Assembly (NCBI RefSeq): GCF_003704095.1
Contig: NW_020843442.1
Coordinates: 124,001-188,000 of the forward strand
DNA length: 64,000 nt
Origin: Pocillopora damicornis
Lineage: Eukaryota
Reading direction: 5' to 3'
A program made the position numbers and the translations under genes. Shown here piece after piece: positions 1-64,000 of the stretch. Numbering within the stretch: the stretch's first letter is position 1; each line of letters starts with the position of its first letter. The notes beneath the pieces were generated by a model that saw only the letters and a list, made by a program, of their open reading frames with translations, was not told the origin of the DNA and did not search any database.

Positions 1-198
1 AAATATCACCTAAACATTAAGTTTTTGCAAAACTGTCTAAAGGGCTTCTTTTTAGCACTAAAAGAAAGATCTAACTACTTCAAAAAATCCCACCTATGAG
101 GAACTTTCAATGTCTACTGATCATCAAAAACCACATTCCAATATCAGACCTTGTTTCAATAACTGACCCAAGAAGTGTAAAATAGAGAAAAATCACAC

Positions 199-802
199 CT
201 TAGGATTTCTGTGTCCATCTGTCAGACATTTCTCAGGTTCCTTGGAAGGTGGTGAAGCTTGCCTACAACTTTGACTCACACCCTCATCTAGCAAACAAAC
301 ATCACTTGGAAAGCAAAGGAACAAAAAAAATTAACATGTATCTAAAGGGAAACACAAATGAAACAACTAAAATAAATTCCACTCATATTCTAAAAGTCAA
401 ATGACTATGGATATTGTGATCAAGCATCTCATAAATTACTTTAGTTTAAGAAGTTGAATTGTTATAGCTTGTGAAAATTAATTCTGTTAAATAATAACAA
501 ACGAAGTTAACGGTTCGAATTCGAGACAAAATTTTTACCCTCGGGTTCAAAGCTTGGATAACCAAATAAAACCTCAGGCATCACTTAGAAAGAAACGCAA
601 GTTTTCTATCGTCACTTCACTTCATCGTTTTAAGCGTTCATTGACAACAACTGACAGTATGACAGAAGATCGCGACTTGGTCGGAATAATACGGAAATCA
701 CGATCATATCCAAAAAAAAATCTTATTGGGACCAGATAAATACCCATTTTTGAACGGCAAAAACTTACTCATTCTCCGGAGAACCACCTGAGGCAAAGCC
801 AT
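199..802 (-). CDS. 5' coding exons of an unidentified gene running off the left edge (MALPQVVLRRMNEGVSQSCRQASPPSKEPEKCLTDGHRNPK...)
   Basis: Minus-strand exons 847-769 (ATG at 802, donor gtaagt) and 287-199 (acceptor ...gctag, donor gtgtga) join in frame at phase 1. No recognisable domain. Confidence 0.5.
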
Positions 803-1089
803 TTGTTTTCCAACCCGAGTATGGTCTTTGCTCAGCTTTATCAAGGCCTATATAGGAGGAAAAAAACTGACATTAGTGAACTGCAGCAGCAAGGCATTCG
901 ATTTATGTTTTGTTTAATGTGTGGAAGTTAGCTTCCTTTCCCACTTCACAAATGCTCAGGTAGAAATTGCAATACCTTCTAACAGGCTTTCACTCATTTT
1001 TTTCTATCAGGCATAACAAACAAACGGAGCAATTCCTGAAACTGGGGAGCAATCAACTGTACCATACGTGGCTCGAATAAAACTATTTC

Positions 1090-1710
1090 TCCGTTAACCG
1101 CCCGCCATTTTGCAAGCAAATTTTTCAGCCTCGCTTTGGTGCCAAGGGCTGTTCGTAAAATTCACAGCGGAACTGAAACCATCATATGCGCAACGATCCG
1201 AATTAGAGCTGCGCAGATTTCCAGATGTAAACAGTACGGTGGCTAACGTTCTTTCCTGAGGCAGCGCTGTAATCAAATGCGATGGACTGAGCGGAAACTG
1301 TACATTTATCCACTTGATCTGCTCTTAGATATGTAAGATGATATTTCAGGAACGGTCAAGCGAGGGTGTGGTATTGCCTGTGGAGGTTTTTGCGCCGAAA
1401 ACGTACACGGACCAGACTGGTATGTCCTTCAGTTGCTTTTTCTTATTTAAAATTTTTAACTGGGAAGGACTAGAGTGCGTGTTTGTTTTCGAAACTATCG
1501 TCAGTTTTACATCCGGTTTTAAAAGTTTCAAAAGTTCTTACGGTACAAGTTGATATCTGGATCCGGTTTAAGCCGAGTTATTTATGTACACGTCAACGAC
1601 CGTCGTTACACTTTGTTTTGGTTTCGCCTTTTGTTTCCAATGGGTCACAAGCAAAGCCTTTTATTTTCCAGGGTTGGAAACTGCTCATGTGAGAACCGGA
1701 AGTTAGTGAA
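1090..1710. promoter_or_regulatory. Probable bidirectional promoter between the minus-strand gene and kinase gene 1
   Basis: YY1-type CAAAATGGCGG on minus (~1101-1112), ETS-type ACCGGAAGT at 1695-1703, CpG enrichment relative to flanks, divergent genes on both sides. Confidence 0.5.
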
Positions 1711-1980
1711 AAAGAGAAAAAAAAATTGAATGACCATTTGTTTTATTTCAAAGAGAATATATCGATACAATAAATTAAACTATTACTTTTGGCAGAAGAG
1801 ATTGGAAATATTATCAATCTCGCCGAAACAATCAGGGTGTAATTGCTGTTAATGTCTCCCAATAGGTCTCACTTTATTAAATCTGTTTGTCTTTATCATT
1901 AATAATATGTTTCTTCTTTCTTTAAAACAGGCCACCTTGGCTGATTTTCCAATGAGAATTCCAATGTGATTGGCTCAGCT

Positions 1981-4900
1981 ATGGAACCATTTGCGCGAGA
2001 CAAGGGTGAAGGAACAAAGAAAGTAATTGTAGCCAGTGACAGTGCTCGTAATCACAGTCTTAGAGCAAGATCATCAAAGAGCTTAAGCTCTCAGAGGCAC
2101 AATAAAAACCGTGCAAAAACCTACAATGGATACCACATTACTAACAGCAATACATGGCAGAGAGGCCCAGTAAATCTAACAGCAGGAAATGCCAGCATGG
2201 AGAAAATTCCTTTGGGACACTACAGAAGTGGAAACAACTCAAACAATTTGTACCCTGGCATACACCTTGATCATTCCAGTAACTTTTCATCAAACTCTAG
2301 AATTGCAAAGTTCAATGCAACACTTTTTTCTTCAGCCTCTCATCTTACAAATCAAGGATCTGATATCGAGGAAGCCATGGATATTGATCACCAGGAGATG
2401 AATGATGAAGGTGTTGGTTTTGAAGGAAATAGTACATCTGTTTTACAAGAGGGAATTAATGCTTCCAGGCAGTTGGGAGCTCCAGTAGAAGATCAACCTT
2501 TGGAACACAAGATCAAAATAGTTGTTGGTGAATCTTCCTCTTCAGGTGAAAAATCAAAGGTAAGTATCAGAGACAATAAGATTGTGGGATATTTTGAAAA
2601 AGTAATTACACAGTAAGTTTTAATTGAGGTAGTCAAAACTATTCTTGCATTCCGGGACCACCCAATTTTCTTTGGCAAATCATGACACCAGTTTCAAACA
2701 ATCATAGATCATTTCATTATTCCATGCCAATTACAGCAAGGTTAATCTGTTAACATGGCTCCTTTGTTTATGTTTAAATTTAGTTATTTCCATCACCACA
2801 CCAATAAATGATAACTGAGAATTTCATTGAAGGCACAAATTAACTTGGTTATACTTATTTGCTAAGAATGAATTGACTAATAAGCAATTTACACCTTAAT
2901 TTGAATTAAAACAAAGAATGCACCAGTGTTATAAGGTGTTTTATGACCAGAAAATAAATATTGGTTACACTAACTCCCATAAATGACTAAGAAATAATTT
3001 TTCCTTACAGTATGAATACAATATCAGGCAGAGTGAGTATAACAAAAAATATTAATTAGGGGATTATCATCTGATCGTACATCAAATTCTCAGAACAAAC
3101 TGTATAAGGAATGTATGACAGATTGTAAGGAGAATTTTCATTTTAGAAATTGGTTGTGAATGGGTTAAAATTGTCTTATTTTCCTTACCTATTAGGAACC
3201 AAAGCAAGAAATTCAGATAGCAAAGCAGAAAAAAGAGGTAAAGGAACAGAAGCTGCAAACACTGAAAGCTGCTCCGACTGTGTCAGTGAACCGGAAGAGG
3301 CCAATTTACATTGTCCTTCATGTGGGTAACATTCAGATTGGAGAGTTTACAGGAAAGGCATCAGCTCCAGTAAAGGTATATATAAGGCAATGAGTTTGTT
3401 AGGGGTACGTCATATTTGATTTACAAGTAATTACTGGTAATGCAAAGAAACAAAGTGATCTTGGTCCTTAATGCTTTTACTGCCGAGATCTTTTAAGAAA
3501 TTCTCCTTACTATATGCCATAAAATTCTTATGATGATAATGCCGAGAATTAGGTATCAGATTAACTTATAATTACCTAATTAATTAATATTTTTCTTCTG
3601 CTCATCATTCATCTGCTTGGTACTCTACGTGTATTGTGAGAAGAGATTCTGTCTTGGTCAGTCATGGTAGTTTAAGTGTTAACCCTTTCACAGCCATGAT
3701 CTCATCAGTAATTCTACTAACTGCCTGCTATACAATTTTCTTGATGTGAGTGAAGATGTAAGAATTTATTATTGGATCATCTCACAATCCCCTAATTTAA
3801 ATTTTTCTTTATTCTCGTCATTTGTCTGCTTGATATTGAAAGGAGAAATTCTGTATTGATAACTCATGGGAGTTGAAGGGATAGCACCCTATCATATATA
3901 ATGATAATGATAATGATAAGGAATTTATTTAGCGCTAAAACTATAAACAATAATCAGAAGCACTTTACATAAGTTAAAGTTCTATGCTAATTAAAATATT
4001 ATAATCTACCATGCACTATGAATTTTTTTCTATTAAGAATTTTTAAAAGACCGGGGAAAAATTGCATGAATGCCATGATTTGAACAATTGATACTAATAA
4101 TTATTTATTAATAGTTGTGATTGAGTGATGAAGTACTTGCAATTTTTTTTAATAGATATATGCAGAGAAAATTTTCATAGAAATGGAGACAAATGAAGGT
4201 AAACTCACCCTCTTTACTATTTTGTCATAAGAGCTGTAATTTGGAAAGTGCATGGTTCTCACACAAATAAAACCCTCAAGGTAATTTATCAAATGTTTTT
4301 ATGCTTGATTAGGAATTGGTTCCAAAACTGTTTCGCACCACTTCAGAATTCCCTGTAAAGATTTAACAGAATGCAAGGTAAATTACTAATGTTACTTACT
4401 GGTATGCTCTGGTTTTTCTAGTTTCTTCCTTTCCAGTACAGTTTTCAAAATTATGACAGCTAGTAGCTTGATTATTTTTATCATCAGTATTTTAATCAAT
4501 AGATTTATACTAAATGCTTCTTGTGCTGCACAGTAGCATAAAGTGATAGTCTCAGCCACTGTTTGTTCTTTGTCTTTCGATAGGCAAGTTTTGTGGGTTC
4601 CCCTTTACTTCTTGTTGCCAGACCAACTCCTGCTGGGGCAGCTGCCATTTGTGAAAAATGTAAGGATCAAGGAAAATTTCTAGACCCTGAAAGTCAAGGT
4701 ATGCCAGCTGTCATATATAGAGAATGATGCAGAATTTATTCCTTTATCCTTGATTTTTGATCCTCAAGCCTCAGTTCTCAACTGTCCCTTCAGGGGTTTT
4801 AAAACAGTTCAACAACTGCCAGAGTGCCACTAGCTACTCAATAACATGTCGCTGGTTACTTTGGTCAAAATAATTACCTTTAAGTCCTTAATGAACTTTT

Positions 4901-7900
4901 CACAGTCACTTACTTTTGCAAAGTCTGATGCCTACTTCAAACCTTTTTGAAACCCCTGCCTCTGATTGTCTATAGGTTTGTAGGATTGAGTTTTGAGTCA
5001 AAACTGTCAACTTAGTTTTCAATGATACTATACATCAATTATATTTTGTACCAGATACAAAAAAGAGGGATATTGTTCTGGTGATGAATTACAAAGTGAT
5101 ACCAAGAGACACTAAAGCTGACTTAATTGAGTTGGTGGGTTTTCTATCTTTGTTGTGTTCCACAATAATTAAGAAATAATTATTTCTAATTGTATACTCT
5201 AATTCTATATCTCAGTGTGTTTAACTGATGATCCAAATTTTGTGACTCAAGGTTTAATGCCTCTATCTGCTTGCATTTTCCTTTGCATTCAATTACCAAT
5301 TAAAAAAGCACTTACAGTCACTTGCTTTGACTGGGGAATGAACGTATAGCTTCTCCATAGCTGGTAAGATATTAATCAGAAAAGCATTTAGCTGGGAAAC
5401 TTACTCTTTCAACTTCCAAACTGAAGAGCAAAATTGATTGTAAATTTTTCTCCATATTTCAGTTTCAGAACCGTTTTGCTGAACAGCTATTGTGGAGTGA
5501 GCTGAGGTATACAGAGAATAAACATTAGCTAAATATTTCATTTTGCTTTAAATGTGGGAGGGAGAGTATTGATATTGCTCCTCTTTAACTTAACTGCACA
5601 CAACCATCTTTGGAGTTGTTCTAAAATAATTCTACCAGAATGGTCACTCTTAGGGGCTTTTTCAACAAATAAGAGAAAGAGGAAGCTGTAGCTTGGAAGT
5701 TAGCTATTAGGTAGTGCAGCAAGGAGCTGCTAGAGATGGGCAGGCTAGAAAGCCTCAGCCCTGCCCTTTTCTCCCCTTCAAATGCACCTATGAACATCAA
5801 CTTGCTTGCCCTTCCCAAGAAAAAAATTGCTTTTTTTGTTGTTATCCCAAGTTTAAAGGAAGCACAGGAATTTTTCGACAAGAAGCAAGATGTTGTTGTC
5901 CCCTGTGAACAGCCACAAAGTCCACATCCACCAATCACAGGAGGCCCAAACACAGAAGGCCCAAGCACAGGAAGCTCAAGCACAGGAAGCCCGAGCACTG
6001 GAAGCCCGAGCACTGGAAGCCCGAGCACAGGAAGCCTGAGCACAGGATGCCTGAGCACAAGAAGCCCGATCAATTTAGAGCAAAGGAAAATACTAACACC
6101 CAAAGGTACTGTTGTATTCTGTTATTAAAATAATCCGTGTAATTAAAATACTCTTCATGAAGAACTCTTTTAGTTACATGCCGCGAACTTGGGAATCTGT
6201 GTAATTTAGTTGAGATAGTTCCGTTTGTTTTGTGTTCATTCATGTATATAGCTTATTCATTTTTTATATCACTCTCGTACTTTTTGTGTATTTCGGAATC
6301 AAGTTATGAAAACCTTTTTAAGTCATTCATGGTAAAACGTCATCTCTACTCTGCTACTCTGCATGTTGCAGCACATGCACTGAGTTGCAGCCCATGCACT
6401 GAGTTGCAGCCATGACATGTACATCGTAATAAAGGCTAAGAATGCATGCAAGATGGAATTGCACAGGTGCTACACATTGACCTGCTTCTCTTACATGTAG
6501 TATGATGCAACTATAGGTCTTGTTATTCATCCTGGATAATTGTAGGTTACCGCCCCTTCTCNNNNNNNNNNCCCCCCCCCCCCCCCCCCACCCCCAACCT
6601 CATTTTTTGCTCACGTACCAATATATATATGTGCTTGGACCTAAACGACCCTATTTACTTCTTTTTTTTTGTCAGCACTAGATAATTTTTTATGTTCATT
6701 TCTTTACGCAGGTAAAAAGCATGCTCGGAAAAAGCTTCTCACAAATGAAACAAAGTCTCCTCCGGTGAGGAATTCTTATATCGTGTTTCGTAAACTTCCT
6801 TTGTGTGTATAAATCATTGAGGAAGAATTGCAATAATAGGACCAGGGTCGTAAAAGGAGCCATTAGGTTAATCAATGAATATTTTGAGGGAAACCGTTAC
6901 AGTTATCAGAATGTCGATTCTTTTTCGGGGGAATGGGGTAGGTGCGGTCACCGACGTGGAAAAGTGATGAAACAATTGTACATGGCAGTTTACCCTTAAA
7001 ACTGAAAGGGTGACGTTCGTCAAAAAATAATTGGTTTTTTTTCTTTTGTTTTTTTTCATACAGGCCAAGGAACCAGTATCTCCCTCTAGTGGTGTAAAGC
7101 AGGCTGAATCGGGATGTCAGACGGAAAAAAATGACTCAGCAGAAAACGCCATACTAACTCGGAGTAGACGAAGGAAGGCGTCAGAGGTCCTTAACATGGA
7201 CAAACCTGAAACAACTGGTTTTGAACCTGTCAAGCTGGACATTCTTCTCCATCATACAAAAATGCAGTCGCAAATCACCTTACTGGATCAGCACAGCAAG
7301 GAGCAAAGGGAGAATTTACAACAACACCAGAAGCTGCTTGAAATAGAAAGGGGAAAGCTGCAGGAAATGGAGGAAGAGAAAGAACGACAACTCGGGCGAA
7401 TGAGAGACTTGGAGATAAGTTATTCCACCGATAGAGAACGTCTTCGAGTCTTAGAAAACACTGTGGTGGAAAAGGATCGCGTCTTAGCACAACAAGCTGC
7501 TAATTTAGCTATGATTAATAATGAACTAGAACGAGAGCGTGTTTCGTTGCGACAGCTTCAAATAGAGCTCGAACAAGAGCGTGAAGCGGGTTCCCATTTG
7601 CGCAAAGTTCAAAATGATCTTGTTCGTGTTCGTCGAGCGCTGGATGAAGAGAAAACTGTGCGCGACATGAGAGAGCAGCAACTGAGGGAGAAGGAGACAA
7701 GCTTGCTCGAAATACAAAGAACACTGAGTGACGAACAGCAGGAAAGATTAAGGCTGGAAGAGGAGCTGCGGCAAGCGAGAAATGCCTGCACCCAGCTGGA
7801 GAGAAGTCTGGAAAGTGAACGGTTGTCGAGTCAGTCCAGTCAAGAAGATATTCAAACAAAGCAGGACACTATTGCTGAACAGCTCGATCTTTTACAGCAG

Positions 7901-9360
7901 GAACGCGAGGAGAAGAGAGATCTGGAGGAAAGGTTAAGGAACCTGCAGATTCAAGTGGACGAGGAGCGAAGCAGGCGTATCTCAACGGAGAGAGAACTAG
8001 ATGAAGAAAGAATGATTGTGCAACAGAATAGAGAGACCATGGGGCGAGAGCGCGAACAGTACGAACAACGAATCCGAGAGAGTGAACGAACCGCGTCCGA
8101 AAGCGAACGTCGACTGCGAGAATTGCAATCAGCGGTTTCTGTGGCGCAAGACGCCTTAGCCGAATATCGTCGCCTTGAGCCACGTGACTGGATTATTCGA
8201 AGAGAGGAAGTAACTCTCACTGAAAACAGTTTGGGTGTAGGGGCCTGGGGAAAGGTTTACGGAGGAACGTTTCGCGGTTGTCAAGTCGCGGTGAAACAAA
8301 TTCACGATCTTATTCTGTCACCGCATAATCGCAGACTTTTTGAGCGTGAAATGAGTATCGCATCACGATGCCGACATCCTCACCTGCTACAGTTTATTGG
8401 TGCGACGAATGATGATGGCAGCCCTTTGTTTATAACCGAACTACTCGATACGGATTTGAGGAGAGTTTTAGAACAGCGGGCTCTGCACCAAGAGGAGATC
8501 ATCTGTCTCGCTTTGGATGTCGCCAAAGGACTTAACTATCTCCATCTTAACAAACCTTTCCCCATCATGCATAGAGACATTAGCAGCTCAAACGTGTTGC
8601 TATGGAGACGGGATGACTGTTGGAGGGCAAAGCTTTCAGACTACGGAGCAGCAAATTTCATGCGCCAATACATGACAGTCAATCCAGGAGCCAGAATTTA
8701 CGCTGCTCCTGAGGCCCTTACTTCCCAGCAATCTCCAAAGGTAAAGATGTGTACGTATTATTAATAAAAGTTCCTCGCGGAACCTTAGATCCCTATTCGA
8801 ATTTTGATCAGTGTTTTTAGCTTGTTATCAGCTGCATGTATTTTCATTGAGTCTCCCTTGTTTTATATCAATGTCCTCTACTTTTGCGCAGTAATGCCTG
8901 TTACTTCCCGCTTTTGTGGAAAATCTATTTTAGGACACCTCTAATCATGAAATTAGATTCAGACACCTACTGAGTGCTCCTGTTACCTTTAGTATCTGAT
9001 ATATTCATTGAGAGGGACACTCCTATTCTGAGACACTTTCTCTAGTGACGATTTAATCCCTTGACTGAAAGTCCCACTTAACATCGTTACGACTACTTCA
9101 CCTTCCAGGCGGATGTGTACAGTTACGGTTTACTGCTATGCGAGATGTGCATCAGAGAGCTTCCGGTTCCGCAACAGATCCATCAACAAATAGGCCTGGT
9201 AACGAACGGTGTTCTCCGAGAGCTCATCATGCGGTGTGTCCTAACAGACCCTGAAACGCGTCCCTCTGTCAGTGACGTCATCGCGGTGCTAACTCAGCAA
9301 TCGGAGTCCATACGAGCGCTGGGACTGGTGTCATTGAATGGAAGAACAGCTACTTTATGA
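1981..9360 (+). CDS. Kinase 1: TKL-like Ser/Thr kinase, ~1113 aa (disordered N-terminus, PH-like domain, GSPST repeats, coiled coil, C-terminal kinase)
   Basis: Exons 1981-2559, 3196-3375, 4156-4198, 4313-4377, 4584-4698, 5055-5134, 5463-5506, 5852-6105, 6712-6764, 7064-8740, 9109-9360; all GT-AG, phases match, total 3342 nt. In-frame TGA at 1942 lies upstream of the ATG. Motifs GVGAWG, VAVK, HRDISSSN, DYG, YAAPE, DVYSYG. Confidence 0.85.
3468..3885. mobile_element. Two adjacent ~210 bp TTAA/CCC-terminated (piggyBac-like) MITE copies
   Basis: Share the body (aattctccttact...aggagaaattctgtcttggtca) with copies at 46775-46986, 47566-47777, 48502-48882 and 60275-60453; ttaaccctt at 3679. Confidence 0.6.
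3899..4050 (-). mobile_element. LINE (L2-like) 3' end remnant
   Basis: Minus strand reads gtaaagtgcttctga...gcgctaaataaattcc followed by a (TTATCA)n tail. Confidence 0.4.
5958..6069 (+). repeat. Coding 15-bp tandem repeat (~7 units) encoding GSPST-like pentapeptides
   Basis: ggaagcccgagcac(t/a) units translate GPST-GSSST-GSPST-GSPST-GSPST-GSLST-GCLST-RSP. Confidence 0.9.
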
Positions 9361-9920
9361 AACCTTAGTATGTCTTCGTTCTCACGAACTTGTTAGAGTA
9401 ACTTTGAACTTTGGTGTAACACCGGTACAATTTTCTTGGAGGGAAATCTGTGCGTTTTTTATTGTTTTAAATATCTTACCATCTTATTTAAACGTTGAGT
9501 TTATTTATGATTTCAAGGATTTTAATACCAAAAAAAAAGTGAAAAAAGAAATAAAAAACAGAACTTATTATTTATCATCATGAACTCATGCGTCATAGAA
9601 AAGCCAAAGAAATGTCAGTGTGATTTTACTTGATCACGCTTCGTTTCGGATCCAACAGGTGCGTATGCAGACTATGTAGCCTTAAGCTAGGCTACCATTA
9701 TGTGGGGTGGTTTGCGAAAATGGTGACGCGAATACTTGAAAAACCTGGCCGCATTTCACTCCAAGACCCATTGAACTACTTTGTGGTTGAAAATGCCGAT
9801 TTGAGTGGCTATACCCAGTTCTTTTTGTATTCAAGAGGTTTATTTCACAAGAATAGAGAAAAGTGGAAAGTGGGTGGAAAATGAAAGCCATGACATTAAA
9901 GGAAGTGGTCTTGAAGGTAA

Positions 9921-11324
9921 AAATATTGTGACCTCTGGCCAGATTTTAAGTGTTGTTATCGCCATGTGATTGCCCTGTTTTCTTACCGATTACGTAGCGT
10001 GTATTTTGAGCACGATATGCATAATTTAAACTTGAGCAGGTCTTTTGTCCATGACAAGTCAACCATGCAGTTTGACAACGCAATGCCAATAATAATTAGC
10101 ATTTGAAACACTTATCAAAGGTTTAACAACAAGCGACTGAAGTGAACTTTCCCTAAACGTTCGCACCTCGGTTCTCAGTCAGTTGATGTGCATCTCGACA
10201 AGTTGTAAAGATAACTTTTGATAAATCTCTCACACGAGCGAGCGATAAAGTTAAAGGATGTGTTAGCAACGTTAAGTGAGGGTTCTGTTAGTTGCTTTCC
10301 ACGTTACAAACCTGTGTCTTCAAAGAATTTAAATTTCGACTTCCGTAGTAGATTGAAAGGAATCAGACATGGGGAATACGGTAAGTTTCCTCGTTTTAGA
10401 TCCTCAGTGTTATGTGATTCTTTAAGTTTGCAGCCAATAACGGTTGTATTTGATAAACGTGTTTGAAAGAGGTCTTTACCGTTTCCGCTTTACCGTTTCT
10501 ACGCTCACGAAAAGCAGTTTGATGCTCGTACGATGGACTCGTTGTAGATGGTGACAGAGTTATGAAGGGTTTACTAGGGAACCGAACCGCAGCGACTAAC
10601 CGAACATGAGATTTTATGTTTATTACTTCAATTCTGCATCGAAATTACTTTAGCCATGACGAGTAGCTGTTTTAAAAACTCATCCGCTGACCAGTGGCTA
10701 GCTAATACTGTTTACATCTAAGTTAGAACTGTTCTTGGGAATTTTACTTGCACGAGTACTTCTCTTATAACTACACCGTCCGAAGATACATCATACCAAT
10801 GTTTAAAAAGAAGGGATCAAAGATAGCATGAACTTGTTAAGATAATTGGTGCTTCTTTGAAACGAAAGAATGCAAACTTGACTTTGGTAGAAACTATGTT
10901 ATTATTAGTGAAGTGTCGAAAAGTGGGAGGGCCCAACAAGGAATATTTAGCTCAGGGGTGCGGCATGGTTGTTCGTGCGTCATTACCGAAAGCCAATTGT
11001 TTTGTCCTCAGCCCCACCAAATTCAGTCATTAAGCATTTATCCTATGACGTCTAAGTCTTTAAAATTTCGAAATGATGCTTGAACCTGAATAGGATGCGA
11101 TTACATTGTAAGCAGACCGCTTACTGGAAAACTTGAACAGGATGAAACCTTATCCCTTATGTCTTCAAGTCAGCGATGGAAATTCGTAATTCATGGACTA
11201 ACGCGACTTATTTTCCCATTTCTCTCTTATTCCACACCTAGTCCTCGTCCTCGAAAAATATTTAAATGATAAACATGAATTGCGGGTGTGGAGTCGCACA
11301 GCTGTTTCCAAGTTGGCTTACATC

Positions 11325-11326
<2 letters not shown>
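9921..11326 (+). repeat. Kinase-2 upstream block, segmentally duplicated
   Basis: Diverged copies at 27490-28676 (+, lacking ~240 bp near its start) and 12753-13785 (inverted). Confidence 0.9.
10905..11043. mobile_element. Degenerate palindromic ~130 bp element (Crypton-like MITE)
   Basis: Imperfect palindrome gtgggagggccc..aatatt / gccaa..ttt..ccc..tcagtca.taag. Also inside the duplicated blocks (~13050-13185, ~28280-28420), with an independent copy at ~43845-43962. Family assignment is from recall. Confidence 0.4.
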
Positions 11327-11392
<66 letters not shown>

Positions 11393-11565
11393 CCTCAAAA
11401 ACGTCCTTGCTTTCAGGAGGGTTTTTCATAAGATTGCGTGAACGAAACCTTAATTTTGATAACAGTTTGTGGATGTTTAAGATTTCACAAATTCAGCGAG
11501 TTCAGATAAGTGTTACAAGCTCTTACAAAAACTTTATCTTTCAGAGCATAAAAGAACTTGAACAA

Positions 11566-12652
11566 ATGGGAGAAGTCATCCCAGAATTCAGCTCACAGGA
11601 CTCTTCAGATGTCGAGAGAACTTTCCAAGTTGTTGGAAACAAAGATGACGAAAACACGGTATCTAATGAAGAAATCCCAGCAGGTGACAATTTTAAGGCC
11701 AAAGCCAGACCAAAGAAAGAGAAAAAGCGAGATAATTTGAAAACGGAGAGCAAAGCTGATCAAGAACTTTCCGAAACATACCTTGAAGAGCACATTCCCC
11801 GTAAAAAGAAGGCCATGAAAGCAAAGATTAAACATTTATTGATAGAACTGCATGGAAAAGATGAAATTCTTTCAAAAGGAAAGGAAATTCTTGACCGTTT
11901 GACTGTTGAACGAGAACGTCACTTGGAGCGCATTGAGGAAAAGGAGCAGGTCATTGAAGGCAAGGAATTTGTTATCCAGTCTTTTCAAGAGAAAATGCAA
12001 ACATTTATTCAACGAATAGACGAAAAAGAGTCAGAGCTAAGAGAAAAAGAACGATTATTAAATGAAGCGAATGATCGAATTGAGCTGTTACAGAAACAGC
12101 AAGCCGAACAAGAGGAGATTGTGAAAGAAATGCAGAGCACAATGGAAAATTTGGATAAGCAAACGAAAAACGGCTATCATTCCAGAGAAGCATTCAATGC
12201 TGACTTAGATGTTAAAGTTGAGTTTGAGTCCCTCAAGAGAGAAAATGAACGCTATAAGCTACAACTGCAGGAAAATCTTAGCACTCTGAGAGAGAGAGAA
12301 CGCGAGATAAACTCTTTAAAGCGTGAAAAGGAAACTATTCAACAAGAGAAAAGACATTGCGATCAGATCAGTCTTGAACGAAAGTTTTCAGTCGATCGAT
12401 TAAACAGAGAGAAGGAAAGAGGCTTGGCATATCTCGACCAGTTAGAGATAAGACTAAAAGAGAAGGACCAGGCAATGCAGCAAGCTCGAGATGAGAGTAT
12501 TGAACTCCGAGATCAACTTAAACGCAAAGATAATTTGCTTTTGGAGAAGGACAGGACTTTGGAAACGTTAGAAAACTCAAGAAAAGGGACGTCTGACCGA
12601 TTGGATAGACTCGAGAAGCAATGGCAGGACGAGCGCAGAACACAACGAAATG
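11566..12652 (+). CDS. Kinase 2 copy A: N-terminal coiled-coil part, truncated by an assembly gap
   Basis: MGEVIPEFS...; nearly identical to 15140-16228; open frame with CGA(Arg) at 12598-12600; runs into Ns at 12653. Confidence 0.75.
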
Positions 12653-12752
12653 NNNNNNNNNNNNNNNNNNNNNNNNNNNNNNNNNNNNNNNNNNNNNNNN
12701 NNNNNNNNNNNNNNNNNNNNNNNNNNNNNNNNNNNNNNNNNNNNNNNNNNNN

Positions 12753-13785
12753 GGGGGGGGTTGATGTAAGCCCACCTGGAATAAGCCGTGCGACTCCGCA
12801 CCCGCAATTCATATTTATCATTTAAACATTTTTCGAGGACGAGAATTCTAGGTGTGGAATAGGAGAGAAATGGGAAAATAAGTCGTGTTAGTCCATGAAT
12901 TACGAATTTCCATCGCTGACATGAAGAAATAAGGGATAAGGTTTCATCCTGTTCAAGTTTTCTAGTAAGCGGTCTGCTTACGATGTAATCGCACCCTATT
13001 CAGGTTCAAGCATCATTTCGAAATTTTAAAGACTTAGACGTCATAGGATAAATGCTTGGTGACTGAATTTGGTGGGACCGGAGGGAAAATATTTGGCTCT
13101 CACTTCTGACGCACGAACAACCATGCCGCGTCCTCGAGCTAAATATTCCTTGTTGGGCCCTTCCTCTTCTAGATACTTCACTAAGAATAACATGAGATTT
13201 ACCACTGTCATTTTTATGTTCTTTCGTTTCAAAGAAGCACCACAATCAATTTCGAATTATTTCGTCTCAGCACGAATTACCCTGACGAGTTCGTATCTTT
13301 TTTTTTAATAATGGTATTATGTATGTTCGGACGGTGTAGCTACAAGAGAAGTACTCGTGCAAATAAAATTCACAAAAACAGTCATAACTTAGATGTAAAC
13401 AGTATCAGGTCAGCGGATGAGTTTTTAGAACAGCTCCTCATCATGGCTAAATCAATTTGGTTGTAAAATTGAAATAATAAACATAAAAAAACTTTATGTT
13501 CGGTTAGTCGCTGAGATTAAATTCTCATATAAAACCCTATGTCACCATCTACACCGAGTCTATCGTGCGAGTATCAAACTGCTTTTTGCTAGCGTAGCGC
13601 GAGTTAAAATTTTGGTTAGCTAAAACGGAAACGGTAAATACCTTTTTAAAACACGTTTATTTTAAATACAACCGTTTGTGGCTGCAAACTTAAAGAATCA
13701 CATAACACTGATGATCTACAACGAGGAAACTTACCGTATTCTTCATGTTTGATTCCTTTCAATCTACTGCGGAAGTCGCAATTCA
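12753..13785 (-). repeat. Inverted copy of the kinase-2 upstream block
   Basis: Reverse complement matches ~10325-11330 and, more closely, ~27660-28680. Confidence 0.9.
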
Positions 13786-13809
13786 GACAGACAGGGATGA
13801 GGTAAGTAA

Positions 13810-14797
13810 GTAAGACAGAGATGAACAACCGTGGGTTGCAGTTTCAGCGTAAAGACAATTCAGGTTGGTAAGTCATTAGATGCCATAAATTCATTTTTCG
13901 GGTAGCTTGATTTGTAGGTTTTCAAGACAGAATCCTTAAATTTGTGCCAAAGTCTGGCAAGGTATCTTGTGAACAAAGTCGATTCCTTCTTTTTAGATTA
14001 TTCATTGCCACCTAACAAGCGCTTTAGAGTAGTTTATCATGATTTTACTTTTATACAATTTAGATTTTTTCGCACGGGTTCATCAGTTATATGGGACATA
14101 ATGTTATATCCTGTTCTTTTTCTAAACGAAAGAAAGATTCTGTGACTTGGCAGTTTATTTTCAAATCAATATTTTTTTTAGTTGCGTTGTGCGTTTCCAG
14201 GATATGACTCTGTCTTTAAAATATTACATTTCTTAATGATCTTTATCTTAATGTTCGTAGAAATTGGTTTTAATGAGAGCAAATGGAACGGAATTGATAT
14301 CTAGGAATAGAATTTTCATCAAAGTTTGGGTTGCACCTGGATTGAAACACTTAACATTCTCCGCCAACATATTAATGTTCTCTATTTAATATTTACATTC
14401 AGGCGGCACAAATAATTAATTTATGATCGAAGCTTGGCACTTTTCTTTCTCTTTTGTTCATTTTAGTAACTTTTTTTGTTTTAAGCTTTTTCACACACAC
14501 ACACACTTACAAAAATCACTTTGAATTAAAGATCAAAGCGGTGTCTTAGTTGTACAATTTTTTTTGTGAGCACGTCAAACTTCAATTAAACTTCGTTTCC
14601 TAACAATTACTGCATCAGAATTTTGTGATCGGTTATAAAATCAACGGAACCCCATGAAAGTCATTGCTCTTTACCTGCGAGTTGAAGTTGTGATTCCTGA
14701 ACGATACTTACTTCAGTTTTGACAATTATGAAAGAACAACGTTCTCGTAGTTTTTAATTTACGTTTCCTTATCGGGCATATACTACATATCATATTT
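13810..14797 (+). repeat. Copy of the GPCR upstream block
   Basis: Matches the reverse complement of ~32545-33540; further pieces at 17874-18164, 18793-18903, 19576-20742 and 21611-24057. Confidence 0.85.
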
Positions 14798-15139
14798 AAT
14801 ATATTAAAGTTCACACGGCAACCAGGTGGACAATCAGACATAGTTTGNNNNNNNNNNNNNNNNNNNNNNNNNNNNNNNNNNNNNNNNNNNNNNNNNNNNN
14901 NNNNNNNNNNNNNNNNNNNNNNNNNNNNNNNNNNNNNNNNNNNNNNNCTCCCCCCTCTTCCCCAGGCCTCAAAAACGTCCTTGCTTTCAAGAGGGTCTTT
15001 CATAAGATTGCGTGAACGGAACCTTAATTTTGATAACGGTTGGTGGATGTTTAAGATTTCACAAATTCAGTGAGTTCAGATAAGTGTTACATGCTCTTAC
15101 AAAAACTTTATCTTTAAGAGCATAAAAGAACTTGAACAA

Positions 15140-17664
15140 ATGGGAGAAGTCATCCCAGAATTCAGCTTACAGGACTCTTCAGTTATCGAGAGAACTTTCC
15201 AAGTTGTTGGAAACGAGGATGACGAAAACACGGTATCTAATGAAGAAATTCCAGCATGTGACACTTTTAAGGCCAAGGCCAGACCAAAGAAAGAGAAAAA
15301 GCGAGACAATTTGAAAACGGAGAGCAAAGCTGATCAAGAACTTTCCGAAACATACCTTGAAAAGCAAATTCCCCGTAAAAAGAGGGCCATGAAGTCAAAG
15401 ATTAAACATTTGTTGATAGAGCTACATGGAAAAGATGAAATTCTTTCAAAAGAAAAGGAAATTCTTGACCGTTTGACTGTTGAACTAGAACGTCACTTGG
15501 AACGCATTGAGGAAAAGGAGCAGGCCATTGAAGGCAAGGAATTTGTTATCCAGTCTTTTCAAGAGAAAATGCTAACATTTATTCAACGAATAGACGAAAA
15601 AGAGTCAGAGCTAAGAGAAAAAGAACGATTATTAAATGAAGCGAATGATCGAGTTGAGCTGTTACAGAAACAGCAAGCCGAACAAGAGGAGATTGTGAAA
15701 GAAGTGCAGGGCACAATGGAAAATTTGGATAAACAAACGAAAAACGGCCATCATTCCAGAGAAGCGTTCAATGCTGACTTAGATGTTAAAGTTGAGTTTG
15801 AGTCCCTCAAGAGAGAAAATGAACGCTATAAGCTACAACTGCAGGAAAATCTTAGCACTCTAAGAGAGAGAGAACGCGAGATAAACTCTTTAAAACGTGA
15901 AAAGGAAACTATTCAAGAAGAGAAAAGAGATTGCGATAAGATCAGTCTTGAACGAAAGTTTTCAGTCGATCGATTAAACAGAGAGAAGGAAAGAGGCATG
16001 GCATATCTCGACCAGTTAGAGATAAGACTAAAAGAGAAGGACCAGGCAATGCAGCAAGCTCGAGATGAGAGTATTGAACTCCGAGATCAACTTAAACGCA
16101 AAGATAATTTGCTTTTGGAGAAGGACAGGACTTTGGAAACGTTAGAAAACTCGAGAAAAGGGACGTCTGACTGATTGGATAGACTCGAGAAGCAATGGCA
16201 GGACGAGCGCAGAACACAACGAAATGCGTATGATGCGTTACGTGACGAGAAACGTGCGTGTGAAGAACGTTTGCAGCGCGCTCAAGCGGATGTTGAAACA
16301 TATCAAAGACGTAACCGTGTCTTAGAACGTGAAATTGATAGAGCGCGTCAAACTACTGACATATTCCGTGGAGATCAACCATGGATCATCCCAAGAGAAG
16401 AAATCAAACTCTCCGATAAGGTTCTTGGTACTGGCGCGTGGGGAAGAGTCCTTGAAGGGAATTTTCGAGGAACAAAAGTGGCAGTGAAAGAAATCCACGA
16501 AATAATTCAATCAGCTCATAACAGACTCCTCTTTGATCGCGAAATCACGTTTGCCACTCTAGTGAGACATCCATGTATTTTACAGTTCTTAGCTGTGGCT
16601 GATTACCGTACCAGCAAACCCCTCTTAGTGGCGGAACTCATGGACATGTCTTTGTCTCAACTTGTTAAAGATGAGAAAACCTTAGGCAACAGATACATCA
16701 GGATACTGGCGCTTGATGTCGCTTATGGTCTGAACTACCTTCACTGCTTCCGACCCAATCCCATACTGCATCGTGACGTAAACAGCGGGAATGTCATGGT
16801 TTGGCGCCAAGGTGACAAGTGGCGCGGGAAACTCTGCGATTTTGGGTCAGCGGAGTTCATGGGAAGCAAGATGTCAGAGAATCCGGGAAATCCGTTTTAC
16901 TGTGCTCCTGAAGCAAACAGTTCTAGACACTGCCCCAAGGTAAAAAAAAAAAAAAAAGTGATAATAATTATGGACAATTTACCCGTCTAGTCTCTCCATT
17001 ATCCAGGTTTTATCATATAAAAATATCATAGAGAAGTGCGTTCATAAACATCAGTGTCTAGGATTTCTTATTCCGAGTTTTTCGGTTTGAGGTTATTAGA
17101 CCGACAATAACAGTCACTTTTTATACGGACTGAGTCAAAGAGTAGCTTAGTGAAACCCACGTAGCAAAGATCGTCAAACCTGTCGACTAATTATTTGGCT
17201 TGACAATTTTTTCCCAACCCTGAAATCTTTTTCTTGCAATTAATAATTTGTTTTGGATAAAACTGCAAAGAAAAAAAAACAGACAAAATCAGATCGGATC
17301 AGTTTCAGTATCTGAGCACCTGCGCGCCTACTCCTCCCCAAACTCAACATTAACCCTAGCTTGTTATCTTATCAAATGTTTTATTGGGTTAGGGGAGGGG
17401 TAGGCGGGCAGTTGCTCAGATACTGACATTGATCTACAACTCTTCATGTTTGCTTCCCAACAGATGGATGTGTACAGCTTTGGTGTTCTCCTCTGTGAAC
17501 TCTGCATCAACCAAACACCTAATCCTGCTGAAAGAGAGCGACAAATTGCACTGATGTGGAACAAGGACCTGAGAGAGTTGGCTGAGCAGTGCATCACACC
17601 AGATCCGCTTACACGATGTACCATGACTGACGTCATCAATGTGTTAGAGCCCATGACCGCGTGA
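15140..17664 (+). pseudogene. Kinase 2 copy B: coiled-coil + TKL-like kinase (666 codons) with a premature TGA at codon 345
   Basis: Exons 15140-16939 and 17464-17664, with the intron at the same PK|xDVYS position as kinase 1. Motifs GTGAWG, VAVK, HRDVNSGN, DFG, YCAPE, DVYSFG are intact. TGA at 16172-16174 where copies A and C have CGA. Confidence 0.8.
17295..17435. mobile_element. ~140 bp palindromic MITE in the kinase 2 intron
   Basis: Arms ggatcagtttcagtatctgagca / tgctcagatactgacattgatc, inner cctcccc..aacc / gggttaggggagggg; second copy at 39354-39482. Confidence 0.7.
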
Positions 17665-20600
17665 GACATTAGAACTAGGTTTTTAAGTCTGAGATCATCT
17701 TACATGTTTCACACGTGATTGAAGCTTCCGTGAATTTTATTAAATGCTTGTTCGAGCAACTATACCTTGTAAANNNNNNNNNNNNNNNNNNNNNNNNNNN
17801 NNNNNNNNNNNNNNNNNNNNNNNNNNNNNNNNNNNNNNNNNNNNNNNNNNNNNNNNNNNNNNNNNNNNNNNNNTTACTGCCTCAGAATTTTGTACGTGAT
17901 CGGTTGTAAAATCCACAGCACCCCATGAAAGTCATTGCTCTTTACCTGCGAGTTGACGTTTAAATTAAGACTGGTGCCTTAGTCTCTCGCGTTTTTATCG
18001 GATGAGTGCCCTGGCTCCAACAACTTCTTTATTTTGCTCGAGGGTTCACTGTGTCACTTACAGGTTTGAGGTTTCNNNNNNNNNNAAGTATAGCCAATCA
18101 GATGTAACAGGACCTGTTCAGAGCACTTAAAATTTATTTCAAGTACACTTCAACTGTCCAGTGTNNNNNNNNNNNNNNNNNNNNNNNNNNNNNNNNNNNN
18201 NNNNNNNNNNNNNNNNNNNNNNNNNNNNNNNNNNNNNNNNNNNNNNNNNNNNNNNNNNNNNNNNNNNNNNNNNNNNNNNNNNNNNNNNNNNNNNNNNNNN
18301 NNNNNNNNNNNNNNNNNNNNNNNNNNNNNNNNNNNNNNNNNNNNNNNNNNNNNNNNNNNNNNNNNNNNNNNNNNNNNNNNNNNNNNNNNNNNNNNNNNNN
18401 NNNNNNNNNNNNNNNNNNNNNNNNNNNNNNNNNNNNNNNNNNNNNNNNNNNNNNNNNNNNNNNNNNNNNNNNNNNNNNNNNNNNNNNNNNNNNNNNNNNN
18501 NNNNNNNNNNNNNNNNNNNNNNNNNNNNNNNNNNNNNNNNNNNNNNNNNNNNNNNNNNNNNNNNNNNNNNNNNNNNNNNNNNNNNNNNNNNNNNNNNNNN
18601 NNNNNNNNNNNNNNNNNNNNNNNNNNNNNNNNNNNNNNNNNNNNNNNNNNNNNNNNNNNNNNNNNNNNNNNNNNNNNNNNNNNNNNNNNNNNNNNNNNNN
18701 NNNNNNNNNNNNNNNNNNNNNNNNNNNNNNNNNNNNNNNNNNNNNNNNNNNNNNNNNNNNNNNNNNNNNNNNNNNNNNNNNNNNNNNNNNNNTTTATCAG
18801 GATTTTACTTTTATACAATTTAGACTTTTTCGCACGGGTTCATCAGTTTTATGGGACATGATGTTATATTCTGTTTTTTTTCTAAACGAAAGAAAGATTC
18901 TGTNNNNNNNNNNNNNNNNNNNNNNNNNNNNNNNNNNNNNNNNNNNNNNNNNNNNNNNNNNNNNNNNNNNNNNNNNNNNNNNNNNNNNNNNNNNNNNNNN
19001 NNNNNNNNNNNNNNNNNNNNNNNNNNNNNNNNNNNNNNNNNNNNNNNNNNNNNNNNNNNNNNNNNNNNNNNNNNNNNNNNNNNNNNNNNNNNNNNNNNNN
19101 NNNNNNNNNNNNNNNNNNNNNNNNNNNNNNNNNNNNNNNNNNNNNNNNNNNNNNNNNNNNNNNNNNNNNNNNNNNNNNNNNNNNNNNNNNNNNNNNNNNN
19201 NNNNNNNNNNNNNNNNNNNNNNNNNNNNNNNNNNNNNNNNNNNNNNNNNNNNNNNNNNNNNNNNNNNNNNNNNNNNNNNNNNNNNNNNNNNNNNNNNNNN
19301 NNNNNNNNNNNNNNNNNNNNNNNNNNNNNNNNNNNNNNNNNNNNNNNNNNNNNNNNNNNNNNNNNNNNNNNNNNNNNNNNNNNNNNNNNNNNNNNNNNNN
19401 NNNNNNNNNNNNNNNNNNNNNNNNNNNNNNNNNNNNNNNNNNNNNNNNNNNNNNNNNNNNNNNNNNNNNNNNNNNNNNNNNNNNNNNNNNNNNNNNNNNN
19501 NNNNNNNNNNNNNNNNNNNNNNNNNNNNNNNNNNNNNNNNNNNNNNNNNNNNNNNNNNNNNNNNNNNNNNNNNNNTTTTTTTGTTTTAAGCTTTTTCACA
19601 CACACGAACACACGCACACACTTACAAAATCACTTTGAATTAAATATCAAAGCGATGTCTTAGTTGTACATTTTTTTTTTGGTGAGCACTTCAAACTTCA
19701 ATTAAACTTCGTTTCCTANNNNNNNNNNCCTCAGAATTTTGTACGTGATCGGTTGTAAAATCCACAGCACCCCATGTAAGTCATTGCTCTTTACCTGCGA
19801 GTTGACGTTGTGATTCCTGAACGATACTTACTTCAGTTTTGACAATTATGAAAGNNNNNNNNNNTCGTAGTTTTTAATTTACGTTTCCTTATCGGGCATA
19901 TACTACATATCTTATTTGTTTGAATTTTCTTATTGACTGAAATCATCGGCAAATGGAAAATGTTTCTTCAATACGGCCAAGTGTAGCTTAGNNNNNNNNN
20001 NTGAAGGTTTGAGTGTTGGACGTCTTAACTCACTGAAACTTGCTCTAAGTATCGAGCTTAGAGTGCACACAACGTGCTAAAATAATTGCAGTTACTGAAT
20101 GCGCTGTAGCAGGCCTCTATCTGCGGTGACGATTTTTAAAGCAAACGCACGTGTTGCTGGGAAACGTAAGATCAAGTTCGTGATCGAATCCTTATTCTTT
20201 ATTCATTGAGGAAAGTTTCGTTGATAAATTAAGGTGTTGTTGCCTATTGACAGTTTATCCAACAATTTATGTAAAGTAAATTTTGATTGTTTTGATCATG
20301 CTGTTTCATACTATTGTTTTCTGAACGTAAGTCACAAAAGACCACGTCTGTATTCAGTTCGTCTTTTGAATTTATCTAAATCGGATATTCAAGTTATAAA
20401 ATTGCGATTAAAATCAAGATCTGAGTCATATACTATACAGAGGACTCAAATCTATTATTGGTGGTCGTCCGAACTTTTCTGTTCCCGAAGGAGACAGGGA
20501 AAATAAATTGTAGGAACAAACATATACAGTAACAAGGAATTTATTAAGATGTGTATATCATGAATTTCTGATTGAAAAAACCAGTTTTCGTCAGGAAATT

Positions 20601-20742
20601 ATATGAAAGGGGGTTAATAAGATTTTAGGTTTCTGAGTAAACCCTATTCATGGTGGCGCACAAAAAAATATTGGTAACTTTTTTTTTTCAGTTTCCAGAC
20701 ACAGTAACCTCTGTAGCTCAATNNNNNNNNNNACCTTCCGTC

Positions 20743-21459
20743 ATGTCATCTGATGTTGCTTTTACAACCGCACTGGCCATACTCATTATTGTGGACATCA
20801 GTNNNNNNNNNNTGGTCTGTTGGGTCGTCAAGAGAAACCGAGATATGAGGCATGTTGTATCTGTTAAAGAATACTCAGCCGTGTGTACCTCAGTTATAGG
20901 CTTAATTTCGTCTCCAAGGTCCTCATAGTAATGGCATGCAGGAAGATAGAGGGCTTGGGAACGAGGTCACGTAATGCTCAATTGCGTTTCCAGCTCGATA
21001 TAAGCGTAAAGGCATGCGCAGCGAGAAGTTATCATAAATTCCTTTCACATGGGAAATCATGAGGCAGAAATGAGCCCAGAAATGAGGATCCTTATGCTTT
21101 TGACGAATAAAGAACTCTACTTTTCGCAGTTAATATGCTCTTTTATTCTCCTGAATTTACCGCCTATTCGTGTGAAAGCAAATCCTCATTTTCCTTTTCT
21201 TATTGCATCTTACTTCTTTGAAGCTTTGCTGTTGTTGTTTGAATAATATTGTTTGAATATCATATTCATTCTATAGGACTCCGTTTAATTGGCTGCTTGT
21301 CAACCTAGCTATAGCAGACATCACGTTCGCGGTTTTCCAAGTTCCGAATCGCATTTTAACGTTCACCCACCCCGATGGGACCATTGGCTCAACTTTATGC
21401 AAAGCGCTCACCGCTGGTAATGTGGCCTGGGTCGGGGCGGCGGCTGGAACCATTACTCT
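20743..21459 (+). CDS. Class A GPCR copy 1, partial (TM1 to TM3, then gap)
   Basis: Exon 20743-20849 (GC donor) and exon 21277-21459+; MSSDVAFTTALAIL..., RTPFNWLLVNLAIAD. Confidence 0.7.
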
Positions 21460-22227
21460 NNNNNNNNNNNNNNNNNNNNNNNNNNNNNNNNNNNNNNNNN
21501 NNNNNNNNNNNNNNNNNNNNNNNNNNNNNNNNNNNNNNNNNNNNNNNNNNNNNNNNNNNTCGGTTACATTCATTAAATCTGCAAACCAGTGTAGCTTCAA
21601 ACTATGTCTGACATATCATATTTGTTTGAATTTTCTTATTGACTGGAATCCTCGGCAAATGGAAAATGTTTCTTCAATACGGCCAAGTGTAGCTTAGGCG
21701 GAAATCATGAAGGTTTGAGTGTTGGACGTCTTAACTCACTGAAACTTGCTCTAGGTATCGAGCTTAGAGTGTAAACAACGTGCTGAAATAATTGCAGTCA
21801 CTGAATACGCTGTAGGAGGCCTCTATCTGCGGTGACGATTTTTAAAGCAAACGCAAGTGTTGCTGGGAAAGGTAAGATCAAGTTCGTGATCGAATCCTTA
21901 TACTTTATTCATTGAGGAAAGTTTCGTTGATAAATTAGGAGTGCCCATTGACAGTTTATCCAACAATTTACATAAAGTATGATTGACATTTGATTAGAAA
22001 AATGATTATGACATATTCTATTTTTCTACCGGAAATTCTCAGAAGTTGCAATGTACCAACCTGAACTTAGAAAAAAGTACATTTGATTGTTTTGATCATG
22101 CTTCTTCATACTATTGTTTTCTGAACTTAAATCAGAAAAGACCACTTCTGTATTCAGTTCGTCTTTTGAATTTCTCTAAATCGAATATTCAAGTTATAAA
22201 ATTGCGATCTGAGTCATATACTATACA

Positions 22228-23750
22228 TGGTAACCGGTCAAGTCGCCCGAGAGTCATCTCGCCTGAAGTCATGTCGCCCGAAATTTTAATAATGTCGCCC
22301 GAAGTAACAAATACTAAAAAGATCAGAATTTCAGACTGTAAATAGGCAATAACATTGAGAAATTTTTTATCACTAAAGCGCTCTTTGTTTCCGACAACAC
22401 CATGAAGAGTCTTAAAGTGCTGTTCGTTCCTAACAACAAAGGGAAACGTTGTTTGTTTCCAACAACAAAATGAAGCGTTGTTCGTTTGGTAGGTACTCGT
22501 TTCTTACTCACGGACATTTCGTAAGCTTGGGAAACTCTTTCTTGTTTCTTAAAATGCCATGAAGACTTTGACCACGCAGAAATCGATTGTATGGTAAAAT
22601 TGAAATATGTTTGAGTAACGACTCTAAAAGCGTTGTTCGTTTCTAACAACAGAGGGAAGTGTTGTTCGTTTCTATAACAACAAATGCATGGATGCAGTGT
22701 AACATACAAGTAAAGTTCTGTTATGTCTATTTGTGACTTTCTTAACTGTAACAGATGAAAACACCTGGTAAACGAATGCGATCGTCACGTTCGATAAGCC
22801 GGTAAAAGATAAAGCGAGTAACATACAAATAAAATTAACTTGTTGCCTTGCGTAAGGTAAGTGTGATATTTTTAAGATAACAGCCTATTGTTTATGCTTG
22901 TGACTTTTTTCATAGTAGTAGTCTGATAGCATCTTTTCCCTTAGGAATAGGCAAAAATTATGTAGTTGTGCTCTGTTTCCTCTGGCGGTCGCATGTATAT
23001 TTTGATCAGATCAAAGTATGTATGAAAAGGGTAAATCTAGCTACAAAACGAATACAAACTGATCAAAATGAGCATTCATCCTTGCATTGAGTGTGATGAT
23101 GAAGTTAGACCACGTCAACAAGCCCTACAGCGCAATGATTACGTATATACGGTCGATCATATGGCCTTTCTGACCATATGATCGATTTCTGTGTAGTCAA
23201 AGTCTTCATGGCTTTGTTAGAAACCAAGAAAAAGTTTCTCAAGCTTACGAAATGTCCGTGAGTAAGAAACGAGTACGTACCAAACGAACAACGCTTCATT
23301 TTTTTTGTTTGAAACGGAGAACGCTTCCCTTTTGTTGTTAGAAACGAACCACGCTTTTAGAATCGTTACTCAAACATATTTAAATTTCGATCATACGATC
23401 GATTTCTGCGTAGTCAAAGTCTTCATGGTATTGTAAGAAACCAACAAAGAGTTTCTTAAGCTTACGAAACGTCCGTGAGTAAGAAACGATTAAACGAACA
23501 ACGCTGCATTTTGTTGTTGGGAATGAACAACGTTTCCCTTTGTTGTTAGGAACGAACAACGCTTTAAGAATGTCTTGGTGTTGTCGGAAACAAAGCGCGC
23601 ATTATTGATAAAAATTTCTCAACGTTATTGCCTATTAACAGTCTGAAATTCTGATCTTTTTAGTATTTGTTCCTTCGGGCGACTTGACTTTTTTTTTCAG
23701 GCGACATGACTTCGGGCGAGATGACTCTCGGGCGACTTGACTGTAAACCA
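22228..23750. mobile_element. Non-autonomous foldback DNA transposon, 1523 bp, with long modular TIRs
   Basis: Termini TGGT..gtcaagtcgcccgagagtcatctcgcc on both strands; inverted arms ~22228-22680 and ~23170-23750; TSD CTATACA at 22221-22227 and 23751-23757; empty site gagtcatatactatacagaggactc at ~20423-20447. Confidence 0.9.
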
Positions 23751-24057
23751 CTATACAGAGGACTCGAATCTATTATTGGTGGTCGTCTGAACTTTCCTGT
23801 TCCCGACGGAGACAGGAAAAATAAATTGTAGGGACGGACATACAGTAACAAGGAGTTTATGAAGATTTGTATACTATGAATTTCTAATTGCACAAACCAG
23901 TCTTTATCAGGAAATTAAATGAAAGGGGGTTCATAAGATTTTAGGTTTCTGAGTAAACCCTATTCATGGTGGCGCACAAAAAAGTATTGGTAACTTTTTT
24001 TTTCAGTTTTTAGACGCAGTAACCTCTGTAGCTCAATAGTATTGCCAACCTTCCGTC

Positions 24058-26728
24058 ATGTCATCTGATGTTGCCTTGAAAACCGCACTGACCATACTCA
24101 TTATTGTGGACATCAGTGGTAACTGTTTGGTCTGTTGGGTCGTCAAGAGAAATCGAGATATGAGGTATGTTGTATCTGTTATAGAATACTTAGCCGTGTG
24201 TCCCTTAGTTATAGGCTTAATTTCGTCTTCAGGGTCCTCAGAGTAATTGCAAGCAGTAAGGCAGAGGGCTTCGGGAACGAGGTCACGTAATGCTCAATTG
24301 CGTTTCCAGCTCGACACAAGCGTAAAGGCATGCGCAGTGAGAAGTTACTATCACATGGGAAATCACGAGGCAGAAATGAGCATGCATGGATCCTCATGCT
24401 TTTGACACATAATGAAATCTACTTTTCGCAGTTAACATGCTCTTTTATTCTCCTGAATTTATCGCGTATTTGTGAGAAAGCAAATCCTCATTTCCTTTTC
24501 TTTTTGCATCTTACTTCTTTGAAGCTTTGCTGGTATTGTTTGAATGATATTGTTTGAATATCATATTCATTCTTTAGGACTCCGTTTAATTGGCTGCTTG
24601 TCAACCTAGCTATAGCAGATATCACGTTCGCGGTTTTCCAAGTACCGAATCACATTTTAACGTTCACCCCCTCTGATGTGACCATTGGCTCAGCTTTATG
24701 CAAAGTGCTCACCGCTGGTAATGTGGCCTGGGTCGGGGCGGCGGCTGGAACCATTACTCTNNNNNNNNNNNNNNNNNNNNNNNNNNNNNNNNNNNNNNNN
24801 NNNNNNNNNNNNNNNNNNNNNNNNNNNNNNNNNNNNNNNNNNNNNNNNNNNNNNNNNNNNCTCACCGCTGGTAATGTGGCCTGGGTCGGGGCGGCGGCTG
24901 GAACCATTACTCTGGTCGTAATAGCATTTGAACGTTATTATACCGTCAGGTTTCCTGTCAGTGGCAAAGGAAAACTTACCAAGAATACAGTGAAGGTGAC
25001 AGAATAGAAATGTGATCACAATATAACGGTACTAAAGTCGAGCTCAGAAGTTTACAGTTTATAACCATGGGCGCCCCCTTCAGAGAAAGAAAGCCTAATG
25101 AACCGGCAAGAAGCAAAAGTGTAGCACACTCAGAATCGGCCATTAATAACCACCTAACATCAGTATACACATTTTCTACACTATTCTGTATTCAGATTCC
25201 AAGATGCTGACAAGAAGAATTTGAGACCCTGACCCTAAGCAGTCAAGAGCTTCTTCTGATCATTTCCTTTATTCTCATGACCTTGATGTTGGACTCAGGG
25301 CTGACATTGTAAAGAGAAATTAAATGCTAGACACTCCTAAGGGTTAAAGGGCTCAATGTATAGAGCCATTGTAATGGGTCTTCTGTCTTAAAAAGAATTG
25401 CACCGCAATTTTAAAAGTTTCTCCTTATAGCACTAGTTAGGAATAGAAAACGTTTTGTTGATACAACATCTTTTGATATCTCAGGTTATCATTCCTGCTT
25501 GTTGGATCTTTGCAGTAGCAGCAAACATACCACTTTTCTTGGTTACAAAATATGATGAGAAAGAGGGAGACTGTCGGTGGAATTGGCCTGAAGACTGGAT
25601 GGGTGCGGTGAATGACACCTCATGGCTTGTGCTGTTGGCCTGTATTCCTTTTACATTGATGATCGGCTTATACTCGAGGGTCGCTTATGAATTGTGGTTT
25701 AAGCCACGTGATGGTCCTGTAGTCGTTTGTAGGTACAAGGTAATGATGATTTAAGATAGTTCACCTCGTATCACAGAAAAAGATAAATAACTCAGCTAAC
25801 TCGGTCACGCGGGTGGAAAGTAATCAGCGAAGAAACGGTGAAAGATCATCGTTGGCTACGTTTTCTTGGCTCGACTCATTTTCTTTGCGTATTTCTTTTC
25901 ATCCTTGCGTCGTGCGATGCTAAGAAAGAGGAGAGGGTCTTAGACTGGGTATAAAACTACTTCATTTACAGGCCCGTATCAATGTCACTTCAACAAAAAG
26001 GGGTTGAGATATTATTCCTTCACCTACATGATATCTGGGCAGTCCTACCGAGAATTCTGACGTTACCGTTTGAGCTTCGACTCGCAGAAAATAACACGGC
26101 GCTTTACGCGTTCGTAGGGATTTTGTTATTATGCAGTGGTGGGTTAAACACTTAGGAACATACTTAGGCTTAGAATTAATAAAACAACTTAGTGGGGAGC
26201 TGTTAACCGAGTGGTTCATTCTATTCTGACTACACTCTTCTTTTTCAGGGAATACNNNNNNNNNNNNNNNNNNNNNNNNNNNNNNNNNNNNNNNNNNNNN
26301 NNNNNNNNNNNNNNNNNNNNNNNNNNNNNNNNNNNNNNNNNNNNNNNNNNNNNNNTTAACCGAGTGGTTCATTCTATTCTGACTACACTCTTCTTTTTCA
26401 GGGAATACTAAGAGTGCGCAAACGAGTCACATTGAGTGTCATCACTATCAGTATTATCTTTGGAATCTGTTGGATCACAGGCCTTCTTATTTACTTCTTG
26501 AGTAACTATAACATTCTTGTGTTCGGTTCAGCTTCTGACTTCGTTTCTGACATCATGTTCATGTTTAATTCTTGTGTCAATCCTTTCGTGTACGCGCTGC
26601 TCAACGAACGTTTCAGGCAGAAGATCAAGGCAATGTTACACTGCACGTGCAAATCAAAGAGATGCTCCCCTGCAACACACGAGCCAGCAACGATAATCCA
26701 TCAAAAGAACCAACTAAATACCAAGTGA
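24058..26728 (+). CDS. Class A (rhodopsin-like) GPCR copy 2, neuropeptide-receptor-like, ~317 aa
   Basis: Exons 24058-24164, 24578-24995 (contains a 100-N gap with a duplicated overlap), 25485-25739, 26402-26728; GN in TM1, NLAIAD, FERYY, NPFVY. Confidence 0.85.
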
Positions 26729-27489
26729 AAATCAAAACAATTCAGAGGAATTCACCATATTAACAGTGCATATTTTGAAATATTTTTAATCTATAGCAAC
26801 CCGACCGACTTCCCACTAATTAGATCCTCTCTAGAAAATAACCGCGTGGTGTTTAGATCAGTCCTACGATGTACTTAGAAATATTAAGTTTGTAAGATGT
26901 CTTAGATAAGTGTCGACGTTTTGCCGATAAAGGCTGATTGCCCAAAGTATTAAATATGATCCAGAACTGACAGTAATCTTTTCAGTAAGGTCTGTAGGTG
27001 GATGAGCCAAAGCTCGCCACACAACCATTATATTATCCATATAGGAGAGGATGAACCAAGAGGGACCGTTCTCTTTTTTTATCATATGCGTACCTCCTTT
27101 AGCTAGAAAAATTTAAACACTACATTTTAGGGTATGGGTTCCTGTTCGGATAATCAGTTGTACGGAATGATGTACATACTGAAGCGAAAAGTTAGGCGCC
27201 CCATCCTCCCTTACTTATGTGTTTATAGTTATATTTAAGTGATAAGAAATATTCATCGTCAACTTTATCATTATGAAGTATCGATATTTCTAGAAACAGC
27301 CTAGGAACAACTCCATACCATCCCTGACAATTTGCTTTACAAGGTATAGTTGCTCGAACAAGCATTTAATAAAATTCACGGAAGCTTCNNNNNNNNNNNN
27401 NNNNNNNNNNNNNNNNNNNNNNNNNNNNNNNNNNNNNNNNNNNNNNNNNNNNNNNNNNNNNNNNNNNNNNNNNNNNNNNNNNNNNNNNA

Positions 27490-28676
27490 AATATTGTGAC
27501 CTCTGGCCAGATTTTAAGTGTTGTTATCGCCATGTGATTGCCTTGTTTTTTCTGGTGAAGCTCTCACACGAGCGAGCGATCAAGTTGAAGGATGTGTTAG
27601 CAACGTTAGGTGAGGGTTTTGTCAGTAGCTGTCCACGTTGCAAGCCTGTTTCTTCAAAGAATCTGAATTGCGACTTCCGCAGTAGATTGAAAGGAATCAA
27701 ACATGAAGAATACGGTAAATTTCCTCGTTGTAGACCATCAGTGTTATGTGATTCTTTAAGTTTGCAGCCACAAACGGTTGTATTTAAAATAAACGTGTTT
27801 TAAAAAGGTATTTACCGTTTCCGTTTTAGCTAACCAAAATTTTAACTCGCGCTACGCTCGCAAAAAGCAGTTTGATACTCGCACGATAGACTCGGTATAG
27901 ATGGTGACATAGTTGTGAAGGTTTTATATGAGAGTTTAATCTCAGCGACTAACCGAACATGAAGTTTTTAATGTTTATTATTTCAATTCTGCAACCAAAT
28001 TGATTTAGCCATGACGAGGAGCTGTTCTAAAAATTCATCCGCTGACCAGTGGCTAATACTGTTTACATCTAAGTTATCACTGTTCTTGCGAATTTTATTT
28101 GCACGAGTACTTCTCTTATAGCTACACCGTCCGAACATTCATAATACCATTATTAAAAAAAAGATACGAACTCGTCAGGGTAATTCGTGCTTCTCTGAGA
28201 CGAAATAATTCAAAATTGATTGTGGTGCTTCTTTGAAACGAAAGAACATAAAAATGACAGTGGTAAATCCCATGTTATTCTTAGTGAAGTGTCTAGAAGA
28301 GGAAGGGCCCAACAAGGAATATTTAGCTCGAGGAAGCGGCATGGTTGTTCGTGCGTCAGAAGTGAAAGCCAAATATTTTCCCTCCGGCCCCACCAAATTT
28401 AGTCACCAAGCATTTATCCTATGACGTCTAAGTCTTTAAAATTTCGAAATGATGCTTGAACCTGAATAGGATGCGATTACATCGTAAGCAGACTGCTCAT
28501 TAGACAACTTGAACATGATGAAACCTTTTTCCTTATGTCTTCAAGTCAGCAATGGAAATTCTTAATTCATAGACTAAGGCGATTTATTTTCCCGTTTCTT
28601 TCTTATTCCACACCTATAGAATTCTTGTTCTTGGAAAATGTTTAATGATAAATATGAATTGCGGGATCGGAGTCGC
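27490..28676 (+). repeat. Third copy of the kinase-2 upstream block
   Basis: Direct match to 9921-11298 with an internal ~240 bp deletion. Confidence 0.9.
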
Positions 28677-29072
28677 ACGTCTGATCGACTGGATAGACTC
28701 GAGAAGCAATGGCAGGACGAGCGCAGAACACAACGAAATGCGTATGATGCGTTACGTGACGAGAAACGCGCGTGTGAAGAACGTTTGCAACGCGCTCATG
28801 TTGATGTTAAAACATACCAAAGACGCAACCATGTCTTAGAACATGAAATTGATAGAGCGCGTCAAACTACTGACATATTCCGTGGAGATCAACCATGGAT
28901 CATCACAGGAGAAGAAATCAAACTCTCCGATAAGGTTCTTGGTACTGGCGCGTGGGGAAGAGTCCTTGAAGGGAATTTTCGAGGAACAAAAGTGGCAGTG
29001 AAAGAAATCCACGAAATAATTCAATCACCTCATAACAGACTCCTCTTTGATCGCGAAATCACGTTTGCCACT
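28677..29072 (+). pseudogene. Kinase 2 copy C: internal fragment (end of coiled coil to subdomain III)
   Basis: TSDRLDRLEKQW...GTGAWG...VAVKE...REITFAT fused directly to the upstream block on the left and to the GPCR 3' flank on the right, with no gaps. Confidence 0.85.
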
Positions 29073-29714
29073 GTTTGTCAGGGATGGTATGGAGTTGTTC
29101 CTATGCTGTTTCTAGAAATATCGATACTTCATAATGATAAAGTTAACGATGAATATTTCTTATCGTTGTTATTTCTTCTCAAAAATCAAATATTAAGCAA
29201 AAGAAACAAGTTTAAGTGCCACTTAAATAAAACTATAAATACATGAGCAAGGGAGGATGAGGCGCCTAACTTTGCGCTTCAGTATGTACATCATTCCGTG
29301 CAACTGATTATCCGAACAGGAACCCATACCCTAAAATGTAATGTTAAGTTTTTCTTGCTAAGGGAGTTGCGCATATTTTAAAAGAAGAGGACGGTCTCTC
29401 TTGGTTCATCCTCTCCTATATGGACAATGATTTCATGTAATGGTTGTGTGGCGAGCTTCGACCTATCCACCTATAAACCTGGATCATGTTTAGGACTTTG
29501 GGCAATCAGCCTTTATCGGCAAAACGTCGACACTTATCTAAGACATGTTACAAACTTAATATTTCTAAGTACATCGTAGGACTGATCCAAACACTACGCG
29601 GTTATTTCCTAGAGAGGATCTAATTAGTGGGAAGTGGGTCGGGTTGCTCAAGATTAAAAATATTTCAAAATATGCACTGTTAATATGGTGAATTCCTCTG
29701 AATTGTTTTGATTT

Positions 29715-31977
29715 TCACTTGGTATTTAGTTGGTGCTTATGATGGATTATCGTTGCTGGCTCGTGTGTTGCAGGGGAGTATCTTTTTGATTTGCACGTGC
29801 AGTGTAACATTGCCTTGATCTTCTGCCTGAAACGTTCGTTGAGCAGCGCGTACACGAAAGGATTGACACAAGAATTAACCATAAACATAGTGTCAGAAAC
29901 GGCGTGAGAAGCTGAACCAAACACAAGAATGTTATAGTAACTCAAGACGTAAATAAGAAGGCCTGTGATCCAACAGACTCCAAAGATAACACTGACGGTG
30001 ATTACACTCAATGTGACTCGTTTGCGCACTCTCAGTATTCCCTGAAAAAGAAGAGTGTAGGTAGAATCGAATGAACCACTCGGTTAACAGCTCCTCACTA
30101 AGTTGGTTTAATAATTCTGAGCCTTATCGATAGGTCACATTATTCCTAAGTGTGAAACCCACCACTGCATAATAGCAAAATCCACAGGAACGCGTAAAAT
30201 ATCGTGTTATGTTGTCTGTGTGAGATATTGGGAAAGCTGGGTGAGCGAGTTGAAGCTCAATCGGTGACGTCAGAATTCTCGGTAGGACCGTTCAGATATC
30301 ATGTAGGCGAAGGAATGATATCTCAATAGCATTTTATTAGAGCGTCATTGGTACGGATCTATGAACGAAGTTGTTTTATACCTAATCTAAGACCCTCGTA
30401 GATTCGTACGACGCAAGAATGAAAAGAAATACGCAAAGAAAATAAGTCGACCCAAGAAAACACAGAGAAAGATCTTCTTTCACTTGTTTTTCGCTGATTA
30501 CCTTCCACCCGCTTGACCGAGTTAGCTGAGCTATTCATCTTTTTCTGTGATACGAGATGAACTGTCTTAAGTCATCATTACCTTGTACCTACAAACGACT
30601 TCAGGACCATCACGAGGCTTAAACCACAATTCATAGACGACCCTCGAGTATAAGCCGATCATCAGTGTCAAAGGAATACAGGCCAACAGCACAAGCCATG
30701 AGGTCTCATTCGCCGCACCCATCCAGTCTTCAGGCCAGTTCCACTGACATTCTCCTGTTTTCTCATCATATTTTGTAACTAAGAAAAGAGGTATGTTGGC
30801 TGCCGCTGCAAAGATCCAACAAGCAGGAATGATAACCTGAGATATCAAAAGATATTGTATCAACAACACGTTTTTTATTCCTGACTAGTACTATAGGATT
30901 TGCAGTGCAATCTTTTTTAGACAGAAGACCCATTACAATGACCCTATACATTGAGCTCTTTAACCCCTACGGTGTCTAGCATGTAATTTCTCTTTACAAT
31001 ACCAACCCTGAATCCAGCATTAAGGTCGTGAGAATAAAGGAAATGATCAGAAGAAGCTTTTGATTGCTAAGGGTTAAGATATCAAATTCTTCTTGTCAGC
31101 ACAGTAATACCGATGTAAAGCTGTAAACTTTTGAGCGCGAGTCTAGTACCATTATATTGTGATCACATTTCTATTCTGTCACCTTCACTGTATTTTTGGT
31201 AAGTTTTCCTTTGCCACTAACAGGACACCTGACGGTATAGTAACGTTCAAATGCTATTACGACCAGAGTAATGGATCCAGCCGCCGCCCCAACCCAAGCC
31301 ACATTACCAGCGGTGAGCACTTTGCATAAAGCTGAGCCAATGGTCCCGTCAGGGGGGGTGAACGTTAAAATGTGATTCGGTACTTGGAACAACGCGAATG
31401 TGATGTCTGCTAAAGCTAGATTGACAAGCAGCCAATTAAACGGTGTCCTACGGAGTGAAGATGACATTCAAACAATATTATTCAAATAATACCAGCAAAG
31501 CTTCAAAGAAGCAAGATTAAAAAGAAAAGAAAAATGAGGATTTGCTTTCTCACGAATGGGCGGTAAATTCAGTATAATAAAAGAGCATATTAACTGCGAA
31601 AAGGGGATTTCACTATTCGTGAAAGGCATAGGGATCCATGCGTGCGCATTTCTGCCTAGTGATTTCCCATGTGAAAGGCACTAATGATAACATCTCACTG
31701 CGCATGCCTTTCCGCTTGTGTTGAGCTGGAAACGCAATTGAGCATTACGTGACCTTGTTCCCGAGGCCCTCTGTCTTGCTGCTTGCATTAACTATGAGGA
31801 CCCTGAAGACGAAATTAAGCCTATAACTAAGGGACACACGGTTTCGTATTCTTTAACAGATACAACATGCCTCATATCCCGATTTCTCTTGACGACCCAA
31901 CAGACCAAACAGTTACCACTGATGTCCACAATAATGAGTATGGTCAGTGCGGTTGTCAAGGCAACATCAGATGACAT
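29715..31977 (-). CDS. Class A GPCR copy 3, complete, 317 aa
   Basis: Exons 31977-31871 (GC donor), 31447-31183, 30836-30582, 30041-29715; total 954 nt in frame; NLALAD, FERYY, NPFVY. Confidence 0.88.
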
Positions 31978-34900
31978 GACGGAAGGTTGGCAATACTATT
32001 GAGCTACAGAGGTTACTGTGTCTGAAAACTGAAAAAAAAAAGTTACCAATACTTTTTTGTGTGCCTCTATGAATAAGGTTTACTCAGAAACCTAAAATCT
32101 TATGAGCTCCCTTTCATATAATTTCCCGGTGAAGACTGGTTTGCTCAATTATAAATTTATGGTATACACATCTTAATAAATTCCTCGCAATTACAACTAC
32201 AATTTATTTTCCCTGTCTCCGTCGGGAACAGGGAAGTTCGGATGACCACAATTAATTGCGACTAAACTGATTTTAATGGCAATTTTATAACTTAACGTTT
32301 CCCGGCAACACGTGCTTTTGCTTTAAAAATCGACAACGTAGATAGAGGCCTCCTACAGCGTGTTCAGTAACTGCAATTATTTCAGCACGTTGTGTGCACT
32401 CTAAGCTCGCTACCTAGAGCAAGTTTCAGTGAGTTAAGACGTCCAACACTCAAACATTCATAAGCTACACTTGGCCGTATTGAAGAAACATTTTCCATTT
32501 GCCGAGGATTCCAATCAATAAGAAAATCCAAACAAATGAGACATGTGGTATATGCCCAATAAGGAAACGTAAATTAAAAACTACGACTGAGAACGTTTCT
32601 TTCATAATTGTCAAGACTAAAGTAAGCATTATTCAGGAATGACAACGTCAACTCGCAGCTAAGAGCAATAAATTTAATGGGTTCCGTTGATTTTACAACC
32701 GATCACGTACAAAATTCTGAGGCAGTAATTGCTAGGAAACGAAGTTTAATTGAAGTTTGAAGTGCTCACCAAAAAAAAAAAGGTACAACTAAGACATCGC
32801 TTTGATCTTTAATTCAAAGTGATTTTTGTAAGTGTGTGCGTGTGTTCGTGTGTGTGAAAAAGCTTAAAACAAAAAAAGTTAAATGATAAAATGAACAAAA
32901 GAGAAAGAAAGGTGCCAAGCTTCGATCATCAATTAATTATTTGTGCCGCCTGAATGTAAATATTAAATAAAGAAAATTAATAAGTTGGCGGAGAATGTTA
33001 AATGTTTCAATCCAGGTACAACCCAAACGTTGATGAAAAGTCTATTCCCAGATATCAATTCCGTCCCATTTGCTCTCACTAAAACCAATTTCTTCGAACA
33101 TTAGGATAAAGATCATTAAGAAATGTAATGTTTTGAAGAAAGCGTCATATCTCGGAAACGCTCGAAGCAACTCGAAAAATATTGATTTGAAGATAAAAAT
33201 GCCGAGTCACGGAATCTTTCTTTCATTTAAGAAAAATACAGAATATAACATCATGTCCCATATAACTAATGAACCCGTGCGAAAAAATCTAAATTGTATA
33301 AAAGTAAAATTATGATAAACTATTCTAAAGCGCTTGTTAGGTGGCAACGGATAATCTAAAAAGAAGGAATCGATTTTGTTCGCAAGATACCTTGCCAGAC
33401 TTTGGCACAAATTTAGGAATTTTTTGTTTGAAAACCTACAAATCAAGCTACCCGAAAAATGAATTTATGGCATCTAATGACTTACCAACCTGAATTGTCT
33501 TTACGTTGAAACTGCAACTGACAGTTGTTCGAATCTTACTTCATTGTAGTCTTCAAGGAAATCAATTTTCATTCTAAAATACAATCAGGTATGTTCACAC
33601 TGGACAGTTGAAGTGTACTTGAAATAAATTTTAAGTGCTCTGAACAGGTCTCGTTACATCTGATTGGCTATACTTAGTTACCATGGAAACCTCAAACCTG
33701 TAAGTGACGCAGTGAACCCTCGAGCAAAGTAAAGAAGTTGTTGGAGCCAGGGCACTCATCCAATTAAAACGCGGGAAACTAAGGGACTCGTCTTAATTTA
33801 CTGACTGGCTGTGGGAGGAGAGAGGTTAGGGGATTTTGGTCCTGTCACTTTACTTGATGCCTTCCCCCCCCCTCATAAGGCTCTCTATGGTCTCATACCC
33901 AGACCTTTCACGGTCTACAGGATGGGCAGTTTTTTTCTGTCTCGAAGGAGTTTCACTGTTGCACTGTTCACGAGGATTAAGGTCACTGTTTGTGTATTGG
34001 GACTGAGCGCTGAGAGGGCGTATTCGTCGGCGCATTCGTCTTTGGGGAAGTTTCGTAAATCACCTCAGAAAAAATTGCTGGAAAGAGTCACGAGGATGAT
34101 ATGAACGGAAAAGAAACAAGTTTACAATCAAACCCAAACTAGTGGTTACATATTTGGTTTGCACGGGGAAAAAAAATAATACAAATTATAGATAGATTCA
34201 TCCTCCAGCATTTTGTTCATCAAAATTATCTCTTTTAGTTAGCGATACCATCATGGTAAAGAAAAGATTGGTTTTATTCAAATTGAATTTGATAAAGCAT
34301 ATTCTCTCTTAGACATTTATGCACGTTGGTTTTTTCTTTTGGTTATTTTCCAAGTAACCTTGAACTGGAGTAGTAATAAAATCATAAGTTATTGTTTGGC
34401 GATGACCTTTCTTTAATCGGGCGGTATGTGAAGGTGCCATTTTGTAAACAAAATGCTTATTGTAACCAAGCTCCTGCTCTTTACAGTCTCCATCACCCAA
34501 ATAACTAGGTTTGCGTCAATGATCATGATGAATTGAAAGAACCGCACCATGACCTTAAAACCCTATTGCTTTGTTCTAGATCAATGAGCGAAATGAGATG
34601 TGGGCGGATTTGGCATTTAAATCAGCTAAGCTCTGAAAATTGATTGCCATGGAAGATTCAACTGCGAGTCGACTTTTATCTGTGTGAAGTGAATGAAATC
34701 CTTTCGGGGATTATATTGAAGCGTAAAATGTATTTTTCTATCGCTTGCTAGAATGGTGAATTCACTGTCGGATTAACATCTGGTGGTAGTCAAGTAATTC
34801 AAAGTATCTGTTTATTTTAATAGCATTTATTCAAATATGAAAGAAATCGATTATTTAATGAGGCTTTAATGAAGTACTTTTTTAAATTCAGTCTGTTGTC

Positions 34901-35615
34901 ATTTTGTATTTTATTGAAAACGAAGTGAAATAAGACTGGAAAGAAAATCGCGTGATTTTTTGCGTCGATTTAATAATGTACATAAGAAGGCGGTAGGTCG
35001 CTATCGTACAAATACTTTGTATTCGCGCGAAAACTGTCCTGAGGTCAAAAAAACAAAATTCTGAAATCGTTCGTCCAATTGTTCAAATACATTTCGAAAT
35101 GAAAACATTTGTCTTTCTCTGAGCGATAACAAACTTTTTGAGACGTGACCGCTTAAATTGGTCACGCAAGTCCTTCCTCTCGTTACTGTCCGACAATAAC
35201 AACTTTGCTTACGTAAATGAAGTTCCATTCATGATGAACGACTGCCCAAGCTCCAACATCTGCGAGCAGGAAAACTCTCATGACAAAATAATCCACTCAA
35301 ACCACTTTGGCTGTGCAACTACCCGGTTGATTTTTTGATGAACTCATAAGAAATCAAAAGTGGAATGGAAGTGTTTTCAGGAGTAGGATTAACAGGTAAA
35401 ATTCAAAAGTAAGTCGAGCTTCAATAGATAAGAGAAGCCGAGAAACCACCAATCTCTGCTCGTCAAAAGGCCCACACCTATGAGATCTTGATAATTTGCA
35501 TTTACAAACACAACACAAGGAGCATTCCGCACGTCGTGTTTTGTTTAGCTCTCTGCGGTGCGGCTGTTTTTCTGTGCGTTGCAATCTCTGCTTTCTAGCT
35601 CCAGAACTCTTTAGA

Positions 35616-36506
35616 ATGGCTGATATCAAATTGAGCAAAGTTAAAGGAAAGCTACAGGGTTTGAAGGATAAGATCGAGAAGGCCGAAGATCGATGCAATG
35701 ACTGTAAGAACGAGCTTCGAGAGGTAGAGGAAGCCTGTGACAAAAATGAAGGCGAAGCAGATTCATTCAAACGAAGAATTCGCCTCGTTCAAGATGAACT
35801 GTCAAAAACTACGGAAGTTCTGGAAGAGAAACAGGCTAGATTGGCCGAAATACAGGCAATTTCGTGCGAGCATGAGGTCGCCTGCAAAGAGCTGGAAGGG
35901 ATAGACCGCGAGAGCGACGAAAAACTGACTGACATGGAAGAGAGGGTTCTTGCAGCCATGCAATTAGCAAAGGAATCCGATGCACGTCTACAAGAAGCGA
36001 AGCAAAAATATAGAGTCACTGTGGGCGAGGTGGAGAAGACAAAAGAACGCGCTGAATACTTAGAAGGAAAATGCCAAGAGTTGGAGGACGGTATTTCTAG
36101 CACAAGCACCACTTTGAGAGACATGGAAGGTCGGGATGCTGAGTCTGCGGAAAAAGAACAGGAGCTGCTAGAGAAGTTGGAGTTCTTAGAGGGACAGCTG
36201 AAAGAAGCTATTGCCCGCGCAGAAGAAGCCGAGCGCAAAGTGCAGCCACAAGAAACCATCATCGATGACCTGACGCAAGAACACGATTCTTATGCGGACA
36301 AAATCAAAGATATCGAGCAAGAAATGAAGAAAATGGAAGACATGGTGGAAGCGTCAATAGATGATGTTGATGTACAAGAACCTAGAAAGGTAACAGATCG
36401 CTATCAAGTACAGGAAGAGCACGAGCCCGGGGAAGAACCGACAAATCCCGAACCCGAACCGGAGCCAGAACCCGTCAGGTCCGAAGAGGAAGAAGATGAA
36501 GAATGA
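35616..36506 (+). CDS. Intronless tropomyosin-like coiled-coil protein, 296 aa, with an acidic Pro/Glu-rich tail
   Basis: MADIKLSKVKGKLQGLKDKIEKAEDR...SFKRRIRLVQDEL...LKEAIARAEEAERKV match tropomyosin heptad signatures; AATAAA at ~36859. Confidence 0.85.
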   Translation: MADIKLSKVKGKLQGLKDKIEKAEDRCNDCKNELREVEEACDKNEGEADSFKRRIRLVQDELSKTTEVLEEKQARLAEIQAISCEHEVACKELEGIDRESDEKLTDMEERVLAAMQLAKESDARLQEAKQKYRVTVGEVEKTKERAEYLEGKCQELEDGISSTSTTLRDMEGRDAESAEKEQELLEKLEFLEGQLKEAIARAEEAERKVQPQETIIDDLTQEHDSYADKIKDIEQEMKKMEDMVEASIDDVDVQEPRKVTDRYQVQEEHEPGEEPTNPEPEPEPEPVRSEEEEDEE

Positions 36507-38959
36507 AATAATCCCGCATTTGGGTTTTATGCGCTGTAACTGATCCGAAAGTTTGACAATGCGAACTCCTGAACATGACTATTTTTACAAATGAAATATT
36601 TTACTGCGTTAGGAGTGAAATTAGAATTTGACCTTTATCATAAGTGCCTTGTTTGAAATCTTAACTTTTTCTAGGGGCTTTTAAATCAATATTTTTCAAC
36701 CAGTTGATTCTAATCTTAATTAGATGGTTTTAATATCGAGGCGGGTACAAGCTTCTCAGTAGGTGTGTTATTAACTTGGACGTTTTTTGATTGTCTGTCA
36801 ATTTAATTAATTTAATTCATTACAATTAACTCCTTCTTGAGTGAAGTGCTGGCTTTAAAATAAACCTCTTTATTCGCATTGGATTGAATGTTTTCGTTTT
36901 TTAACTTTAAGATTTATGCCCAGATTTTATACGCTGAGGGAAACAGGAACAAAATTCTTGCGTGACAAGAAAAGATCATTGAAGCGATAAATAACACAGC
37001 CAGATACTAATGATTTTCTGTTAGTAAACATCACGGAAAGCCAAATGTCTTCATATCTATTTATGCAATCATAATAAATGCCGTTTGCCTTGTTTACATA
37101 GACATCTTTTAAATCCCGCCATACCATCGAATTTCTAATTCCTCTCTTTGATCTAGAGGTTGTGGTTCTTTAAGCGGAAGAGCTCTGAGGGCGTTGGAGC
37201 AAAGAAATGCGTGGAATTTCTCTGTGACGAATACCTTTTTTTATCCAACTAAAAGGGTATTATGATGTAACCATAGGTAAAGGCTGCGAGTTGTGCACTT
37301 AGTTGTGGATTGTAACCGACGAGAAAGTCTCTCTTGAGGCCCCCAAAAATGCACAACTAACAGAGGGAATGTAGTAGGTGAGTGCAGTTGAGGCGTTTTT
37401 GCCCAGATGCACTCAAGCTTGAGGACAAGACATTTACTATCAAACATAAACAGTTGAATCCCACGTCTTACCCTCCGACACCCCCCCTCCCCCTCCCATC
37501 CAAAAAGAAACAAAAATTAAAAAATTAAAATATCCATCACATCACCAATCCCTACCCCCCCAAACCCCTTCTCTATTAGCTCATTATTAACGCTTCCCGC
37601 CCGCGGCAAAAGCAAGCGGGAAAGAGGTCTGGAAGGGGTCTGGCACTAGTTATTAGTGCCGGAGTCTCGATAAATCTTTTCGCAACTCATCTCAAACCTT
37701 CCCTCAGGCGAAGCTAAGGAAAGCGCGTCCGGTAGCACTGATAATATTTAGTTGTCAACTCGATACGCCTTTTAAACTTATGTTTTTCCCTGGTCAGCTT
37801 ACTTTAGAACTCAGAAATTTTAAGAATTTTAAAGCAGTGTGAGTAACTATACGTACAATCACTGGATATATACATGAACAATTTTAGTCTCAGTTCTGCT
37901 CAGATGACAGAGTGAGAGACGCGGCTGTGAATAGATGTGTGACCAACACTTAGGTTCCTCTTTTGATATGCAAACAAACGACCTCTGGAACTTTTGTTTT
38001 TAATTATGCATGAAATGTGGTAAATAAGAAAATTGTGGCGTCATTTATTTCATCATTCAGGTTTTGAAATATCTACTGCGCATGCGCGCGAGATGACACA
38101 CTTCTCTCAAAGATACTGATTCAGGTTTTTGTTTTGATTGTTTGCTTTTTAAGAAGAAAGCTGTCAACTTTGTTTGCTTTCTTTCTTTTCGTTTTGTATT
38201 CACGAATTTCCATCTTGGCCTGATGTTATATAGGCTGAGGACAAACACACACCATAATGATAACAGACATTGATGACAAACCTATTTAAAACGAACCAAG
38301 CGCCTTTCCATTGGGATCTCTGATCCCGCATACTAATGCCGTAGCGAATGGGAGATACCTAGCGGGCCTCCTGATGTGGAACGGCTTGGTGAAATCCGAA
38401 GGGCTAGCCACCCCCAGTTTTTTTCTTGGTCTAATACAAGATTATTTAAATCTTTGTAACGACATCAATATTAATAGACACCAAAAATATGATTTAGAGG
38501 CTTAGGGTTATCCATCTTCTGTTGAGATTTTGTGGTTTGTGAAAATCATGCAAGAACTTTGAAGTATACCTTGAGATTAGATATTTAACTTCAAATTATG
38601 AATTAATTAGAAACGTCTCTATAGTTGAATAGGCCTATCAAGGTGTTCTTAAACGATGGAAAGAAGCAAAATCGTGCAGAAAAGGACCGTAAATGTAGTG
38701 ACGAAAGTTTTTTTCCAGTGACTTCTGATTTCAACACTTTTTTCCGATAAAGTGCAAGCCACAAACATAATAAAGCGACAGTCTTTGGTAGCGGTTTTAC
38801 TTCCATTTTAAACATGATGTAAAAGCTGGTTAAATTACCAATAAATATAAATTTGCTACTACACTACAGGACCACATTTGAATTTTGACGACATATCAGT
38901 CTAGCATGAGCAGCGTGACAACAATTTTACGATTTCATTAAGTTCCCAAGTTTCGATCG

Positions 38960-41127
38960 TTAACTGATCTGTGCGTTCTTGAGACTTGAAGTAACTTGGC
39001 CAGCGGCTGTCATCAATGGACTTCCCTTGTACTCAGCGACACCATCGTCAGAGGTACAAAGGTCAGACTGAAAGAAAACGAAAACAAAAACATTTTTCAT
39101 TTTTTAACATTGTCATTATTTTGAGTTCGTACTAATATGACCCTTAAAGTTCGTTAGCAAATTATACGAGTAGGGTTCTTTGTTCATACGTTTGGTACAC
39201 TACCAAAGACTCCAGTGTCCATTTATGAGTATAGCGTCTTGCCCAAGAGCACAACATAATGACCTGGTCAGGACTTAAATCTAGACCTCTGTATCCAGAC
39301 TCCCCGGCTAAGAATGGCCTTCGAGCATGTTGGCAACTAGACACGAGCATTTCGGATCAATATCAGTATCGCCCACCCACTCCTCCCCTAACCCAACAAC
39401 AGTCAATTGATAACAAGTTAGGGTTAATGTTGGGTTAGGGGAGGGGTAGGTGGGCAGTTGCCCAGATACTGATATTGATCCAGCATTTCTTTACCCGCGG
39501 CTTACCCGCGGGAAAGTACGAGGCCTTGAGCAACGCGAGTCGGCGAGAGGTCTGCCAGGGGTCTGGCATTGATACCTCATTATTAGTGCCACCCCTTGCG
39601 AACCTCCCTCCGACTCGTCTTAAATCTTCCCATGGGCGAAGAAACACGCGTCTAGCATTACTAATGATAAGGACCTGCTTGTGAGCAAGGCCAACTAGGA
39701 CCTCACCGAGTCTAAAAGCGCCCCGCTGTTGATTTTACAGTGTACTTATAAATGTTGCGAGAAGGTCATAGAATAACAGCTTAAAGAATAGTTAACCTTT
39801 AAGGCTTCAAAAATCTTCTTCTTGGGATTCAGTTGTTCATCTGGCTCTAAATGAAAGAGAAAACGACAAATATAAGATGGAAAGTTGTTTAATATTTCAC
39901 TTAATTTGGCGTTGGTCAATATGAACAATATGGATAAACAAAGGATTCATTCGTTAATCAACTATCGATGCACTCTTTTTCTTAAATGTAAATTACTTAA
40001 GCAATGATCATATAAACCGCTTGTTATACGGTGGCGTGAAGTTTTCGTTGATTCTCCATACTTCGGTTAATTAAAACTCTGTAAGTATTAATGTCACCAA
40101 CGAGTCTACGTGTTTCTTATAAATCCTGGAAACGAAATTTTTGAAAACCAGCTTGGTTGTAAGCCACTCTCTTTTTCTCTACCACCTTACCTCCGGCAGT
40201 TTCATGTTCGTAGCCTTTCACCACGACTCTGTCACCAGGCTTGCATTCAGCTGGCGGGTTTAGAGGAATCACTTGTCTTTTACCATCAGTACTACAAACA
40301 AAAACCATAGGCTATTAGTCTGATTTTTTTCGCCTATGTCCATAAATTTGATTGTAAGTAAGAGCGTCCTTGCCANNNNNNNNNNCCCTCGCCAAACCCA
40401 TTCTTAGCTACTATTTTCACCCCTTTACTGAGATTACTAAGAGTAAAGATTTGCCGAAATCAATCTTCTCACTTCCAATAAACTTACGTCCAGATATTAC
40501 TATCATTTCAAGTTAGCTGTACCTTGCAATAATACGACAAAAACCTTCCTACAATTAAAATAGTTTCATCGAAACAGGCTTCTCTGCTACGCTATTTTCT
40601 AAAATAGTTTTTTAAATCACAGTCGGTTTCAACTTACAAAATAACAAGCATAAACTTACCCTGTTACAGATGCCGCCATGAGCATCGCTTCTGACGTGAC
40701 GCCTGACATAAGAAATCCACAACGTAAAATGAAAATGTATTCTTGCTCACTCAGAGACAAAAGGTGCAGGTGAAAACTGCTTGTCCAGGCATCAAATTTT
40801 CCACAATTAAGAAAAAAACGCACCTCTCATGTTAACAGGTTTTAAGTTGCACATCAATACAACAAGTCTGTCTTGAAGTTCCTCCAATGGAACATACTCT
40901 GCCAAACCACTTACAACAGTTCTAGGCTCTGGAAAAAAAATAACCAAAATATAGCATTCATACCTAAATAAAATCCTGAGAGTACTCGTGACGGTACAGA
41001 GCATTGGGCACAACATGACTGCCTTCGCCTCCACACCCTAGGATCAGTTTGCAGGTTCTCCGTACTGTTCTTTATGCATTTCCTATTGTACTTACAAGGA
41101 GAATTTGCTTAATAAAAGTAGAAATAG

Positions 41128-41166
<39 letters not shown>

Positions 41167-44100
41167 TACTATTAATGATAATAACGATGATGATAATTAT
41201 TTAGCAGCGGACAATCCATGAGGTGGCTCTTCTTATCCACCTTCTCCAGGTCGAATTGGAATTTTGGACATTGGTTTTTTGCAGAGAGAGGAAAACTGGA
41301 AACCCTGAGAAAAAACCCTCGGAGCAAGGACGAGAACCAACAACAAACTCAACTCAAATGTGACGTTGGGTCCTGCCTGGGCCACAGCGGAGGAAGGTGA
41401 GTGCTCTCGCCACTGTGCCATCCCTGCTCCCCTCAAGAGCTTCTTGGCCTTGCAATTATTTTCTTTATTTCATGAACTTAATGTTTGATTAAGGGGTGAA
41501 ACTGTTGGGAGAAACTAGATGCTTACTACTCTCAAGGATTAAAGAGTTAACAAAAACAAGGAGCGATAGGCTGAGGAAGGAAAAAAAAACTCTGTAAAGC
41601 TGATCTCATCACATACTTTCTTCTCCAATGTCAATTTCTTCTAAGTACAGGGAATCTGCATCAGGATGCTGTAATGAAAGGAAGTAAAAAAATGACAGAA
41701 TTTCCATCTCAGAGAGCAATATAGTAAACTTCTCCTAGGAGCAAAAGGTTTTAACCTCACAAGGAAAGCTGAAAACATTGTTCTGAACAAGGTTCCCTTG
41801 ATTTCAAACAATATCACAAAGGGAATAATAAAATGAAATGAAAACTCAATGCGCTCACTTTCTTTGCTGACAAAATTTTTCCAATTCTTAAATCCAACCT
41901 TGAAGGATCAACAGCTCTCTCAGGAGTGGCATTTGCTCCACCTTTTCCACCCTCTGAAATTCAAGAAATAACAAAGAAATGTTATAAATACTGACTAGTT
42001 ACTTTCATTTTAGTTGGCACTGTGCTTCAACAGCTACAAAGTAGACTAGTAAGTAAACTGAAGACAGTACTATTCTTGCACAGAGTAACAGTTGACTGTG
42101 TTGTGATTATCCAGGTGAAGATACAGTGGTACCCCTAGTCATGAAAAACACCCAGAGAAATGATAGCAGCAGAGTATGTGAGGCACAAGTATACTCTTAA
42201 TGAACCCTGTTCACTTACTTGCTTTCTTTGGAGCAGGGTATGCTTGTTTCATCAGCTTCTGTAGTTCAGGAGTTTGGAACTTCTTTCTTATGGGATCAAG
42301 AAGCTTTAGAAGGAAACAGACATTAATGATTGGTGAACAAATAGTTGGGAAACATAATATTGGTACAGCTCTTTCCTGAGTTAAAGCAGTGATTGGGTTC
42401 CTGATATGTAAACTTATATAATAACACATTAGTTGAGTTAATTTTCAAGGGCATACTTACTTACTTGAGCAGACTCAGTCATTTCAGCCTGAGCCTGAGC
42501 AACATAAGAGTTACAATGACTCTGAGAAGGGTCCAAAACATATTTAAGCCCAAGAACATAAACTGTATTAAAATACATTTTAGCCCATGGAAATCTCAAT
42601 TTTTGGCCTCAGAAATCTCCATTTTAGCCCACAAAATGAGCCACAATGCCCAACAAAGATAACAACATGTAGTAGAATTTGTTTAAATAATTCACCAACC
42701 TTGTACAACTAATATCCACGCAAAGGGAAGGAGTATATACATACCTCATTCAAAAAAGCTGTAACTCCCATTTTCAGATCAAGTGGATGTAGTTCCTGGT
42801 GAGGTGAACCAACGAAAAAAGCAGCAATACATGTGATGTCTACTAACATAAAATTTTCTTCTAAACAAAATTCATAGGATATATTAAATAACAAATGTTT
42901 TTGATGATAGACCAACCTTTCTGGCAAATGTTTCCTCAAGTGATGCATAATTTCTAAATGCAATTCTTCCTCCATTTTCTTCAGCTCTTTCTATCACAAA
43001 TTCTGAGCCCAAGGGAAACAAAATCACTTAAAATCACACTTGTTTCAATTAATTGTACTTTAGGGACAAAATATTTTGTTCTTCAGAAAGATGGTGCTCT
43101 TGGCCTAATGATCAACGTACTGGACTCAGGAATGAGAGAAAGGAATAAGTTTCTAAAGATCCTTTGGTACTGAGTGAATGGGGGGGGNNNNNNNNNNGAG
43201 GGGAAGATCTTGTTCGTAATTGTATATATTAACTGCCTCGAAGGCCAGATTATTTATTCTTGACCTACCTGTTTTATTCTTTATTTCCAACACCGAGAAG
43301 ATCACAAACTTGGCAAATGCAAGAATACCATTCTCCTCAATGTTTCCTTCTTCACAGAATGCCTAACATGAAGCAATTGGAACAAATTATTCATTACACA
43401 TAAATTGGAAACTGAGACATCTGAAGAAGAAGTGAGGTAATGCACATAAACTTCCCTAAATAACAGTAAATAAACAAATTTAAAATGATCCATTTTTAAA
43501 AACAGAGCAAAGCCAAAAGTTGTTTAACCCTAGACAGCATTATCACTGACCTTATTTAGCTTTTTCTTAACAACTGAAGCACCATCCAGAAGATCAATTT
43601 TTGAATCCTAGAGAAAAAAAATTTAAATTAATTGAATGATCTAATTACAACACTAATAAAGCTGATGGTGCACAAATCATCCATACTTGCTGCTGCTATT
43701 GCTGTCTTTTAGAAAGTAATCACCATGCTTTCAATAAAAAACGCGCATGAACATAGTGGCTTGAGCAACAGGAAAAAGCCATTTAGCCTTGCTAAATATG
43801 CAAAGAAAGAGAGGGTAAGAGCAGTGGTCATGTAATAAAATACTTATTGACTGAATTATATCAAGCTGAATGGGAAAATGTGTGGCTCTCTGTTGTGACT
43901 GCATACTTCATTACCTTGAGAAAAAAACTTTCCAACCATTTATCTCTGTCAATAAGTAGATATCAATATTGTTTCATAAAAACTGACCTCATCTGATGCG
44001 CTCATCTTGGTACCAGTGAGACCGGGCACTACATAGAAAATCAAGGGAACAGAAAATTAGCCCAAACAACCATCAGTAGAAATGAGGGTACAAAGAACAA

Positions 44101-47100
44101 AGAAGGATGATAAATGGAGATTGCTGGTGTTAGGATACAGGAGTACATACACATACATACACATACATACACACATACTTAATTGAGACTCCCTTCAACA
44201 GGGCATTTCACTCACAATGCTAACTGTTACATAATACATCTGGTAATTAAGGAAACTTATTTACAAACAGTAATTTAATTGAATTCAAAATATATTCAGA
44301 GTTCAAAACTATTTTGCATGAAACATATTAAAAAGTATCCACTCAAAACTATTAACTTCTTCAGTGTTCTTCATATTGTTGGCTAGCCCATTCCATTCCC
44401 TTGGACCTCAAAAGTAAAATGGCTTTAGCCCCATTTACAATCTACAAAAACCAAATTAGGTATACTGTACAATACCTCGGCAGCAAGATTGAAGAAAAAA
44501 GCCAAATCATCTGCATAGGTGGGGGGTTTTACAAGATAATTTTGTTTTGTCAACTGAGTAGATTGATAAATGTAATTTGGTTAGTCTGTAAAGACTTTCT
44601 AAAGCTGATCAACAAATCCTAGGCCCACAACCACAGGCTAGATGTCTGTCAACATTCTGGATAATTTCTTACCCATTGGGTTCATAAGATGAATTCTCTT
44701 GGCATAACCTAAAGAGGGAAGATACTGAAAAACAGATGGAAATATAATGTTAAGTAAAACAATAACACTGAAGATAACAGGTAGATGAAAATTTTGAGAA
44801 CATATTAAATGACTACTATGATGGACTTGTTCAGATGTCTGTACTCAAACAGAATCTACTACCTTTTCTGCAAATGTGAATATTTTGCGCTGATCGACAC
44901 CTCCAAACTGTGCATCTACTTTGAGGTATTCTTCATCAAGAGCCTGTTGTATAAAAAAAGAGATATGTAAAAATGGGTAGTTTTGACAAATGTGATCTGT
45001 AAACATGTAATAACTGTTGAAATATTTACTAAAAAGCAATGGGTGATTTGTTTGAATGCATGAAAAACATTTCATTGCGTAGTGTGACCATGAGCAGTTA
45101 GTTCTGTGAAGGACTGAGGTTTGTCATAAACACTGATTGAGGTATTTACAACTAGAGAGCAAGATCATTATCAGGAAAAAGTGAATAGTTCCTTATCAGT
45201 GGAATATTACAATTTGGACTTGCGGAGACTGATTGCTCAGGTTTGCTGTGATGTTATTGGCAACATGACACAAATACCATTCAATACTGGGATCACCATT
45301 TAATACAAGTTACAATATCAAGAAAGTGTATTGAGTATCACTTTACGGCACAAGTGCCAGACTGAGTTCTTTAACTTTGAAGATGTGATTGCTAATCCTC
45401 CCCTCAAGCTGCTACACATTTCCTTGTAAATTGGTTAAGAGAATTTGGTATTACACCAAGATAACAAATTCCACCCAATAAAGTTAATTAAAAGTATTTC
45501 TCATCACCTGTTTGCTGGAAGTTCATGGATATTTTAGGGAGAAGTTTCCTGTTAATCACTTCTGGGAGTTAACAGATTGTGTGATAATGAAATAAATACA
45601 AAGATTGTAACTACAATACCTGAAGTCCAGGGTACAATAGACCACTCAAAAGAGGATGTTGGACTTGCTTAACAACCTCTGAACCAGCTTTCTTTGCATC
45701 ATGCTAACAGAAATAAATCCAAATAAATCACTTAAAATAGATCCATAACATCTGATTTAGGGAGAATGCATTATTTTCCAATTTAAATTGATTACATGTA
45801 CATGATAATGGCTAGATTTTCTGATTATAAGGTTTTTAAAATAAAAATAACTTTTTAATGAGATTTTGAGTCATCATGCATCAAATATTTTTGCTCATGC
45901 ATGACTAATCTAAATGCATTATGTTACCAAATATTCCTCAGCTAAAACTGGGGGATATCTTAAGATATCACCCAAGTGATATTCTCCTATTATCAAACCA
46001 TACATCCACTACCATAAGTCTTTATTCAAAATTTAATTCAAGATGAGAGAAGATTTTATGATTGTTACAAAAGAACAGATTGAAATATTTGTTTGTTCAT
46101 AAAGTTGTACCAGAAAACACTAAAAAGAAAACATCCCAACCAGCAAAGAGTAAGCTATTTGTTAACACTGCAAAATACTTGAAGGATAATCAACACAATA
46201 ACCACAGACTATTTTTTTCAAAAATATGCTTATATATTTGTCCTTAGACATTATTTGTTCCTGGAAACTCACAGTTTCCACAAGCTTAGCTCTCACAAAA
46301 CTATCTGCACCTTGGAACAGGCAATATCTGCAGTAAAAATATCTGTGCACATTTTTGCACCAAATAAAGGCTATTGTTTATTTAGAAATGTCAAGCAGTA
46401 GTAACATTACCTCAGTGGCAACAGTGGAAAGTTTAAATATGTCCAGGACATAGGCTCTGAGAAAACACAAAGAGGAACAAAAAAATAAATCACTGTGCTG
46501 AATGAAGGCAACAAAGAGAGCAACACATGAAGTCTCAAACCACCAGCTCTAGAGCAGCTGATATTGGGTAATATTAATGATATTGGAACATCACAAAATG
46601 TTTACAATTACCTGTCCAGCTGATACTCTGTTCCTCGCACAAACTTTAATTTATCCAGGGGGACATTGATTGACTCTAGCATTGCCTACATGATAAAACC
46701 CAATGCGTAATGTCACCCCAAAATCATATTCATATCAGAGTTTGATAGACAAAGCCATTCATGATTTGTCATCTTTAACCCTATAACCCCCAAGATCTGA
46801 TTGTTAATTCTCCCCTATAGATGCAACAAATTTCCCTGTAACTACGTTATGAGAATTAGGTGTTAGATCGAGACAACAACCTGTACTTGATAAGTTTGAG
46901 AATTCTCATCACATCTTTGCTGGATAATGTATGGATATTATAGGGAGAAGTAACATATTAATCACTCCTGGGAATTAAAGGGTTAAAGAATAGTTACATG
47001 CGGAGACACGTTAGAACTAAGACATTGGTTGTCATCTGGTGTACATTCAACATCCATAATTATTTTCAACTTAAGTCCTTCCCAGGACTACTCTCACCCA

Positions 47101-49830
47101 GTCAATCAAAATAAATGATCAAATGTTTCACCTTAGTTCAAACAATTCACTGTAACAGGAAAAAGACTGACAAGTGTCATCAAAATCCAACCTTAATCAC
47201 TTCTTCGTAATACTTGACTCTGTGGGCTAACAGTTCCCAAGGTGCTTTCAGATTATCCAAATATGCATGAAGGTCAGCTAAAAGTACTGTCACCTACAAA
47301 AAAAAGCAAATGTTTCCATTATAGTACAAATAAAGTTATTCAAAAGCATAATGGTATATTTTATGCAGTGCAAAATGTATCATAAATATAATTCAAGCTC
47401 CAAATTCCTTTCTTGCTTTTCAGTGGTTAGTACTATTGATTAGATCCAAATACTGTCATGACAGAATATTTTTTACAACTATTTATAGTCATTTATAATG
47501 AAGTGATATCTCTTGGCAGTCCTATAAAGCTTATTAAGCCATATTAACTTTTCTCTCCTTTATCCTTAACCCTTTAACTCCCAGAAGTGATAAATATGTA
47601 ACTTCTTCCTATAATATCCATACACCATCCAGCAAACAGGTAATGAGAAAACCCAGACTTATCAGGTAGAAGTTGTTATCTTGATCTAACATCAAATCCT
47701 CATAACTAACTTAGAAAGAAATGTCTAGCCGCAAGGAGGGAGAATTGACAATTGGATCTTGGGAGTTAAAGGGTTAACATTTTTACACTGAAGTTCCCTT
47801 CCTCAGGCTTGTGATAATTTCACATAAAGGGGGAGTTTTTGTGTTACTGGACAATGTTTACACTGGGTGACAATTTCATTTTGACAATAAATCTTGAAAC
47901 AATATCATGTTAATATTGAGGAAAAAACTACATAACTTTTTTTATGTGAAATTGGCTTTCAATTAAACTAGAATGGATTGGGCACTTAATTTTCATCAAT
48001 TCTAGATGGAATGCATTGTCATTTTAAACACGGAACAAGGAGGAAAACAAAAAATACAAAATGTAATAAAAAATTAAGAAATTGTTCTGGTATAAAGCAT
48101 GTCATAACACCAATAAGCATATTCAAGCTGGTAACACACCTCACAGCCTGCCTTGAGGAAGTCAGCTATTTTTGTCATTGGTACAAAGTATGCAACATGT
48201 GGTTTTCCTGTTGTAGCTGTTCCCCAGTACAAAGATAAATTTTTCTCTTGTAAAATTGTTTTTAAGCGATCCTCACCGATAACTTCCTATGAAAATAATA
48301 AACAACATAATGTGACGTAAACTATAATAAAAATTGATTCTCTCCATGAATAGGTAAGTCATCTGATAAAGATTTGAGCATCTCAGTATATAGTGATCAT
48401 TATTAGCCTAGCCAATATAATGCAGTAGATCTACTAAAGCTGAACATCCCTCTCCCAGCCACACAGAAACATATCAAACCTCTCATGTGTGGACACCTCA
48501 CTTAATCCTCCACTCCCAAGATATCATTATTAATTCTCCTTACTGTCTGCTATACAAATCTTACAATGCTAGTTGAGAGAATTTGGAATCTAATGATAAT
48601 CCCCAACCAATATGTTTCTTTATTCCCATTACTTATCAGCTTGATAATGTATTAATGTTGTACACAGTGGTGCATCCAAACCTTGACCTGAAGGGGGGGG
48701 GGGGAGGGGAGACCTGGTTTTTTGTTGCCTGCCCTGCCAGCTTTTTTTTCCTCTGTTTTTCTTTTTTTTTTTTTTTGTAACCAAAATAAAGAAAGGGGGG
48801 TGGGCCCCCTAGGCTCCTCCCTTAGATCTGCCACTGATAGGGAGATATTCTGTCTTGGTCACTCAGGAGAGTTTAAGGGTTATCAATGATGAAGACATGG
48901 TCATTTGCATTAGACTAAATGTTTCTCTCTTTTATCAAGCATATAAATATTTTGCGGTTTCCCCCCTATAATGAAGACAACTCTTCATTCTGAAGAAATA
49001 ACTGGTTGAATTTCTATATAGCCCCATACAACTCTTAACAAAGTTACAGTCCCAAAGATTACATCATAGTCCTCTTTATCCAAGAACTTTATGCATAATA
49101 AAGTATGTGGCTGTGAGAAATCTCTTCAATAACCCAAAATATTGTGGCAAAGTGCCATTAAGCATATAGCTCTTTTTGTGAAAATCTGAAATATGTCTAA
49201 TTATATTAAATTGGACAGTGAGTGTGGGGATTCGAAGTACATACCATTCTGCAATAGGAAATCCCCTACATAGATAAAAAAATTCACCCAGAATTCCAAC
49301 CATTAAATTCCCCTGATATCAAAATCCAGTCACTTATCTACTTGTAAAAGACTATGATGGCAAAATCTCATTTACAAAAAGGTTGAGAGGTATTGAATGT
49401 TTCCTTCCTTCCATCAATATTCCACTTCATCTTTTCAGACCTCCTTCAAAGGAAGTAATATCTGTTAGGTCTCATTACCCGTCTCGTATATTTCTTGTTT
49501 TCACACAAACTACTCTGGAAAGATCTCTGTGATAAAGCGTTTGATTCATACCTTTTTCTTAAGTATTCATACCAGATAATAAAACAAAACTACTGAAAAT
49601 GAAAACCTATTTCCCTATATGTTTCGCCACAATGTAGCGCCAGAGCAGACGCGGATGAAAAAATAAGCGAATTACCCATTACATCATATCGAAATATAAT
49701 TGGAGAAAGTTCCATAACTTCAATCCACTTTTTCCTGAATTCGAATATAAACATCTGAAACCCTCACCTGTAAATTTCTGGTGATCAAATTGAATTTTTC
49801 GTCAGCAGAATACGAATCATTCGAAGCCAT
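38960..49830 (-). CDS. YARS1: Tyrosine--tRNA ligase, cytosolic type, with C-terminal EMAP II-like domain; 538 aa (580 aa from the upstream ATG at 49956)
   Basis: 21 exons: 49830-49768, 48286-48140, 47293-47192, 46685-46612, 46456-46411, 45703-45620, 44943-44863, 44724-44673, 44028-43988, 43607-43551, 43362-43269, 43002-42917, 42795-42745, 42303-42219, 41953-41859, 41668-41617, 40928-40824, 40702-40660, 40291-40191, 39846-39797, 39067-38960 (1617 nt). Motifs [61 protein letters not shown]. Confidence 0.96.
39230..39325 (-). mobile_element. Degenerate CORE-like SINE fragment
   Basis: Minus strand ...gtcctgaccaggtcattatgttgtgctcttgggcaagacgct; a possibly related head fragment lies at ~43092-43130 (+). 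Confidence 0.4.
39354..39482. mobile_element. Palindromic MITE, same family as 17295-17435
   Basis: TIR ggatcaatatcagtatc / gatactgatattgatcc. Confidence 0.75.
41128..41433 (-). mobile_element. tRNA-derived SINE with a (TTA)n tail, inserted in a MITE
   Basis: Minus strand ggggagcagggaTGGCACAGTGGcgagagc (A-box), core gtttgttgttggttctcgtccttgctccgagggtttttctc; (AAT)n tract at ~41128-41165 on plus; MITE halves at ~41030-41115 and ~41434-41550. Confidence 0.75.
44143..44450 (-). mobile_element. LINE 3' end remnant with an (ATGT)n-type tail
   Basis: Degenerate ORF2 C-terminus-like reading ([21 protein letters not shown]) followed by a microsatellite at 44143-44178. Confidence 0.45.
46775..46986. 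mobile_element. piggyBac-like MITE (TTAA-CCC...GGG-TTAA)
   Basis: ttaaccctataac...ggaattaaagggttaa; TTAA on both sides. Confidence 0.75.
47566..47777. mobile_element. piggyBac-like MITE
   Basis: Perfect TIR ttaaccctttaactccca / tgggagttaaagggttaa. Other degenerate relatives at ~25140-25355, 30960-31100, 45370-45572, 53118-53270 and 58063-58272. Confidence 0.85.
48502..48882. mobile_element. piggyBac-like MITE interrupted by a nested CAGTGG-terminated (hAT-like) MITE at 48665-48836
   Basis: Host halves flank an insert with TIRs cagtggtgcatcc / agatctgccactg; no clean TSD visible. Confidence 0.65.
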
Positions 49831-51484
49831 CCCAGTCGAATTGATGATCGAGGACAAAAATATGCGAGTATAAATATGTGGATTGAGTAACAGTCTACAG
49901 TTTCTCAGCTGATTTACACCAAAAGAAATCCTTGAGGTAAGCACCCGCGGAAGCATACAAGGAGATTGCCTAAAAAATTATATTTAACCTATGTTTCCCT
50001 TTTCTCGTGTGTTCGGGTCAAGTTGTTCTCACGCGATAACCTCTTTCGAAAGAAAATGCTTGGGTACCTAGCCTTCTGTAAAAACCCTTTGGATGCTGGG
50101 GAGAATCGCCCCAGGTAACCTGAAAAGTTGTTAGGATTCTTAACCTTTGGTTACAACTTCCTCAGACCGAGATTCTTAAATACACTTAGGACAACATTCT
50201 AAATAACTATTTTATTTTCAATCTTCATCCCTTGTGTCTATTTTCAAGGATACAATTGCCCTCAACCCTTATGAGTATTCTATGGCGTTTAGAACATAGC
50301 ATTTGCCTTACGATTTTCTTTTTTCATGACTAGCCCACACAGATGGGTGGCTTTTACAAAAATAAGTTACAACACTTTTAAAAATTTGGTTGTGCAAGTC
50401 ACCAAGAAAAAGAATGCTTAATCTAAACCTTCTTCATTTACATATCAAAGTTGTTTTGCAACGATTTAGTTAAGAGTTCTGTAGCTTGCTAACATCGGTT
50501 AACAAATTCCTCAGTCTCTACGTTAATGACAAATTGTTTAAACATCATTACGTTTTATATATATACCCAAGGTTCAAAGGGTCTTGAAAATTTTCGTTTG
50601 GTTAAAAATTATTAAGTAGTCTTATCATTAAACTCAAAAAATCATGAACTCTTTGATTTAATCTGACAAGTAAATTTTGTACTGATAGATCATGAGCTTC
50701 TGTCGATGCCCACAAACAAACCTCAAAGTGACAAACTAAGTCCTTCCCTTTTCACAGTTCAGTTTTTTTTTAAACACAACAACAAGCCATAAAGTATTTC
50801 CAATATTTGTGGTCAGTTTCTAAGTTTCACAGTGATGGTATCAATCCCAAGACCAAATCCAAATATTTCTATGAGGAGCTGACACAGAATTTAAAATAAT
50901 TTTGTTTTCTTTATTATTCATAGCCTCTTGAGGTTGAAAAAAAGGTGTAGTAGTTACAGTGTTCTATAACTAAAATCATAGCTGAATAAATACAGTATAT
51001 GCTTCCAATAAAAAGAAATGAAAATTCAGTAAAAATTGGGATAAACTTGCTAAAGGTCAACCCAAATTTTTTTTTAAATTTACACATTATCTGTGCATCA
51101 GTCCTCTCAAACTTTGCACCTCCATGCTCATTTGCAGCAATTATTTTGTGTTTTCTTAGAGTTTCTGTCATTAACTAAGACAGTCACTTCTCACTGAATG
51201 GACACCCCCATAGAGCAGACACCTTCAAATAAGGGACAATCAAAAGTAGTCCCAACCATTTCACTGACAAAAAAACTTAGCTTATTTCAACCACAAAAAG
51301 GAGGGATTAGTGTTGACAGTGTGCACCCCAGAAAGAGTCGACAATTCAATCTATAGCAAGTCAGCCAGTGTGTACATTGTATTTCAATGTACTACCAAAC
51401 CCCATTACCTAAATGATCCTGTAACTACAAAATCATTTACAATGTTGACATTAAGACCACCTCCATGGCTAAAGGCCAAAGATA

Positions 51485-52445
51485 TCAGTATGTTGGATAT
51501 GTCTGCTGCTGATAGTTATAACCATACTGATTGTACCCTTGCTGCTGTGAATACTGTTGGTTGGTAGGATACCCTTGAGTACTTCCATAAGCATTCTGTG
51601 TAGCAGGCTGCTGCTGCTGCTGCTGTTGCTGCTGCGGAGGTACATAAACCTGATAGCTCTGTGTCTGCGTCTGTCCTGCAGTTGAGTAGGGTGCTGCCCC
51701 TGCCGGTGAGCCGGTGGGTGGTGGGTAACTTTGTTGACTTGGTTGACTATAAGGCTGCTGCAGCGGTTGGCTAGCTGGGTACCCTGACACAGAACTTGTC
51801 ATACCTGGGTAAGAAGATTGCGTCTGGGTGGAGGTGGGGGCATAAGACTGCGGAGCATTTTGTCCAGTTTGTGTAGCCTGCTGAGGATACTGAGTTTGCT
51901 GGGCATATGATCCAGCCACTTTGTTGGCAGGTGATGGTGTAATGTTCTGCTGCCCTGGAGCCTGCATCTGCTGTGATGCTGGGATGGACTGTGGAGGGTA
52001 CCCTTGTGAGGTTGGCTCTTGGCTCTTGGAACCTGCTATTCAAAAGGCATTAAAAATTATTCATGGAAACTGTACAGTTTCTACCCAATAAAACACTGAA
52101 ACATCTAAACAGTAAATCAGACACCACTATTTTATTCATCTGCCCTTCTAAAACCTGCAAAAAAGTCATATCTTTTTTCTGAATTTTGAGTTTTAATTTA
52201 TCAATATCTTCCCTCCTTATTGAACCTATGCTGTAAAGGACAACATCAGTAAAATGCTATCTCTGGATAGAGTCTGGTAGATGCAGTGACCTAAAAATTA
52301 CAACCCAACAAATTACAAGGAAGGAGAGAGGAAGGATATTCTGCAATGGAATAACATCCCATCCAAGAGTGGGTTGGCAATACTCCAAGTCCCTTTTATA
52401 TTACTGACACTTACTTTACATCAATTAAGGCATGAATGGTGTCAT

Positions 52446-52494
<49 letters not shown>

Positions 52495-54543
52495 TATAAT
52501 GGGATAATTTAGTGTTATCAACTGGGTTGAAGACATAAATTGGCCATCGTAAAGAGTTTTAAGGCTGACATTTCAAGCATTAGCCCTTTGTTAGAGGGAT
52601 AGGTGTCAGATCATCAAATTGAAGCCAACCACAAGCAATTTGAAAGAAGGAAAACAAAGAACCATTACAGACACATTTTTCTCCAACTGGAATTTGTGTA
52701 TGGCAGTTTGATTGTTTTTCTAGGTTACTCCATGATTGTATTTATGGTCTTTCACAAACCTATTCCTTCAGTAGTGCCTGCAGTGCTAGGGTACAGGTGT
52801 CCTGAGATGTTTCCCGTCGAACTGTCTGGTTGTGCTTTGTCCTTAGCAAGAGGATCAAACATGGTCACCTCAGGGGTTGGTTTGGGAGGCATTTGGGCTG
52901 GAAGTGTTCTTTCATTAGGGGGACCTAAACAGAAACAGAGCATAAAACTATGGGCCATTTTCCTGATACTGATTTAGTTAGAATGTTTTGACCATCACAA
53001 TTAACACGAAAAGGAAACACTGCATAGGGACAAGCAAATAGTCCACTTTCATCATTTTCATTTCTAGCTCCAGACCCATAAGTACAAAAAAATTCAATGA
53101 GAGTTGTGATTGCTCCACTTAAACCCTTTACACCCTAACATCAGTATGTATATTCTCCATACTGTTTTCTGTAGATTTCTTAAGGAATTGACAAAAAGAA
53201 TTTGTTTAACAATCAAGGGCTTTTTCAGTTGGTGATCATTTCCTTTATTGTTGCGAGCTAAATGTTTGATTCAGGGATGATATTGTAAGGAGAAATTAGA
53301 TGCCAGTTAGAAGTCAACTCAATTCATGATCCCTGTTCAAAGCATAATGAGCATGGTAAAAAAAAAAACTAATCCAAACTCTTCATTACAACTATGACGA
53401 TGCATATTGGAGATTCATGAGGCAAGCAAATGCTATTACCGAAAACTTTCCAGGATACTACTTCTAAGAACTTGAAATTTTTAAACAGCTGACTTTCTTT
53501 ACAAACCTTGCATACTAGGTATATCTTTTGGCTGTTCTTGTCCACCCTTCCTCTCCTCATTTTCATCCTTTACTTCCAGTCTATTCAGAAGATAATTAAT
53601 CCTATCCCTAACCTCTGTCAATTCCCTTCTAAACTCTGCAACCAGTGTGTGTTCAGGAGGTCTAGGTACACCATTAACTGCAGAGGAAATTGTTTAAATG
53701 ATCATGATTTAAAATTGACAAGAATTCTACCACAACTAGAATTAAAAAAGAAATTGACAGAGAAACAAAAATTTAAATTTTACTGAGCAATAAAAGACTT
53801 GCTGGAGATTGAAAACTTTCAGACAGCAGTCCTCAAACATTTGCCATTTGTCAAGTTTGGAAATCTAGTTTGCATATTCCATAATTGTCTTTACAGAATT
53901 CCTCTGCTCGTTTCAAAAACTTAAGCAATACAACTTATGATATAGCTAGTTATCCCTAAGTTAAATCTCAAGACATGTGTCAAGGTATTAAACTTAATGA
54001 ATGAAACAGTCCAAGGATAACATCTTTGCATCGTTAGGAACATACTCACAAAAAGAAACGTTCCACAAGTAAATGTAATTTAATTAACTTACCAAACAAT
54101 GTAATCTTTAATATTCTGCATATTGTTCGTGCAAAGGCAAGATCAGAACTGTCGAAAATAGTTACTAGATCGCCATCTGAAACAGAGGGGAAAAACTATT
54201 AAATGAAGCTTAGTGTCGTGCCTAAAGGAATGGTTTTCAACAATCAGCCGAGTTTATCGTCAAATCTGAAAGCCAAAAAGACCAGTCGACTAAACTCACC
54301 TTCATCCTTATATTTGATGGTAATATCATCTGTGCTACTAAGTTTACCACGGTAAACTCTCTGCATCATCAATAGTAGATCATCATAAGTCAAATCTTCG
54401 TTGTGAATTGGAATGCATCTTATATCATCCCCTAGACGAGCCTTAATAATCAATGTACCACTGAGATCTACATTGCCGCCTACAAAATTGACTCCTCTAT
54501 TTCCAGGAACTCCAATTGAGAATGTCTCTGGAGTATAATTCAT
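51485..54543 (-). CDS. TFG: Protein TFG (PB1 domain, coiled coil, P/Q/Y-rich tail), ~400 aa
   Basis: Exons 54543-54300, 54176-54093, 53677-53516, 52924-52760, 52032-51485 (1203 nt); [58 protein letters not shown] motif. Confidence 0.93.
52440..52602. mobile_element. Penelope-associated repeat fragment with a decayed hammerhead motif
   Basis: Shares segments with 57755-57992 (one direct, one inverted); minus strand ctaacaaagggctaatgcttgaaatgtcagc. Confidence 0.6.
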
Positions 54544-54736
54544 TTCCGAATGGGTATAAAAGTCGTGACAATTTCTATTTTCCAGTACTGTCCTTGTGAC
54601 AAAAATTACGTTGCTCTTCCAGAACTCAATGACTTCATTCGTTTCCAGTCTTCCAAAGATTAATCTTAATACTTGTACGCAGTACTTCTCCGACATAATC
54701 AAAGAACGCCTTGAAATTCTCTCTGCTATTGTCACC
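54544..54736. promoter_or_regulatory. Compact bidirectional promoter/5' UTR region between TFG and the NSUN gene
   Basis: Divergent ATGs at 54543(-) and 54737(+) are separated by 193 bp. Confidence 0.7.
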
Positions 54737-56830
54737 ATGTTTTCACGAATCTTTTTACAAAATAGTTTCTATCGCCATTTTCTATCTACTTTTAATAAAA
54801 GATATTACAAGAAGAAGTCATGGAAGGTAAGATGTATGCAGTTTTAATCATAACTGAAAACATTGCCTTGGGTAACTGGTTATTATTGATCTTATTCACA
54901 TACTGCGGCTTCGATATATTCACGATCAAAGTGTAAATTCATGGCCTTTTTCAAAGGTAAAATATTGCACATGATCACATTTTCACAGACCTAAGAGAGG
55001 CTCTAACATAGAAATGTGTTTTGAAAAACTGCGAGGCCCAAAGACAACCAACGTTCTTCGAGCTAAGGCTTGCTAGTCACCAATCCCCCCAGAGTATTGA
55101 GTATGGAAGAGCTGATTGACAAATTGTCATCAGGCTTTTAGACTTGATTACCAGCTGCTGTTCGGAAAATGAGCCCGCACTCAACCCCCACCACCCCCCC
55201 CAAGTCACAATCATTTTTTCTCGCAAGGATGGAACATTAAACTTGAGAAAACAGCAGAAACCGAACCTATTGGGCTTTCAGCTCTTTAAATAGCTATAAC
55301 AGGGATCTTTATTTTTAATATCTTATCTTTTGTTTTAGATGCAAAGGAAAAAAGCTTCTTCTTTGGAACATTTTGAAACCTTTTATGCTGACCAGTTTGG
55401 TGAGAAGTGGCCTATGATTTTTGAGTCACTTAAATTACCAATCCAGCACTGTGCAATGGTCAACAAGTTTTCTGCAGTTGAAGAAGTGCAGGAAAAACTC
55501 TCTTTGGTGGCAGCACGGCCTCAAAGTGTAGAACCTTTTACAAGCACCCTTAGTGAAGATGAGCAAAGTCAACTTACGTTGTCCTGTTACTTTCCAAGTT
55601 CTGAGGAAAGTGTTAGATTTCCCAAGCAAGGAGAGACAAGCAATGGATTTTTTGATTACTATCTTCTGGATGCTTCATCTCTCCTACCCGTTTTAGCTCT
55701 TGACATTTGTCCAGACAATACAGTGCTTGATATGTGTGCTGCTCCTGGAGGTAAAAGTGTCCTGATATCACAGTTTCTTTCAATAAGAGGTTGTATTATT
55801 GCCAGTGAAATTGCAAACCAGAGAAGGGCAAATCTTATTAAGGTAGGAGTGATTAACCTCTGAGGTAACCATGGTGATTTGTTTAAGAAGCATGCTTCTC
55901 AAATGTGTCAGACAGCAATTTGTATTGTGGCCATTCATCCACAGAAAATCGTTATAATTAGGTTTTTCTGATTTGAAAGACTATTTGAATAGATTTAAAA
56001 TGAGTTCATTATGAAAAAAAATTGGTAAATCGAGAGGGAGGGTCCTGGGGTGTGGCCCTCCCCACTCCCACATAGGAGCTGTGAGCTTTTTTAACTTCAT
56101 GTCAGACGCCAAAATTCTAGCAACAACAGGATTGCATGTGACTACTCAATATGAAGTATTTAAATTTAATTGTCTTGAAACATTTCTCAGCTTACTTAGG
56201 CTATGGTAAAAAAAATGTGTTTTCTAAATTAAAGCTTTAAAGCTCAAAAATTTCAGGATTCATCCCTGAAAAGGTTTATGTATTACTGTTCTTTCTGATC
56301 TTCTTGGTTAGGTAATTAAAGACTACATACCAAAGATCTCCAAAACTAAAGACTTGGTGCATGTCAGGAGCTTGACAGGTTTCAAGTACGGCGAGTACGA
56401 ACCAAACACGTATGACAGGGTATTACTTGATGTACCATGTTCTGCTGAGCGACATAACTTGCACACAAACTTTGAGTTTAGTTTTTGGTCAGAAAAACAC
56501 TCTGCAGCAAACGCTAACATACAGAAGAAGCTTCTTATGTCTGCGTTACAAACAGTTGTTCCTGGCGGTATAGTGGTTTATTCTACTTGCTCCATGTCGC
56601 CGATAGAAAATGACGGAGTCATAGATGAGGTTTTATCAAAATGTTCAGGAAACAAGCAGCTCAAAGTTGAAGTTGTGGACTCGCAGTTTGCAAATAATTC
56701 GTTTGCGAAAATGTTTGATTACAGAACGACCAAACACGGGGTACTTGTCGTCCCTTCTAAGACTAAGAATTGGGGTCCGATGTATTTTTGTAAACTTCAA
56801 CGACTGGCTATCGAATCTGAGCAATTCTAA
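54737..56830 (+). CDS. NSUN4: Mitochondrial RNA m5C methyltransferase of the NSUN4/NSUN3 family, ~370 aa
   Basis: Exons 54737-54826, 55339-55842, 56312-56830 (1113 nt); basic presequence; [56 protein letters not shown]4 versus NSUN3 is not certain. Confidence 0.85.
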
Positions 56831-57754
56831 ACCAAATCTGAACTCAGATACTTTTTTTTTAAGTGGGTTCAAATGTGTAACTCTAGAGAAGTGTACACGA
56901 TGATTTGAAATACAAAATCAATATCATTGAGCGTATCAAACGCCATAATATGACGAATTAAGATCTTTTATCTACCCGATTGATAGAAGAGAACGTGAAT
57001 CTTTTTTTTTTTTTTTTTGCATGAATAGCCACAAATAAAAAGTCTAGTTCATCACTTCTTCCCAACTTCAGGTAATTTATTCCATTCTTTTCTTGAAAGT
57101 TCTCTGTAAAAATCCACTGGCCTCCATAGAAATCTTTCATCCAGGCCCTGATCTAATCCTGCGAAGCATCAGTGAAAGATTTGTGAACGCAATTCCTCGT
57201 GTGTTATACTGCTTCTTGTAAACCACAACTTTTCATATCCTTTCTTTTTAAAACGCAGTTTACCCGTGATTTTGTCAAAAATCCAAACTCTCGTATAACG
57301 CGCATTATTTATATGCGTAATGATGGCTTTAATTGATTATTGTACGCAATTCGTTTTACACTGTTTTGGAAACAGAGCAATTAACAGGAATTCGTCACTA
57401 ACTGTGTATTAATGTTAAAAAAAAGAATATGATACTAGCAAAAATTCTTTTCCCCGACAAAGGCTCAGAAATCCGATCACGCGCTGACGATGATGCAGTA
57501 ACTTTCTTCGAGCAACGAAAGGTTTCTAAACAATTTCTGAATGAAAGGCCCCGCAGACAACTACTACAACTGACCATGATAGAGATATATTGAAGATATT
57601 TTGAAGATGACGGGGATATCTCTTGAATAGGTACAGGCAATTATGCCTTTTGACCAATAGTGTGGATCCTCTTCATTATGATGTAACCCACGCAATAAAC
57701 CCGACACAAACTCATTTGACTCCCACAAAGTACCGGTAACTTCCAAATTTGATA

Positions 57755-57992
57755 TCTTAGTATTATCAACTGAGTTAATAACCTAAATTGGCCACCGTCA
57801 AGAGTTTTAAAGTTCACGTTTCGAGCGTTAGCCCTTCGTCAGAGCGGATAGAGGAATTGTGGGTTGTGTATGCGTTTATATGCAAAAAATGGATAATACT
57901 AAATTACCTTAATAAAGTACAAAATTACCCTATTATAGTCTCCCAACGGCGCAGAACCACACAATCTTTAGAAACTTACCCCCTTTATTCAT
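57755..57992 (-). mobile_element. Penelope-associated repeat carrying a minimal hammerhead ribozyme motif (~57810-57846)
   Basis: Minus strand gctCTGACGAagggctaacgctcGAAACgtg. Confidence 0.65.
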
Positions 57993-58518
57993 TTGTCTTT
58001 AAAATTTGTGTCGCACCCGTCGCCTCTTTATGGTCCCGGATGTATTTCCTTCAAGGCACATTAGCCCTTCGACTCCTAAGGTGACTAGCATCTAATTTCT
58101 CCTTACAGTTTCACCCCTGAATCAGATATTAAGGTAACGAGAATAAAGGAAACGATCGCCGACTAAAGAAGCTCTTGATTGTTTAATAAACTCTCCTTGT
58201 CACCAGCTTGGGAATTGTATTTTGAACAGAGTGGATAAAAAAGCATACTGATGTTAAAACGAGAAGGGTTATTAAGTATTTGGTAAGTTGTATTCTATTC
58301 CTTCCAGATCCACGTTAGGTTTTAGCCATTTTTCGGTTTTTCTTTGTAGAGAAGAAACATCTGTTTGAGGCTCTAACTATTTTATTGACCTCCAGTTTAA
58401 CAGAGGAACATCAGGGATTTTGAAATAAACGATATTATGAAAAGAAATACAGACAAAATGATAAGCGACTGAAACGTCATGAACGAAAAAGAACAATGAA
58501 TGATAAACGAGAAATTCT

Positions 58519-58574
58519 TCATCTCGATCATCTCATCTCAATCATCTCATCTCGATCATCTCATCTCGATCATC
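58519..58574 (+). repeat. 14-bp tandem repeat, about 4 units
   Basis: (catctcgatcatct)n read directly. Confidence 0.85.
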
Positions 58575-58879
58575 CCTAACGATCACAAAATTATCTTGAA
58601 CCAATTATATTACACCAATTGTCTTAAACCAAACGTGTGGAAACGTCTTGTTGTTCTATTTAAACAAGATGCTGTCATCTAAGTCAAGTAATCGAAGTCG
58701 CACTATGACCACCATTAAGTGAAAAATACTTGGAACAGTGGTCTTTTTTGATGATCATGATGAAGCATATAATTATTCAATTACGGATATTAGTATCCTT
58801 CATCATTCATTTTCGCATTCAATTCGCATCCACTACCACCACAAACCCACATGTCTTGAACGAGTAGCCGCAGGATGTG

Positions 58880-62360
<3,481 letters not shown>

Positions 62361-63797
62361 TTTGGATTTTTCCAGTTGTTGAATCGCTCTTACATCGAGA
62401 AGTGTGGATGGACTGGAGAATAAAGGTTTGCGGAACGAAACAAAAAAATGCACCAGCTCCAAAAAACACAACCTTAGATCATGAGAAACCATAAAAAAAC
62501 GAAGATGATGAAAACTGAAAAAAAAAAAGAACACAACAAAACTAAGGAATAAGACGGAAAATAAATACGCAGAAGTGGAATGTATGATAATACAGAATCC
62601 TTAGCTGTTTTCTTTTGTCACGCAATGACGTGTTCCCAACGAGTTGCGTGTCATTCCCAAAAACGACATTTACCTCAAGATTTAATTCTCAGTTACCTTG
62701 AGTCAAATTACATGAAACTTAAAAAGGTTAAAATTGTTGTTCAGCAATCTTCTTGGTTATAAAGTTTTCGAAAGAGAATGGAGGACTTAACTGATACTAT
62801 TCAAACTACCAGGATCCAACAACTTTTTGTTGGGCACTAGCTACAACCTTAAAGTAGTATGTAGGGAAGGATTTCACGAGAAAAGGGTTAAGGGAGACCG
62901 TAACTGACTTATTGGCCGATATGGTTCTTAAGGTGTATTCGGTCTTTTTATCTTTCAATTTCGTCGAGGGAGAACAAAAGACAGTATTTATTTACCAAGA
63001 AAACTTGAAGGCGAAAGAGATCTACACTTCCCAAACTTAAAGGAGCAATTCATAAACGCACCCAGGGCTGTCCGCCCGGGCGCACCCATTGAAGCACTTG
63101 AGCTGATGATCCTTCGCAAATATTCGTTTACAAATCTTACAATTATGATGTGCGCACAACTTGGTTGGCCAAAAAATGGTCAAGGTCATGGAATTTTCTC
63201 GTCTCTCAAATGATGCAGCGAGTTGAAGTTGAAATGATAACTTAGTGGCGACTGTGATGTTCCTCGATAACTTATCAGTCAACTGAAGCCCATGTTTAAA
63301 GGTTGTCCTCGCGTCGTGCTGAACCGTAAGGCATTGTCATACAGTGGAAACATCTTTGGTCCCTCCCGAAAAAATGCTTCAAGAACATTTGTATGTTTTA
63401 CCGTCATTTAGGCGAGCCCTTCTTTCTGGGGACACTTTTCCTAGTCTCTAGGGCATAAATGCGCCTTTGAAGACTGCGGAAATCGACGAGTGAAGACCCT
63501 TTAATTTCAACAAGAATATTTGCTGTCTGAAATCCGGCACCCTGCAATTACAACCACCGTTTCCAATGCGCAATAAATAATTGGATTTTTATTTTGTCGA
63601 TGCCAGAGAGAAAAACGATTTGAATAAAACTCGCGACTATGTCTTATCATTGACATTGGTAAATCATGTGAGGTTCTGCTTATAGTGCTACAATTACAGA
63701 GACTTATCTTTCTATTCAAACTTTCCACCCTTCGCTCCCGAAGAAATGTAACAAGCTTTAATAATTTATAAGCAGGAGCATTCAGTTTGTATTTCTT

Positions 63798-63956
63798 TCA
63801 TCTCGGACACATGGCATGTCTTCCTCCATCAACAGGCAACGAAGCACCTGTCATGAAAGACGATTCACTGGATGCAAGGAAAGCAATTACACTCGATACT
63901 TCATCCACATTTCCTGGTCTTCCCAAGGCGTGAGTTTGTTTGCAACGTTCTAGAAA
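63798..63956 (-). CDS. Last exon of a second tandem SDR paralog (rest lies beyond the window)
   Basis: [52 protein letters not shown]; same 159-nt length and phase as 59038-58880. Confidence 0.9.
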   Translation of the reverse strand, partial: FLERCKQTHALGRPGNVDEVSSVIAFLASSESSFMTGASLPVDGGRHAMCPR

Positions 63957-64000
63957 CTGCACAAAAGAACAAAAAAGTTTTAAAACAAAACAAATTCGAC

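Follow-up and report, generated by a model that had tools for sequence, protein, structure and literature searches.

The ROCK, MRCK and citron kinases run within one chain from a kinase through a long coiled coil to a PH domain; their kinase is of the AGC type and their PH subtype is unrelated to the one described here. Near the start of a 64,000-nucleotide stretch of Pocillopora damicornis DNA (the window; contig NW_020843442.1, positions 124,001–188,000) lies a gene for a 1113-residue protein of the reverse order, with a PH-like domain followed by a coiled coil and an intact TKL-type kinase. The domain is homologous to the pre-catalytic domain of the SUMO proteases SENP6 and SENP7 (Ulp2-like), sharing six introns and the same predicted fold with it, but coiled coil and kinase follow it in place of Peptidase_C48, and the SIM-like segment of the neighbouring SENP is, as read from the sequence, not kept. 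Like the plant proteins Sr43, Lr9 and WTK4, the fusion joins an active-looking kinase to a foreign host domain, with varied partners across the family; unlike them it is an animal protein of independent origin with a long coiled coil, no tandem pseudokinase and no NLR partner seen, and it is highly conserved; an immune role for it would be hypothetical. Neither the fusion nor a SENP6/7 PH domain is described in the open papers searched (subscription journals and supplements lay outside the search), in agreement with the initial annotation, which knew of no protein with this architecture.

Eleven coding exons (1981–9360, forward strand; Table 1) make up the fusion gene, in one frame without a stop and with GT..AG at every intron. 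RNA evidence consists of assembled contigs, with no long reads, from four runs of four studies: all 11 joints are present in runs X1, X6 and X7 and 10 of 11 in X5, most of the kinase exon being outside its coverage, and two contigs (X1 record 1, 3562 nt; X6 record 10, 3629 nt) each reach from the 5′ UTR exon through to the final exon of the kinase. The seven small exons picked out by the initial annotation between 3196 and 6105 are confirmed, and its proposed link from the 5′ exons to the kinase is borne out by joints 6105–6712 and 6764–7064 in all four runs (in X5 with just 30 letters on one side). Its single 1.7-kb kinase exon is refuted, as an intron (8741–9108) divides the kinase; the kinase of the neighbouring paralog in the window is likewise divided by a last intron. 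In the N-terminal region encoded by exon 2 the motif M[DE][IV]D (residues 133–136) is conserved, the exon at 4584–4698 gave one match only in the genome search, and the basic linker exon is what we take to be NLS-like or RxL-like.

Table 1 Features of the fusion kinase gene and the adjoining SENP6/7 gene (window coordinates).
Feature	Position	Strand	Evidence
SENP6/7 exon 3	199..304	-	tblastn to Stylophora SENP7-like P0057, 77%; splice signals
SENP6/7 exon 2	769..847	-	tblastn, 56%; AG/GT ends
SENP6/7 exon 1, likely start codon at 997	976..1122	-	5′ end inferred from length of RNA contig X6 record 6
Gap between the two transcript 5′ ends, ~100 bp, likely bidirectional promoter	1123..1221	.	RNA contig ends
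5′ UTR exon, fusion kinase	1222..1419	+	RNA joint 1419-1931 in 4/4 runs
Exon 2, ATG at 1981, poorly conserved N-terminus	1931..2559	+	RNA contigs, reading frame
Exon, first strands of PH-like domain, residues 194-253; 3′ intron phase 0, as SENP	3196..3375	+	
PH-like exon, 43 nt (SENP 43 nt), phase 1	4156..4198	+	RNA and SENP alignment
PH-like exon, 65 nt (SENP 53), phase 0	4313..4377	+	RNA and SENP alignment
PH-like exon, 115 nt (SENP 118), phase 1	4584..4698	+	RNA and SENP alignment
PH-like exon, 80 nt (SENP 77), phase 0	5055..5134	+	RNA and SENP alignment
PH-like exon, 44 nt (SENP 38), phase 2	5463..5506	+	RNA and SENP alignment
Exon, final domain helix, Ser/Thr/Pro-rich linker, conserved RKIL motif at its end	5852..6105	+	
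Basic linker exon	6712..6764	+	RNA joints
Large exon, coiled coil and most of kinase	7064..8740	+	RNA, sequence reading
Last kinase exon with stop codon	9109..9360	+	RNA joint in 3/4 runs

Contigs, unlike long reads, might arise from read-through, or might support a model that wrongly links a kinase gene to the decayed remnant of a SENP gene, and the region downstream of the gene does contain gaps and duplicated pieces. Against such a false fusion stand joints that are in frame in four studies, the same order of domains in L059, another coral transcript, and in gene models of Stylophora, four Acropora/Montipora clusters, Nematostella and the jellyfish Sanderia, and purifying selection on the domain; it is refuted for practical purposes.

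A profile built from the fusion domains alone recovers SENP6/7 proteins bearing Peptidase_C48 (Dendronephthya SENP6-like, E 1.3e-4; coral SENP7-like, E 3.1e-4; 1.84 billion proteins), and hhalign pairs it with six arthropod-led SENP6/7 domains at a probability of 95.5% over 138 columns, Thrips, Diatraea and Ampulex being the insect SENPs that stand in for human SENP6/7 and Drosophila Velo. Scores of the fusion domains against the arthropod-led HMM are weak, with E 0.004 at best and E 1.3 for the model from the window (Z=1e6). Pfam has no model matching the domain, and its profile finds nothing among PDB chain sequences (best E 1.2). One of the 34 profile hits, P0051 with BRCA2 repeats, is taken as spurious.

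Predicted by AlphaFold (pLDDT 88.7, pTM 0.85), the fusion domain is a seven-stranded β-sandwich closed by a C-terminal helix, a PH-like fold. Its best structural matches are FACT-type domains (SSRP1/Pob3 N, SYCP2, Rtt106 and RDR2; Z 8-9.3), led by SSRP1-N (Z 9.3, r.m.s.d. 3.6, 101 aligned) and including SYCP2 (Z 9.2); at about 10% identity the likeness is one of fold only, and the fusion model carries additions, an inserted pair of helices and a strand plus helix at the C terminus. The AlphaFold model of the SENP domain gives the identical top three matches (Z 9.9-9.0, SSRP1-N best at 9.9). PH-like domains top both structure-search lists; the best Foldseek E value is 1.7e-3 and none is <=0.001. 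PH-like clusters of the ESM Atlas, at 0.77-0.86 with the fusion domain and 0.82-0.83 with the SENP domain, serve as leads only. The fold assignment rests on these two models, because the structure and PDB-chain searches returned no solved SENP6/7 PH structure. Fold model, SENP6/7 profile matches and shared introns together support the SENP6/7-type PH-like domain proposed initially.

In ROCK, MRCK and Akt a lipid-binding PH domain recruits the kinase to membranes, and a similar classical role could be imagined here from the PH fold, its small excess of positive charge (23 K+R, 21 D+E) and its place beside a kinase and a long coiled coil. We regard it as very unlikely, since PH-like domains that are nuclear and bind proteins rank highest in the structural comparison, with lipid-binding ones such as DAPP1 far below (Z 6.1), and the protease that donated the domain is nuclear (PMC11088880).

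The donor lies next door. Arranged head-to-head with the fusion kinase, and starting ~1 kb from its start codon, is a SENP6/7 SUMO-protease gene that extends upstream past the window (contig positions 114001-124000). Its exon chain has RNA joints in four runs from two studies and encodes 766 residues without a stop (73% identity to Stylophora SENP7-like). The interval of Table 1 between the two genes is set by contig ends, which do not fix a start site. A genome search with Peptidase_C48 gave 10 matches and missed this gene, whose catalytic exons are short. The fusion domain and the pre-catalytic domain of the neighbour are identical at 45 of 149 positions (30%), with a local score of 109 against 28 +/- 4.5 (maximum 52) in 2000 shuffles. 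All six intron phases agree (0,1,0,1,0,2), for which p is about 0.002 on phase alone; five of the six introns fall in the identical alignment column and the sixth is displaced by two columns, within a loop that contains gaps. Such shared introns exclude retrocopying, and the domain almost certainly originated by local duplication from the adjacent gene. The exon-shuffled chimera of the initial annotation, and the comparison of intron positions with the host SENP6/7 gene that it called for, find their answer in this neighbour. The duplication would have been an inverted one of DNA, predating the anthozoan–medusozoan split. Adjacency was examined at this locus and, through accession numbers, in Stylophora, where the SENP7-like protein (PFX34125.1) and the kinase (PFX34126.1) lie on equal-length contigs.

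Surveying cnidarian proteins, as had been suggested, finds the same fusion in gene models of Stylophora, Acropora, Montipora, Nematostella and Sanderia, so that the fusion is, by these models from corals, an anemone and a jellyfish, old. This range is a lower bound, with octocorals, hydrozoans and sponges left undecided by the search; a word-based search yielded the domain in only 4 clusters among 146 candidates, and a metagenome scan gave seven loci of insufficient length for synteny comparison. In a kinase tree that leaves out eight partial or broken kinase exons, PH-bearing kinases group at 81/80 support (unstarred), so the argument that they arose once depends chiefly on the domain: the Sanderia copy shares 25-33% identity with fusion domains and 17-18% with SENP domains. 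Stand-alone relatives (P0023, P0027, P0046 and P0055) carry the domain in two or three tandem copies.

Relative to Stylophora, the kinase's domain is identical at 140 of 151 positions (93%), against 107 of 143 (75%) for the protease's own. Its dN/dS is 0.18 (measured with another coral transcript), the N-terminus (0.27) and linker (0.25) lying little above it, with dS there near saturation. All three SNPs seen in the domain exons are synonymous, and cnidarian SENP domains have longer branches than coral fusion domains in a quick tree. At the sequence level the kinase's copy is conserved more strongly than the donor's, and the SENP6/7 PH-like domain behaves as a portable unit under strong selection. 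The initial annotation had missed the head-to-head donor, the age and constraint of the fusion, and the other captured domains of the kinase family. With donor and recipient head-to-head, six common introns and a jellyfish member, the locus is an unusually clean record of the birth and retention of a chimeric gene.

The coiled coil is rich in Glu, Gln and Arg and reads as about 315 residues. Following it, the kinase has an intact Gly loop, VAVK, HRD, DYG and APE, kept in 5/5 aligned orthologs. Among kinase domains of solved structure its nearest relatives are TNNI3K, CTR1, IRAK4 and MLK1 (E 2e-21 to 9e-16), with which it shares HRD and APE and which, with the intact motifs, mark it as of the TKL type; the fusion kinase differs in having DYG for DFG and no ankyrin, death or SH3-CRIB domain, and belongs to a separate coiled-coil kinase family. 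Peptidase_C48 is absent from the fusion orthologs P0001-P0003, in which Pfam finds kinase domains only; the early claim of a kinase in place of a SUMO protease holds, and the protease is encoded by the neighbour gene. RefSeq calls P0002 'tousled-like', a label without support, tousled kinase being absent from the 29 hits.

On balance we favour a duplicated six-intron SENP6/7 block joined to a coiled-coil TKL kinase, with the domain likely to serve as a docking module. That it brings the kinase specifically to the protease's partners is a possibility we hold tentatively. The fusion protein, nuclear if its motifs are a guide, would share a promoter with SENP6/7 and be dimerised by its coiled coil; the PH-like domain, which may have retained an ancestral binding surface while the protease's copy drifted, would steer it to SENP6/7 partners. 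The cGAS-binding part of human SENP7 maps to residues 1-300 (PMC5271409). That stretch presumably lies before the PH-like domain, which counts against docking. The Nematostella gene (LOC5513787) offers a natural construct for finding the ligand, which would bear on SENP6/7 substrate choice.

A role inside the kinase is improbable in our estimation: the domain would dimerise, or would bind the M[DE][IV]D motif or a kinase lobe and restrain the enzyme, with no remaining tie to SUMO biology. The acidic motif is present in 7/7 orthologs checked, the nearest folds (SSRP1-N and Pob3N, as in the Spt16D-Pob3N entry) are dimerisation domains, and the stand-alone relatives have their tandem copies; yet about 460 residues, mostly coiled coil, separate domain and kinase, most paralogs function without the domain, and the gene is kept beside SENP6/7 in at least two corals.

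The kinase family has about 20 close matches in the Pocillopora genome, most of them without a PH-like domain. By exon reading, one paralogous kinase exon can be joined on paper to a complete TSG101-like UEV domain, in frame and with GT..AG (477 residues without a stop), and CYLD-like N-terminal exons (CAP-Gly) lie upstream of four paralogous kinases and, weakly, a fifth. Further partners come from database models: eIF4G MIF4G/MA3 in two Montipora species, as well as SH3, KH/macro and ankyrin, the eIF4G, SH3 and macro cases being from other corals. The PH fusion is the one based on RNA.

Integrated decoys have been proposed for plant kinase-fusion proteins (PMC10260397; PMC13478195 by its listing), and a comparable function, less likely than docking, would make the PH-like domain a bait for a viral or microbial protein attacking SENP6/7; once bound, that protein would bring the coiled coils together and activate the kinase. 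Pointing this way are the size of the family, the varied host-protein domains on its coiled-coil-kinase module (UEV, CYLD-like, eIF4G, SH3, KH/macro, ankyrin), as expected of decoy receptors, and the promotion of cGAS signalling by SENP7 (PMC5271409). The fusion gene, however, occurs as a single copy, is old and evolves more slowly than its donor, unlike an arms race; fast or diversifying evolution of the integrated PH domain is not seen (93% against the donor's 75%; dN/dS 0.18). The remaining family fusions are without RNA proof in Pocillopora, 7 of the 14 paralogous loci scanned have no captured domain, and some database models look like joined neighbours. Being a virus target would set the donors little apart, hub proteins commonly being such. 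A cnidarian decoy family, in which a two-exon coiled-coil-kinase cassette repeatedly captured pathogen-targeted host domains, is rated as unlikely; equally doubtful are its putative baits (SENP6/7 PH, TSG101 UEV, CYLD CAP-Gly, PARP14-type macro, eIF4G and SH3) and a place for the fusion gene as its oldest member, still head-to-head with its donor. The swappable N-terminal domains make the wider family a candidate for decoy-based pathogen sensing in corals, which, if true, would parallel in animals the kinase-fusion resistance proteins of plants.

Among the candidates considered, a macro-domain gene (L039) was ruled out as a fusion by its strand, opposite to the kinase, and a FEM1-like gene (L044) by its position downstream of the kinase. 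At L039, an RRM-like exon precedes the kinase by 4.5 kb on the same strand, and its splicing to the kinase is not demonstrable. The database models P0008, P0012 and P0014 resemble joined neighbour genes. Besides the candidate UEV-kinase, the genome contains two further UEV loci.

Within the first 9.4 kb of the window is a gene of 11 coding exons in which a PH-like domain is joined to a coiled coil and a TKL-type kinase; this fusion kinase is a genuine, old and previously undescribed chimera, the origin of which is legible in the genome. All exon boundaries are GT..AG and the 1113-aa translation is stop-free. That the small 5′ exons and the kinase exon form one gene, as the initial annotation held, is borne out by assembled RNA contigs, not reads, from four runs in four studies: 11/11 exon joints were found in three runs and 10/11 in the fourth, and two single contigs span the gene, with the 5′ UTR exon at one end and the final kinase exon at the other. 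The open frame recurs in another coral transcript, L059, with 66% identity along its length, and we regard an artefactual fusion as extremely improbable. The host is a stony coral, and among the named matches Stylophora pistillata is its closest relative.

Alignment of orthologs reveals a variable N-terminus, a conserved island (aa 226–380), a variable linker, the coiled coil and the kinase, with identities to the Nematostella ortholog of 41/213 for the N-terminus, 74/151 for the island and 192/250 for the kinase. The coiled-coil and TKL assignment stands, with the Gly loop, VAVK, HRD, DYG and APE motifs retained and TNNI3K, CTR1, IRAK4 and MLK1 the nearest solved kinases. Of the orthologs examined, 7/7 carry both M[DE][IV]D and RKIL motifs.

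The SENP6/7 type of the island was confirmed by a profile built from four fusion domains, which gave 34 matches among 1.84 billion proteins. Besides the ortholog in Nematostella, these comprise a protein of the jellyfish Sanderia malayensis that likewise combines the domain with a coiled coil and a kinase, two SENP6/7 proteins that bear Peptidase_C48, four in which the domain stands alone in tandem, 25 short fragments and one match judged spurious. Profile–profile alignment with six arthropod-led SENP-type domains scored 95.5% over 138 columns, rising to 98.4% once a coral SENP row was included; the reverse search, with the SENP-type model against the fusion domains, was weak. A Pfam scan, covering 14/34 matches, detected neither protease nor kinase in the tandem proteins (P0023, P0027, P0046 and P0055; two or three copies each), showing that the domain also travels alone. 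It is not marked PH-like in the Pfam copy used, and may already be so marked in domain databases.

An AlphaFold2 model of the island from four sequences (pLDDT 88.7, pTM 0.85) is headed in its match lists by PH-like structures, although none reached E 0.001 in Foldseek; VIA-align gave SSRP1-N (Z 9.3), SYCP2 (9.2), RDR2 (8.6) and Pob3M (8.5). An insect-led SENP domain model (pLDDT 84.5) has the same top three structural matches. The closest structural neighbours are thus nuclear domains that bind proteins, not lipids, a likeness of fold only, and we consider lipid binding improbable; the common modelled fold by itself gives no function.

Occupying the 10 kb preceding the window is a minus-strand SENP6/7 gene, whose RNA joints define 18 exons encoding a 766-aa protein with 73% identity to the SENP7-like protein of Stylophora. 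A distance of 984 bp separates the two start codons, and one of ~100 bp the transcript ends, as inferred from RNA contig sizes. The two domains share 30% identity (45/149), and the intron comparison suggested initially gave shared phase at 6/6 introns and shared alignment column at 5/6, with paired exon sizes of 43/43, 65/53, 115/118, 80/77 and 44/38 nt. The fusion domain arose by DNA-level duplication, and SENP6/7 is the donor because the domain is present in insect SENPs. Owing to consecutive GenBank numbers and equal-sized contigs of its SENP7-like and kinase proteins, Stylophora has probably kept the arrangement.

Fusion models occur in Stylophora, Acropora millepora, A. muricata, A. palmata, two Montipora species, Nematostella and Sanderia, and a 40-row kinase tree (8 partial rows excluded) places all PH-bearing kinases in one group, with support of only 81/80. 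Identity to Stylophora is 92.7% for the kinase's domain, against 74.8% for the protease's own copy; the former has a dN/dS of 0.18, and 3/3 SNPs in its exons are synonymous. The captured copy is thus not a relic, and the ancestral binding function may have passed to it.

The kinase exon has 28 genome matches at E 1e-10 or better, ~20 of them close. Upstream DNA was scanned at 14 paralogous loci. One holds a complete TSG101-like UEV domain in five exons with a predicted in-frame splice to the coiled-coil-kinase exon (UEV has two further loci in the genome); CYLD-like N-terminal exons precede the kinase at four, and weakly at one more, matching RefSeq fusion models of Stylophora and Acropora; at one there is an RRM-like exon whose link to the kinase is uncertain; and in seven this limited scan found no captured domain. 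In other corals, database models of these kinases include eIF4G, SH3, KH/macro and ankyrin domains, some of which may be mis-joined neighbours. These paralog fusions are predictions from exon reading or database models, RNA proof being confined to the PH fusion. A KH/macro (PARP14/DTX3L-like) gene is the head-to-head neighbour of the closest paralog, and a related model from Orbicella (P0004) fuses KH and macro domains to a kinase; this may be another case of capture from a neighbour. A full-text literature search found no account of the PH-like/kinase fusion, as initially claimed, nor of the SENP6/7 PH domain or domain swaps in this kinase family.

On balance, we infer that the coiled coil would dimerise an active kinase, that basic motifs would carry it to the nucleus, that the PH-like domain would dock it on proteins also bound by SENP6/7, and that one promoter would drive both genes. 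The main rival to docking is an integrated decoy, as PMC10260397 proposes for plant kinase fusion proteins; the variety of captured domains favours it, but the slow evolution of the PH-bearing member does not, and we think it unlikely. A purely internal role of the domain in the kinase is more doubtful still.

The neighbouring paralog is a coiled-coil kinase without PH exons, as first annotated. The flanks around the paralog copies likely reflect local assembly trouble or recent duplication. In coral transcript contig L061, an N-terminus of the neighbouring-paralog type is joined to a coiled coil and kinase of the fusion type (86% to the window protein), through recombination between tandem paralogs or chimeric assembly.

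Coordinates of features in the window (W) and at paralogous loci
Feature	Location	Strand	Remark
SENP6/7 gene, first three exons	W 199-1122	minus	
Fusion kinase gene, coding exons	W 1981-9360	plus	
Intronic repeat element	W 3496-3964		Very high RNA-contig depth; many family copies
Inverted duplicated flanks	W 10400-14200, 17760-19600		Poly-C runs, N gaps
Partial kinase copy	W ~11545-12650		Arg codon at position of neighbouring paralog's TGA
Neighbouring paralog	W 15074-17665		TGA 16172-16174 breaks coiled coil
Third partial kinase copy	W 28620-29246		
Exons resembling GPCR genes	W 21257-30083		Tandem, partly duplicated; from translation
Single-exon ORF	W 35484-36506		Presumably tropomyosin-like, from translation
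Presumed TFG-like gene	W 51485-54768		From translation
Presumed NSUN-type methyltransferase gene	W 55339-56830		From translation
Closest paralog and head-to-head KH/macro gene	L039:410-9645 (G000:C2282)		
TSG101-like UEV + coiled-coil-kinase exon	L042:5314-9849 = G000:C2092:80313-84848		Predicted gene; exon reading
CYLD-like N-terminal + CAP-Gly exons upstream of kinases	L047:3083-9741, L041:3297-7221, L049, L050/L051

What the first reader, a model, noticed from the sequence alone, without database searches (positions are those of the whole stretch)
49768..49956. Cytosolic TyrRS has an upstream in-frame ATG adding a 42-aa mitochondrial-type presequence (candidate dual targeting by leaky scanning)
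Seen: the frame is open from ATG 49956 to the conserved-region ATG 49830, adding MLPRVLTSRISFGVNQLRNCRLLLNPHIYTRIFLSSIINSTG (5 Arg, no Asp/Glu, Leu/Ser/Ile rich). R-I|F-L-S-S-I-I-N-S| fits the R-10 MPP/MIP cleavage pattern. The upstream ATG has weak context (tgtATGc) and the downstream one strong context (gggATGG). Established: cnidarian mtDNA typically encodes only tRNA-Met and tRNA-Trp, and most mitochondrial aminoacyl-tRNA synthetases were lost. Inference: this one gene supplies both cytosolic and mitochondrial TyrRS, so imported tRNA-Tyr can be recharged inside the organelle.
Basis: partly seen in the sequence, partly recalled or inferred. Interest (0 to 1): 0.85.

Follow-up and report, generated by a model that had tools for sequence, protein, structure and literature searches.

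The report
Coral TyrRS gene with mitochondrial presequence
The single tyrosyl-tRNA synthetase gene of this coral has a conserved upstream start codon that adds a mitochondrial-type leader, so one gene probably serves both cytosol and mitochondria; this arrangement was already predicted for cnidarians in 2010.

Summary
Exon 1 of a 21-exon cytosolic-type TyrRS gene (minus strand) has ATG 49956 in frame with the ancestral start ATG 49830. This adds 42 codons with 5 Arg and no Asp/Glu. An in-frame stop lies 8 codons upstream.

RNA contigs from several studies contain ATG 49956, and it is the first ATG on the leader.

The extension is not chance. In-frame, basic, acid-poor extensions of 30-46 aa, each followed by the retained ancestral Met, occur in every cnidarian TyrRS I could inspect, 15 sequences in all. 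RefSeq models of Montipora and Acropora palmata include it.

In all 9 nucleotide sequences the first ATG has T at -3, the second has a purine at -3, and no ATG lies between them in any frame. That is the signature of leaky scanning.

The genome has no bacterial-type TyrRS (YARS2), while mt-TrpRS is found by the same search. Its mtDNA encodes only tRNA-Met and tRNA-Trp.

The R-10 cleavage motif is not conserved outside pocilloporids. Localisation and start-site usage are untested.

The principle is published (Haen et al. 2010; Pett and Lavrov 2015), so this is a new member of a known kind. The scan had no earlier related finding on other DNA.

The parts
38025..50042 (-). Transcribed span of the cytosolic-type TyrRS (YARS1) gene, 21 exons
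   Evidence: The 2775-nt Logan transcript contig L011 maps in 21 blocks at 96.5-100% identity. Its product P0194 (580 aa) carries PF00579 and PF01588.
38960..49956 (-). Coding span of the long (580-aa) form, from ATG1 to the stop
   Evidence: The gene lies at L011:87-1829, mapped to the window. The last ORF ends at 38960.
49957..50042 (-). 5' leader seen in a transcript contig. It holds no ATG in any frame.
   Evidence: L011:1-86 equals the window here. There is no ATG on this strand between 49957 and 50196.
49978..49980 (-). In-frame TAA that closes the frame upstream of ATG1
49954..49956 (-). ATG1, in weak context (T at -3, C at +4). Proposed start of the mitochondrial form.
   Evidence: T at -3 is found in 9 of 9 cnidarian sequences.
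49831..49956 (-). 42-codon N-terminal extension, the candidate mitochondrial presequence (net charge +5, no acidic residue)
   Evidence: It is conserved as an open in-frame extension across Cnidaria.
49828..49830 (-). ATG2, the ancestral start in strong context (G at -3, G at +4). Proposed start of the cytosolic form.
   Evidence: It aligns with the start of placozoan and bilaterian YARS1.
49768..49830 (-). Conserved N-terminal 21 codons of mature TyrRS, ending exon 1
   Evidence: Invariant among five close relatives. The motif ending in LITRNLQ is shared with all animal YARS1.
48287..49767 (-). Intron 1 (GT..AG)
   Evidence: The splice joint is present in RNA contigs of three runs from three studies (table 5). 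Sequence read.
48137..48286 (-). Exon 2, 50 codons with the class I signature region
   Evidence: (PF00579 positions 3-40)
50209..51484 (-). 3' UTR of the upstream neighbour (TFG-like gene). It leaves about 170-250 nt for the TyrRS promoter.
   Evidence: The neighbour's last coding ORF stops at 51485. A separate RNA contig in run X1 covers 50209-52041. AATAAA lies at 50216-50211.

Best explanation
This is the only TyrRS gene of the coral. Its mRNA carries two in-frame start codons 126 nt apart.

Ribosomes that initiate at the first one (49956, poor context) would make a 580-aa protein. Its first 42 residues would act as a mitochondrial presequence, to be imported and probably cleaved by MPP near the ancestral Met. 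Ribosomes that scan past it would initiate at the ancestral start (49830, good context) and make the 538-aa cytosolic enzyme.

The mitochondrial form would charge imported nuclear tRNA-Tyr. The mtDNA has no tRNA-Tyr gene, and the bacterial-type mitochondrial TyrRS (YARS2) has been lost.

Shown here: the two ATGs, the open frame and its composition; presence of ATG1 in mRNA contigs; conservation of the architecture across Cnidaria; absence of YARS2 from the assembly; and the two-tRNA mtDNA.

Inferred: translation from ATG1, import, cleavage, leaky scanning as the way the two forms are apportioned, and tRNA-Tyr import.

My odds: about 0.8 that the extension is a mitochondrial presequence giving dual localisation, and about 0.6 that leaky scanning on one mRNA is the main mechanism.
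For: (1) Anatomy.

(2) Transcripts: the X1 polyA contig (100% identical) joins exon 2 to 49767-49961. The X3 and X8 contigs run through ATG1. L011 has an 86-nt leader without ATG. Leaders of 53-133 nt occur in other species, five of eight without an upstream ATG.

(3) Conservation: 15 cnidarian sequences, the window included, carry an extension of 30-46 aa before a retained Met. They have net charge +3 to +9 and 3% Asp/Glu, against 15.6% in the next 40 residues. Scleractinians share an N-terminus beginning ML-x-R. The frame is kept across indels: extension lengths are 42, 40, 34 and 30 codons. Two contigs whose called product started at the second Met (L012, L028) also have the open extension upstream. 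The sequences form one cnidarian clade with 100/98 support.

(4) Leaky-scanning signature in 9 of 9 nucleotide sequences: T at -3 of ATG1, a purine at -3 of ATG2, G at +4 of ATG2 in 7 of 9, and no ATG in any frame in between. The chance of no ATG is 0.06-0.39 per sequence by dinucleotide shuffle and 0.27-0.54 by codon shuffle. The products are about 2e-5 and 6e-3 over five roughly independent lineages.

(5) Need: PF00579, TIGR00234 and PF22421 find no second TyrRS. PF00579 finds mt-type TrpRS in three exons and PF01409 finds two PheRS-alpha loci. The mt contig has only tRNA-Met and tRNA-Trp(UCA).

(6) Literature: cnidarians keep only two mt-aaRS, and cytosolic counterparts replace the rest (PMC4558845; PMC10375062).
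Against: There is no localisation, N-terminal proteomic or ribosome-profiling data.

All RNA evidence is assembled contigs, which cannot show 5' ends. Transcripts starting between the two ATGs cannot be excluded. One contig stops 5 nt upstream of ATG1.

The hydrophobic moment of the extension is ordinary. TargetP and MitoFates could not be run.

Sequence constraint on the extension is weak. pN/pS is about 0.5-0.85 over the first 20 codons. Among near-identical haplotypes almost all changes are non-synonymous. This is normal for presequences, but it is also what a non-coding stretch would show at short range.

The R-10 motif is not conserved beyond pocilloporids.

Absence of YARS2 rests on a draft assembly searched exon by exon.

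The taxon of the unnamed Logan and JGI contigs rests only on tree placement.
Confidence: 0.65

Rival explanations
1. Dual targeting is real, but the two forms come from two mRNA populations with different 5' ends, as in yeast HTS1 and VAS1. Long transcripts would contain ATG1. Short ones would start inside the 126-nt spacer and contain only ATG2.
For: Contigs cannot show 5' ends. The X1 contig ends only 5 nt upstream of ATG1, and leader lengths differ between runs. The promoter must sit in a space of only about 170-250 nt behind the neighbour's 3' end.
Against: A pure two-promoter scheme does not need T at -3 of ATG1 in 9 of 9 sequences, nor a spacer free of ATGs in every frame in 9 of 9 sequences. 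No contig beginning inside the spacer was seen, though contigs are poor evidence for this.
Confidence: 0.2
2. Only the long form is made in quantity. The cytosolic pool would arise from incomplete or reversed import of one translation product ('echoforms'). The second Met would then be just an internal residue.
For: Single-product dual distribution is documented for other proteins (review PMC4428415, which appears only in the hit list and which I did not read). Nothing here measures initiation.
Against: The ancestral Met is retained at the same place in all 15 cnidarian sequences, with a purine at -3. ATG1 is always in poor context, the opposite of what is expected for the sole start of an abundant housekeeping enzyme.
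Confidence: 0.07
3. The extension directs the protein somewhere other than mitochondria. One option is the secretory pathway, recalling the secreted cytokine fragments of vertebrate TyrRS. Another is that it has a regulatory role only.
For: Some scleractinian extensions begin with a short, rather hydrophobic run after ML-x-R. No predictor was run.
Against: In the window's sequence, Arg, Ser, Asn or Gln interrupt every hydrophobic run, so there is no signal-peptide h-region. The composition (Arg-rich, acid-free, Ser/Thr/Leu-rich) is that of matrix presequences in all lineages. The loss of YARS2 and mt-tRNA-Tyr creates a specific need for a mitochondrial TyrRS.
Confidence: 0.05
4. The upstream ATG and open frame are a chance feature of the 5' UTR and are not translated into a functional peptide.
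For: In this window 150 ATG-started open stretches of at least 42 codons exist, so open frames of this size are common. Acid-free ones are 8.7% of them. Short-range substitutions look neutral.
Against: The same architecture recurs in every cnidarian lineage examined despite near-complete sequence turnover and several indels, always in frame and always basic.
Confidence: 0.03

Closest known systems
Cnidarian cytosolic aaRS taking over mitochondrial aminoacylation (Haen, Pett and Lavrov 2010, Mol Biol Evol 27:2216; Pett and Lavrov 2015, PMC4558845)
   Same: Same phylum and same logic. The mtDNA has at most two tRNA genes, only mt-TrpRS and mt-PheRS are retained, and cytosolic enzymes are inferred to serve mitochondria. 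In this genome I re-found mt-type TrpRS, two PheRS-alpha loci, no YARS2, and a tRNA-Met plus tRNA-Trp mtDNA.
   Different: That work was on Nematostella and on presence or absence of genes. From memory, its abstract also states that nearly all cytosolic aaRS are predicted to be mitochondrially targeted, but the paper itself is not held in the library. Added here: the case of TyrRS in a coral, conservation of the extension across Scleractinia and medusozoan-like lineages, and the conserved weak/strong start pair with an ATG-free spacer.
Human GARS1 (and yeast VAS1, HTS1): one gene, two in-frame AUGs, long form mitochondrial, short form cytosolic (from my own knowledge; human GlyRS and LysRS dual activity is mentioned in PMC4394434)
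   Same: Two in-frame starts. An N-terminal presequence is present only on the long form. There is no separate mitochondrial paralogue.
   Different: In yeast the two forms come from mRNAs with different 5' ends. In human GARS1 they come from distinct mRNA isoforms and regulatory elements. Here the sequence signature points to leaky scanning on one mRNA. TyrRS is not dual-targeted in bilaterians, which keep YARS2.
Retargeting of cytosolic aaRS to mitochondria in plants after mt-tRNA loss (Sileneae; PMC10375062)
   Same: Loss of mt-tRNA genes is followed by cytosolic aaRS gaining N-terminal targeting extensions.
   Different: Plants keep the organellar aaRS because of plastids. Non-bilaterian animals lose them outright, as that paper itself notes.
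YARS2, the bacterial-type mitochondrial TyrRS of most animals
   Same: It performs the function proposed for the long form: charging tRNA-Tyr in the matrix.
   Different: It belongs to a different lineage (bacterial type, with an S4-like C-terminal domain) and charges mtDNA-encoded tRNA-Tyr. It is not detectable in this genome.

Membership tests
Eukaryotic cytosolic-type TyrRS (YARS1) with EMAP-II-like C-terminal domain | Class Ib catalytic domain (Pfam PF00579) | tested here: met
   Exons at window 48134-48247 and 44839-44982 match PF00579. The full-length product P0194 carries PF00579.
Eukaryotic cytosolic-type TyrRS (YARS1) with EMAP-II-like C-terminal domain | C-terminal tRNA-binding (EMAP-II-like) domain, PF01588 | tested here: met
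   P0194 carries PF01588. The corresponding exons lie at about 40117-40930.
Eukaryotic cytosolic-type TyrRS (YARS1) with EMAP-II-like C-terminal domain | Groups with animal YARS1 in a tree | tested here: met
   Sits inside a cnidarian clade (100/98) that lies within Metazoa, next to Stylophora pistillata.
Mitochondrial matrix presequence | N-terminal, roughly 15-50 residues, net positive, almost no acidic residues, rich in Arg/Leu/Ser | tested here: met
   42 aa, +5, no Asp/Glu. The same holds in 14 other cnidarian sequences: +3 to +9, 3% Asp/Glu.
Mitochondrial matrix presequence | Amphipathic helix | tested here: inconclusive
   The maximum 18-residue hydrophobic moment is 0.43, exceeded by 22% of random open frames in the window.
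Mitochondrial matrix presequence | MPP-type cleavage motif (Arg at -2, -3 or -10) | tested here: inconclusive
   The R-10 pattern fits here and in the Stylophora-like sequence. Other corals show Arg 2-12 residues before the second Met but no common motif, and one has none.
Mitochondrial matrix presequence | Positive call by a trained predictor (TargetP, MitoFates) and demonstrated import | not testable with these tools
Dual-targeted aaRS made from two in-frame start codons | Two in-frame AUGs, the downstream one at the ancestral start, with the extension only on the long form | tested here: met
Dual-targeted aaRS made from two in-frame start codons | No dedicated mitochondrial paralogue in the genome | tested here: met
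   PF00579, TIGR00234 and PF22421 find only this TyrRS locus. The same PF00579 search finds WARS2. This is limited by the completeness of a draft assembly.
Dual-targeted aaRS made from two in-frame start codons | Both protein forms exist, in the two compartments | not testable with these tools
   Needs proteomics or imaging.
Leaky scanning | First AUG of the mRNA in suboptimal context, next AUG in good context | tested here: met
   T at -3 of ATG1 and a purine at -3 of ATG2 in 9 of 9 sequences. ATG1 is the first ATG of the leader in the window and in most contigs.
Leaky scanning | No AUG in any frame between the two starts | tested here: met
   0 in 9 of 9 sequences, where 0.8-2.2 are expected by shuffling.
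Leaky scanning | Both proteins arise from one mRNA species | tested here: inconclusive
   Contigs hold both ATGs but cannot show 5' ends or exclude shorter mRNAs.
YARS2 (bacterial-type mitochondrial TyrRS) | Bacterial-type catalytic core plus SYY/S4-like C-terminal domain | tested here: not met
   This gene is of the cytosolic type. There is no PF22421 match anywhere in the genome.

The most novel reading that the evidence does not exclude
The pair 'weak first AUG, ATG-free spacer, strong ancestral AUG' may be an ancient translational rheostat. It would date from the time cnidarians lost mt-tRNAs and YARS2, and would have been kept in Anthozoa and Medusozoa alike while the presequence itself turned over completely. 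It would set the mitochondrion-to-cytosol ratio of TyrRS from a single mRNA. If so, the same three-part signature should mark the other roughly 17 cytosolic aaRS, and other dual-localised proteins, in cnidarian genomes. It could then be used to find them from sequence alone.
Probability: 0.5. Interest if true: 0.45.

Novelty: new member of a known kind. Interest (0 to 1): 0.33.

Why it matters
Coral mitochondria must translate 13 or so proteins with only two tRNAs of their own. How the other tRNAs get charged inside the organelle has been inferred mostly from missing genes.

This locus gives a concrete, testable example for tyrosine. It is one gene with a defined 42-residue leader, two defined start codons, and a comparative signature that predicts how the two forms are apportioned.

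It also shows that several public gene models (Stylophora pistillata, Acropora cervicornis) and several automatic ORF calls start at the second Met and so miss the mitochondrial form.

It does not change the accepted picture for cnidarians.

Tried and rejected
(1) The Haen et al. 2010 paper is not held in the library. Its content is cited through PMC4558845 and PMC10375062 and, where marked, from memory.

(2) A word-indexed search with exon 1 alone found only four near-identical genomic ORFs from Tara Pacific coral metagenomes. These are too close to test constraint: 5/126 differences against about 2.5% in the intron, nearly all non-synonymous.

(3) The representative search with exon 2 gave mostly short fragments without names. 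It was useful only to reach a full-length query.

(4) The Montipora protein P0274 is not on record by exact look-up, so there is no DNA for it.

(5) ARAGORN missed tRNA-Trp on the mt contig. Rfam found it, and the anticodon UCA was read by eye.

(6) The hydrophobic moment did not single out the extension.

(7) pN/pS on the first 20 codons is below 1 in all pairs, but it is saturated and noisy. I do not lean on it.

(8) Two word searches of earlier scan notes for other synthetases with this arrangement gave nothing relevant.

The database's own full-length product of a transcript contig (P0194) was used instead.

(10) Not attempted: a screen of the other cytosolic aaRS and a negative control on cytosolic TrpRS.

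Full report
**What is at the coordinates**

On the minus strand, ATG 49956 opens a frame that runs through a second ATG at 49830 to a splice donor. The exon ends at 49768 and GT follows at 49767/6. That is 63 codons, 42 of them before the second ATG.

A TAA at 49980-49978 closes the frame 8 codons upstream. There is no ATG in any frame between the two starts, and none on this strand between 49957 and 50196.

The 21 residues after the second ATG end in the motif LITRNLQ, with which animal cytosolic TyrRS begins. Exon 2 (48286-48137) continues with the highly conserved class I signature region.

A 2775-nt public transcript contig (L011) maps to the window in 21 exons, from 50042 to 38025. It encodes a 580-aa product (P0194) with PF00579 and PF01588.

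P0194 stands in for it.

**Organism**

The window is G000:C77:124001-188000, in an assembly of 234.35 Mb and 4393 contigs.
- Runs holding it are labelled coral or marine metagenome.
- Near-identical ORFs come from Tara Pacific coral metagenomes.
- In a TyrRS tree the gene sits beside Stylophora pistillata, inside Scleractinia.
- From memory, the assembly statistics match the published Pocillopora damicornis draft. I could not verify the name.

**Is ATG1 in the mRNA?**
- A polyA RNA contig of run X1 is 100% identical to the window. It joins exon 2 to 49767-49961, ending 5 nt upstream of ATG1.
- Contigs of X3 and X8 come from a form about 3% diverged and run unbroken from 49767 to 51597.
- L011 carries an 86-nt leader equal to window 49957-50042.
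- In other species the leader in contigs is 53-133 nt, and five of eight leaders have no upstream ATG.

The upstream neighbour, on the same strand, is a TFG-like gene. Its last ORF stops at 51485 and its 3' UTR reaches about 50209. The TyrRS promoter must therefore lie in the 170-250 nt between. The X3 and X8 contigs that bridge the two genes show read-through or overlap, not a longer TyrRS leader.

Contigs cannot show 5' ends, and no raw-read run was offered.

**Is the extension more than chance?**

On its own it is only suggestive. Among 149 other ATG-started open stretches of at least 42 codons in the window:
- 8.7% lack acidic residues.
- 4.7% also have 5 or more basic residues.
- None has 5 Arg.
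- The hydrophobic moment of the extension is ordinary.

Close relatives (four metagenomic ORFs, and organism A in the RNA runs) keep the frame. They differ at 8 of the 42 extension residues, at none of the 21 mature residues, and at one of the 15 intron-encoded residues read through. This is uninformative at such short distance.

The decisive evidence is comparative. Using P0194 residues 1-90 as the query, and translating upstream of two ORF calls that began at the second Met (L012; L028), I found an in-frame extension of 30-46 aa before a retained Met in every member of the cnidarian TyrRS clade I could inspect.

| Group | Sequences with the extension |
|---|---|
| Pocilloporids | the window's gene (P0194/L011); a Stylophora-like contig (L013, 30 aa, with an in-frame 12-codon deletion) |
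| Other scleractinians | L014, L015, L012, P0272 |
| RefSeq models | Montipora capricornis, Acropora palmata |
| Separate cnidarian lineage | L016 |
| Aurelia group | Aurelia, L017 |
| Second medusozoan-like group | P0332, P0306, L018, L028 |

- Scleractinian extensions share a recognisable N-terminus beginning ML-x-R. Beyond them the sequence is not alignable, but the composition is constant.
- Net charge is +3 to +9, and 13 of the 15 have no acidic residue in the first 20.
- Asp/Glu make up 3% overall, against 15.6% in the next 40 residues.
- Placozoan and nearly all bilaterian sequences in the same searches start at the ancestral Met.
- The public models for Stylophora pistillata and Acropora cervicornis start at the second Met. 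Their sister sequences (L013, A. palmata) have the extension, so this is an annotation choice.

**How the two forms are made**

In all nine nucleotide sequences:
- ATG1 has T at -3 and C or T at +4.
- ATG2 has a purine at -3, and G at +4 in seven.
- No ATG occurs between them in any frame.

| Null model | Chance of an ATG-free spacer, per sequence | Product over five roughly independent lineages |
|---|---|---|
| Dinucleotide shuffle | 0.06-0.39 | about 2e-5 |
| Codon shuffle (tests only out-of-frame ATGs) | 0.27-0.54 | about 6e-3 |

By the established rules of scanning initiation (the Kozak context rules, from my own knowledge), this is what leaky scanning requires, and a two-promoter scheme does not need it. 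I therefore favour leaky scanning at about 0.6. Alternative 5' ends remain open at about 0.2.

**Is a mitochondrial TyrRS needed from this gene?**

Six-frame profile searches of the whole assembly gave the following.
- PF00579 finds only three loci: this gene; a bacterial-type TrpRS on C55 in three exons with a KMSKS motif (WARS2); and cytosolic TrpRS on C4019.
- TIGR00234 finds nothing new.
- The bacterial TyrRS C-terminal domain PF22421 finds nothing.
- PF01409 finds two PheRS-alpha loci, as expected if mt-PheRS is kept.

The mt contig C4393 is 17,415 bp. It carries cox1 with 10 in-frame TGA and only two tRNAs: Met(CAU) and Trp(UCA).

This is the pattern published for Cnidaria: two mt-aaRS retained and cytosolic enzymes replacing the rest (PMC4558845; PMC10375062). 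Absence in a draft assembly is not proof. However, the same method found WARS2 easily.

The R-10 pattern does fit this sequence and the Stylophora-like one. It is not shared by other corals, which have an Arg 2-12 residues before the second Met or, in one case, none. I treat it as a lead for the cleavage site only.

**Comparison with what is known, and verdict**

The mechanism class is one gene with two in-frame starts, where the long form is mitochondrial. This is classical for aaRS (yeast VAS1 and HTS1, human GARS1; from my own knowledge).

The cnidarian case was predicted for Nematostella in 2010. RefSeq already models the long form in two acroporids.

- TyrRS in a pocilloporid.
- The breadth of conservation across Cnidaria.
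- The start-context and ATG-free-spacer signature.
- Direct confirmation of the genomic background in this very assembly.

The finding is real and well read. It is a new member of a known kind and of moderate interest. It is a good substrate for a simple reporter experiment.

Noticed in passing
window 50209-54738, minus strand: The upstream neighbour looks like a TFG homologue. It has a PB1-like exon ORF at 54244-54738 and a Gln/Pro/Tyr-rich last coding exon at 51485-51967, then a 3' UTR of about 1.3 kb with AATAAA at 50216-50211. Its 3' end lies only about 170-250 nt from the TyrRS leader. RNA contigs of two runs (X3, X8) bridge the two genes.
   Followed up: partly
window 49957-50155: The putative TyrRS promoter and leader are much more diverged between the window and 'organism A' than intron 1 is. 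They show 16 substitutions and 3 indels in about 200 nt, against about 1.5% in the intron.
   Followed up: no
window 47566-47777, 48512-48662, 48840-48865, 52444-52500: Short stretches inside and around the gene reach summed RNA contig depths in the thousands to tens of thousands, with many loose ends and odd joints. They are presumably copies of abundant interspersed repeats expressed elsewhere.
   Followed up: no
G000:C4393 (L020, L021): The complete-looking 17,415-bp mitochondrial contig is the last contig of the assembly. ARAGORN in its default mode misses tRNA-Trp(UCA) at L021:5202-5271, which Rfam RF00005 finds at 30.3 bits. cox1 has 10 in-frame TGA.
   Followed up: yes
G000:C55:260912-263115; G000:C2740:160419-161931; G000:C788:677149-679332: These are the mt-type TrpRS (WARS2) locus and two PheRS-alpha-type loci. 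The C2740 matches contain several stop codons, which may be introns or a decayed copy. Which of the two is mt-PheRS was not worked out.
   Followed up: no
proteins P0013, P0160, P0172, P0177, P0189, P0218, P0225, P0238, P0240, P0254, P0256: These are double-length TyrRS of 670-730 aa made of two tandem catalytic-domain copies, the first degenerate. They come from unnamed Logan and JGI contigs and resemble, from memory, the pseudo-dimeric TyrRS of kinetoplastids. Spider-mite proteins (Tetranychus, Panonychus) show a similar duplication.
   Followed up: no
proteins P0203-P0209, P0219-P0221, P0198: Cyprinid fish YARS1 isoform models carry a basic N-terminal extension of about 25-30 aa before the ancestral Met, although fish keep YARS2. 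This may be an annotation artefact or an unrelated isoform.
   Followed up: no
proteins P0270 (Stylophora pistillata), P0156 (Acropora cervicornis); ORF calls P0224, P0311: Public models and automatic ORF calls start at the second Met, although the upstream in-frame extension is open in the same or sister sequences. The mitochondrial form is therefore under-annotated.
   Followed up: yes
window 55339-55863, plus strand: An ORF matches an RsmB/NSUN-type RNA methyltransferase. PF01189 is recorded on the homologous gene in L009. It lies head to head with the TFG-like gene.
   Followed up: no
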